NCBI GenBank assembly: GCA_002269645.1
Contig: NIVC01000540.1
Coordinates: forward strand, 248,001-312,000
Direction: 5' to 3'
Length of the DNA: 64,000 nt
Source of the DNA: Macrostomum lignano
Taxonomy: Eukaryota
Shown here piece after piece: positions 1-64,000 of this stretch. Each line of letters opens with the position of its first letter. The first letter of the stretch is position 1. The position numbers and the translations under genes were made by a program. The notes under the pieces are model-generated. The model worked only from the letters and a program-made list of their open reading frames with translations, was not told the origin of the DNA and did no database searches.

Positions 1-3000
1 ATAGAATAAAATAGAATAGAATAGATGATTTACAATTAATTGGTGATTAATTAAATTCAGAAGTTGCAACTGTTTAAAAATCTCATAAGTTGCAAATTCT
101 GAATCAAGAATCAAAGCAAACATCTTGAAGCTAAAAAAAACCCTTTCTATCCTACAATAGATATTCTGCTATCTCATTTATACGAACTGCAATATTTTAA
201 TGAACTTTGTTTTAATGCTGCTCTTTAACATCATAATTAATGCAAAGGTGTAATGTTCTATAGTGATACATTTGATCGTGAATGATCTCATTTGTGCCAA
301 CATTTATGCCACTTGATTTATACCATGTACTTATGCCAAGCACTTACGCCAAGGCACATTTTGGCCTATACTTACACCAAGCACTTACGCCAGCCTCCGA
401 TCCCAAACTAGATTTACGCCGGAGATCTCCAACATAAACGGCATGATCCGGACTATGGCAGCCATTTAGGATGTGATCTTCACCCTGCCTCACCCTGCTC
501 TTTTGTCACCTGTCCACTCACAAAAGTCCCAAGCAGTGGCAGCTGCTCAAGCAGGAGGTTGCAAACATTTAAAATTAGGACATCAACCTAATTTTACTGA
601 TTTTACTTATTTTAATTTTACTTTATAATGCACATTTGTTTAAATACATGTATATTTGTTCATATACTTATTCAAAATTGTCCTATGTGTTTTTTTATCA
701 AGTTAAATTTTGAATCCAATCTGCAATTTCTTACAAAGTCTATAAACATTGGACTGTAAGCAAGTACCTAATAACTCAAATAACTTGACACATTAATGTA
801 AAGACTTAATTAAATAACTTTAGAAACATATTTGCACATTGTATGACAAAATAAACTAACATTAAACTAACTCAACTAACTCAACTCATCTAAACTAAAC
901 TAATGCATATGCAACTTATAAAAATTTGTTATATATGGTCATTTTAATGTGTGGCCATTCCGTTGTGAGTCCGTTTTGTGTGTGGCCATTTTGACATGCA
1001 CCCCTAGTATAACAACAATAAAGATACAAGTGAGAAGTCTTTGAAGTCTAGGAATATTCACTCTTGTAGTTTCTGTAAAATAGATATTTTGGCATTATTA
1101 ATTTTACTAGATAAAAAACAAAATGCCTATTTGTCTAGTATTAACCAGAAAAATAGGGAAACATGAGTATTACCTAGTAACTAGACAAATAACCATATTG
1201 CTATTCATCTGGTCATTGGACAAATAACAATTGCCTAATTTTTTTATAACTTATCAATTGTGATTTTATTGTAAATAATTGTCTTAGGATTATTTCTCAT
1301 TTAAATAAATTGATTGGTATTCTTTATTTTTAAAAAGCAAAGCAATATTGATAAAGCATTTTAGGCCTATCTAAGTTAGGCCTAATAGGTAGGCAAGCCG
1401 CAAGTGTAGCTTGTTAAAGTAATGACAATGTCAATGAAATAAAAAAGATTAATGAACATTGAACAACAAAATATTTCTCACTAGATAAAACACTAGGCTT
1501 AAAATCTTAAATGAATTTGGTTTGTTTAAAGTTTAGTAGATCAAACATTTTTTATTTAAAATTTTAAAATTTTATTTAAAATTAATAATTTATTTTACAT
1601 TTTAATAATAATAATATAATAATAATACAATAATATACTAATATACTAATAGACAATAATATTATATATTATATATATAATATATAATATACAAGCTGTT
1701 GAAACCCGCGGATTTTGAACCCGGAGAACTCCATTCCCCGGAATTTTTTTTGCATGTATTCTAAAATCTGAGGTTCTTAAAAAATCTGAGATTTTAAAAT
1801 TTTAAATAAAAAATGTTTGATCTACTAAACTTTAAACAAACCAAATTCATTTAAGATTTTAAGCCTAGTGTTTTATCTAGTGAGAAATATTTTGTTGTTC
1901 AATGTTCATTAATCTTTTTTATTTCATTGACATTGTCATTACTTTAACAAGCTACACTTGCGGCTTGCCTACCTATTAGGCCTAACTTAGATAGGCCTAA
2001 AATGCTTTATCAATATTGCTTTGCTTTTTAAAAATAAAGAATACCAATCAATTTATTTAAATGAGAAATAATCCTAAGACAATTATTTACAATAAAATCA
2101 CAATTGATAAGTTATAAAAAAACTAGGCAATTGTTATTTGTCCAATGACCAGATGAATAGCAATATGGTTATTTGTCTAGTTACTAGGTAATACTCATGT
2201 TTCCCTATTTTTCTGGTTAATACTAGACAAATAGGCATTTTGTTTTTTATCTAGTAAAATTAATAATGCCAAAATATCTATTTTACAGAAACTACAAGAG
2301 TGAATATTCCTAGACTTCAAAGACTTCTCACTTGTATCTTTATTGTTGTTATACTAGGGGTGCATGTCAAAATGGCCACACACAAAACGGACTCACAACG
2401 GAATGGCCACACATTAAAATGACCATATATAACAAATTTTTATAAGTTGCATATGCATTAGTTTAGTTTAGATGAGTTGAGTTAGTTGAGTTAGTTTAAT
2501 GTTAGTTTATTTTGTCATACAATGTGCAAATATGTTTCTAAAGTTATTTAATTAAGTCTTTACATTAATGTGTCAAGTTATTTGAGTTATTAGGTACTTG
2601 CTTACAGTCCAATGTTTATAGACTTTGTAAGAAATTGCAGATTGGATTCAAAATTTAACTTGATAAAAAAACACATAGGACAATTTTGAATAAGTATATG
2701 AACAAATATACATGTATTTAAACAAATGTGCATTATAAAGTAAAATTAAAATAAGTAAAATCAGTAAAATTAGGTTGATGTCCTAATTTTAAATGTTTGC
2801 AACCTCCTGCTTGAGCAGCTGCCACTGCTTGGGACTTTTGTGAGTGGACAGGTGACAAAAGAGCAGGGTGAGGCAGGGTGAAGATCACATCCTAAATGGC
2901 TGCCATAGTCCGGATCATGCCGTTTATGTTGGAGATCTCCGGCGTAAATCTAGTTTGGGATCGGAGGCTGGCGTAAGTGCTTGGTGTAAGTATAGGCCAA

Positions 3001-3360
3001 AATGTGCCTTGGCGTAAGTGCTTGGCATAAGTACATGGTATAAATCAAGTGGCATAAATGTTGGCACAAATGAGATCATTCACAATCAAATGTATCACTA
3101 TAGAACATTACACCTTTGCATTAATTATGATGTTAAAGAGCAGCATTAAAACAAAGTTCATTAAAATATTGCAGTTCGTATAAATGAGATAGCAGAATAT
3201 CTATTGTAGGATAGAAAAAGTTTTTTTTAGCTTCAAGATGTTTGCTTTGATTCTTGATTCAGAATTTGCAACTTATGAGATTTTTAAACAGTTGCAACTT
3301 CTGAATTTAATTAATCACCAATTAATTGTAAATCATCTATTCTATTCTATTTTATTCTAT
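1..3360. repeat. Large inverted duplication (palindrome): arms 1-1570 and 1791-3360, 220-bp spacer
   Basis: Position 1 (ATAGAATAAA) pairs with 3351-3360 (TTTATTCTAT) and pairing continues inward to 1570/1791. I saw only 4 mismatched bases (142, 143, 277, 1238). The left arm is cut by the window edge. Confidence 0.97.
1686..1775 (+). repeat. Dispersed repeat fragment, probably a TA-flanked transposon end; second copy inverted at about 29525-29614
   Basis: TACAAGCTGTTGAAACCCGCGGATTTTGAACCCGG...TTTGCATGTATTCT matches the reverse complement of about 29525-29614 with a few substitutions. Confidence 0.75.
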
Positions 3361-3611
3361 TCACAAGAATTGTGAGGGACCTTTTTTGGGTGGCATAAGT
3401 CAGAGGGACCTTTTTTGGTTGGCGTAAGTCTGGCATAAGTGCCAAAAAATGTTGGATTTTTCCTCCAGCGTAAGTCCAGCATGATCCGCACTATGGAATG
3501 GCTGTTTTGATGGTATGGCCATCCAAATTTGTTATAGGCCTATGTAGCCATTTTGACATATGGCCATTTTGTTATGAGGCCATTTTGCGTGTGGCCATTT
3601 TGACGTGGATT
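2358..3611. mobile_element. Foldback MITE (outer element of a nest), 8-bp TSD TATACTAG
   Basis: Terminal inverted motif CATGTCAAAATGGCCACAC vs rc CACGTCAAAATGGCCACAC; TATACTAG at 2350-2357 and 3612-3619; internal GGCCATTTT subrepeats. Confidence 0.65.
2903..3496. mobile_element. MITE with 18-bp TIR and 8-bp TSD AATGGCTG, nested in the 2358-3611 element
   Basis: TIR CCATAGTCCGGATCATGC (2903-2920) vs rc of 3479-3496 CCATAGTGCGGATCATGC (17/18); AATGGCTG at 2895-2902 and 3497-3504; internal GGCGTAAG/GGCATAAG subrepeats. Confidence 0.85.
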
Positions 3612-3690
3612 TATACTAGTGTATGTCATTACACCAAATTATGCCAAATCACATATACATATCTGCTTTGCTTAGAAGTTAGGGCCTACA

Positions 3691-4232
3691 CCACACTCAG
3701 GAAGGTTACATATAAGCCGGAATTTTCCGGCGTACCATTGAGAAGTTTGGCTATTTTGGCGTACCACTTTGGTGTACTACTTTGAGCTCAAGAAATTTTT
3801 GGCATACCAATTTTGGTGAATAAATGGATGCGTGTATAAAAATTGTAATGTAAATTAACCCTTTTTAGTTTTTACGTAAAATGAAGGAAAATTTATATAG
3901 TCTAGAAAGTCAGTTTTAAACTTTTTGCTTTTTTACAATTAATAACGAATAAAATTTGTGTAAATTATTGCTAAGAATTTAAATTTTGCATTTTTTTCTA
4001 TAGGTTTAATTTAAGTTTGTTTAAAATGAAAATATTTGTAATATTTGAAAGAATTTTTGTACAAACAACCTTTTTTAGAAAACTCTACTCCTGAAAACCG
4101 AATGACCTTTTTTAGGAGGAATTTTTGGCGTACATTTTAGGGACTTTTTTTGTTTTTGGCGTATACTGGCATACATTTAGCTGAGATAGGATTCTTGTGT
4201 CGGCGTGCACTACTACACGATCCGAACTGTGG
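3691..4232. mobile_element. MITE related to the 2903-3496 element, 8-bp TSD GGCCTACA
   Basis: GGCCTACA at 3683-3690 and 4233-4240; right end GATCCGAACTGTGG resembles the GATCCGCACTATGG TIR; left TIR degenerate; internal GGCGTAC motifs. Confidence 0.65.
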
Positions 4233-6125
4233 GGCCTACACTACATATAACAAAATATTAATCAAATCAGGATATGAAAAAAGATCTTTAAAATCTATAT
4301 CACTAGACAAATAGACACTTGTATTGGCAATTTAACCAGACGAATAGAAAAAAGGCTATTCATCTAGTCACCAGACAAATAACAACTGCAAAAAAATTAA
4401 CCTATTAAAGCCTACACTAAGGGCTTTTTCATATATTGCTTGTTCTGGTCCTAGAACCAGATCCAACAGTAAAGTATTACTTTCTGTCACATAAAATGGA
4501 TAGATTTATGTGCTGTATGCATAAAGTAAAGTTGAAATTAATAATTGAATGGCAATAGTCAACGCCAACATCAAGAAGACTGTGACCCTGTGAGAAATTG
4601 AGCTAAGTGAGGCTGTTAGTGTTAAGCAGTGAAACATTCAACAAAGTTAAATAGCTATAGGCCTACTGCTTTTTTTCTTGGAAGATACGAACCGTTTCTG
4701 GTTCTGGAATCAGTAATAGGGCCTATGAAAAGACTTATTAGTTACAGTGCTAGTACTGATGCTAGTTGCCAGCTTTGGGCTGACGTTCGAAAAGACATGT
4801 TTTCGTACTTTTAAAATATCATTTGTAGTCTGTAAAGGATATCTTTTGGAAAACATAATCAAACTTATTTGTTCAAATTTAATGTATATAAAAATAGAAG
4901 TAAATTGTATCCTGAGAAAATAATACTAAAATAATACTATTTTGTTATACATACTCAAATTTGAAACAACTTTACTTTCTAATTTTCGTTTACACGCGTC
5001 ATGCACGGGTCGTTCGCAAATTCTGGAGGAGCAAAAATTTTAACAATTTTCCGAACATTTACTATTGTTACTGCCATATTGAAAATAATAGGACACTTTT
5101 ATCTGTGAATAAAGATAATTTTTGGGTTAAACTTTATCATGCAAAAGTGTTTTTTAATCATCTGGCGGTATTAAGCGATAATTAGCGATGAAAAAATTCA
5201 AATTCAATCATTTCACCGATGTTAATTTTTGGTACTACAAGATGTCTGTAGCTAAAAAAAAGTTGTTGTTGTGTTGAAACCTTGCTATATTACATTTAAA
5301 ATTAAAGCTTATATAAATTTAATTTAAGATTTTTTTAAAGCTCAATAAACTGCACTATAAATGATTTTATAGACGCTTAACTGTACGCCTAGCATTTCCG
5401 GTGGGATAGCCTCTTTGCGTCTCACAAAATGTATTTTTTCAGCTGACGTCTAGAATGTGCGCTTAAAATGATACATTTTGATGCAGATAATTAGAAAAAC
5501 ATGTCTTTTTATCTTTTTGTAAAAAATTGTTATGAAATAGAGCACTATTGTTGATAAAAATAATTAAAAGCAACCATGCATCGCAATAAACTCCTACTTT
5601 GAAGCACAAAATAAATATCCTGTAACCACACTAGCATTCTCCATGGAGCACCTTTTGAGCTGAAATTTTACACAGATATCCAGTAAAGTAAACTGAGCAA
5701 ATGATTTTTTTGTTTTTGAAAATACTTCAATTTGGCTATGTATCAGTTAGTACATTGGACATATTTATTATATTTTTATTAAAATCCTTGTAACCAAGCT
5801 ACAGAGAAACATGTGCAAAACTGGACCTTGAAATTTGACCTGAATGATCAGCAAATGTGTATCTCGAAATGATTTTTTTTGTTTTCATCAAGTCATTCTA
5901 TGCTAATTTTTTCTGAAGGTAAAGATACCATATATTTAGAGTCAATAGGGGAAGCATTTAGACTTATTCAATAGTCATTAAAATTGCAACTATATTATTA
6001 TAATATAGTAATAATATTATACATGTATTATATAGTAATATTAACTTCTAAGATGCCCTTATAAATTTAAGTAAAGACAACAGGCCTTAATTAATTAATC
6101 AGCATTTTGAAGAAACTGACCTTAT

Positions 6126-6805
6126 AAAATTCGTATTTTTACGCTAATAACATTTACCGAATTACGAGGTTCCGGTGTTATGCGTTTTTTTGCTATATTT
6201 CACGCTGCCATTTATTAACGATGCTACGCCAGGCCTTCAGTGTGGTGTCAATAGTTAGCATTTAAAAAGTGCTTTAATTTGAGTGTATGTTCGCTGGCAT
6301 TGCACGATGCGTTGTACACCTCAGGCCAGGTCACGTGACTTGCTGGAAATGAAATAATGACTTTGTACCTATACTAAGGATAGGTGAAGCATAAGAATGA
6401 CCCATATTAGTACTTATTAGAAACATCTAGATGAATACTCTCAGAAAAAGTGACATTCACGTCTGTCAGTTGCAAAAAAAATTTTTAATTGACTCTCAAA
6501 ATCGAAAAACGTGATTTTGTGCAAAAACAACCCATTTGAGCACTACATAGGGCGGAAAATATATTAATTTTCGCTATGAGGTTCTTAGCTTCCAAGAGCA
6601 CTATTGTGCCCAGTAAACACGTACAGATGACTGCCATCTTCGTTAGTGTGCGAAAATTCGTATTTTGACGCTATTAACATTTTACCGAATTACGAGGTTC
6701 CGGTACTATGCGTTTTTTTGCTATATTTCACGCTGCCATTTATTAACTATCCTACGCCAGGCCTTCAGTGTAGTGTCAATAAATAGCATTTAGCAAGTGC
6801 TTTAA
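6126..6805 (+). repeat. Direct repeat of about 152 bp (6126-6277 and 6653-6805)
   Basis: Both copies read AAAATTCGTATTTT..ACCGAATTACGAGGTTCCGG..GCTATATTTCACGCTGCCATTTATTAAC..CGCCAGGCCTTCAGTG..GTGCTTTAA, roughly 90% identical. Confidence 0.9.
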
Positions 6806-8298
6806 GATGACATCATGCGCATTGCGTTGCGTAAAAGTGTGGGTCCACAGTTTCGTAACAAGTTAAAATGACCTGATTTCGCAAAAATCTTTAAAACAAA
6901 AAATACCAAATAGGTAACTAAAAAGCCTTTTGAAACTGAATAAAAAATGCACATAAAAGTGCTATTTTGTAACGTAAAAAGTCTTGCGTCCTGCAAAAAT
7001 CTTCTATGGTGACTTTTTGGAGCCGTGAAGTGTAAAAACGTGCGCATTTTTAAAGCTGTTGAACTTACTTTTTGAGGTATATTTTGAAAATAGGCATTTT
7101 ATAAATTGTATAACAAAATTTAATTGAAGAAAGCAATAAGGTAAAATAGAATTCGAAATTATTTAATTTTGAAATAATTAAACTGTACATTTCAGTCGTT
7201 CTGTTCCTTATAATTTCTACAAAAATTTAAATTTAAATCGGTTATGTTAACAGTAGTTTATTGCTGTAGGACAAATTTGACCCCAAATTTTCAAAGCAAC
7301 TTATCTAAGCAAACGCTATCTAAATCTGAAATATTTTCAAGCTTCAATCTGTAGCTATAATATTCGGTTTTGTTACGCTATTTATTCGTATCCTACTACA
7401 TTATATATAATTATTGTACAATATATTATATTCTACAAGTACAAGTTTTAATTGTAATATATTCAATTGTTATCAGTTTTACACTGTAAGTGTAAGCTTC
7501 AAATTTTATTTGAAATATAACTGAAGTATAGTACTTTAATATTATTTTATAGCTAATTAATTGTATTCTGCCAAATATTTACGTTTTTTTTCTCTGCTTT
7601 GCTTTTTGCTCCATATTTTTATAAATTATAGTCATATTTACATATATCTTTTAAAAGTACTCATCCTTTCACATTTTATTTTGTAGTTATCAGTCAAATT
7701 TAACTTGAATTTTCCTTTTGTTTGCATAATTTTGACTTAAGACTTTAGTTTTGAAGTAAGTATTCTTTTTATTTCTTCATATGTTTAGCATAGTACAAAT
7801 ATCTGTAGTACTCTGCTTAATGGTAGAAGTTTGTGGACACTTTTTATAAATTCTGCTCAATTTATTATAAATTTAGCATTTTTGCTAGACAATATATACA
7901 TGCCAATGCTCCTTATATCAAGCAATGCTTGAAAGTGCTAGACACTTAGTTTATGGTGAATTTTTACCAAGGGATGTTTTTTTGCTGATATAGAATTCCT
8001 AGAAGCATGTACAAAAACATGGAATATGCCTGAAAAAACTCTAGAAAATATGCACTAAATCCAAGAAAAAATGTTGAAAGCACAAAAACTACATGGCACA
8101 CACCGCCTATATGCCAGTATATTATGCTGCAGCATATTAATCCACAATCCAGTAGCAGTGCTAGTGTTCGTAGTTTAACTAAATTTGCCACCAGAAAAGA
8201 GTTGAGTTAACTTGGTAAAGAGTAGCATGTTTTCTGTGTTTAGCTAATTAGTTTCTTTATCATTCTGAAATATTTACTAACATGTTTATTTAGACAGG

Positions 8299-11200
8299 AT
8301 GGGCAACGACAAAAACAGCATCAAGGACAACACTAGCATTAACAAGGATACAAGTGCTTCTTCTGTTGCTGCCAATAGTAAGTTTTGTACATTTGTTGCA
8401 ACTTGCAGGTGATAGGTGCTACTTTCAGGAATAGTTTCAAAGCAATCCTACCTTTATTATTAATATTCACACCTTAGGAAACCAGCTTTTACTAGCATTC
8501 TTGGCTGCCCATTTGGGCAACAGACAAACTAAAAAGTTCCTGCACTACACAATTTATTTACCAAACAATAAATCTCAATTGTTCACACTATAACTCACAC
8601 TGAATAGTTCACAGGTAATTCTGTAAAAAAGTGTTTTTCAGATGTCTAAAAATGTGAATTTTTCAAACTCTTAACTGACGCAGCTCAAATCAATAGTTCA
8701 CACTCAATAGTTTAGATTGAATAGTTTCGCCTGAATAGTTTTGACAGACAGAATAATTTCAACTGAATAGTTACAACTGAATAGTTTAGACTTAATAATC
8801 TTGACTGAGTAGTTTTGACTGAATAGTGTGAACTCAATAGTTTCGACTGAGTAGTTTCGACTGAATAGTTTCGACAAAGGGAATAAATTCAATTGGAATC
8901 TGACCTTGTTTGACAGATCATTAAAATAATTATAGAAACTCTATTTTCGAATGTTTAACACCCTTAGAATTTGAGCAGATTTAAGAAATTTTGACCACTG
9001 TATAATCAGTGCAAAATCTGCAATAGTTTAGAAAAAACGCTATCAAAATTGATCAAGAATGGCACGCTCTAGAGCGAAATAGATGGACAGACATATATAT
9101 ATATATATATATATAGGTAGATTTATAAATTTCTTTTTTACTGTGACTTTAAACAGGTGCGAAAAAGTGCGGACGGCCGAAGAAGAAAAACTGGAGCCGC
9201 TCCAAGAATAATATTAAAGTTGCTGCTGTCGGTGATTTAACTGCTGGCGAAGAACAGATTCAAGAGCCAGATGTACAACCGGAAGCTGCTGCTGCCTCTT
9301 CTATTGCCGCTGCTGGGACTAAAGCTGGTGCTTCTGCTGATGCTGCTGCTAAAACTGAGTCTGTGATTAAGCTGGACGAGGCTGGTCTGGCTGCCCTGCT
9401 AGCTGAACATGATGCTGCTCTGGCCGACGCTCTGGCTGCTTCGGAATACCCCGTGGTCGAAGGTGATGCTGAAGTGCCCAATTCTGGTGCTGCTTACAAT
9501 GAGCAACTTATAGGCTACTTGAGTGCTGGTGAGAGTTTTATTTTTTATTGAATTTCTATGCATAGTACAAGTTAATTTTCTTTCTTACATCTGACTTTGC
9601 TTGCGAATATTGAAAATTAGATTTTAGTGTTTACGACTTGTGCAAAATACAATTAATGCTCAATTCCTTAAAATTATCATACCTCACTGTTTAAGAGTTG
9701 TATTCTTTTACAGATGAAACAGGTGCTACTGCAATGGATTTTGCCGAAGGTCATGTAACTGCTGCTGTACAAGTCCAACCTGTATGGGTTCCTTTTTCTT
9801 CGTGTCGCGTTGAGAATGTACGAGGTGACGGCAACTGTTTTTTCACGGCCATATTGAGACAATTACAAGAACTGCCAGGTTTTTCCGCCTATCAATCGCT
9901 AAGCGTAGAAGATTTTCGAGATGCGGTTGCTGCAGAATTCGAGCAATGGGTGCATCGCGATGTCAATAATCAGGAAAGAATTATGCAAACAGGACTGAAT
10001 TGGGAAAAAGTGCGCGACGATACAAGGCGTCCCCGTATGTACGTGCCATGCGGAGTTCCAGAACTAATTGGTGAACTGTTGCGGCTAGAAGTGTTTATTT
10101 ATCAGTCAAACATGCTTAATCTAGCGCGGCCTGGCCATTATTCCCGACCGAATATTGGAGAACGTTTGGCTACTATTCGATTGTTGTTTAATCCTGGTAG
10201 TCAACACTACGAAATCGTTCGTGTCAATGATTTGGAAGTTAATGAAGCAAGCTCAGTTCGGCCGACTGGCCAAGGAGATTTGAGCGCCAAGAATGTGGAA
10301 ATGCCCCCTCTCAACGAGAATGTTCATGTTGTCGAAGATCCTGTTGTAATGATGCCACCTCCAGCTCCACCAATGACGCCTTTTGAAAAGGTTGCAGACT
10401 GGACCCGAGTTCAAAGTAGGCATTGGAAGGGACGTTGTAGAAATCAAGCAAAGTCCTTGGAAAATAATACGAGTTTGTTTGCGCATCCGAATTCATATGA
10501 AGTGCTTCGGGATCGGAACAACTCTGTCTGGAATTGGAATGTCGATCTTGACGCGGAGGATAGCGCAGAGTCAGTTGAAATTGAGCATGTGTCAGAGTCA
10601 GTTAAAAGTGATCGTGTGTCAGAGTCCGTGCCATCAAATGTTCCGCGGCGCAGTCGGCGTAAAAAGGATGTTGGGAAGGCAAGTTGCGCTACGCGTCGGA
10701 GTAGTCGACTGAGCGCTAAAGCAAACACATTAGAGTCTGTGTCTGTTGCAGCCTCTAGTGTATCTGGTCAGAGCTTATTGAGAAGAAGCAGTCGCACTCG
10801 GAGAGCACCATGTTGCAGTTGCATCGGTTGTGGCGACTCAGTTTCGGCGGTTTCAAGCGTTTCTTGCCATTTGGAAAAAGGAAGAGGTCGAGAAAAGAAG
10901 AGCGACGTTGTACCAAGTGCTCCTACTCGTCGCAGCGAGCGTTTGAAAAACCAGCAGCAAGTGGTCAACTATGCAAATTCTTTACCACGGAAACAGAGAT
11001 TGACAAACGCAGAAAATCATATCTGCGAACCCGTTCGATCGTCGCCTAGGAAGACGGCACCTTTGCAGCAGGAGCAGCAAGATAAACGTCAGTCTGATAA
11101 TATTCCAGCTACTTCTACGTATTCATCACCACGAAAGACACGTGCTACTCAGGAGAAGCCTGATGAAGCGATCCGTTCGTCACCCAGAAAGCGGCCTACA

Positions 11201-14200
11201 ATGGAGCAGCAGCCAGCTAAAGAAAATGTTCCGCAGAGCAGCACTTCAGAAGAGAGCGCTCAAGATGCTCCAATTGTTGAAGATGAAATCGGAGATCCTA
11301 ATCTGCCAAAGTGCCTTCGCAATCCGTTCACAGACCAGTTCAAAAAGATGAGGCAAGACTTTTTCAATGAAAACATAACAAAAGTATCACATTTGAAACA
11401 GTGCTACGTGTGTAGGGAAAAGTTTCCTGGAAAATATTTTAGCATCGATTCTGAAGACATGTGCGATCGTTGTTTCAGAGATGACAATGAGCCGAAATCG
11501 TTTAGCCAAGAAAACAATGCGATTCCGATGTTGGAGCAGCCAGAAGATTTGCAAGATTTGAGTGTAGCAGAGCAAATGTTGATTTCGCCAGTTTTGTCGG
11601 TTATTGTTGTGGTACAAATTTTTCCCCAAAAGCAAACAAAATCGAGAGGACACGGAATCATGTTGCCTCAAGATCAGTCGCACGTTTTGCGAGAGCTGCC
11701 AAGACGATCTCTGCCAGTTGTTTTAATGTACGACGAAAGAGCCCGTGTTCAGCCTGGAGAAGCGCAAAGCGGCACAATGAACAATTTGCGAGTTCGACGC
11801 GACAAAGTGACTAATGCGATGCGCTATTTAATGGCAAACAACAAGTACTTTAGACAGTATCAGGTTTCAATGAATAATGATGCGTTGCTACATCTGCCTG
11901 AAGATGGTTATGCTCATCAAGTAGAAGGTATGATTGTCGAAATGCAGTCTGACAATGAAGTGAATTTCGAGGCGGCACAGCAAGAAGGCGGCTCAGCCAG
12001 AGCTGAGCGATTGCAGCAACAAGTAGAAAAAAATGCGGACGAGACGAACGAGCTCGAGGAAACAATTAGTTCGCTGTTGGAGACTCCTTTGCGTCGATTG
12101 GAATCGGCAGTACGAGACAAATTTTTGAGTGAAAAATTGAAATGGCCAGCAAGAAGCAACGAGCCGGTAAACGAATTTCAGGATGAAGGATATTTTACAT
12201 TGGCTTATCCTCATCTCTTTCCGGATGGAGCAGGAGATTATAGTACGCCACGTAATTTTGGACTAAGTTTGGGCGACTATGCAAAGCATTTGATGCAATT
12301 CCGGTGTCCAAGATTTCGTACCGATTTGCGGTTTAAATTTTACATTGAAAATATGGTGATGCGTTGGAGGGCGCTGGAAGTTGGTCGCGTGTTTGTACAC
12401 GACAACAAGTATGCTGGATTAAGTGCCAAGGAAATGATTGAAGCACTAAATGACCCGGCAGTATTGGCTAGCGTGTCAGTTCGAGCATCAGATTTGCGAG
12501 GCACAAGCGCTTATTGGCAGAGTAAAGGACGGCAATTGGAAGCCATGATTCGAACGCTTGGTGTTCCTCATTTTTTCGTGACACTATCGGCAGCAGATGT
12601 ACATTGGCCAGAGTTGCAGCATGCCTGGGGAATCGATGCAGAGCAATATGAAAGCAATGTAGAACTAAGAGCAGAAATGTTGTCAAAGTTGCAAAAAGAT
12701 CCCGGAATGGCAGACACTGTGTTTTGGTTGCGATTTGAAACATGTTTGAAACGTTTTTTGGTCGAGCACTGGAAAGTAAACGATTATTGGTTTCGCATAG
12801 AATATCAGAGTCGCGGAAGTCCACACGTTCACGGTTGCATTTGGATGCCAGATGGTGTTGATGTGACATCGAATACATTGAATGCAGAAGAATTGACGAG
12901 CTTTGTTGACAAGTACATCTGTAGTTGGAATTTGGCCATGGACGAATCGGATTATGGAAATCAAGTTTTGAATGGCAGTTTAGCAGGTCAAGGTCATCCA
13001 GCTCAACTGAAACCGGAAGAGATTGAAAATGACAAGCAAGATTTGCAGTTAATTTCGCATTTGACAGAGAGGCACACTATTTGCAGTAAAAAGTGCTTGC
13101 GAACAGTAAAAGGCAAACAAGAGTGCCGATTCAAGTATCCGCGCGAGCCGCAGGAAAAGACTGTTGCAAAGCGAGTATCCCGTTTAAATTGGCAAGTTGA
13201 GACGCAGCGCAACGACGAGCGAATGATTTCTCACAGTCCGCAGTTGCTGTGCATGTGGAGAGCCAATGTCGATGTTCAAATGATTTCGTCCGTGAAGAAT
13301 TTGATTCGCTATTTGATCAAGTATGCGACAAAAAGCGAAAAGGAGTCGGATTATATGGCGGAGCTGACAAAGCGTCTTCATAAGGAGTTGGAAGATAATG
13401 CAGAACAGAATGCCGATAACAATTTTCAGCGTAGCAACACTGCAAGGCGTGTTGTACAACAACACTTGATGGCGCAAGTTGGAGCGCGTGATTATTCGGC
13501 GCAAGAGGCAATGCATTTGCTATTGCAGACGTCAATGTACAAGGGTTCGCGAGAATTTGTTTTTGTTCAGACTGGCGAAACCCGCGCAGTGGAGGAAAAG
13601 GGTGTTTGCAGGAATAGTTGCGACAAGTATTCAAAGCGTGCAAAGAATTTGGAAAATGTAACAATGTTTCGTTTCTTTTCCGACTACTGTCTCAGCCCTA
13701 ATGGGAGGTGCACAAAAAGGCCGAAACAAGTAGTTTTGCTAATCAGTCCATTTTTTCGACCGAATGAGCAATCAGACGAAAGACGCGAAGGCTATTATCG
13801 GCAGCAGGTTTTGTTGTACAGTTGTTGGCGAAATGAGCGAGAAGCCAAAGGTTTGCACACAAGCTGGCAGCAAGCGTACGAAGCCATGCCTGCTGAGAAT
13901 CGATGCGAGCTGCAGCTGCCCAATTTGGACGATTTGCGCAACGACGAAGCTGACGAAGAAGTCGAAGCAGTTGCGGAGCTACCCGAAATGACCAACGCAA
14001 ATGCGCAATCTGCTGCTCAGCCAACTTATGAGCACGAAGAGCAAGAAGATTGGATGGTTGCAGTGGGGGCACTTCATCGCGAGAGAAATCTATTGGCCTG
14101 TCCAGAAGATCAATTGCCAAAGCCGCCAGAAAATTTTGACTGGAGCGCAGCTAGTGGCGGCCAGTTTCCAACGGTTGGAGAAGCAAAGGCGTTTTTAAGT

Positions 14201-15742
14201 AGCGACCTAAAACTTGGCGCAAGAGAGGTCGCTGACATGCCGATAAACAGTGTTGAATCGCTTAATGTTCGGCAGCGAGAAATGTACAACCTAATTGAAA
14301 GTCATTTGCAGCTTTCAAGACTAGCCGAAGAAAACCAAGGCGAAAAGCCGGAGCCTCTCAAAGCAATTTTGTATGGTAGCGCTGGAACTGGAAAAAGCTA
14401 CTTGATTTCTACATTGCGTCGGTTGATTGGAGAATCAAGATGCAGAATTATGGCATCAACAGGCGTAGCCGCTTTCAATATTGCAGGCGAAACTTTGCAC
14501 TCGGCTTTGAAATTGAATGTAAATTTTAGTGCTGGTGTTGGCAAGAAATCCCTAATGGAGATGCAAGAGCAGTGGAAAGATGTGCGCTACATTTTTATTG
14601 ACGAATTTAGCATGCTTGGCCAAAGGTTACTCCGTAAGGTGGATGCTCGTTTGCGCGAATTGTTTCCAGAACACAGTAAACAGAGTTTTGGTGGTCGATC
14701 TGTAATCCTAATTGGCGACGTGTTTCAATTGCCTCCAGTTTTGGACACGCAACTGTACGTTTACAATCCAAATCAAAAGAAGCACGATATATTGAAATCT
14801 GAAGGCTATAAATTGTACATGGAGTTCAAAAAGGTTGTGCATCTGACAGAACAAGTCCGACAAGCAAACGATACGGAATTCGCCCAGTTGTTGGATAAAC
14901 TTCGCGAAGGCAAGGCCGACGAAGCCTGCTGGAATTCGTTGATGAACAATTGTCGCGTCTATGCTCCCGACCTTTTGCCTGAAGGTTTCCAAAGCGGGTG
15001 TACATTTTTATATCACACTAACGAGGATGTGAGAAATCGCAACTACATGCTATTGGGAAAGATGGTTTCCGAATTGAATCCTGTGCGGCAAATTAACGCA
15101 ATTTGTAAAGGAGACGAAGCAAAATTGTGTGGCAAAAAGAAGGAACATAAAAAATCGGATACGAATCTGGAGAAGCGACTCTATTTGTGTATTGGTGCTC
15201 GAGTAATGCTAACTAGAAATCTGTCAGTACGCAATGGACTTGTGAATGGATCAGTTGGAACTGTACGAGGAATTTGCTACGCTCCTGGAAGGCAATCACC
15301 AAAGGATTGGCCAGATTGTATTTGGGTTGAATTTGACAATTATTCTGGCCCAGCAATGGGGGCAATTGTACAAGATAATCGTGCAATTCGTGTAGTGCCA
15401 ATTCTGTCAGTAACGAATGAAAAGTTTAAAGGAGGAGCCCAATTGTCGCGTCAACAATTTCCACTACGATTGGCTTGGGCTAGTACGATTCACAAGAGCC
15501 AAGGACTTACAATTCCAAAAGCGTACGTGGCGTTTAGCAAAGGAGGCGCCAGGAAAGCTATTCCAGCTGGATTATTTTATACTGCGGTGAGTAGAGTTCG
15601 TGCATTTGCAGATTTGCGAGTATCAAGTTGCGATTACAACAATTTCGTGAGCCTTTTTTCTGCACAAAAAGTGCAGACGCAGTTGCATGAGCAAAAGCGT
15701 TTGCTGAGAATGTGCTCATCCGCGAATTCTGATAGCCGCTAA
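8299..15742 (+). CDS. Helitron-like RepHel protein (HUH Rep + Pif1-family SF1 helicase) with N-terminal OTU protease; spliced, exons 8299-8377, 9157-9528, 9714-15742; 2159 aa
   Basis: OTU motifs VRGDGNCFF (Cys 9836) and QHYE (His 10205); C4 cluster CYVC..CDRC; Rep motifs PHFFVTLSAAD, FRIEYQSRGSPHVH (12791-12832), YLIKYATK (13310-13333); helicase GSAGTGKS (14375), FIDEFSM, LIGDVFQLPPV, QFPLRLAWASTIHKSQGLT. GT-AG introns 8378-9156 and 9529-9713 both join in phase 1; spliced length is 6480 nt. The long exon is near certain; the two 5' exons are inferred from phase-compatible splice sites. Confidence 0.9.
8706..8876 (+). repeat. 14-bp minisatellite (TGAATAGTTTCGAC) in RepHel intron 1
   Basis: About 11 degenerate tandem units. 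Confidence 0.85.
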
Positions 15743-15764
15743 CTTGCTATTCTAAAGTCGGCAA

Positions 15765-18723
15765 CTATTTAGTCAGCAACTATCCATCCAGTCAGCATCC
15801 GTCCAGTCAGCAGCCGTCAGTCAGCAACAATCCAGTCAGCAACCATCCAGTCAGCAACCATCCAGTCAGCAAACATCCATCCAGTCAGCAACCATTCGTC
15901 CAGTCAGCATCCATCCAGTCAGCAACCATCCAGTCAGCAACCATCCAGTCAGCATCCGTCCAGTCAGCAGCCATCCAGTCAGCAACCGTCCATCCAGTCA
16001 GCAACAATCCAGTCAGCAATCATCCAGTCAGCAACCATCCAGTCACAACCATCCAGTCAGCAGTCATCCAGTCAGCAACCATCCGTCCAGTCAGCAACCA
16101 TCCGTCCAGTCAGCAATCATCCGTCCAGTCAGCGACCATCCAGTCGGCAACCATCCAGTCACAACCATACGTCCAGTCAGCAACCATCCAGTCAGCAACC
16201 ATCCAGTCAGCAACCATCCATCCATTCAGCAACCATCCAGTCAGCAACCATCCAGTCAGCAACCATCCAGTCAGCAACCATTCGTCCAGCAACCATCCAT
16301 CCAGTCAGCAACAATCCAGTCAGCAACCATCCAGTCAGCAAACATCCATCCAGTCAGCAACCATTCGTCCAGTCAGCAACCATCCAGTCAGCAACCATCC
16401 AGTCAGCAACCATCCAGTCAGCATCCGTCCAGTCAGCAGCCATCCAGTCAGCAACCGTCCATCCAGTCAGCAACAATCCAGTCAGCAATCATCCAGTCAG
16501 CAACCATCCAGTCACAACCATCCAGTCAGCAGTCATCCAGTCAGCAACCATCCGTCCAGTCAGCAACCATCCGTCCAGTCAGCAATCATCCGTCCAGTCA
16601 GCGACCATCCAGTCGGCAACCATCCAGTCACAACCATACGTCCAGTCAGCAACCATCCAGTCAGCAACCATCCAGTCAGCAACCATCCATCCATTCAGCA
16701 ACCATCCAGTCAGCAACCATCCAGTCAGCAACCATCCAGTCAGCAACCATTCGTCCAGCAACCATCCATCCAGTCAGCAACAATCCAGTCAGCAACCATC
16801 CAGTCAGCAACCATCCAGTCAGCAACCATCCGTCCAGTCAGCAACCATCCAGTCAGCAGCCATCCTGTCAGCAGCCATCCAGTCAGCAGCCATCCAGTCA
16901 GCAACCGTCCATCCAGTCAGCACCCATCCAGTCAACAACCATCCAGTCAGCGACCATCCAGTCAGCAACCATCCAGTCAGCAACCATCCAGTCAACAACA
17001 GTCCATCCAGTCAGCAAACATCCATCCAGTCAGCAACCATCCAGTCAACAACAGTCCATCCAGTCAGCAACCATCCATCCAGTCAGCAACAATCCAGTCA
17101 CAACCATACATCCAGTCAGCAACCATCCAGTCAGCAACCATCCGTCCAGTCAGCAACCATCCAGTCAGCAGCCATCCTGTCAGCAGCCATCCAGTCAGCA
17201 GCCATCCAGTCAGCAACCGTCCATCCAGTCAGCACCCATCCAGTCAACAACCATCCAGTCAGCGACCATCCAGTCAGCAACCATCCAGTCAGCAACCATC
17301 CAGTCAGCAAACATCCATCCAGTCAGCAACCATCCAGTCAACAACAGTCCATCAAGTCAGCAACCAATCATCCAGTCAGCAACAATCCAGTCAGCAACAA
17401 TCCAGTCAGCAACAATCCAGTCACAACCATACATCCAGTCAGCAACCATCCAGTCAGCAACCGTCCATCCAGTCAGCAACAATCCAGTCAGCAACAATCC
17501 AGTCAGCAACCGTCCATCCAGTCAGCAACTATCCAGTCAGCAACCATCCATCCAGTCAGCAACCGTCCAGTCAGCAACCATCCAGTCAGCAATCATCCAT
17601 CCAGTCAGCAACCATCCAGTCAACAACCGTCCATCCAGTCAGCAACCATCCAGTCAACAACCATCCAGTCAGCGACCATCCAGTCAGCAACCATCCAGTC
17701 AGCAACCATCCAGTCAGCAACCATCCAGTCAGCAAACATCCATCCAGTCAGCAACCATCCAGTCAACAACAGTCCATCCAGTCAGCAACCATCCATCCAG
17801 TCAGCAACAATCCAGTCACAACCATACATCCAGTCAGCAACCATCCAGTCAGCAACCGTCCATCCAGTCAGCAACAATCCAGTCAGCAACAATCCAGTCA
17901 CAACCATACATCCAGTCAGCAACCATCCAGTCAGCAACCGTCCGTCCAGTCAGCAACAATCCAGTCAGGAACAATCCAGTCAGCAACCATCCAGTCAGCA
18001 ACCATCCAGTCAGCAACCGTCCATCCAGTCAGCAACAATCCAGTCACAACCATCCGTCCAGTCAGCAACCATCCAGTCAGCAAACATCCATCCAGTCGGA
18101 AACCATCCAGGCAGCAACCATCTAGTCAGCAACCATCCATCGAGTCAGCAACCGTCCAGTCAGCAACCATCCAGTCAGCAGCCATCCTGTCAGCAGCCAT
18201 CCAGTCAGCAAACATTCATCCAGTCAGCAACCATCCATCCAGTCAGCACCCATCCAGTCAACAACCATCCAGTCAGCGACCATCCAGTCAGCAACCATCC
18301 AGTCAGCAACCATCCAGTCAGCAAACATCCATCCAGTCAGCAACCATCCAGTCAACAACAGTCCATCCAGTCAGCAACAATCCAGTCAGCAACAATCCAG
18401 TCACAACCATACATCCAGTCAGCAACCATCCAGTCAGCAGCCATCTAGTCAGCAGCCATCGAGTCAGCAGCCATCCAGTGAGCAACCGTCCATCCAGTTA
18501 GCAACCATCCAGTCAGCAACAATCCAGTCACAACCATACGTCCAGTCAGCAACCATCCAGTCAGCAACCATCCGTCCAGTCAGCAACCATTCCAGTCAGC
18601 AACAATCCAGTCACAACCATACGTCCAGTCAGCAACCATCCAGTCAGCAACCGTCCATCCAGTCAGCAACCATCCAGTCAGCAACAATCCAGTCACAACC
18701 ATACGTCCAGTCAACAACCATCC
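15765..18723 (+). repeat. About 3-kb minisatellite, 15-bp core CCATCCAGTCAGCAA with 19-bp variants and higher-order repeats
   Basis: Continuous tandem units. An exact higher-order duplication at offset 469 bp gives identical antisense ORFs 16110-16292 and 16579-16761. Confidence 0.97.
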
Positions 18724-19832
18724 AATTATTTACGATAAATTGCGTAATTTGCGTTGCAGTGGCTGCTGAATTCTCATAAGCAAAGCACTTAAAAAGCTAA
18801 TGTCTGCTCGAGTTACAATTTAAATATTCTTTCCAAAAACGAACACTCTATTGAGTGGGTACTGCGCGCATGTTTGCCGTTTGGCGGTTTTGATACAAAT
18901 TTGCGAAACTATTATTGCGCGCAGCACCGCCCACAAAATGTGCAGTGAAAGTCCCTAAAAGTGTGAGTAGCATTGATTAACCTTTCACAGTGTAAAAAAA
19001 TTTACAGTGTAAAAAATGGTGTAAAGTTTCCATAAAAATATCTTTGTTTTTAATTCTCATTGCACTGTGTGAGGTTAGTTAAATGCTCGACGCTTTTTGT
19101 TTTAGACACGGCAGTATTTTTCTCATATAATAGTTTACATATTTATTGATTAATTCGTTTTTTCGGAGTTTTGAAAGCTGCTGTGCCTAATTATGGATTT
19201 AGCTAAATGATCAGGCTACCTAATGTTGGGTAACTTGTATCAAATGGCAAAGCATTTCACTGCAAAGTCGCATCCGGTGGTTTCACGTACCTGTGGGCGT
19301 TAAACTGTACATTTGAAATGCTGAATTTCTAGGAAAATCTCATTTCAAATTACAGTGAACAGAATCGGAGCGGCGAAAATTTTTTTTAACTAATTTCGTT
19401 GTTAATTGCAAGATTATTTTTCGTAAGTCCAAATGTCCAAGATATTTATTATGAGTATTATTTCTTGGACCTTAGTATATGATGTTAATTCATGTGTCTC
19501 AGTTTGATTTTTTGAGTCTATTTAATAGAACTTTGTGATTAAAAAATTAATGAATGGTAAATTATAATTAATTAGTCACATAGGACATATGTAACTAAAA
19601 TACGTAGCATCTAAGTAGTTTACAATAGTTTAACATTTTTAGGGTTTTATGTGTTGCAAAACTGTACTCAAAGAAATCAAAAATAATTTCGAAATATTGA
19701 GCAATTAATGCACTTCGACCTGCTAAGGTGGCACACCTTCAATCTAGTTAATGGAATTCTCATCTCATGAGCTCTAGTCTATGGACAAACCTGAAATTAC
19801 TAGAATATCTAGATAGATCTAAACTTCTTTGA

Positions 19833-19849
19833 GCAGCGCGTTGCGCTGC
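19833..19849. other. GC-rich hairpin GCAGCGC-GTT-GCGCTGC, candidate Helitron terminal palindrome
   Basis: Perfect 7-bp stem with a 3-nt loop in AT-rich DNA, 1.1 kb after the minisatellite; no CTAG or T-run terminus follows it. Confidence 0.3.
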
Positions 19850-22140
19850 GAGCAAAATACATGTAGATTCCTTAGCGCAACTAATTAATAGTGTAGTACA
19901 GTCTACAGCCTGAAGTAGCCTGTGTAAGATGCGGAGGGATGATTTTTGCATAGGAAGCCACTACGGTAAGGTTGATGGAACTATGGGGAGGTGAGAGATT
20001 CAAAGCGAGGGACGGAAGCCATGCATAGTTCGATCATAAGTTTGATTATTCCATGAGTCTGGGGATGCATTAACGAGAGGCGGACGAGAGCATAGAAATA
20101 AAGCGGGCTAAATATATTAATACACAAAATTACATGTACTAGCTAGTAATTTCAGAATGGTCAGCGACTCCTCCGATTTGTATCCGCGACCGCGTGCCCA
20201 CAAATCCCCGGCAGACCCTGTCGCAGTTGGTGGTTGTGCACAGAATACAATGTTAATTTTCGAGCTTCTCTGCAAAAAATGCGTGATGCACTCAAGATGC
20301 GTGCTATAGTCTACTTCTTTGATTGATGGCTGGGTTTTGCCTTTTCGCTTGTGATCATCAAAAGCTTGGGCGTCATTGCTACTGGTGTTTCAGTGTGCGC
20401 ATTATGTCTGGTTATCATATTATGTGCATGTGCAGTGTCTTTTACCTACATTTTTGTTTGTCTCTGTTTCCTGCATGCTCTTTCGCATTTTTACACCTCG
20501 CACACCCTCATTTTTCTCAATTAACAAGTGAAATCTTTTTTTAAAGACTAACTGCTATTTTAGTTAAGCTAGTAGGTTTTTGGTAATTAAATAATTCAAT
20601 TTTGTCTATTTTCCAAAAAGTTTCAAAAAATGAATTGATTAAAATAAATTTGAATTATTTTAAGTTAATTGGAGTAAAATGTCTAATAAGTAACTATAAT
20701 TTTTTATTTTAAGTACATGCAGCTTTGGTATAAGTATTAATGTAATAAGTACTTAAAGTAAAATCAAGCAAGTTATAGTTTTCAGAAATTATGCTACAAA
20801 TAATCAAATATATACTAGAATCCGAATTCCTTTATTAAGGAACATGCAGTTGATATTAAATCCACAATGTGCTTTTTGGTGTTCAAGGATAGTTCCCTGA
20901 CTTTTTCTATTATTAGTTAGATTTTATTATATTTAATGTAAAAATGAACAATTCTATTCACCGTAAAAATGAACATTCTTTATTTGTCGAATCATCTTGA
21001 CTTTGAAAAGATACATAGTGAAAACTTGATTTTTAATTCAACTTTTCAAGACTTATTTAGACTTCTTAATTCAGTGATTAGTTAAACTGATCGAAGTCCT
21101 TTCGAGTGCATGCTATAATAATTTCGCACTTTTTCGCACACGATAATTTTAAATGTCTGGGATTTAGAGCAGAGTAACAAAATGCTGTGCTCAAAAACAT
21201 TTCCTTTGTCAATTTCTTGTTCTTTTATTTTTGCAAAAGAAATTTAACTGCATATTTAAAATAAAAATAGAAGAAAATTTTATTTTCTCTTTAATATTTT
21301 TGTCGTTTATTTTCCGCAACAAAGAATAACAAATAGCCTTGATTTCTTCTCAATTTCAAGTTTTCTTGTGGTTTTAGTAGCAGCTTCTTACAGAAATTGT
21401 CGAAATAATTTTTTTTGTACGATTATTGGTCGATGTATAAACTTTTTTTGCAATAACAAAAAGTTGTGACCTAGCTTTGAGAACGACCCGCACGCTCATA
21501 CTCATACTACTACACTACACTACACACAGTTTGAATTAATTAAGTCAAAGCTGTTATAAACTTTAGCAAAATAGTGTAAACTATCACATAAGAGTAACAT
21601 ATAAGATTAACATTACATTAGTCTTAGACAGTATGTTTGGCTTGATCCTAAGCCTGGCCTGAGCTAAGCCATAACCATAAGGCATAAAGCATAATATTGT
21701 GATATGTTTAAAAACTTTTAATGTAGTATTTTAGGTTGGCTTATTTTTTGTGTAAATGGTAGTGTTTAAGCAGAACTGTAGTTCTTTTACACTTATAGTA
21801 CCTAGGACTGGGTCTAGGATAGGTGGTTAGGCCTAGGCCCTAGGCCAATGATTTAATTTAAAATATTTTTTAGCTTGACTAAGTTGGGCAGCTGGCCTAC
21901 TTAAAGTATAGGGCTAGGCTTTTAATTGAAAGAAGCATAGAATTTCTATTTTGAATTTGCATTTAGGGGCCTAATATTAAGCTAGTTAGTTTTTAGCTTA
22001 AAAATTATTAGTAGGCCTAACTAATTAAGCTAAAAAACATAGTAGAGGGGGCCTAGTGTTGTCTACAAGTCTACAATTATTAACTTTCTTGTCTAATTAA
22101 GCTAAGGTGCTTAATTTTCATTATAACTAGCTTAAGCTTG

Positions 22141-22181
22141 ATGGAAAAAATCAATAGAAAAAAGCCTAGTTGCTTTCAAAG
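22141..22181 (+). CDS. ATP9: Probable first coding exon of the ATP9 flippase (MEKINRKKPSCFQ-R)
   Basis: ATG at 22141, consensus donor AG|GTGAGT at 22182. Phase 2 matches the phase needed by the exon at 31980 (AG+G = Arg), giving MEKINRKKPSCFQRCWRRCC, similar to the basic/Cys N-terminus of ATP9 proteins. Implies a 9.8-kb intron. Confidence 0.5.
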
Positions 22182-22896
22182 GTGAGTAATTTATTTTTCT
22201 TATATTATAAATATTATATTTAAAAGTCTTGTATCATAAATTAATTTAGCACAACATAATAGGCCTAGTCTTTAGCAGAACAAGATTAAATAGAATAGAT
22301 TAGAATATGTAAATAGTTGTCCATATCTCTAAGAAGCAATATATTTAGCTTGCTAAATTGGCCAAGTTTATTTTTGAGTAGCAACAAAGAACAATTTATG
22401 AATAATAGATCAAAATGGCATTCCTTTGGTTTACAATTATCCCAGATAGTGACAATCACCTTAAACATTGACAATCACCACAAAAATAGTTGTAAGACAA
22501 AATCTATAGTTTCCAATGAAACAAAATAAAATGTTGGCAAATTGACTTTGTTTAGGCCTATTTCAAAAGATAGTAAGATTGTTGTAACACCTTATTTTTC
22601 ATCTTTGGTGTATGATCACCTAAGCTGGCAGTAGAAAAGCCTGTCAACTAATTTCTATTGTCAAGTTGCAAGTTTGAGCTATGGTAGCCTATATATTTCA
22701 CATTCAATTTATGATCACCCAAATGTATGTTGCCCATTAAAATGATCAATTGTGATCCAAAGCTAGATATAAGAAAGTGTACTGAGGGTTGACATTTTAA
22801 TAGAAAATGTATAGTTGGATGATCGTAAACTGAAAGTGATATAAATATTTTAAGCTACATAGCTCTAAGTTGCTCTTTGAATAGGACTCTTTGACA

Positions 22897-23953
22897 GGGT
22901 CCTAGTCATTTCATCAACTGGCATTTTGTCAATTGGCCATTTCATCAACTTGGTTTTATCAGTGGTCATTTCGTCAACTAGCCAATGAAGCAATCTCAAA
23001 CCTCGGTCACTTCATCAATTGGCCAACAGGAAGTGTTCCAACATTGGTCACTTTGTCAACTGCTAATAAACTACCTCCCGCAGCCGCAAAAAAGTAAAAC
23101 TGAAATTCATCAGCGTCCAGGTCTTGACACTGTACAGCAGGCTTGATCACTGCCTTGCCTGCAACAATGCTGCCCTCAAGCGGTTAGCTGTACATTAACC
23201 TGGCCTCGCGGACTACAGGACTCCCCCAGACTACATGTAAATGTACTGTAGCTCAAGCCAGTATACATGTACATTTTAGTGTCAAGCATGACAGGAATGA
23301 AATACCTTATACATGTACAGCATGATCAATCGATGAGTGCGTATGAATTGTGCATAATTATTTACTCCAATCAAGAGCATTACCAGATATCAAGATTCAC
23401 TGCAAGGGCTTTGGTTGACTATGCATAGCAGGTTGGAGGGGTGGGAAGGCGTACGCAGTCCACCAATTTTCATGATTCCATATATAAGGGACTTTTTAAC
23501 AGTCCTCAACGCGTTTTGATAGGAGAAATACCGATGTTATGTAGTCGCATGTATGGTTGCATAACACACAAATACTCAAGATTCATTAATGCCTGGATGC
23601 ATATGGGTATGAGTATGCATGGGGTAACGCATTTGCATAGAATATTTGCATCTAAACATTTAACCTAATAGACATGCAGTCTGGTATTGCAAAATTGCAA
23701 AATTTGTTCATTTTTTAAAAATAAGGCAATTAATAAAACAAGTCATCGATATAACAATAATTGTAAGCTATACAAGATATGCAGCTATATCAGCTACATA
23801 TGTATATCATTCATATAATGAAAATTTTAGTCACTTCATCAACAAGCAAATAGGAAAGACCTAGGCATTGGTCACTTTCTCAACCGCCAATAAAGTTTCC
23901 CTAACACTTTGGTCAAAGTTGGTCAACGCCAATTGACAAAATGACCATTACCC
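22897..23953. mobile_element. MITE with GGGT termini and 8-bp TSD CTTTGACA
   Basis: 5' GGGTCCTAGTCATTTCATCAACTGGC vs rc of 3' GGGTAATGGTCATTTTGTCAATTGGC; CTTTGACA at 22889-22896 and 23954-23961; internal GTCATTTCGTCAAC subrepeats. Confidence 0.75.
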
Positions 23954-24259
23954 CTTTGACACGCTTTTCTATAGCCAGCTTTGGTTCACAATCATCATTT
24001 TAATAGGAAAATATATGTTTAGATGATCTTAAACCAAAGGTGATATATATAAGCTACTAGTGAACCAATGTACAATCCTTTCAATTTCAAATAAACAAAG
24101 TTAGTTGATTAGCCAACTTTTGCTTGCTTTTTATTTGAAACTACTATTTCAAATGAATGTTTTTATATCTTAGTTTTGAACATGATATTTTTGCACTATA
24201 GTAAGCAAAATATAAGGTGATTGTAAACCCAAGCTAGAAAAATAGAAGGTGATCATAAA

Positions 24260-24535
24260 CATACATACGCAACCCCCTGATTTACACTGGCCATGCAACT
24301 TACTTTTTGACCAAAAGTGCAACTTACCTATGAAAGAAACCCTAGAGCAACATTAATGCAATATTGGGTAAATGGCAGGAGTAACTATGACTGTCTTTTA
24401 AGGGCTAAATGCCTCATCATCTAATTAGTACTATGTCTGTATTCTTTGGGGTGGGCAATTTTGCGACTTACCCCTGGTCCACCAAAATTTACGGTGGCCA
24501 GATCAGCCAGGTTGGCCAGCAGTTGCGCATGTATG
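24260..24535. mobile_element. Small MITE, TIR CATACAT(A/G)CGCAAC, imperfect 8-bp TSD
   Basis: TIR 13/14; flanks ATCATAAA and ATTATAAA (7/8). Confidence 0.55.
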
Positions 24536-25846
24536 ATTATAAACCAAAACTGGCAAAATAGACAATGATTATAAACCAAAGGATTGCCAAAATAACATGA
24601 TATAGCTAGGGCCTAGCAAATTTATGATTAGCTAAAAGTTACAATGTACTCTAAGCAAAATTATTGATTTATTAAAAATTAATCTCTTGCCAATATATAA
24701 AAACCAATATAAGAATATATATCAAAGTTATATCTAGTGGCCTTGCCTTGGTCTACTAATATTAAAAACAAAACATTTTACAACTAAGCCAACCCCATCG
24801 TATTTGCTTCCTTCTAAAATAATATTTATAAAATATAGGTACTGATTATGTAATGTGCTAAGTAGAATTTTAATAAGCATGCCAGAAAAAACGTAGAGGG
24901 CAAGATAAGTGTTCAAATAGTATCACATTGCAAAATGCAGTAGACAATACATCAAATGTGCTAGATAAAATATAGTTCATTGCTTATCTAGTCCCGACAG
25001 ACTACATAGATGTGATCCCAACAGGTCATAGATGCTATATAGCTTGTGCACAGTATTGAGAAAAAAAATAGCAGAACAAAGTTGGCAATAAATTCTAAAC
25101 AATGACAAGGGTGCCTAGCTATTAAGGACTATGCAGCAAAAATGGTATGGACTCTGGCTCATAGGCGAGTTGTTAAAAAAGGAAACTAGAATCTAAATAA
25201 AAAAGAGACAAAAGCAAAATACAAAAGAAAATAATTTGATAGCATAGATATAATTAAAATGCAAACATGAAACTTACAAAATAATAATGGATATATGTAT
25301 ATATTTGATATCGGATTAAAATATTTATAGTTTTCTAGTAAGCAAGCAAACAAGCAAGTAAGTTATTTAAGGCATTTATATGTATTGCAAAATATTAATT
25401 TTAGTATATAGATAAATAGACTAAAATGGCCCTTTTTAGGTTGCTTTTAGTTAGAGCTAACCATTGTATATATACCAATGAAATGATATATGTGATATAA
25501 AAAGTGTTGAATGTTAAATGATCACCTAAGTTGCTAAATAGAGATGATTTGGTAAGTTTTACAAGCTAGTAATAAGAAAGTATTATGTCAAATAAAAAGG
25601 GCCCTTTTAGGACACTGCAACTTGCTGCAATGATATAGATTATAAGCAATACAATGTCAGACTGAAGTTATGAAACTACTTAAATTTTCCCAATATTACA
25701 ACTAGAAAAACACATTGAATTGGGTATTGTTGCTGTGTTTATCCTCAATCTCCTTCTTCCTCTGATTATAAAGTTGTATAGTAGTAGCACATATCAATCC
25801 AGGATTTGAATGTCAAGGTGGGACCTTCCATTTAAATATGACAAAT

Positions 25847-26440
25847 GGGAGCACAAGAAATGCCCGCAAACAGATTGCCCACCAAGATTTGCCCGCAGGA
25901 GATTTGCCTGTCAAGATTTGCTTGCATAGCTTTTCCCACCAAGAATTGCCTACAGTGCATTTGCCTGTGAGCAAATTGCCTATGGAGATTTGCTTGCAAG
26001 TGAATTAATTGCCTCCAAGGTTTGCCAAGGTTTGCCTATAATGCTTTTTTCCTACAGTGCATTTGGCTACGCAGCAGATTTTGTCTGTATTGCCTCCCCA
26101 ATGCTTAGTAAGTCTTAATAAAAAAATTTACCCAATCAAACATTTCGATTATAACTGTATATTAAATGCATATTTGGGGGGGCACTACAGACAGAATCTA
26201 GTTGCCAAATGTGCTATAGGAAAAAAGCATTGTGGGCAAACCTTGGTGGGAAAAAACTCAGCTGGGCAATTTGCTAGTGGGAAATTCACTTGCAGGCAAA
26301 ATCCATTGCAGGCAAATCTTGGCAAGCAATTCTTGGTGGATAAATCTCTATAGGCAATCTTGATAGGAAAAGCTTAGTGGGCAAATCTTGACAAGCTAAT
26401 CACAGTAGGCAATTTGTCTGCAAGCAATTCTCATGGACCT
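25847..26440. mobile_element. Foldback MITE with long imperfect arms built from ATTTGCC subrepeats
   Basis: About 25848-26105 is an imperfect reverse complement of about 26168-26439; flanks ATGACAAAT and GTGACAAAT (8/9) suggest a 9-bp TSD, Mutator-like. Confidence 0.6.
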
Positions 26441-26743
26441 GTGACAAATTAATCTAGTGTAGCATAGCAGTCCTTGGAAAAACAAGACTAAACAGAACAG
26501 AATATGCAAATAATAGTCTAAGAAGTGATATATTTAGCTTGCTAAATTGGCTAAGTTTATTATTTTTGAGTAGCAACAATAAAGTTATTAATAATAGATC
26601 AAAATAATAGATAGTACAACAAATTATGATTGGCTAAAAGTTACAATAGGTGCTATGCAAAATTCTAAATTTGTTAAAAAATATCTCTAGTCAATATATA
26701 AAAGGCAATGCAAGAATGTATAGAGAAGTTATATAAAATATGA

Positions 26744-27518
26744 TCTCTACCTATAAAAATCAAAACTCTGTGTGTGTGTGTGTGTGTGTGTGGACAATTT
26801 TGATCGCTATGGACTCCCAAACCGCTCAACCAAATTACACCAAACTTTACACCCACCCTAAACTTACTACGGAGAATGTCTTAGGCTACCTTTTAATTTC
26901 CTAAATTTGAGTCTTCCTACCTAAAAGTGCAAAAAACTGTTCAAAATGCGCAATTTTTTCACTAAATCCTCCATAGCGCCGCTCCACTTCTACCGATTCT
27001 CTTCAAATTTGACACAGACAATTTTCAACTATTTTGGCACAATCATGTAAAATTTCGAGTCTGAAAGTTAATCCTGAACGGCGCTGTGCACTTTTAAAGT
27101 TTGGCTGTTTTTTTCAGCGAGGCAGCCACCCCAACCTCCGCCCGCCTGCCTCTCTTTCCCGATCTGGGCAAAGGGTGTGAGTAGGTTTTAAAATGCCTAA
27201 CTTTCGGCTGCCATAGTTTTGCTCCACGTGAAGCGATTGACTTCAAATTTGACACAATTCTTTATTGACTCCTTCTCTGCCTACATGTAAAGTCTCAACT
27301 CTGTATCTCAATCAGGACAGAAACTGTAAGCATGTGAAGTTTGTCTGCTTTTTCTGTTGTTTGTGCCACTCACTCACTCATTCCCCCAGAGCCAGACGAA
27401 GGGTAAGGCGATAGGACTGAATGTACATAGCAAATGTACAGTGTTTTGGAATAACTTTATTTATAGCCTTCTCTGCACCCCGAGAGTGGAGAGGCTACGT
27501 TTAGCCATAACAGTTTAG
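26744..27518 (+). mobile_element. Non-autonomous canonical Helitron (775 bp)
   Basis: Starts A|TCTCTACCTATAAAAAT followed by (TG)n. Ends with hairpin GGCTA-CGTT-TAGCC (27493-27506) and TTAG|T, a variant of CTAG. Inserted between A and T with no TSD. Confidence 0.7.
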
Positions 27519-27905
27519 TGAGAAATTCTAACCACTGCCCTCCCCTCTTCTGTATTGGCAAACTCTGCAGCAGTTTAACACTGGATGGCAATTGGCAAAT
27601 CGAGGCAATCCAGCATGGTTTGTAAAAGCGAAAGATTTATGAAAAGGCGATGCGATGCAATGCAATGAAATACAACCCTACTAAATTAGGCACACCATGG
27701 AAATTTTAAGTTTCTCTTAAAAGTACTTTGAAATTTAAATGGCCTAAGAAATGCGTATTTCCTTGGTTGTTAGACTGATGCAGACTGCAGTGGAGCTGAA
27801 GATACACAAATTCCTTTCAGGGCTGCAAATTGGCAAGAAAGATGACGTGATCAAAGCATGAGAATAACGATGAGAGTAGTACGTCGCACAAACTGGCTTT
27901 CGAAG

Positions 27906-29373
27906 CAGGGATCGGCAGACTTTTACTTCAAAAGCCAGATAAAGAATCCAGCTTATGTGCGGGCCAGATGAGAGAGGAAAGGAGAAGGAATCGACTATTA
28001 GAAGAGAGGAGAGGCGAGAGGGGGATAAGAGAAAACATGGAAGATAAGAGGAGAGACAAGTGGTGAGGAGAGAGCAGAGAAGAAGTGAGGAAGAAGCGAG
28101 AGGAGGGGAGAAAGGAGGGAGAGGAGGTGTAGAGAGGAAGAGTAAAGGTGAGAAGAGGGGAGAGATGAGACAGAGGATCGATGAGAGGAGAGTAAAGAAG
28201 AGTGAGAAGAGAGTAGAGATGAGAGAGCAGAAAGAAGATGACAGAGGGTCAAGAGGAGAGGAGAGAGTAGAAAGGATAGAGAAGAGAGGAGATAAGAGGG
28301 GGAGAGAGGAGTGAGAAGAGAAGAGATAGAGATAAGAGAGGGGTGTAAGAAGAGGGGAGAAAGGAGAGATGAGATTGTAGAGATGAGACAAATGAAAGGA
28401 GAGATGAGAGAGTAAAGATGAGAGATGAAAAAGGTGAGAGGAGAGTGCAGAGAGACGAGAGAAGATAATAGAGGAGAGAGAGTATAGAAGAGGGAAGAGA
28501 AAATAAGAGAGGAGTAAGGAAAGAGAGGAGTCAGAAGAGGTGAAAGAGAAGAGTACAGAGGAGATAAGTGAGAGAACGTATTAGAGAGTAAAGATGACAG
28601 ATGAGAAGGCAGAGTGAGGGTGAACAGACGAGAGATGGGAGAGTAGAGAGAACAGAGGAGAGATAAGAGAGAAGAGATTACAGAAACTAGAGGAGAGAGG
28701 AGAGACAGGGAGAGAAAAGAGGAAATAGGAGAATGAAGAGGGGAGAGAGTAGAGAGGAGAGGAGAGATGGGAGAGAGGAGAGGAGAGAGAGAGAGAGAGA
28801 GCGCAAAGCAGAGAGAAACGAGAAGAGATAAGAGAGAAAAGATAAAAGAAGAGAAAGGAGAGATAAAAACGCAGAGAAGAGAGGTGAGGGAAGAGACGAG
28901 TGACGAGGGGAGAGAGAAGAGATAAAACAAGAAAAGAGATAAGAGTTAAGAGAAGAGAAGAAAGAATAGAGAGGAGAAGGAAGAGACGAGAGAAGAGGGA
29001 GAGAGAGGAGAAGAGAGAAAACGAAAAAGTAGAGAGGAGAGAGGAGAGAGGAGAGGAGAGAGAAAAGAAAAGGGAAGAGATGAGATAAGAGATATGAAAG
29101 AGAAGAGAGATGAGGGAAGATACGAAAGAAGATAGGAGAAGAGAGGAGAGAGAAAACGAAAGAGTAGAGAGGAGACAGGAGAGAGGAGAGAATAGAGAAG
29201 AGACAAGAGATAAGAGAGATGAAAGAGAAGAGAGATGAGGGAAGATATGAGAGAAGAGAGAGGAGAGACGAGGGACGAGAGAGAAGAGAGGAAACAGAAG
29301 AGACGATAGAAATTTTAAAGGATCCAAGGGACATAGGGAGAGTCAGGGAGAGGCCAGAGTTTGCCAATACATG
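27906..29373. mobile_element. hAT/Charlie-type MITE with an expanded 1.3-kb AG-rich core
   Basis: 5' CAGGGATCGGCAGACTTTTACTTCAAAAGCCAGAT and 3' TTTTAAAGGATCCAAGGGACATAGGG..GAGTTTGCCAATACATG match the reverse complement of the two ends of the 59011-59352 element; the interior is a non-periodic purine tract. Confidence 0.7.
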
Positions 29374-31979
29374 TTTTAGAGTCAGACAGACATTGCCTGA
29401 CATTCTGTGAAGTAACCCAGCCAACAATATCAATGTTTGCTTCAAATCCTAATTTTACACGAATGTGCTCCATTTTATGTCTACCTCTATCCTACTAACT
29501 ATTAACAAGTTTTTGTTTGTGTATGACCTTAGATTTCAGAATACATGCAAAAGTAGTTCCGGGGATTGGAATTCCCCGGGTTCAAAATCCACGGGTTTCA
29601 ACAGCTTGTACATTTATATATAATAGCCTACTAATAATAAAAACAATGATATTTCACAACTAAGTCAACTCTGTCACAATCTCTTAACTTATATTATAGT
29701 ATTGACTTCAATGAGAGCCTTGTGACTTGCAAATATATATATATATAAAGTAGAAATCTCTTTTGTGCTAGTAGATAACTGCTATGCAATTAAGTAGAAT
29801 AATATAAATATAGTATATGTATATAAATGGCTACCCAATGGTTGATTATATTTTGCAAAAATGTCCCAGGGCTCTTAATTATTCTTTTGTTTAGCTTTAC
29901 TCGCTGCCACCAAAGTTGTTGCAGGCCTATTAACTCTGTCTTAATGTACTTTTTGCATAAATGTACTACTAATATTGGTAGCATCTACTTATCTACTTAT
30001 ATTGGTAGCGTCTACTTATCGAATTATATTGGTAGCGTCTACTTATCTAATGGTAGCGGTTGTACATGTACTATACCTTTTGCCTGAGCGGTCTATTGGC
30101 ACTGTCTACTCTTATATCTCTCAGTCCTAGGCGTTCCCTGGATTAGAGGGTCACAGCTTTATATTTTCCCTGTCCTGAGGTGATTTTCTCTCACTCTGAG
30201 GCGGTTCTCCTGCCCTGAGGCAAATTTACTATTACTGCCCTGAGGTGATTTCTCGCTTTTAGCGGTCTGGAACTTTCCCAATGTAGGGGTTTTTACTATA
30301 GAAATGAATAAGTCACGTTGAACAATTTTCTTATCAAGCTATTGCTAGAGCACACAAACGAACAAGTAAGTTGAACAAGTTGGTCTTCCTGGCCCGCTCG
30401 GAGCCTCTATTTGTAGTAAGATTCAGCGTAAATTTTATCAAAATTAATTGCAAGAATATTTTCACAACTCACAACATTTAAACAAAGTTTTTTTAGCGCG
30501 AATTTAAAATTGACTTTTCTAAGAAATATAGTAAACAGAAACAAGTAATTATAAGTGCCCTTCCTCAAAAATAAAGTAGATAAAAAATTGTTATTAAACT
30601 ACTTAAAAAAATTTAAAATATTAAAAGTTAGTGGCTTATTTTAGCTTTTATGCCATGAGTCCAACTTTTATAAGTGCTTCCTGCTGTAAACAGTGCATGC
30701 ATTTGTTTGCATACCCTTGGCCATAAAAATACATACCACATACATACCACATACCACATATCACTCAGAAGAAAGCTATAAGTAGAGCTGAAGAAAAAGA
30801 AGAAGAAAAGAGAAAAGAAGAAAAAACAAAGAAAAAGGAAAATAAAAATAAGGCATAGAAATTGGTTAAGTAAGAGTATATATAAAAATATCAATAACCA
30901 AGTTTTTGGGCAAAAATGATCATGTAGTGTTAAATAGACAAAATGCATTATAAAAGTATTGAAGAAATTAAGAAACAAGTTTTGTAGCTTTCTTATTAAC
31001 TAACCAATTTTCAAAAATAATGTGTATTTATAGTTAGGCATATAAGTATTTATTAAATATAATAGAAAAATGCAAAAATATAACTTGAAAAAAACACTCA
31101 TTGGAGTCCCTATCTATAACACTCAAGTTTCTTTATTTAGTCATTATTCTGTAGTTTAGATTTATAGTTTTGAGTTATAATGAATAAAATATTCATATAC
31201 TGATATACCAACCAACAATTGTTACCAACAGACAGTACCAATAAACCATTTTAGTTACATGGTTGAACAAAATATTAATAAATAAATAATACTAAAAATT
31301 ACATAGATATAAATGCTATAAGTATTGCTCTATTATTTTCAATTTATTGTTTTACATTTTTCTAGATTTCACAATACCAACATTGTATTTTAACTATAAT
31401 TCACAGTTATGTATTTTGTAATGGATGTTAGTATTTTGCATAAAAGTGATTTCAAATTGTATTATTTAAAAGTAATTTAATATTGCAACTTTTGTAAAAG
31501 GCATGTATATAGTACAAAAAATAGTCTAAGATGCCTATAATATACAGTGTATTATTATTAGGTTTTTTTCTTTTCCAACAACAATATGAAGTATGTCATA
31601 TGTATATATATCCTAATAGAGTAATTCTATGTTTCATAGACAGTGCATATCATTAATTTCATTTTTCATGTTTTTGTCCTTGTTTGGTTGATCAGTTTTG
31701 CAACATACCTGTCTTGGCTGCCTTGTCATCTTGCAAATTAAAATATACAAAAGAAAATAAAAGTTTTGATAAATCAAAAGTTGATAAATAAGTCTGAAGT
31801 TTAACAAATGAAGACCAATCAAGGCTTCTTTGGTTTCTATAAGGTAGGCCTAGTGCATATGGGTAGTATGAATAAGAAACAAGATTATTTTATCATGAAC
31901 TATATTTTCATTTCAATACCTTAAAAATTGTTTATTGCGAGTTACCACCTTCACTACTCAGACTAAACTGAATTCGTAG

Positions 31980-34900
31980 GTGCTGGCGAAGATGCTGTCA
32001 CCTTCTGCGACATCGGCGGCCTCTCCTGCCTCGCCTGGTTCGACTTGGCCAGCCAATGGTCAGCGCGCCCAACTTGTTGCGCAATCAGAAATACTCCGCT
32101 TTGAGCTTCATACCGCAGGTGCTGTACGAGCAGTTCAGCGTGTTTCTCAACTTCTGCTTTCTAGTCATGGCCCTATCGCAGTTTGTGACCGCCCTGAAGA
32201 TTGGCTATCTGTACACCTACTGGGGCCCGCTCAGCTTTGTTATCTGCGTCACCGCACTGCGCGAAGCTGTTGACGATCTGCGCAGATGGCGCCGCGACCG
32301 GGAGCTCAACTCGGCTCTGTACGAGGTTGCCGCCGACGCCTCGGCCGAGTCTGCTGTCCGCCTGCTGCCCAGCCGCCTGCTGCAAGTTGGCCACGTTGTC
32401 CGGCTGGCCAAAGGCGACCGGGTGCCAGCAGATCTGGTGCTGCTGCGCGCCCCGGACAGGCGAGGCGCCTGCTACCTGCGCACAGATCAGCTGGACGGTG
32501 AAACTGACTGGAAACTGCGAGTTGCGCCTGCCGCAACTCAGCTGGTGAGAATCAAAACTGAATTTCAAATCAGAGTAAATGGGATATCGTGAAGCATCCC
32601 AGTCTCCCATTGAAATGAGTAGCAGCATCCCATTGAAGGATTAGGGGAGTAGCAGCATCCCATTGAAAGATTAGGGGAGTAGCAGCATCCCATTGAAGGA
32701 TTGTGGGAGTAGCAACATCCCATTGAAAGATTAGGGGAGTAGCAGCATCCCATTGAAGGATTGTGGGAGTAGCAGCATCCCATTGAAAGATTAGGGGAGT
32801 AGCAGCATCCCATTGAAGGATTAGGGGAGTAGCAGCATCCCATTGAAGGATTGTGGGAGTAGCAGCATCCCATTGAAAGATTAGGGGAGTAGCAGCATCC
32901 CATTGAAGGATTGTGGGAGTAGCAACATCCCATTGAAGGATTAGGGGAGTAGCAGAATCCCATTGAAGGATTAGGGGAGTAGCAGCATCCCATTGAAGGA
33001 TTGTGGGAGTAGCAGCATCCCATTGAAGGATTAGGGGAGTAGCAGCATCCCATTGAAGGATTAGGGGAGTAGCAGCATCCCATTGAAGGATTAGGGGAGT
33101 AGCAGCATCCCATTGAAGGATTAGGGGAGTAGCAGCATCCCATTAAAGGATTAGGGGAGTAGCAGCATCCCATTGAAGGATTAGGGGAGTAGCAGCATCC
33201 CATTGAAGGATTAGGGGAGTAGCAGCATCCCATTGAAGGATTAGGGGAGTAGCAGCATCCCATTGAAAGATTAGGGGAGTAGCAGCATCCCATTGAAGGA
33301 TTGTGGGCGTAGCAGCATCCCATTAAAATGAGTAGCAGCATCCCATTGAAATGAGTAGCAGCATCCCATTGAAGGATTAGGGGAGTAGCAGCATCCCATT
33401 GAAGGATTGTGGGAGTAGCAGCATCCCATTGAAAGATTAGGGGAGTAGCAGCATCCCATTGAAGGATTGTGGGAGTAGCAGCATCCCATTGAAAGATTAG
33501 GGGAGTAGCAGCATCCCATTGAAATGAGTAGCAGCATCCCATTGAAATGAGTAGCAGCATCCCATTGAAATGAGTAGCAGCATCCCATTGAAGGATTAGG
33601 GGAGTAGCAGCATCCCATTGAAAGATTAGGGGAGTAGCAGCATCCCATTGAAGGATTAGGGGAGTAGCAGCATCCCATTGAAGGATTAGGGGAGTAGCAG
33701 CATCCCATTGAAGGATTAGAGGAGTAGCAGCATCCCATTGAAGGATTAGGGGAGTAGCAGACCCATTGAAGAATTAGGAAAGTAGTAGCATCCTAATTTA
33801 ACTACTGAAGCATTATTAATGCGTACTGTACTGTCATCAAATTAATCCGTAGGCCTGGGAAGACTCTGATCTAAATGCTTCGCAAGGCTCCACCGTGTGG
33901 GCGGAACGGCCCAGCATGGACTTATCAACATTTGTCGGCACCCTGACTACCTCAACTGGTGCCCAGGTACCGCTGGGCATTGAAAACACCCTCTGGGCTG
34001 GCACCGTGCTGGCCTCTGCCGGTCCAGTCCTAGGCGTTGTTGTTTACACTGGCCGAGAGACCCGGGCCGCTATGAACAGCGCTAAGCCGCGTAGTAAACT
34101 ATCCCTAATCGATTCCGAAGTTAATTTGGCTACTAAAGTACTTGTAGTATCCGTATTGCTAGTCTCGCTGCTGCTAGTTGGACTAAAAGGCTTCGGTGGT
34201 CAATGGTACAAGTACTTTTGGCGCTTTCTACTGCTGTTCTCCTATATCATTCCGTTGGCGTGAGTAGCTCTTGTGTTCCAATTATTGTCTGACTGAGAAA
34301 GATAACTGTGATTTTGTGACAGCAGGAGAGGCTCTAGACGTGAAGTGTGTGAGATTTCAGACACAGGTGAGATAGAGTTCAGAAACGGGTGAAATGTACT
34401 TTAGACACGAGTTATTAGGTGAAATAGACTTCAGGCATGGCCTGGGAGAGATAGGCTTCAGGCATGAATCAGATAGACTTCAGGCATGGCCTGGGAGAGA
34501 GACTTCAGGCATGGCCTGGGAGAGAGACTTCAGGCATGGATCAGATAAAATACAGGCATGGCCTGGGAGAGATAGACTTCAGGCCTGGGAGAGATAGACT
34601 TCAGGCATGGCCTGGGAGATATAGGCTTCAGGCATGGATGAGATTGACTTTACGCATGGCCTAGGAGATATAGGCTTCAGGCATGGATGAGATAGACTTC
34701 AGGCATGGCCTGGGAGAGATAGGCTTCAGGCATGGATGAGATAGACTTCAGGCATGGCCTGGGAGAGATAGACTTCAGGCATGGATGAGATAGACTACGC
34801 ATGGCCTAGGAGATATAGGCTTCAGGCATGGATGAGATAGACTTCAGGCATGGCCTGGGAGAGATAGGCTTCAGGCATGGATGAGATAGACTTTACGCAT

Positions 34901-37900
34901 GGCCTAGGAGAAATAGGCTTCAGGCATGGATGAGATAGACTTCAGGCATGGCCTGGGAGAGATAGGCTTCAGGCATGGATGAGATAGACTTCAGGCATGG
35001 CCTGGGAGAGATAGGCTTCAGGCATGGATGAGATAGACTTCAGGCATGGCCTGGGAGAGATAGGCTTCAGGCATGGATGAGATAGACTACGCATGGCCTA
35101 GGAGATATAGGCTTCAGGCATGGATGAGATAGACTTCAGGCATGGCCTGGGAGAGATAGGCTTCAGGCATGGATGAGATAGACTTTACGCATGGCCTAGG
35201 AGAAATAGGCTTCAGGCATGGATGAGATAGACTTCAGGCATGGCCTGGGAGAGATAGGCTTCAGGCATGGATGAGATAGACTTCAGGCATGGCCTGGGAG
35301 AGATAGGCTTCAGGCATGGATGAGATAGACTTCAGGCATGGCCTGGGAGAGATAGGCTTCAGGCATGGATGAGATAGACTACGCATGGCCTAGGAGATAT
35401 AGGCTTCAGGCATGGATGAGATAGACTTCAGGCATGGCCTGGGAGATATAGGCTTCAGGCATGGATGAGATAGGCTTCAGGCATGGATGAGATAGACTTC
35501 AGGCATGGCCTAGGTAGGAGATATAGGCTTCAGGCATGGATGAGATAGACTTCAGGCATGGCCTGGGAGATATAGGCTTCAGACATGGATGAGATAGGCT
35601 TCAGGCATGGATGAGATAGACTTCAGGCATGGCCTGGGAGAGATAGACTTCAGGCATGGATGAGATAGACTACGCATGGCTTAGGAGATATAGGCTTCAG
35701 GCATGGATGAGATAGACTTCAGGCATGGCCTGGGAGAGATAGGCTTCAGGCATGGATGAGATAGACTTTACGCATGGCCTAGGAGAAATAGGCTTCAGGC
35801 ATGGATGAGATAGACTTCAGGCATGGCCTGGGAGAGATAGGCTTCAGGCATGGATGAGATAGACTTCAGGCATGGCCTGGGAGAGATAGGCTTCAGGCAT
35901 GGATGAGATAGACTTCAGGCATGGCCTGGGAGATATAGGCTTCAGGCATGGATGAGATAGGCTTCAGGCATGGATGAGATAGACTTTACGCATGGCCTAG
36001 GTAGGAGATATAGGCTTCAGGCATGGATGAGATAGACTTCAGGCATGGCCTGGGAGATATAGGCTTCAGGCATGGATGAGATAGGCTTCAGGCATGGATG
36101 AGATAGACTTCAGGCATGGCCTGGGAGAGATAGACTTCAGGCATGGATGAGATAGACTACGCATGGCCTAGGAGATATAGGCTTCAGGCATGGATGAGAT
36201 AGACTTCAGGCATGGCCTGGGAGAGATAGGCTTCAGGCATGGATGAGATAGGCTTCAGGCATGGATGAGATAGACTTTACGCATGGCCTAGGAGATATAG
36301 GCTTCAGGCATGGATGAGATAGACTTCAGGCATGGCCTGGGAGAGATAGGCTTCAGGCATGGATGAGATAGACTTCAGGCATGGCCTGGGAGATATAGGC
36401 TTCAGGCATGGATGAGATAGACTTCAGGCATGGCCTGGGAGATATAGGCTTCAGGCATGGATGAGATAGGCTTCAGGCATGGATGAGATAGACTTCAGGC
36501 ATGGCCTGGGAGAGATAGGCTTCAGGCATGGATGAGATAGACTTCAGGCATGGCCTGGGAGAGATAGACTTCAGGCATGGATGAGATAGACTTCAGGCAT
36601 GGCCTGGGAGAGATAGACTTCAGGCATGGATGAGATAGACTACGCCTAGGAGATATAGGCTTCAGGTATGGATGAGATAGACTTCAGGCATGGATGAGAT
36701 AGACTTTACGCATGGCCTAGGAGATATAGGCTTCAGGTATGAGTGAGGTAGACTTCAGAGATAAGTGAGATAGACTTCAGAGATAAGTGAGGTAGACTTA
36801 AGGCATGAGTGAAATAGGCTTTAGGCATAAGTAAGATAAACTTCAAGCAAGCATGAGTGAGATAAACTTCAGGCATGGGTAAGGAAGACTTCGGACATGG
36901 GGAGATAGACTTCAGTCATAAGTAAGGTAGACTTATTAGTCGCGGAATCAAACACTTAAGACAGTAGGAAAAGAATTTAGACGCATTTTGGTTTAATGAT
37001 GGCGTACTGATGCACTTTATTTCACAAATTCGCGCACATAAATTAACAAGCTTGGCACAAACTAATTGCAGGCTTCGCATGAATCTAGACATGGCCAAGA
37101 TTATCTACGCGTTTATGATTGTGCGGGACAAGTGCTTAGACGGCTGCGTTGTGCGCAACACCACCGTGCCCGAGGAGCTGGGCCGGATTAGCTATCTACT
37201 GTCGGATAAAACTGGCACCCTCACTGAGAATAATATGGTGAGTTATTTCTTTGTGAGCGTCATCACAAATACTAGATGTGACGTGCATATATTTCACTCA
37301 CAATTAATCAAGGTTGTAAAATACGGTGCGCCTACTCCTAGTAGTCTCATTTAGAATGTCTCTTTAATTTATTGTGGCAGCTGAAAAGGGACTGTCAACG
37401 TAAGCTTTCATAAAGTTGAGCTCGAGTAACCTATGTATTACAAATGATTTAAAAGGTTACGATGTTATAAGGACTCAATTTTGTTAATGTATGACATCAC
37501 ATTCGTGAGAATCCCCCGCTAACTTTGCTAAAAAGGACATAAAGGCAATCGTAAAAGTGCAATTGGGCAACTAGTGTGTGTCAAACAGTTTCGTTGGGCA
37601 ATTAGCAATAAAAAGATTATTTGTGCCAAATGTGCCAAAAAAGGAAGACAAAAATTTTTTTATCTATGCTAAAGAGCATATATTTGTGACACAACTGGCA
37701 CAATTACTGTTTTTGAAAGGACTATTATTTTCGGTCGGGTGAATTACCTGAGCTAGTAGTAGATCTACAACTACAATAATTGAATTACCTGAGCTAGTAG
37801 TAGATCTACAACTACAATAATTGAATTACCTGAGCTAGTAGTAGATCTACAACTACAATAATTGAATTACCTGAGCTAGTAGTAGATCTACAACTACAAT

Positions 37901-40900
37901 AATTGAATTACCTGAGCTAGTAGTAGATCTACAACTACAATAATTGAATTACCTGAGCTAGTAGTAGATCTACAACTACAATAATTGAATTACCTGAGCT
38001 AGTAGTAGATCTACAACTACATAAGTTGAATTACCTGAGCTAGTAGTAGATCTACAACTACAATAATTGAATTACCTGAGCTAGTAGTAGATCTACAACT
38101 ACAATAATTGAATTACCTGAGCTAGTAGTAGATCTACAACTACAATAATTGAATTACCTGAGCTAGTAGTAGATCTACAACTACAATAATTGAATTACCT
38201 GAGCTAGTAGTAGATCTACAACTACAATAATTGAATTACCTGAGCTAGTAGTAGATCTACAACTACAATAATTGAATTACCTGAGCTAGTAGTAGATCTA
38301 CAACTACAATAATTGAATTACCTGAGCTAGTAGTAGATCTACAACTACAATAGTTGAATTACCTGAGCTAGTAGTAGATCTACAACTACAATAATTGAAT
38401 TACCTGAGCTAGTAGTAGATCTACAACTACAATAGTTGAATTACCTGAGCTAGTAGTAGATCTACAACTACAATAATTGAATTACCTGAGCTAGTAGTAG
38501 ATCTACAACTACAATAATTGAATTACCTGAGCTAGTAGTAGATCTACAACTACAATAATTGAATTACCTGAGCTAGTAGTAGATCTACAACTACAATAAT
38601 TGAATTACCTTAGCTAGTAGTAGATCTACAACTACAATAATTGAATTACCTGAGCTAGTAGTAGATCTACAACTACAATAATTGAATTACCTGAGCTAGT
38701 AGTAGATCTACAACTACAATAATTGAATTACCTGAGCTAGTAGTAGATCTACAACTACAATAGTTGAATTACCTGAGCTAGTAGTAGATCTACAACTACA
38801 ATAATTGAATTACCTGAGCTAGTAGTAGATCTACAACTACAATAATTGAATTACCTGAGCTAGTAGTAGATCTACAACTACAATAATTGAATTACCTGAG
38901 CTAGTAGTAGATCTACAACTACAATAATTGAATTACCTGAGCTAGTAGTAGATCTACAACTACAATAATTGAATTACCTGAGCTAGTAATTGAACAATAA
39001 TTAAGTACAATAATTGAATTACCTGAGCTAGTAGTAGATCTACAACTACAATAATTGAATTACCTGAGCTAGTAGTAGATCTACAACTACAATAATTGAA
39101 CTACCTGAGCTAGTAGTAGATCTACAACTACAATAGTTGAACTACCTGAGCTAGTAGTAGATCTACAACTACAATAATTGAATTACCTGAGCTAGTAGTA
39201 TATCTACAACTACAATAATTGAATTACCTAAGCTAGTAACTACCTGAGCTAGTAATAGGTCTACTTAAATAACCTGAGCTAGTAAGAGCTACTTAAATGA
39301 CCTGAGCTAGTAGTAGATCTACAACTACAATAATTGAACTACCTGAGCTAGTAGTAGATCTACAACTACAATAATTGAATTACCTGAGCTAGTAGTAGAT
39401 CTACAACTACAATAATTGAATTACCTGAGCTAGTAATTGAACAATAATTAAGTACAATAATTGAATTACCTGAGCTAGTAGTAGATCTACAACTACAATA
39501 ATTGAATTACCTGAGCTAGTAGTAGATCTACAACTACAATAATTGAATTACCTGAGCTAGTAGTAGATCTACAACTACAATAATTGAACTACCTGAGCTA
39601 GTAGTAGATCTACAACTACAATAGTTGAACTACCTGAGCTAGTAGTAGATCTACAACTACAATAATTGAATTACCTGAGCTAGTAGTAGATCTACAACTA
39701 CAATAATTGAATTACGTAAGCTAGTAACTACCTGAGCTAGTAATAGGTCTACTTAAATAACCTGAGCTAGTAAGAGCTACTTAAATGACCTGAGCTAGTA
39801 GTAGATCTACAACTACAATAATTGAACTACCTGAGCTAGTAGTAGATCTACAACTACAATAATTGAATTAACTGAGCTAGTAGTAGATCTACAACTACAA
39901 TAATTGAATTACCTAAGCTAGTAACTACCTGAGCTAGTAATAGGTCTACTTAAATAACCTGAGCTAGTAAGAGCTACTTAAATGACCTGAGCTAGTAGTA
40001 GATCTACAACTACAATAATTGAATTAACTGAGCTAGTAGTAGATCTACAACTACAATAATTGAATTACCTAAGCTAGTAACTACCTGAGCTAGTAATAGG
40101 TCTACTTAAATAACCTGAGCTAGTAAGAGCTACTTAAATGACCTGAGCTAGTAGTAGATCTACAACTACAATAATTGAATTACCTGAGCTAGTAACTACC
40201 TGAGCTAGTAATAGGTCTACTTAAATGACCTGAGCTAGTAGTAGGTCTACTTAAATAACCTGAGCTAGTAAGAGCGACTTAAATGACCTGAGCTAGTAGT
40301 AGGTCTACTTAAATATCTCGAACCTGAATATTTACTTACAATTCATAGACGAAAAATACGAAATCTGATAATTCGACTTTTAATGCCATATTTTGATTTA
40401 TTTAATTCCAATTCCAACGCCAGGTGTTTAAAAAGCTGCACCTCGGCAGCCTTGTGATCACTGACGATGCGGATTCTCTAGCCGAAGTGCGCTGTCACGT
40501 GACCGCCTGGCTAAAAGCTCGAATTGGCTCCGATGAAGACAGCGACAGCGAGCGGCAGACGCAGCGAGACGGCGGCGGCGGTGGGGTGACCCGTGAAGGC
40601 GCCGACGCTGGCAGCCGGGCAGCTGAGGCGGTGCGCGCCCTGGCCCTGTGTCACAACGTCACCCCGGTGCCTGGAGAGGCCGGCGGACCGGCCGACTATC
40701 AGGCCAGCAGCCCGGACGAGGTGGCTCTGGTCGGCTGGGCTGCCTGCGCCGGCCTAGCCTTGGCCGAGCGCGACCAGGATCGGATGGTGCTGCTGGCTGG
40801 GCCTGCTGATGCCGCTGGCGTGCGGTTGGAATATCGCTTGCTGCAGGTATTGCTGGCGTTCGGCTATCTACGGTGCTTTTACTATTAGTAACATTGGGCC

Positions 40901-43900
40901 ATATGTGCAACCGACAGCTCAGCCGCAGCTATTGCGCGGCGCATCTGAAGGCTGCGTACGGCTTTTCAATCCAAGGACTGGGTGGGGGGGCGCCACACAC
41001 ACCCTCAATTACCCCAGCTAATGCTGGCACCCATTTTACAGCTGGATGAACTGAAGCAATGCAGAGTTAATTGTCTTGCTCAAGGACACAAATTGTTCCG
41101 AGTGGGGTCGGGAATCGAACCCCGACCTCTCAGTCGGGAGTCTGTCGCTCTAACCCACTAGGCTACAACCCCTTTTAAGAATCACAATACTCGTAATCAT
41201 AAAATTACAGAAAATATGAAAACACTGGTTGCCAACCTAGCATTAGGGGTCCAAATTCAGTTATGATTATGTAGTAAATGTACTTTCAACCTACACCAGA
41301 ACGCACGCCCCGGCCTATCTGTCCCCATCAGGTGTTCCCATTCAGCTCCGAGTCCAAGCGCATGGGAGTGCTGGTCCGCGACGAGCAATCAGGCGAGATT
41401 GCCTACTACACTAAAGGCGCCGATTCCGTGCTGGCCCCCCTAGTGCAGCCATTGGACTGGATAGACGAAGAAGTAGCCAATTTGTCCAGGGAGGGCCTGC
41501 GCACTCTGCTAGTTGCTAGGCGATGCCTGACGCCGGAATTCTATCGCGATTGGAGCGCTCGCTACGAACAGGCCGGCCTAGCTGTGCGCGATCGGGAACA
41601 GCGGCTTGAACAGGTTCGACAGCAGCTGGATTCCGGCCTGGAATTGCTGTGCGTCACCGGAGTAGAGGATCGGCTGGCTGACGGCGTGCGCCGCTGCTTG
41701 GAGACTCTGCGCGATGCCGGCGTTCGAGTCTGGATGCTGACTGGCGATCGGCTGGAGACCGCCTGCTGTATTGCCAGGTTTGTTTACTCCTGAGCACATG
41801 CGAGCGCCCCAATACTTTACGCAGGCCCGCACTCATACACACGCTTGCTCACACAGGGTGTACACAGCGGCTTTGACTTTCTAATCGTCAGGCATGTACA
41901 CTCTGTGTCTATCAGACCCAACAGGCCTATGGCCAGATAACCGACAGCTCGTACGGCTGTTCAGTCCAAGGACTGGGGGGGGGGGGTCGACACCCACAGA
42001 CTCAATTACCCCAGCTAATTCTGGCACCCATTTTACAGCTGGGTGAACTCAAGCAATGCAGAATTAAGTGTCTCACACATAAGGACACTAACTGTTTCGA
42101 GTGGGTCGAAAATCGAACCCCCGACCTTTCAGTCGTGAATCCGTCGCTCTAGCCACTAGGCTACAACCCCTTGTAAGCATTCATATATACACAGCAAAAT
42201 TTAAAATTCTCAGGTCCGCTCGTTTGGTTGAACGCGGCGCCGGTCTACACGTTTTCCAGCCGGCCCCAGCCGCTATTGGAGATCCGTCAGTTCCAGGCGG
42301 CTCTTCTTCCTCTTCCTCGGCGGCGGCGGCGGCTGCTGCTTCTGGGATTTCCGGTGCCAGCGGGATAGCTGGCAGCGATGGAGCCGACCTACTCGATAGG
42401 GAGCTCCGTGCTGCGGCTCGGCGCGTTGAAGCGGGACAGGTGCGTGCCCGGAATTCAATCCCTCAACAACTAATATCCCTCAGAAAGACAGGAGATCCCA
42501 CAGAAAGACAGGAGATCCATCAGAAAGACAGGAGATTCTCCAGAAAGATAACAGATCCCTCAGAAAGACAGGAGATCCCACAGAAAGACAGGAGATCCAT
42601 CAGAAAGACAGGAGATTCTCCAGAAAGATAACAGATCCCTCAGAAAGACAGGAGATCCCACAGAAAGACAGGAGATCCATCAGAAAGACAGGAGATTCTC
42701 CAGAGAGATAACAGATCCCTCAGAAAGACAGGAGATCCCACAGAAAGACAGGAGATCCATCAGAAAGACAGGAGATTCTCCAGAAAGATAACAGATCCCT
42801 CAGAAAGACAGGAGATCCCACAGAAAGACAGGAGATCCATCAGAAAGACAGGAGATTCTCAAGAAAGATAACAGATCCCTCAGAAAGACAGGAGATCCTA
42901 ATGAAGGAGAGGAGGTCCCTCAAAAAGACAGGAGATCCCTCAGAAGACAGGAGATCCCTCAGAAAGGCAGGAGATCCTCCAGAAAGACAACAGATCCTCC
43001 AGAAAGACAACAGATCCCTCAGAAAGGCAGATCCCTCAGAAATCCCTCAGAAAGGCAGGAGAAACAGAAGACAGAATAGACTTCAGACGAATTTTTACCA
43101 TAAATTTATTCGCAACTCGCAGGCGCTGGCCCTGACCGGAGCGGCCCTGGAGGCGGCGGTTGCCCAAGACGAGCGCCTGTTTGCTCGAATCGCCTGCCGC
43201 GCTCCGGCCGTTGTTGTTAGCCGGTGTTCGCCAACGCAGAAGGCGGCCGTTGTCCGGCTGCTGCAGCGCCACACTGGCCGACGCTGCGCCGCTATTGGCG
43301 ACGGCGGTAACGACGTGGCGATGATTCAGGTTGGATTGTCCAAAATACCATTGCACGTTGTTTGAAACCTATTTTTTGGTTTCTAACCAAATAGGCACTT
43401 AAATTAATGAAAAATTAATCTAAGCCAGGTATGCAGGCGGGTATTCAAGCCAGGTAGACAGGCGGGTATCTAAGCCAGGTAGATAGGCGGGTACCTAAGC
43501 CAGGTAGACAGGCGGGTATCTAAGCCAGGTAGACAGGCGGGTATCTAAGCCAGGTAGACAGGCGGGTACCTAAGCCAGGTAGACAGGCGGGTATCTAAGC
43601 CAGGTAGACAGGCGGGTATCTAAGCCAGGTAGACAGGCGGGTATCTAAGCCAGGTAGACAGGCGGGTATCTAAGCCGGGTAGACAGGCGGGTATTTAAGC
43701 CAGGTAGACATAAGACAGGAGGGAGGGTAGCCAGTCAGCTCATCGGATAGGCAGACGGATAGAAGAACCCGTAGCTAGCAAGAAGCCAACAGAGGGATGA
43801 AGTATCAATGTTATCATGATTTACATTGCAGGCCGCCGATTGTGGCCTAGGAATTGCCGGTCGCGAGGGCCGACAGGCCGCTCTAGCAGCCGACGTGAGC

Positions 43901-46900
43901 GTGTCGAGATTCGAGCAGTCAGCCCGCCTGCTGCTGGTGCACGGCCGTCGGTGCTATCGCAATTCGGCCCTGCTAGCCCAGTTTGTAATCCATCGCGGCC
44001 TGGCTATCTCAGCTATGCAGGCGGTGTTCTCAGCGGTGTTTTACTATGCCGCCGTCAGTCTGTTCCCCGGCGCTCTCATGGTCGGCTATGCCACCGTGTT
44101 CACCAATTTCCCCGTATTCTCGCTGGTGCTGGATCGGGACGTGCCGGCTACCACTGCGGAGAAGTTTCCCGAGCTGTATCGCGAATTGCTCAAGGTTTGT
44201 GTGGAAGGGAATAAAATCACTGAGTTGGGTACAGGTTAGGTCAAGAGTTTACAGTATAGCGATTGACCGAGTTTACAGTAGCGATAGACCGAGTTTACAG
44301 TAGCGATAGACCGAGTTTACAGTAGCGATAGACCGAGTTTACAGTAGCGATAGACCGAGTTTACAGTAGCGATAGACCGAGTTTACAGTACAGCGATTGA
44401 CCGAGTTTACAGTACAGCGATTGACCGAGTTTACAGTATAGCGATTGACCGAGTTTACAGTAGCGATAGACCGAGTTTACAGTAGCGATAGACCGAGTTT
44501 ACAGTACAGCGATTGACCGAGTTTACAGTACAGCGATTGACCGAGTTTACAGTACAGCGATTGACCGAGTTTACAGTACAGCGATAGACCGAGTTTACAG
44601 TACAGCGATTGACCGAGTTTACAGTACAGCGATTGACCGAGTTTACAGTAGCTTAACTACCGATTATTACCCTTTAGTTGTGTAAGGAATCAAGTCTGAG
44701 TTGCTCCCAAATCCCAATAAATCCCTGTTCAGGGCCGCGAGCTCTCAGCCAAGACCCTGTGGGTTTGGACCGCCGTGTCGCTCTATCAAGGCGGAGTCAT
44801 CATGTACGGCTCTCTGTGGCTATTTGAGACATCATTTCTAAGAATTGTTAGCATAGCATTCACTGCTATTGTGCTCAACGAACTGCTCATGGTGGCCTGC
44901 ACTGTGCGCACCTGGCATTGGCTGATGTCAGTAGCGGAGCTGCTCAGTCTGCTCTGCTACCTGCTGGCTGTTGTTGTGCTGCCTAATTATTTTGGTTTGT
45001 TTTTGCTTAATTTTCTCCGTATATCCTATGAAAAATTGTTGAGGAGCCTGTTGCAGATTAGTGAGGAGTCTGCAGATTAGTGAGCAGACGGTTGCAGATT
45101 AGTGAGCAGACGGTTGCAGATTAGTGAAGAGACTGTTGCAGATTAGTGAGGAGTCTGCAGATTAGTGAGCAGACTGTTGCAGATTAGTAGGGAGACTGTT
45201 GCAGATTAGTGAAGAGACTGTTGCAGATTAGTGAAGAGACTGTTGCAGATTAGTAAGGAGCCTGTTGCAGATTAGTGAAGAGACTGTTGCAGATTAGTAA
45301 GGAGCCTGTTGCAGATTAGTGAGCAGACTGCTGCAGATTAGTAGGGAGACTGTTGCAGATTAGTGAAGAGACTGTTGCAGATTAGTGAAGAGACTGTTGC
45401 AGATTAGTAAGGAGCCTGTTGCAGATTAGTGAAGAGACTGTTGCAGATTAGTGAGGAGTCTGCAGATTAGTGAGCAGACTGTTGCAGATTAGTAGGGAGA
45501 CTGTTGCAGATTAGTAGGGAGACTGTTGCAGATTAGTAGGGAGACTGTTGCAGATTAGTAAGGAGCCTGTTGCAGATTAGTGAAGAGACTGTTGCAGATT
45601 AGTGAGGAGACTGTTGCAGATTAGTAGGGAGACTGTTGCAGATTAGTAGGGAGACTGTTGCAGATTAGTGAAGAGACTGTTGCAGATTAGTGAGGAGACT
45701 GTTGCAGATTAGTAGGGAGACTGTTGCAGATTAGTGAAGAGACTGTTGCAGATTAGTGAAGAGACTGTTGCAGATTAGTGAAGAGACTGTTGCAGATTAG
45801 TGAAGAGACTGTTGCAGATTAGTGAAGAGACTGTTGCAGATTAGTGAAGAGACTGTTGCTGATAGATTAGTGAGAAAACTGTTGCAGATTAAGACAGACT
45901 ACCTTATGTAAATAATGAACTCCGTTGCAGACCCCGGCTTCATCTTGACGCTCAGCTTCCTATGGAAGGTGTCGGTGATCACGGCGATCAGCGCCATACC
46001 ATTCTTCGTCATCAAATTTGTGCGCTATTATATGCGACCGCCGATAACGCGGAAGCTGCAGTCGTAAGTTATTTAGCGATGCGGGTGTATCGTTGTCTTT
46101 TTAGTTTGGAATTTTCAATTTTCAAGTCATTGCAAACAACTCTAGAGACGACTGTTGAGTCACGAGTGCATCACGTCAATTGCAGAATCGTAAAAGAGCC
46201 GCGAAAAAGTCATCCAATAGTCGTTGTGTTAGCGCTTAAGTTTCTGCAAACTGAAGTGGACTAAATAGAATTGTAATAAATGCGAAATGCGATTCTAATA
46301 AATTCATAAAATCAAAGCTTCGAGCTGTGCCATGCATTTTTATGATTTTTAGGTACAGGAAATGTACGTAGAATAAAAATTGTCATAAAATCCGACTTTT
46401 CTAAACGAAAAGCTTTATGAATATCAATAGAGCTATAAGAAAGGCACAACATATCAGAAGATGATCATTGGGCCTGCCTCCAATCTAAAGCAATAACAAT
46501 TTTTGTGCTTAAATAATAAAAGCTTCCTATCTCCGTAGTGTATTTTTCAGCGAAAACCAGCCTCATAAACATTTTCTAACGATGGTTTCCCTTCCTACTC
46601 AAGTCCTTGGCTCAGATTTTAGATCATAGATTTATTGAAAATCTTAAATTTTATTGACTAAGTGCGCTTGTTTCTACTAAAAAGTCAGTAGTCAGTATAG
46701 AGAGTTTAAACATTTATTTGATTTTGTCAACTTTTCAGTGGCGCCGACTCGCCCGCCTGGTTCGAGCAGGCCGGGCGGTTGCGGCGGCCTATCGAGGCCC
46801 GGCCTCTCCTGTCCTCTATGGTGGACATCAGCGGCGGCGGCGGTGGTGGCGCCGACTTTGAACTGCAGCCGCCTGACTCGCCAGCCGGCCCGGGGACGCC

Positions 46901-46934
46901 CCTGATGATGACGCTGCTGCAGAGCCGAACTTGA
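31980..46934 (+). CDS. ATP9: P4-ATPase phospholipid flippase, ATP9/Neo1 class. Exons 31980-32544, 33853-34259, 37072-37237, 40424-40846, 41332-41777, 42214-42439, 43123-43329, 43832-44194, 44733-44994, 45931-46063 (or to stop at 46067), 46739-46934
   Basis: Motifs [29 protein letters not shown] (37206), [51 protein letters not shown]. All introns are GT-AG with compatible phases. With exon 22141-22181 the product is 1080 aa (short form) or 1144 aa (long form). Confidence 0.95.
32617..33790 (+). repeat. 30-bp intronic minisatellite GAGTAGCAGCATCCCATTGAAGGATTAGGG
   Basis: About 40 tandem units, some shortened; lies in an ATP9 intron. Confidence 0.97.
34370..36915 (+). repeat. Intronic minisatellite with alternating 22-bp and 27-bp units (core GAGATAGACTTCAGGCATGG)
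   Basis: Units end in AT or CCTGGGA, often alternating as a 49-bp higher-order repeat. Confidence 0.97.
37740..40315 (+). repeat. 41-bp intronic minisatellite TTGAATTACCTGAGCTAGTAGTAGATCTACAACTACAATAA
   Basis: Period 41 (37741 to 37782); highly homogeneous to about 38990, with variant units afterwards. Confidence 0.97.
40908..41172 (-). mobile_element. tRNA-derived SINE (copy 1)
   Basis: On the minus strand: A box TAGCCTAGTGG (41155-41165), B box GGTTCGATTCC (41111-41121), then body TGTGTCCTTGAGCAAGACA..CCAGCTGTAAAATGGGTGCC, resembling conserved central domains of animal SINEs. Second copy at 41939-42170. Confidence 0.8.
41939..42170 (-). mobile_element. tRNA-derived SINE (copy 2)
   Basis: Homologous to 40908-41172 in the same orientation, in the next ATP9 intron; B box degenerate (GGTTCGATTTT). 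Confidence 0.8.
42480..43075 (+). repeat. 20-bp intronic minisatellite CAGAAAGACAGGAGATCCCT with an 80-bp higher-order unit
   Basis: Four 20-bp variants repeat as a block about five times. Confidence 0.95.
43423..43712 (+). repeat. 25-bp intronic minisatellite AAGCCAGGTAGACAGGCGGGTATCT
   Basis: About 11 tandem units. Confidence 0.95.
44245..44652 (+). repeat. 22/24-bp intronic minisatellite GACCGAGTTTACAGTAGCGATA
   Basis: About 18 tandem units. Confidence 0.95.
45048..45890 (+). repeat. 22-bp intronic minisatellite GTTGCAGATTAGTGAAGAGACT
   Basis: About 38 tandem units; a short array of the same unit lies at about 54475-54670. Confidence 0.95.
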
Positions 46935-47496
46935 ATAATCAACAGCCTCCTGACCGATCATTGTGTATCTTATTGAACTCGCAATCAGCTACTTATGTGT
47001 CTAGTGCATCCCGTTTGGCGTTGGTGCATTTCTCTACTATAATGGGTTCTTCACGTTTCCCTTGTCTCTTTTTTGTTTCCAAATTGCCGCTATTAAACAG
47101 AACGAATAAACTTTGTCTGTAGGAGATCTTTAATTGTTAAAATCAGAGGCAATAATTCTGTTTATTTCTGTTGTCTCTTGTTTGTTATTATCTATGTTTA
47201 ATAAGCCAGCTTTGCTTCCCTATAAATTGCATTCTCTCGCTAATTTTGTCCTGTCTTCCTCTGTCTCCCTGTACATTTTGCTGCAATTTGCTATACCTGA
47301 AAATAATTATTGATAAAATTCAGATGTTTTCACTTTTCTTATTACAACTGCACTGTGTTGTGTGGGTTTATTCGGGATTCATTGCAATTGTCCTTTATTT
47401 TATTTTTAATGTTTAGGCATAAATGTTAGCTTTAGGAGTTTTTAGATTAAGAAAAATGAATACGGATATGTCACCTTTCTCTTATCTCCCTGGGTT

Positions 47497-47862
47497 TTGA
47501 TGTGGCGCCACTCCCTTCTCCATTGGCTGTTGATGTGGCGCCACTCCCTTCTTCAGTGGCTGTTGATGTGGCGCCACTCCCTTCTTCAGTGGCTGTTGAT
47601 GCGGCGTCACTCCCTTCTCCAATGGCTGTTGATGTGGCGCCACTCCCTTTTTCAGTGGCTGTTAATGTGGCGCCACTCCCTTCTCCATTGGCTGTTAATG
47701 TGGCGTCACTCCCTTCAGTAGCTGTTGATGTGGCGCCACTCCCTTCTTCAGTGGCTGTTGATGTGGCGCCACTCCCTTCTCCATTGGCTGTTGATGTGGC
47801 GCCACTCCCTTCACCATTGGCTGTTGATGTGGCGCCACTCCCTTCACCATTGGCTGTTGATG
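47497..47862 (+). repeat. 33-bp minisatellite GGCTGTTGATGTGGCGCCACTCCCTTCTCCATT between ATP9 and RPL10
   Basis: About 11 units; explains the 11-aa periodic ORFs in several frames. Confidence 0.95.
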
Positions 47863-47977
47863 TATTTGCTGTATACTCGTAGTGGATTAGCATATACAGT
47901 TTATAGATGCCCCAGCTCTAGTTGCTGTCTTAACTAGCCGTTGCTTAACCACTTCTTTGCATGCTTCATCGCTCAGC

Positions 47978-49629
47978 ATGGGTCGCCGCCCCGCCCGCTG
48001 CTACCGGTACTGCAAGAACAAGCCGTACCCCAAGTCGCGCTTCTGCCGCGGCGTCCCCGATCCCAAGATTCGAATCTACGATCTGGGCAAGAAGAAGGCC
48101 CGAGTGGACGACTTCCCGCAGTGCGTCCACATGATCTCGGACGAGTACGAGCAGCTGTCCGCCGAGGCTCTGGAAGCCGCCCGTATCGCCGCCAACAAGT
48201 ACCTGGTGAAGAGCTGCGGCAAGGACTCCTTCCATCTGCGCGTCCGGCTGCACCCGTTCCACGTGACCCGCATCAACAAGATGTTGTCCTGCGCCGGCGC
48301 CGATCGCCTCCAGACTGGCATGCGCGGCGCCTTCGGCAAGCCGAACGGCCTCGTTGCCCGCGTGAACATCGGCCAGGTTTGACATTTTGTTGCAGTGGGT
48401 GAATGCGCCTGTAAACTGCCCTGGTTATCCCAGCATAACTGCCTTGATAGTCTTATAATTCCTTATAACTGTCCTTAGAATCCCCTCATAACTACCCTTA
48501 GACTCCCCTCACAACTACCCTTAGAATCCCCTCATAACTACCCTTAGACTCCCCTCATAACTACCCTTAGAATCCCCTCATAACTACCCTTAGACTCCCC
48601 TCATAACTACCCTTAAAATCCTCTCATAACTACCCTTAGACTCCCCTCATAACTACCCTTAGAATCCCCTCATAACTACCCTTAAAATCCTCTCATAACT
48701 GTCCTTAGAATCCCCTCACAACTACCCTTAGAATCCCCTCATAACTGTCCTTAGAATCCCCTCACAACTACCCTTAGAATCCCCTCATAACTGTCCTTAG
48801 AATCCCCTCACAACTACCCTTAGAATCCCCTCATAACTACCCTTAAAATCCTCTCATAACTACCCTTAGACTCCCCTCATAACTACCCTTAAAATCCTCT
48901 CATAACTGTCCTTAGAATCCCCTCACAACTACCCTTAGAATCCCCTCATAACTACCCTTAAAATCCTCTCATAACTACCCTTAGACTCCCCTCATAACTA
49001 CCCTTAGACTCCCCTCATAACTACCCTTAAAATCCTCTCATAACTACCCTTAGACTCCCCTCATAACTACCCTTAGACTCCCCTCATAACTACCCTTAAA
49101 ATCCTCTCATAACTATCCTTAGAATCCCCTCATAACTACCCTTAAAATCCTCTCATAACTACCCTTAAAATCCTCTCATAACTGTCCTTAGAATCCCCTC
49201 ATAACTACCCTTAAAATCCTCTCATAACTACCCTTGGAATCCTCTCATAACTACCCTTAAAATCCTCTCATAACTACCCTTGGAATCCTCTCATAAGTAC
49301 CTATAGAATTTGCCATAGCAACTGTAAGGCTCATAGCTGGCAACCCCGGCGAACATGTTGGCCAGGTGATCATGTCGGTGCGCGGCCGGGAAAACAACGT
49401 GAACTCCATGGTGGAGGCGTTCCGCCGATCCAAGATGAAGTTCCCCGGCAGGCAGAAGATCGCCGTCAGCCGTCGTTGGGGCTTCACTAAGTGGGACCGA
49501 GCCGACTACGAGCAGATGCGGGCCGAGGGCCGCCTGCAGCCTGACGGCGTCGGCTGCAAGTACCTGCCGGAGCACGGGCCGCTGGACAACTGGAAGCAGG
49601 TGCAGGCCGCTATGCGCATGGCCAGCTAA
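47978..49629 (+). CDS. RPL10: 60S ribosomal protein L10 (uL16); exons 47978-48376 and 49366-49629; 220 aa
   Basis: [37 protein letters not shown]...[19 protein letters not shown]...ARVNIGQ|VIMSVR...KFPGRQKI; phase-0 GT-AG intron. Confidence 0.98.
48455..49300 (+). repeat. 23-bp minisatellite CTACCCTTAGAATCCCCTCATAA in the RPL10 intron
   Basis: About 36 tandem units, period 23. Confidence 0.95.
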
Positions 49630-50108
49630 ATGACGGCTAAATGCTAAGCGGAACTTGGACTAAGGATGCTGGTTGTGACCTGTTGCCGACTGATTAATAA
49701 TTGATTTGCAATGCGGATTAATTAAGCGGAAATAAAAAATCAATCCAAATTATTGGATAGCACTGGCTTTGGCAGTTGCCGGAATTGTCTTCTGGAAGCA
49801 CTTACTGCCTGCCTGTTTATTTTTTTTATTTGATTTTAGTTTACTTAGAGCTCATGACAATAGTAGTCCCTCAAGCTGAAGGCTAGTACTGAAATGAATT
49901 CAAGTTCCTCCTCGTTATTACTTCATTAGTATGAGACAAATAAAATAGGCTATTGTTTTATATCGTTATTAGGTACGAATTAATACGATTTCTAATTTTA
50001 TTGCATGCTCGATTTCTTCCAAAGCCGCGCTACTATTAGTAGGACAGACGTACACTACACGGATTGACGCTACATTAACTGGTCTAATTTCCAAGCGATA
50101 GCTAGAGC

Positions 50109-50687
50109 ATGCAAGCTATCAAGTGTGTTGTAGTGGGCGACGGAGCTGTGGGAAAAACCTGCCTGCTCATCTCCTACACGACCAACGCCTTCCCCGGCGA
50201 GTACATCCCGACCGTGTTTGACAACTACTCAGCCAATGTGATGGTCGACGGCAAGCCCATCAACCTGGGCCTGTGGGACACGGCTGGCCAGGAGGACTAC
50301 GACAGGCTGAGGCCGCTGAGCTACCCGCAGACTGATGTGTTTCTGGTCTGCTTCTCCCTCATCAGCCCGGCCAGTTACGAGAACGTGCGGGCCAAGTGGT
50401 ACCCGGAGGTGAGCCACCACTGTCCCAACACGCCCATCATCCTGGTCGGCACCAAACTGGACCTGCGCGATGACAAAGACACAATTGAGAAACTGCGCGA
50501 GAAGAAGCTGGCCCCCATCACCCACCTGCAGGGCATGACAATGGCCAAGGAGATTAACGCGGTGAAGTACCTGGAGTGCTCAGCCCTGACTCAGAAGGGA
50601 CTGAAGAACGTGTTTGACGAGTCCATTCGGGCCGTGCTGTGTCCGAGGCCGAGGCCGTCCAAGCGAAACAAGTGCGACTTGCTGTAA
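50109..50687 (+). CDS. RAC1: Rac1 small GTPase, intronless CDS, 192 aa, CAAX CDLL
   Basis: [72 protein letters not shown], essentially canonical Rac; basic tail and CAAX present. Confidence 0.97.
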
Positions 50688-53233
50688 CAGTGCGCGACCC
50701 CAGGCCCGACTCATCCTCGGACACAGCTACTGTAGCTAACAGTTTTGTACATGCGTATAGATGCGATCGATATAAAACTAGATTTATTATGCACTAATTC
50801 ACCTCTGCACCGCCCTCTGTCTCCCTCTGCTGTACGCTAATAGCGGCGGCTTTCCATCGCCCTGGCAACCACGCTGAGATGCTGAATCTGTGTCTCTGGA
50901 TTTAAAAAATAAGGCAATCTACCGTGTCTTTTTGTAGTTTGTTATTTAACTGATTATTGTCTGCAAAGAAGAAATCTGGTCGGCTGCATCTCTAATATTT
51001 ATTTCATGCTCCAGGTAGTCTTAACATCGCTTTTATATTGCTCGTATATTATATATTATGATATTTTCTGCAATTTCAACTAATTTGATCGATTTGTGTC
51101 TTCTAGTGGCCTGACATACCATTTAACGGTGTTGTTCTTCTGTCCCCTCTACTCCCACAATGCTGTTTAAGTTTCTTTGCTCTATTTGGTAAACAGTTTC
51201 TGCTCTTAACTCATCAAAGTTTAAATTATGATTCTATTCAATATACGAGCTATATATATATTATATGTTCCGAGTTTTACCTGTCTCAAATATCCTTTCT
51301 AATTGTCTGTCACTTTTGCAACGCGTGCTTGCCTCCTGTTCCTTTCTCTCATGCGCACTCATGCTTTTTTACCATTGTACCTTAGGTAGCAAGTACATGA
51401 TGTACCCGCAGCACCTGGGGTTGCGTAACATCTCTATTTACTATTCTCAGTCGGTTTTACTTGTACAAATAAATGGCAATAAAATATATTATATACATTA
51501 TAGTCGCTTAAAAAATCTACTTATTCCTGCTTGAGTCTTTGCTACGACGATTGAGTCCAGTGCGTCATATTAAGTGGAATGGCCCAAATCTCATATTTTA
51601 CTGGTTTCTTCTACTTATGATTTCTTTTTTGGATTGTTTAGAACAGTTGGCATGTATGTTGGTCAAAAGCTAGGTAAAAAATCGAGGCTATGATTTTCTT
51701 CGACCAAGGAGGGAATATAACACATTGATAAGCTAAGTAAAAAACAGTAAAATGCATAGAATCTCTACTGAAGGGTGTTCCAAAAGTTCCCTGAATGTCT
51801 ACGAGTATTACAGCTCATCCATGAAAGGCAACTTTAATACGAAGAAGGTGTAGTTAAAATTATGTCAGTGTCATTTGACATTTTCCATTCATGCGCCGCA
51901 TCAAAACTGTCTGCACAAGTCAGCACTAGTGTTACACATCCTCAAATTTGTGAGAAGTCGGGGACTCAACAGGCTGGGATCATTAAGAGTTCCAGATCAG
52001 TTGGTAGATGTCCAATCGATCAGACATCTCTCAAACTGTCACACGAGCATTCGAGTTGGACTGGCCATCCTTAGGCCGTTCGATCTATTCGAACAAGTAA
52101 ACAGTCGTTTTCCTAATGCTGTTCTCATCATGGATAGAGAAGAGATGCTCAGAAATCTTGACTCCACTCCATACGGCTGACTACAGGGCAAAAACTTGAC
52201 TCCGTTGACTCTCAGGGCTGTAGAGAGAACTAATCTTTTAAAGAAATCTGCAGCCAAAAGCAAGCACTCGGTATGGGATCGTTGCGCTGGCAACACCGGC
52301 TGCTCTGATACACAGAATCAGCAATTCAACCGGTTGGCCATAGACATTTTGACATTTTTCCACGAAAGTTGATAATGGGCATGCGACATTTAAGAATGTG
52401 GACCGATATAGTACTGAATTGTGCAGACATGATGCAGCGCAGCAATGGAAAATAATATTGACATTATTTTAACTACTCGTACACCTTCGTATGAATTTTG
52501 CATTTTATTTTACATGCAAGATTTAACGAACACATTAATGAGCTGCTCTATTAGACATAAAGAGAACTTTTGTGACATCCTTCGTATTTTTAATCTTTTG
52601 CTTGGTAGAGGAGGTGCGAGAAAACAGGCAAGCAATGCGCCCAAGCGAGATGACGAAGTCTTGCTGCATTTTCAAACTTTTCGTCATGTGATACGTTTTA
52701 GTGGGCAGTTATTAAAATGTGTCTAGTTAGAATTGTACTGTACGCTAGAGTTGTTGCGCGCACTCGCATGTGTACACTTCATTCCTAGTAGTTAGCAGAA
52801 AATGGGGTGCACGAAAGCCTCGCTGGGGCTGTCGCTGTCGGTTAAGCCTGCGGTGCAGTTTATACTCGTACTATGTACTCGTACATAGTCAATGGTCATG
52901 CTGCATGCACAGGAGTTTGTTTGTGTGAAATCTGAAGTTCTCCAAACAACTTTGATGAATAGGCTTTACAATATGGTTTTTTTATAGCGAGCATATCAGT
53001 GATGCTAGATTAGAATTACATAGCAGGCGGAAAGTATCCTTCACAGTTTCTGCTGCGCTCACATGGAGAGTCTCCAGAACATTTCAAATGTAGTTTTAAT
53101 AGAAAACAAATGCGGTGTTCTTTCCGCCTACTGCTAACACAAGGTTACATGATTAGGGGGGGGGGGTAAAGTTACAAATTTGATTATAATACCTGGGAAA
53201 TCGTAATCGTGCTAAGAATTGGTCGTAGGAGGC

Positions 53234-53827
53234 CTACAGCAGGCCGCAGGAGAGTTGCTTCTTTTTCTTCTTGCCATCGTCCTGCAGCGCGTGGAAGTGT
53301 GCCCGAACAGCCTCGGTGAAGACTGCGTCCAAATTCTTGCTCTTCTTAGCCGAACACTCCACGAAACGGTCGGCATTGATCTCTTTGGCCAGCTTTTCGC
53401 CTTCAGCTGTGGAAATCGGGTCCTTTACCGCTTCTCCGCCGACTTGATCGTCCCGGGTATCGGTCTTGGTTGCAACCAGAACTACCGGAGAATGGCTGAA
53501 CCCGCCGAAGTGACGCAACTCGGGCACCCACTTGGCTTTTACGTTTTGATAGCTATCTCTGTTATCCACTGAATAGCACAGCAAGAATACGTTGGTGTCT
53601 TTGTAACCCAATGGCCGCAGTCTGTCGTAGCTCTCCTGCCCGGCCGTGTCGTATATGGACAGCCTTACTGCCTTTCCGTCAACTGAAATGTAATGCGAGC
53701 TATCGTCGGCCACGGTTGGCGCGTACTCTTCCGGAAATGTGTTTAATGTGTAGACCAGGACCATGCTGGTCTTGCCAACTGTGCCGTCGCCAACCAGCAC
53801 TAACTTTATCGTGGTTATGTTCGACAT
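53234..53827 (-). CDS. Divergent Rho-family GTPase (copy A), 197 aa, CAAX CGLL
   Basis: GDGTVGKT, switch I YAPTVADDSS, DTAGQESYDRLRPLGY, TKTD, CSAK, short Rho insert, KKKKK-QLSCGLL-stop. ATG at 53827; the longer ORF upstream starts at a TTG. Confidence 0.92.
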   Translation of the reverse strand: MSNITTIKLVLVGDGTVGKTSMVLVYTLNTFPEEYAPTVADDSSHYISVDGKAVRLSIYDTAGQESYDRLRPLGYKDTNVFLLCYSVDNRDSYQNVKAKWVPELRHFGGFSHSPVVLVATKTDTRDDQVGGEAVKDPISTAEGEKLAKEINADRFVECSAKKSKNLDAVFTEAVRAHFHALQDDGKKKKKQLSCGLL

Positions 53828-54254
53828 GTTTTGAGGCACTAGCGTGCTGATACACTCGAATGTGTTCTTATCGGCGTTCAAAATACTGATACGAGCTATG
53901 CTATTACAAACTTATCATAGATACGAGTATTTATAATGCTAGACGCACCCATTTACCTGCACTAGCACAGCTTCGTACCCCTTGCGTGCCCCCTCTGTGT
54001 TAATTCGTCTAACAGCAAACTATGAAAAAAGCAAAAGGGATGGGTAGGGCGGAAAAATACCCCGCCACCACCCAACACTACCCCCGAGCACAATGCCGAG
54101 GGTTTTAAATACAAAGCTCAAACCTAAGAAGACGACTTGTCTCAGTTCTTCAAAGCTTCTGTCTGTTGTGGCAGTGGGGGTAGCAGGCGTGTAAGGTAGT
54201 TGGCGTGAGAGGTTATCAGAGACTACCGATAAACGACCTGTTACAGGTTTAAAA

Positions 54255-54672
54255 CTATGGCTGGCTATTCGAGACACCATTTCTAAGAACAGCATAGTGT
54301 TCATTGCGATTGTGCTCAACGAACTGCTCATGGTGGCCTGCACTGTGCGCACCTGGCATTGGCTGATGTCTGTAGCGGAGCTGCTCAGTCTGCTCTGCTA
54401 CCTGCTGGCTGTTGTTGTGCTGCCTAATTATTTTGGTTTGTTTGCGCTTAATTTGTCTGTGTATTCCTGGAGATTGTTGCAGATTATCGAGGAGACTGTT
54501 GCAGATTAGTGAGTAGCCTGTTGCAGATTAGCGAGGAGACTTTTGCAGATTAGTGAGCAGCCTGTTGCAGATTAGTGAGGAGACTAGGGATTAGTGAGAA
54601 GATTGTTGCAGATTATTGAGGAGACTAGTGATTAGTGAGAAGATTGTTGCAGATTAGTGAGGAGACTGTTAC
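54255..54672 (+). pseudogene. Duplicated fragment of the ATP9 exon 44733-44994 (3' part) plus adjacent intron and minisatellite
   Basis: Near identity to about 44810-45130 (GTGCTCAACGAACTGCTCATGGTGGCC..CCTAATTATTTTGG) with a 5-nt deletion and no flanking ATP9 exons. About 54945-55195 also matches ATP9 last-intron sequence at about 46312-46555. Confidence 0.88.
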
Positions 54673-55279
54673 TACGTAATGCGCAGTTAAGTATTGATTT
54701 TTAGGCAGATTTGATGCAAAAAACGCAAATTATACTACTATCTGAAAATGAAGTAAGTAGTATATGAAAACGCTATCCTAAGCGTGTTATATACGTAGCA
54801 TACCTCAATATGTACTGGTGTATGTACATTAATCCCATGTGAAATGGCACGGCTCAGCTCATTGGTTTTATGAATCTATTTTGCCATTCTTAGATGACTG
54901 TGTAACAATATGTGTGACAGAGATTATAAAATAGATTATCAAAACCAAAGATTCGAGCTGTGTCATGTATTTTTTTTTATTTTTAGGGTACAGGAAATAC
55001 ACGTAGGATAAAAATTAACAAAGAATCCTGATTTTCTGACCGGAAAGCTTAATGAATATCAATAGAGCTACGAGGTATAAGAAAAGCACAACATATCAAC
55101 AGATAAACATTGGATTTGCGTCCTATCGAAAGTAATAATTTTTGTGCTGAAAAATCAAAAACTTCTATCTCCGTGGGGTATTTTTCGGTGAAAAGTGGCC
55201 TTCAAAACATTTTCCATAGATTTTGAGTGTCGCGTCTTGTATATACTCGTAAGTTGCTTTAGTTGTCATTGTCAAAAAT

Positions 55280-56280
55280 CAGCCTTTAGGATAATGCAAT
55301 CGTCTATGGTTAAACCATGAGCATATTCCATTTATTTTTTCACTTAAACTTCAGGATAATGATTTCAAACTCGGGATAATGGACACCTATTTTTAGAACA
55401 AAACAGCAAACACCAACAACAAAGGATTATCGCTATGGAAAGTTAATTGTGCAGTATCAATATGGCGCAATTGTCATAGTGCCGAAGACCATTACAGATT
55501 GCAATTGTTGAAAGTGCAGTTGTTCATAATAAAGATATTCCGACCGTTCATCTGACGACCATCAGACACGCTCACTGCTTCTTGCACGATGGAACTTTGA
55601 ATGCTGATGTCAGCAGGCATTGTTACTTGACCGTGGGTCGCGGCGCTTTGTCCCATGTTCAACGCACGCGACACTGCATCGCTGCATTGTTGCAGGGACT
55701 TGTCCCGTTTAACTGCCAGGTAGCGCCGGATCGTGCTCTCGGACTTTTGACCCGTGATAGCCATGATCTCGCTCATCGAATGCCCAGCCGATTCCAGGTC
55801 TCAAGAAAGTGCAAGAAGTTCAAAAAGCCTTTGTTATCCTTCATGTCCTTCTGAGATGTGGAAAGTCTTGAGATCCAATTGAGTTCGCTGCTAGATACGT
55901 TGGCTAAACTTTCGACAGGCAGATTGCCCCAGTTGATCGGATATGACGTCTGGTTCTCCATGGCCAAGCGAATGTAGCTATTTACGTTTTATTCTCTCTT
56001 TCTCTCCACATCTCCTTCCTTTCCACCCTCTTGACCCCCAGCCTGTTTGCAACTTCGTTGTCTATGGCCCAAACTCCAGTAAACCACCTCAGTCTTTATG
56101 TCTCTCTCTCCTCGGTAACCCCTCTCTCCTTTCGATGCCCTTTTTGTCTATGGCCCCACTGAAATTCGACAATGCGGTTATTCGTAAGTGAGACTTTAGG
56201 ATAATAGTCCTATGCTCACTCGTGCGCTGCACTCATGAGCCGGACTATTATCCTAAAGTCTCACTTACTAATAACCAACC
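55280..56280 (-). mobile_element. Degenerate Crypton-like tyrosine recombinase element fragment
   Basis: Minus strand encodes ..RITKAF*TSCTFL/DLESAGHSMSEIMAITGQKSESTIRRY..NNCTFNNCN, matching the C-terminal catalytic box (TGH.S..S...Y) and the N/C-rich tail of DUF3504/Crypton-type recombinases. Stops, a frameshift and His-to-Gln make it non-functional. Bounded by a 35-bp hairpin and CTTTAGGATAAT motifs. Confidence 0.6.
56176..56276. repeat. 35-bp-arm hairpin with 31-nt spacer
   Basis: GGTTATTCGTAAGTGAGACTTTAGGATAATAGTCC (56176-56210) vs rc of 56242-56276, 34/35 identical. Confidence 0.93.
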
Positions 56281-56436
56281 ATTGTCCTTGGTATTAAATT
56301 GACTTCAAGCTCCTCTTTATTACTTTTGTAGTAATAGGCTTAGTGTCTTATATCGTTATTATCGACAAATTAATCCTTATGTTTTTTAATTCTTCTTTCA
56401 GATTAATCTCTTTCAGAGCTGCGCTACTGTTAGTAG

Positions 56437-57111
<675 letters not shown>

Positions 57112-57946
57112 ATCTTTTGCTTTGTCGAGGGGGGTTATCGCGTCAAAACAGGCAAGCAATATGCCCTAGCGAGAAGACGGAGTCTTGCTGCATTTTCAAG
57201 TTTTCGTCATGTGATCTGTGTTTTAGTGGGCAGTTAAAAGTGTCCAGTTTAAATCTAAGATTTTGCACAGTTGCTACAGAACTTGTGCAAAGAATTCGCG
57301 CACTCGCATGTACGTACACTTCATTCCTAGTAGTTAGCAGGAAAATGGGGTGCACGAAAGCCAATTGCTCGAGCTTTTGCTGTTGGTACAGCAGTTTGCA
57401 GTACAGTTTATACACGGTCAATGGTCATACGCAGGAGTTTGTTTTTTGCAATTTAAAGTTCTCAAAACAACTTTGACGAATAGGCCGCTTTACTATTAAG
57501 CTGTTTATTAAGTGCGAGCATATCAGTGATACGTGATGCTACGGGCAGATTGACTTACATAATAGCTTAGAAAGTAAGCTTTGTAGTTTCTGCTGCGCTC
57601 AAATGGGAAGTCCTGAAAACATTTCAATGGTGGTTTTATTTTCTATTCTAGAATTTATAGTCCTTGATGAGATTTATGTGCAGGAACTCGTGCTAGTTCG
57701 ATTTAAAAACTGAAACGGATAAAAATTTGTTAATTTTTTAATACCCTATTCGGGCGAATCAACTGGTTCGTCAAATTATTGTCAATCCTCAATGTTTTTT
57801 TTACTTACTGTAAGTCTTGCAGCAAAAATGTGACAAATTTTCAGCGGGATTTCAGCATTGTAGACTGGAGAGTTTGCACTGTTCTATTCGTGAAAAGCAA
57901 AAGCAGTGTTCTCTCCGCCTACTGCTGGCTCGTAACGCAAGCTTGG

Positions 57947-58627
57947 TTACATGAGTAGAGGGGCATAAAAGTTGCAAACTGGAGTATCATACATGAGCAA
58001 TCGTAATCGTGCTAAGAATTGGTCGTAGGAGGCGAACAGCAGGCCGCAGGAGAGTTGCTTCTTTTTCTTCTTGCCGTCGTCCTGCAGCGCGTGGTAGTGT
58101 GCCCGTACAGCCTCGTTGAAGACGGCGTCCAAGTTTTTCCTCATCTTAGCTGAACACTCGACAAAACGGTCGGCTTTGATTTCTTTGGCCAGTTGTTTGC
58201 CTTCAGCTGTGGAAATCGGGTCCTTTACCGCTTCTCCGCCGACTTGATCGTCCCGGGTATCGGTCTTGGTTGCAACGAGAACTACCGGAGAACGGCTGAA
58301 CCCGCCGAAGTGACGCAACTCCGGCACCCACTTGGCTTTTACGTTTTGACAGCTATCTCTGTTATCCACTGAATAGCACAGCAAGAATACGTTGGTGTCT
58401 TTGTAACCCAATGGCCGCAGTCTGTCGTAGCTCTCCTGCCCGGCCGTGTCGTATATGGACAGCCTTACTGCCTTTCCGTCAACTGAAATGTAATGCGAGC
58501 TATCGTCGGCCACGGTTGGCGTGTACTCTTCCGGAAATTTGTTCGATGTGTAGACCAGGACCATGCTGGTCTTGCCAACTGTGCCGTCACCAACCAGCAC
58601 TAACTTTATCGTGACTGTGTTCGACAT
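57947..58627 (-). CDS. Divergent Rho-family GTPase (copy B) with stop-codon loss; 226 aa, CAAX buried
   Basis: Paralog of 53234-53827 with 14 amino-acid differences. The TAG after CGLL is replaced by TTC, adding 29 residues (FASYDQFLARLR..YAPLLM). May be a pseudogene. Confidence 0.8.
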   Translation of the reverse strand: MSNTVTIKLVLVGDGTVGKTSMVLVYTSNKFPEEYTPTVADDSSHYISVDGKAVRLSIYDTAGQESYDRLRPLGYKDTNVFLLCYSVDNRDSCQNVKAKWVPELRHFGGFSRSPVVLVATKTDTRDDQVGGEAVKDPISTAEGKQLAKEIKADRFVECSAKMRKNLDAVFNEAVRAHYHALQDDGKKKKKQLSCGLLFASYDQFLARLRLLMYDTPVCNFYAPLLM

Positions 58628-59010
58628 GTTTTGAGGCACTAATGTGCGCTCGAATGTGGTTTAGAACTTTGCTTCTTATAGCCGTAGTAAATCAAAGGGA
58701 ACTTTCTAATAGCTGTGGTCCTTTCGCGCACAGAAGTTTCTGAATTTCTCCGACATGCTGAACAGCTTCTTATACCGGGCGTGCATGCAGCTAATTGTCT
58801 GTTCATCTTCTCATAAACTTGCGTTCTTTAGTTTCTAATTATAACTGAAAATTTCTATAGCTCAACATTCGTGCATACGAGCAAGTCTGGCCCGCATTGC
58901 AGCTTTAATTGAAGCGGATTCGAATAAATACGAGTAGTACAGTCATTTAGTTTTCCTGAGCATTGCAATGCAGCACCTTTAAACTGAATCAAAAAGTGGG
59001 GTATCTGGAT

Positions 59011-59352
59011 CAGGGGTCGGCAAACTCCGGTCCGCGTTCCCACATACGGCCCTCAAAGCGTCTCTATGGCCCTCGGGTCCTTTAAAACTTTACAATAGCA
59101 ATCTGGCTCGCTTAAGGTTAATGTCTGTCCCCTCTTCCCTTTCCCCTCTCCCTCTGTCTCTCCCCTATCCCCTCTCTGCTCTCTCCATTCTCTCGTCTTC
59201 CCCCCTATTCTCTTCTCTGTCTTCTTTCTTATCTCTTCTCTCATCCCATCTTTAAATTCACTCTTCTATCATCTATTCCTTTTCCTTTCCACTCTCATCT
59301 GAGCCATGAGCTGGATGCTTCATCTGGCCCTTGAAGTAAAAAGTTTTGCCTA
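59011..59352 (+). mobile_element. hAT/Charlie-type MITE with CT-rich core
   Basis: Starts CAGGGGTCGGCAAACTCCGGTCCGCG..CACATACGGCCC, typical of Charlie-family ends, after ATCTGGAT (close to the nTCTAGAn target). Right end GGCCCTTGAAGTAAAAAGTTTTGCC is truncated. Confidence 0.75.
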
Positions 59353-60564
59353 GATAAATATGGGATCGTAATACGTATCATGCATTGAATGACTAGCAAA
59401 TCCATCTCTCTACAAGCACGTCTTTGTATTCTTTGAAGTTGAAATATCGATCCAAATGATTCTTTAGCAGACTGACGGTGGTTAAAGCTTTTCTTTGACA
59501 GTGCTAACCTTATCAGCTCCTGGCTTGCACTGCAAACTTATGTTTAAAGTTCGATTTCCTCGATTTGCTTCAAAGTTGATCGATGCCCGAACCCACCCTA
59601 CCGATTGATAAGTCACCCCCAAAAAGTTTGAAATCCCTGTAAGCAGTGCATGATGAGCTGAGCAGGAACTGAACTGAAGTGAAATTCGATCAGGTCGGAA
59701 GAGGTTCACAAGGACAATTTCTGCACAGCATGCATCATTGCATTCGCTCACTTTTCTGTACATATAGATAGCTCAAACCAGCATAGAATACAATCTCAAC
59801 TTTTGGCAACTCTGACATTTGTACTGCCAGCCTGCAATTTCTGACATACTGGTTACTTGATAGTTTGTCTGTTCGCTATTCGTTGACTAAAGTCTTCTCG
59901 AGTTCAGGCCTATGATTATAGTTGAAGAAATTAGCACAGTCATTATCTTGTCTACCCTTGCTGTGTATTTTTCTCTTTTTTATTCTCTCTGTGGTGTGGC
60001 TTATCTTTGTTCTATCAAATGTACTGACTCTATTTATCTGTGACTTTCCACATTGCAGCTAGGCATACACGTAACTTCACTCAGTCAAATGCTTCATTTC
60101 TTCGAAATGGTGTCTAGAGCCATAATCCGAGCACTGCATGATGCATTCAAAATTCAACGCACTAGTCTCAATAGATTAGCCATTTTTACGAAGTATGCCA
60201 TATAGTCTACTTTTGATTACTACGCTCGTATCATATTCTCTATGATACGAGCTCGACAGGCTGAACCAGTGAGAGAAAAGTGAGAATACTTTGCTAAAAA
60301 GCGGATACAGTCCGTGCATCTCAAGGATGTGCAATGTTCGGTATTTCGTCACGTTTATTGTTGCTATGTGGCTGTCAAGAGCGCAAGAAATGTATTGCCC
60401 ATTCATTCAGTTAATACTGTAGTAGCTACGACGCGTACTCAGCGTGAGCACTGTACGAATATATTTGGGCTGAGATTAGCAGTAATGTATAAAATTACAC
60501 ACCGAAGCATAGTTAACAAACGATTTAAAAAAATTTAGTTTTTTACAGAAACTTCTCAGTGGAG

Positions 60565-61191
60565 TTACAGCAGAGTGCAAGGTCTCGTCTTATTATTTTT
60601 CTTCTTCTTGCCGCAGATGCCTTTAGCCATTAGGTGGGCTCGCACAGCCTCCTCCATAACCTGCTGCAGGCCGTGCCCAGTCAGTGCTGAACACTCTACG
60701 TACGTTTTGGCGCCAATTTCTGTCGCCATTGCTCGTCCCTCGCTGCTGTCAACCATGGTGATATTTTGCCGTTTCAGATAGTCGATGGCAGCCGAGTCAG
60801 TACGAAGATCGGCTTTGGTGGCCACTAAGATTATGGGCACGCTTGGGCCATAGTGCCCCAGCTCTGGGCGCCACTTATCGCGCACATTCTTGAAGCTGTT
60901 CCGGCCGTCAACTGAAAAGCACACTACGAACACGTCGGTGTTGGGATAGCTGAGTGGTCGCAGTCTGTCGTAGTCCTCCTGGCCTGCCGTGTCCCACAGC
61001 TGCAGTCGCACTGGCCGGCTGTCTACTGTGACGTCGTACGAGAAGTTGTCAACAATCGTTGGCACATAAGTCGTCGGGAAGCCTTTCTTCATGTAGACGC
61101 TTAGCATGCAGGTCTTGCCAACGGAGCCATCGCCAACTAGAACGACTTTGAGCGTATCTACTCTGTTGCTGCTGTTAGCGTTATTAGACAT
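60565..61191 (-). CDS. Divergent Rac/Rho-family GTPase, intronless, 208 aa, CAAX CTLL
   Basis: GDGSVGKT, switch [37 protein letters not shown], polybasic KKKK tail. Confidence 0.93.
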   Translation of the reverse strand: MSNNANSSNRVDTLKVVLVGDGSVGKTCMLSVYMKKGFPTTYVPTIVDNFSYDVTVDSRPVRLQLWDTAGQEDYDRLRPLSYPNTDVFVVCFSVDGRNSFKNVRDKWRPELGHYGPSVPIILVATKADLRTDSAAIDYLKRQNITMVDSSEGRAMATEIGAKTYVECSALTGHGLQQVMEEAVRAHLMAKGICGKKKKNNKTRPCTLL

Positions 61192-62432
61192 TTGCTATTG
61201 CCTTTGGCCAGCCACTCTAAACTTTTGGGGCTGGGGGAGTCTAAGTTGCAACTCGTATAGAGTATAGAGCTAACCAGGTGAAGATAGAGCAGAGTGTGTC
61301 TCGTTTGGTTTATTTGGAAGGTTTCTCGTGGAAGCAAGGTAAATAGCACAGTAATGGCGTATGTTCTGCAAATAGCGTTCCTGCTTTTATGTGCAGTGCG
61401 CAAGAAATTCGGCTTCTCTCTTCACCAGCGTACTGGCTGCGCCCGTGTAGAGTGCCGCAGGCGAGCGGTTTGTCCAAACCCTCTTCCACTCTGTCCCTGT
61501 CTGTACACTCGAGAAAGGCATACCTCGGGGCTCTTTCAAACAGAAAACTTTTATTTTGGCTCTGACTAATTAGGTTAAATTTAGCGTAAGAGTTCTGTCC
61601 ATTATTTTCTACAGCATCTATCATTTAAACTTTTTTTCTCTGAGTAATCATGACCCCTCGAGCGAAGATGCTTGCTGCTACTGAGTGCACGTTGGTCTCG
61701 AGAAAGCTCTCTCTTTTCTCTCTTCTTTCCTGTCTTTTCTTTGATAACTTAAGGAATATTGAGTCGTTACTGTTTGCTTCATTTCTTAGCTTGAAGCTTA
61801 GATGACAAGAATGTTTACTTGGAGATGACATTTCCTAGTCAAATCAAGTTCTCCATTTAAATGTAGACAGAATAAAAACTTCTGTTAAAACTGTCCATTT
61901 TTTTCTTGAATAGCTTGAATAGAGTTAAAACATGAAACAATTTAAAGCAACGGAGAAAACACTGACCCGTTTGTTTGCGCCTGTAGCTGCAGTAACATGT
62001 AAATGCAAATTTGTTATTGTCATTTGCGCATCTTATCTCACAACTAAGCATCGGGCAACAGTCGCTGCCGCCCTTGCTCCGCAAACTGCGCAGAGACTTT
62101 GCATGCTGTTTCGCTTTTTGGGGATGCAATGAGCCGTTTTGGTTTTCGAGGAGCGGACGAGCAAGCAGCAAGTCAGGAAAAATTAATTCCGCACAAAATT
62201 TCCTAATTTGGTTTATTTTATGCAAACGCGTGCGTACGACGAACTAAACGCATGTCCGCCAACAATTAACGACAGAGTATATGTATTATTCTAGTTCTGC
62301 TTTAAAATTGTATGCACAAACACAAAGATGCTGAAATCCATGGTGAAAAGTCTACTGAAAGATTGGAATGATTAGTGCGTCATGATTTCTGTAAATTTAT
62401 GGTCCATATGTTCCTGTTTTCCAGCTTAGTTC

Positions 62433-63014
62433 TTAGAGAACGCTGCAGCTAGGGTTTGGCTTCCTGTGCGGCTTTGTTGGCATCATCACTGCTCGAATGG
62501 CCTCATCGAACACAGTTTTAAGTCCCATCTGCATGCGAGCTGAACACTCCAGGTACTTAACCGCGTTGATCTCCTTGGCTAGTGCCAGGCCCTGCGCCTG
62601 AGAAATCGGAGCCTGATTCTTGCTCTTTAGTTTATCAATGGTATCCTTTTCCTCCCGAAGGTCCATCTTGGTTCCAACTAGCACGATTGGCTTGTTAGGA
62701 CAGTGGTGGCTCACCTCCCGGTACCATTTGGCTCGGACATTCTCATAGCTGGCTGGGCTTACTAAGGAGAAGCAGACCAGGAACACGTCCGTATGCGGGT
62801 AGCTCAGCGGCCTCAGCCTGTCGTAGTCATCCTGGCCTGCCGTGTCCCACAGGCCTAAGTTGATGGGCTTGTTATCGACCATGACGTTTGCTGAGAAGCT
62901 GTCGAACACTGTTGGAATGTACTCGCTTGGAAAGGTGTTGGTTGTGTAAGAAATCAACAGGCAGGTCTTGCCGACACCTCCGTCGCCGACAACAACGCAC
63001 TTGATTGACTGCAT
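62433..63014 (-). CDS. Rac-like GTPase, intronless, 193 aa, CAAX CSVL
   Basis: [64 protein letters not shown]; clearly in the Rac subfamily. Confidence 0.95.
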
Positions 63015-64000
63015 GGCTATGTTTTATCAGTAGCTGTGTGCCTGTTCGCAACAGAGGAAGGTCACTTTATGCTGAATCAAGCCTCAGTCTGGGGTCGGCT
63101 AGAGCACTGAGCCATTGCTTTTTCAACGCACAATAGGCTATAAATGCAGCACAGCTGGAGGGCAAGGGGAGGGTTTCAAATTTGAGTTTCAGATTTGGTC
63201 AGCTTCTAAAAATAGTACAGCAGTCTCTCGGGGTAAGGTGGACGTTGTAGGTCACTGGGTGGGTACCTGGGAGAGTGGGGTACTCGGAAAACATTCGAGT
63301 CTTCAACCAATCAGTGGAAAGAGCTTGAGGTGTTACCGCGACAAAATTGGCCTGCGTCAGCCTCAAAGCGTACTAGTTTTTCTCTTCAACTAATTATTAT
63401 TTCGGCTGTTTTCGTACGAGTGTACGCTTTCAGCGAATGCTATTCTCAATATAGAGATAAAAAAAGAGAGCAAAAAAGCTGGGGCTTATGCCAGTCGCAC
63501 GAGGTCTAGCGTCTCACAGGCGTTTACGAGTCGCAATTTACATCCGGTTGAGAGAGCAATTTGGGCCGAGTAGTTTAGTTATGCTCTTACCGGGAGTAAA
63601 CAAGCTAAAACCTGGAGTTTTAGCAGCAGTTAGTCTGATTCTTTACCTATTGTGCAAAGAATACGCTGGATAGTGAATACACGTTACGAGTAGTAATCAA
63701 TTCTGGGTGAATTTTATTTATGTGAATAAATTTTTCAGGTCTGAATTATTCAAAACTACACGTAGCGACGAAAGTGCGTTTACGCTTATTACTCGAATAG
63801 TAGCTTTCTAATCGGTCGCATTCAAGACTTGTTATCTAGAAAGTTTACTTATAGTTTATTTATAGTGTACTTATATTTTACTCAGTTGCATCACTTTATT
63901 AAATGAAGTTTTTCATGACTAGGCCTGCCAACAAAAGTCCAGATTTTTTAGTAGCTAGATTTTCTTGCCTAAGCTGGATCTGAACTTGTTAAATATGAAA

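Follow-up and report, generated by a model that had tools for sequence, protein, structure and literature searches.

RhoX of the flatworm Macrostomum lignano is an extra Rho/Rac-type gene that is transcribed and selectively maintained; it is a lineage-specific paralogue in an expanded family and not a new kind of system. The encoded protein is probably a functional Rho GTPase of this lineage, namely a prenylated switch that cycles conventionally and whose effector face is re-specified, and the reading we favour is that it may use altered or novel effectors. The gene lies on contig NIVC01000540.1 (GCA_002269645.1), in the 64,000-nucleotide stretch that was analysed (the window), to which the coordinates below refer. 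Copy A is a called gene in the NCBI annotation, where the GenBank entry reads "hypothetical protein BOX15_Mlig000443" (PAA78473.1 and PAA63374.1).

Motifs and fold of copy A

The features of copy A, each assigned on the evidence given in brackets, are:

53234..53827, minus strand: RhoX copy A, complete intronless coding sequence, 197 amino acids plus TAG stop
53768..53791, minus strand: G1/P-loop GDGTVGKT, then Ser for Rac1 Cys18 (translation, Rac1 alignment)
53696..53725, minus strand: switch I/effector loop YAPTVADDSS, Rac1 residues 32-41 (codons, Rac1 alignment)
53591..53650, minus strand: G3 motif DTAGQE and switch II, DTAGQESYDRLRPLGYKDTN (translation, Rac1 alignment)
53459..53470, minus strand: G4 motif TKTD (translation; K121 and D123 are invariant columns)
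53420..53458, minus strand: Rho insert region TRDDQVGGEAVKD, shortened (HMMER alignment, AF2 model)
53345..53356, minus strand: G5 motif CSAK (translation)
53237..53272, minus strand: polybasic KKKKK, QLS and CAAX box CGLL (translation; C194 is an invariant column)
53902..53935, minus strand: putative core promoter of copy A (TATAAA and gene-model boundary)

Translation places the ATG at 53827-53825 and the TAG stop at 53236-53234 on the minus strand. The protein matches Pfam Ras (PF00071) with E = 3.8e-49 (166.8 bits; cutoff 21.6). Its best PDB sequence match is to Rac1 structures (E = 1.8e-51, about 48% identity), and the top PDB sequence matches are all Rac, ROP or Cdc42. Similarly, the AF2 model (pLDDT 87.8, pTM 0.87) finds Rac1, RACB and RhoA as its best Foldseek matches, with TM about 0.9 and rmsd of 1.2-1.4 Å. 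Pfam, the Rac1 structures and Foldseek thus agree with an earlier sequence-only reading that this is a genuine Rho-family GTPase, and its statement that the nucleotide-binding motifs, polybasic tail and CAAX box are intact also holds, as copy A carries the full set. All five Ras-like G-box motifs are found (GDGTVGKT, T35, DTAGQE, TKTD and CSAK), and Gly12, Ala59 and Gln61 are kept, without the hydrolysis-abolishing changes of the Rnd, RhoH or RhoBTB type. Since G12, T17, T35, D57, Q61, TKxD and SAK are all present, RhoX would most likely cycle between GDP and GTP as a classical Rho protein and not be permanently GTP-bound like Rnd and RhoH. At the C-terminus the polybasic stretch reads GKKKKK and the stop codon directly follows CGLL. 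Under the CAAX rule a terminal Leu leads to geranylgeranylation, and the terminal Leu of CGLL predicts this modification for RhoX; in combination with the five lysines, targeting to the plasma membrane is predicted, and handling by RhoGDI would be implied.

Human Rac1 (e.g. 1MH1, 3TH5) shares the G-boxes, Gln61 and the switch II core with RhoX and likewise has a polybasic tail and a geranylgeranyl-type CAAX box. Switch II, the face for GEFs, GAPs and GDI, appears mostly conserved: in the Rac1 alignment Gln61, Tyr64, Arg66, Leu67 and Leu70 are kept, while D63S, S71G, P73K and Q74D are altered. The residue directly preceding the G3/switch II stretch is changed as well (W56Y). Trp56 is a determinant of Rac-specific GEF recognition, and RhoX has Tyr in its place (IYDTAGQ). 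Unlike Rac1, RhoX further carries C18S and H104F, a strand beta2 that reads SHYIS for SANVM, and a 2-residue insertion after alpha3 (HFGGFSHSP versus HH--CPNTP in Rac1). The Rho insert, a feature of the Rho family, is present, though short. The interval from TKxD to P-I-S/T comprises 13 residues in copy A versus 17 in Rac1, and the resulting 4-residue gap in the HMMER alignment matches the earlier estimate of an insert about 4 residues shorter. In the AF2 model the region forms only a 4-residue helix (H123-126) followed by coil (DSSP; pLDDT 79-82). Other Rho proteins also have shortened inserts (PMC8305917). Upstream of the reading frame, a TATAAA at 53935-53930 precedes the start of the transcript-based gene model (5' end at 53902) by 28-33 nt and may serve as the core promoter of copy A.

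The effector face

Relative to human Rac1, switch I of copy A carries I33A, F37A, N39D and Y40S (HMMER alignment, offset +3) and retains Y32, P34, T35, V36 and D38. The loop YAPTVADDSS is identical in all three A-type copies, and the canonical effector loop that characterises the Rac subfamily is lacking. Codons and alignment agree with the central observation of the sequence-only reading, namely that both effector-loop positions (F37A and Y40S) are changed in a protein with intact catalytic machinery and membrane anchor. The combination is rare but not unique: of the 133 Rho domains in the best 150 representatives, 7 are altered at both positions 37 and 40, including that of another M. lignano protein, A0A1I8GCE2 (YVPTETDDCF). 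In many natural Rho proteins position 40 is H, Q, S, C, R or F, with His in dipteran RhoL (TVFDNHA). The exact loop TVADDSS did not occur outside RhoX among the divergent Rho paralogues compared. A further M. lignano gene (L007:6091-6687) reads SIPTVFDSHE in switch I, and A0A1I8GCE2 has DVSC for DTAG, whereas RhoX has the complete catalytic set. Switch I is also naturally divergent in Dictyostelium RacJ (PMC8305917). RacJ and the other M. lignano Rho genes are, like RhoX, lineage-specific with a non-canonical switch I and inserts that are sometimes short.

The laboratory mutants F37A and Y40C of Rac1/Cdc42 alter the same two positions as RhoX; Ala37 is identical, while position 40 is Ser and not Cys. 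The effects of F37A and Y40C in Rac/Cdc42 are established (reportedly in Lamarche et al. 1996, Cell 87:519). The laboratory proteins carry single changes, whereas RhoX has both together with about 100 other differences and Ser at position 40, so that the mutant phenotypes are not simply transferable. Further, F37A alone does not eliminate PAK binding by Rac1 and D38 is retained in RhoX, so that some CRIB binding could persist. The effector face appears remodelled by F37A, N39D, Y40S, the SANVM to SHYIS change in beta2, W56Y and the shortened, non-helical insert. Binding of CRIB/PAK-type and other canonical Rac effectors would most likely be weak or absent, with a different set of partners in their stead, and RhoX would then be a paralogue that has undergone sub- or neo-functionalisation. 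The sequence would predict that the protein binds GTP, is prenylated and has lost effectors. A bolder version of this proposal, which we hold only tentatively and think is unlikely, describes RhoX as a natural "separation-of-function" Rac that the ordinary Rac regulators would load and switch off at the plasma membrane and that would either engage flatworm-specific effectors or tune the output of Rac1, forming a lineage-specific branch with the other aberrant M. lignano Rho paralogues.

Gene cluster and relatives

RhoX is one of several intronless Rac-like genes in a tandem cluster of 13 kb, which consists of Rac1, RhoX-A, a truncated Rac1, RhoX-B, a paralogue with F37V and a further Rac-like gene. 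Apart from RhoX-A, its members are:

50109..50687, plus strand: canonical intronless Rac1, 192 amino acids, adjacent to RhoX-A within the duplicated unit
56506..56924, plus strand: truncated Rac1 duplicate, first ~140 codons, G5 and CAAX lost
57947..58627, minus strand: RhoX copy B, stop TAG changed to TTC, 29-amino-acid extension, gene call absent
60565..61191, minus strand: paralogue P0014 (Mlig020450), 208 amino acids, YVPTIVDNFS
62433..63014, minus strand: Rac-like paralogue P0130, 193 amino acids

Local duplication gave rise to the cluster, and gene conversion contributes to its evolution. Contamination or a viral origin of these intronless genes was considered and rejected, as on three M. 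lignano contigs the cluster is found in synteny with RPL10 and a phospholipid-flippase gene. The canonical Rac1, 2.5 kb from RhoX in the duplicated unit, is only about 47% identical to it; comparison of this Rac1 among the three loci gives 10-12 synonymous differences and none that are non-synonymous. The truncated Rac1 duplicate is probably a pseudogene. P0014 carries V36I, F37V and Y40F with a full-length insert and the CAAX box CTLL, and at the syntenic locus L002 its counterpart carries a frameshift. RhoX itself is present in seven copies (three A-type, four B-type) in the three syntenic loci, each with an open frame.

Copy B encodes a protein 93% identical to copy A over the 197 shared codons (58037-58627) and has YTPTVADDSS in switch I, with Thr and not Ala at position 33. 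The earlier remark that the loop is shared by copy B is therefore accurate for TVADDSS, but the stop codon and the terminal CAAX box are lost. The frame runs 29 residues past TTC (FASYDQ...APLLM) to a stop at 57947-57949, and as a result of the stop loss, which is common to 4/4 B-type copies across the three loci, CGLL is internal. Lacking both a terminal CAAX box and a gene model, copy B is probably degenerating, or at best a non-prenylated variant. Among the B-type copies dN/dS is 0.5-0.6. The RhoX locus displays, next to one another, tandem duplication and gene conversion as well as truncation and the loss of a stop codon.

The search for a RhoX orthologue outside M. lignano found none above 56% identity, and when 1.84 billion representatives were searched exhaustively with HMMER nothing exceeded about 53%, the top E-values belonging to multi-Rho-domain or merged gene models. 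The highest-scoring named homologues are arthropod RhoL and centipede RhoL-like proteins, at 50-56% identity. RhoL is a distinct family (Murphy & Montell 1996, PMC2120826), and its published descriptions are, as far as found, confined to arthropods. RhoX might accordingly be read as the flatworm counterpart of RhoL, which lies at roughly the same distance from Rac, Rho and Cdc42, and as working like it. Both share the short insert, the SAKK of G5 (ECSAKK), LLCYS(V/I)DNR and E(L/I)RHF, and Tyr40 is missing in dipteran RhoL as well, but RhoL retains Phe37 and Asn39. Further, RhoX alone among the tested proteins scores higher on the RhoL HMM (235 bits) than on the Rac HMM (217 bits). However, the 235 bits are no better than the scores of human RhoA (241) and Cdc42 (246) on the same RhoL HMM; membership by HMM score was rejected because the preference is small and below the level reached by these unrelated proteins. 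A neighbour-joining tree with 200 bootstraps joins RhoX to P0014 (36% support), both on long branches outside the Rac1 clade and with no support above 36%, and a position of RhoX beside RhoL receives 10%. The genomic context also indicates local duplication from Rac-like genes, and we consider it unlikely that RhoX is the counterpart of RhoL with a RhoL-like role.

Transcription, selective constraint and function

RhoX is transcribed at a low level and body-wide. The Mlig_3_7 gene models were built from RNA-seq and transcript assemblies (PMC5730564), and Table S8 of Brand et al. 2020 (PMC7336406) lists Mlig000443.g1, g4 and g5, each of 669 nt. The three are classed as "Non-Specific" there, with 41-110 reads in every body fragment, including the head-only fragment. 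Reads are not unambiguously assignable among the near-identical copies. Counts were found only in PMC7336406; Mlig000443 was not found in the full texts searched or in the supplements of PMC5730564 and PMC5816591. The RhoX 90% cluster has no Logan/SRA-derived members that would give an independent transcript assembly.

These data bear on the proposal, made by the sequence-only reading, that RhoX acts as a sink. A membrane-anchored, effector-silent protein could compete for RhoGDI, GAPs or GEFs and thereby tune Rac signalling, and Rho proteins are known to compete for a limited pool of RhoGDI. The conservation of switch II, Tyr32, Thr35, Gln61, the polybasic tail and the CAAX box alongside a changed effector loop would suit such a role, as would the co-location of a canonical Rac1 within the RhoX duplicated unit. 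However, the intact Thr17 and nucleotide-binding residues predict that a GEF would be released normally after loading, with no trap of the dominant-negative type, which disfavours a GEF sink in particular. Contacts with regulators are also altered by W56Y, H104F and several substitutions in switch II, and an expression of tens of reads argues against a stoichiometric sink. We regard this role as unsupported and quite doubtful.

Selective constraint was estimated as pairwise dN/dS (NG86) among the M. lignano copies, from small numbers of substitutions (10-33 per pair). Pairs of A copies gave 0.12-0.29 and A-B pairs 0.30-0.39, with a deficit of non-synonymous changes in binomial tests (p = 0.0005-0.04), but the pairwise values are neither independent nor clean because the copies exchange sequence by gene conversion, as seen in the mosaic pattern of shared sites. 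In the A clade the variable codons comprise 10 synonymous and 7 non-synonymous, where 77% non-synonymous would be expected (p = 0.0016). Further, dS in the coding sequence (0.05-0.09) exceeds the intergenic divergence between loci (1-1.5%), so that much of the variation among copies was imported from paralogues. In view of the mosaic sites and the elevated dS, the main weight is placed not on the pairwise dN/dS of the A copies but on the contrasts of A with B and of coding sequence with flanks. Between A and B the coding sequence is 93% identical, the alignable 3' flank 76%, and the upstream region is without similarity.

The sequence-only reading had itself named an unexpressed gene with dN/dS near 1 as grounds for refutation. 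Transcript-based models and published read counts speak against the former, and an overall dN/dS of 0.12-0.39 with a significant non-synonymous deficit against the latter. Much the same evidence makes it very unlikely that RhoX-A is a young duplicate drifting toward a pseudogene, its altered loop being the product of relaxed constraint. The cluster does contain decay products (the truncated Rac1, the stop-loss B copies with their higher dN/dS and the frameshifted P0014), and an orthologue outside M. lignano is not known. However, the A copies are all intact with invariant G-boxes and switch I, their coding sequence is far better kept than the flanks, transcription is documented, and a divergence of ~50% from any Rac with all catalytic residues kept is unlike neutral decay. 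Finally, the suggestion that RhoX is a decoy substrate for Rho-modifying bacterial toxins is highly implausible: the toxin-targeted Tyr32, Thr35 and Gln61 are retained, but every Rho protein keeps these residues and catalysis alone explains them, the Rac1 N39 equivalent of the Asn that is ADP-ribosylated in RhoA is changed to Asp, and expression in this free-living flatworm is low and not tissue-specific, with no ecological or expression link to infection.

The RhoX locus offers a compact example of the expansion of the Rho family, and the deposits labelled "hypothetical protein, partial" can be re-annotated as a complete 197-amino-acid Rho-family GTPase starting with MSNITT. M. lignano is a tractable regeneration model in which transgenesis and RNAi are established. 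If RhoX cycles normally and ignores CRIB effectors, it would be an evolved counterpart of the F37A/Y40C laboratory mutants, would show which other surface changes go along with losing or replacing effector binding, and might lead to new Rho effectors.

An intact Rho GTPase with a doubly changed effector loop

RhoX-A, the Rho-family GTPase gene under study, is an uninterrupted ORF (window 53234-53827, (-)) of 197 residues with its first ATG at 53827 and a C-terminal end of DDGKKKKKQLSCGLL followed by a stop; no further in-frame ATG lies upstream as far as the annotated transcript 5' end. Pfam places the protein in the Ras family (E = 3.8e-49). In a sequence search of solved structures, Rac1, Rac2 and Rac3 take all the top places and plant ROPs and Cdc42 come next (best E = 1.8e-51). 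Read from codons 53725-53696 (-) and aligned to Rac1 with HMMER (numbering offset +3), switch I is YAPTVADDSS and carries I33A, F37A, N39D and Y40S, with Y32, P34, T35, V36 and D38 as in Rac1. Codons and alignment directly confirm the sequence-only reading that both effector-loop positions, 37 and 40, are altered in a protein with intact nucleotide-binding motifs and tail: the P-loop GDGTVGKT, DTAGQE including Gln61, TKTD, CSAK, the polybasic run and the CAAX box are all present. The Rho insert had also rightly been judged about 4 residues shorter, the interval from TKxD to P-I-S/T being 13 residues vs 17 in Rac1; a 2-residue insertion relative to Rac1 follows helix alpha3. With a 51-sequence alignment as input, AlphaFold2 gives a confident model (pLDDT 87.8, pTM 0.87), which matches Rac1 and other Rho folds at TM ~0.9 and rmsd 1.2-1.4 A; the insert region of the model is a mere four-residue helix, then coil.

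The combined change of F37 and Y40 is rare. Phe37 does not vary among the 120 best word-indexed homologues, save in the M. lignano proteins (Ala in RhoX, Val in the cluster paralogue P0014), whereas position 40 varies naturally to H (dipteran RhoL and others), Q, S, C, R and F. An exhaustive HMMER search gave 133 Rho domains in its best 150 representatives: Phe37 is present in 118, Tyr or Phe occupies position 40 in 116, and seven, belonging to four proteins, differ at both positions. Among the four is UniRef A0A1I8GCE2 (P0132, M. lignano), with YVPTETDDCF/L; its gene model holds four Rho domains and reads DVSC where DTAG is expected. The exact loop turned up in M. lignano alone in these searches, and doubly changed domains do occur elsewhere. 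Outside M. lignano, the best identity to RhoX in the homologue and exhaustive HMMER searches is about 56%.

RhoX is already deposited in GenBank as an uncharacterised protein. The exact RhoX-A protein is found, as a 222-aa 5'-open model, on NIVC01000540.1 of GCA_002269645.1, the Mlig_3_7 assembly of this free-living flatworm, and near-identical entries are named "hypothetical protein BOX15_Mlig000443g5/g2, partial" (PAA78473.1 and PAA63374.1). The Mlig_3_7 gene models were built from RNA-seq and transcript assemblies (PMC5730564). Table S8 of Brand et al. 2020 (PMC7336406) lists Mlig000443.g1, g4 and g5 (669 nt each), all three classed as "Non-Specific", with reads in four nested fragments, A (head only), B, C and D (whole worm), of 82/58/45/73, 95/110/87/88 and 99/71/68/41, respectively. 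These counts point to weak expression throughout the body, anterior somatic tissue included. A TATAAA box (53935-53930) is located 28-33 nt 5' of the gene model start, and an ATTAAA 134 nt downstream of the stop.

The duplicated Rho cluster and its surroundings

A tblastn search of the window with the RhoX-A protein recovered six Rho genes inside 13 kb, all intronless:

50109-50687, (+): canonical Rac1 gene
53234-53827, (-): RhoX-A
56506-56924 (homology; frame to 57111), (+): truncated Rac1 duplicate
58037-58627 (57947-58627 with read-through extension), (-): RhoX-B, the nearby paralogue of RhoX-A
60565-61191, (-): paralogue P0014 (Mlig020450), switch I YVPTIVDNFS (V36I, F37V, Y40F), full-length insert
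62433-63014, (-): Rac-like gene P0130

At another M. lignano locus, the Rac1 gene Mlig028896 has one intron of ~90 nt and adjoins a further aberrant Rho gene (L007:6091-6687, 198 aa) with switch I SIPTVFDSHE, in which Tyr32 is lost.

Self-comparison of the window shows that the Rac1 + RhoX unit was segmentally duplicated, with 90% identity in the Rac1 5' part, 93% in the RhoX CDS and just 76% in the alignable 3' flank; upstream of the RhoX start, it detected no similarity between the duplicates. The match of the truncated Rac1 duplicate stops after ~140 codons (at 56924), where the frame enters unrelated sequence.

Apart from the Rho genes, the window holds ordinary animal sequence:

9698-15742, (+): uninterrupted Helitron-type ORF, 2014 aa, with Helitron_like_N, DUF6570 and PIF1-helicase domains; apparently an intact Helitron-type transposase/helicase
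about 32056-44239, (+): multi-exon P4-type phospholipid flippase gene
47957-48382, (+): RPL10
45040-45891, 47497-47863, 48461-49309, 54469-54670, also about 27.7-29.4 kb and 32.5-33.7 kb: minisatellite arrays (periods 22, 33 and 23 nt)

The 22-nt unit of 45040-45891 is found again at 54469-54670, upstream of RhoX-A, and spurious long ORFs arise from the arrays, some rich in Ser/Leu and some of another repeat type.

The neopolyploid assembly holds three versions of this locus: the window (L001), L002 (NIVC01000686) and L003 (NIVC01001849). They are syntenic, since all three are flanked by RPL10 and the flippase gene. The Rac1 duplicate is truncated identically in all three, and a spliced gene model in L003 covers two such copies. 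The P0014 copy in L002 (L002:3381-3979) is frameshifted, the called product there being only 88 aa.

Constraint, gene conversion and the divergence of copy B

Seven RhoX copies are spread over the three loci, and all seven are open. Nei-Gojobori dN/dS is 0.12-0.29 within the A copies and 0.30-0.39 in A-B comparisons, where the floor would be about 0.5 had B been neutral since duplication. The non-synonymous deficit is significant: the A and B copies of the window differ by 15 non-synonymous and 14 synonymous changes (77% non-synonymous expected; p = 0.0025), and the variable codons of the A clade are 10 synonymous vs 7 non-synonymous (p = 0.0016).

These pairwise dN/dS values are not independent, because gene conversion among paralogues adds to the differences between copies, as follows from clear mosaicism in the variable-site table and from a coding dS above intergenic divergence. 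L3_B1, one of two B-type copies in L003, is chimeric: its promoter and 5' half are A-type, its 3' half B-type. L2_A, the A copy of L002, has a B-type tract at codons 144-149. In L2_B (L002:5911-6501), eight nucleotide changes within 16 nt at codons 42-47 turn TVADDSSHYIS into TVADTSSYHVS (switch I and strand beta2); this resembles either a complex mutation or a tract converted from an unsampled paralogue. Between loci, synonymous divergence is 0.05-0.065 for RhoX-A and 0.08-0.09 for Rac1, which has no non-synonymous differences; this coding dS (0.05-0.09) is several-fold above the intergenic divergence of just 1-1.5% (L001-L003, 10670-13218) and suggests ectopic gene conversion into coding regions. 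The sequence-only reading was to be abandoned for a gene that is unexpressed with dN/dS near 1; neither holds for RhoX, which has reads in all fragments and ratios of 0.12-0.39, read with the gene-conversion caveat.

RhoX-B and RhoX-A are not equivalent. Copy B had been said to keep the same loop; it does keep TVADDSS, but position 33 is Thr rather than Ala, and its stop codon is lost (TAG to TTC). The 29 extra residues (FASYDQFLARLRLLMYDTPVCNFYAPLLM) bury the CAAX box, so that CGLL is internal and no longer C-terminal. The loss is inherited rather than a sequencing error, because all four B-type copies, spread over the three loci, share it (window 57947-58627 (-), L002:5911-6501, L003:3-572 and L003:5029-5619). 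The annotation of these loci calls no gene model on any B copy, and dN/dS among them, 0.5-0.6, rests on very few substitutions.

Family placement and proposed function

RhoX is assigned to the Rho family with its subfamily left uncertain; the cluster context makes a Rac-derived origin most likely. Like RhoL, it has a short insert, ECSAKK, LLCYSxDNR and E(L/I)RHF, and its score on a RhoL HMM exceeds that on a Rac HMM by 18 bits. However, RhoA and Cdc42 match RhoX on the RhoL HMM. In a neighbour-joining tree RhoX pairs with P0014 (36% bootstrap), both beside arthropod RhoL with 10% support. Orthology to RhoL is a less likely possibility.

RhoX is a real, intact, duplicated and transcribed gene under constraint that models as a Rac-like fold, and it is functional by available criteria. 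Its catalytic set is complete (G12, T17, T35, D57, A59, Q61, TKxD, SAK), unlike the Rnd-, RhoH- and RhoBTB-type atypical proteins, and points to a classical, GAP-sensitive GDP/GTP cycle. CGLL and the polybasic stretch predict geranylgeranylation, plasma-membrane association and RhoGDI handling. Switch II retains the DH-GEF/GAP/GDI-contact residues Y64, R66, L67, L70 and Y72, and the changes concentrate on the effector face (F37A, N39D, Y40S, strand beta2, W56Y and the insert). Lamarche and colleagues reportedly found in 1996 that the single mutants F37A and Y40C of Rac/Cdc42 each remove distinct effector outputs. By analogy, RhoX would most likely have dropped canonical CRIB/PAK-type and lamellipodial effectors and signal via other partners.

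Competition of RhoX for RhoGDI or GAPs is possible, although its low expression counts against it. A GEF trap, one form of the sink first proposed, is improbable, as RhoX is expected to bind nucleotide normally. A role as decoy for Rho-modifying toxins has no support. Divergent effector loops are known to occur naturally in expanded Rho families, e.g. Dictyostelium RacJ (PMC8305917). The M. lignano Rho family appears large, divergent and uncatalogued. The most fitting description of RhoX is that of a lineage-specific member, divergent in its effector loop, of an expanded flatworm Rho family.
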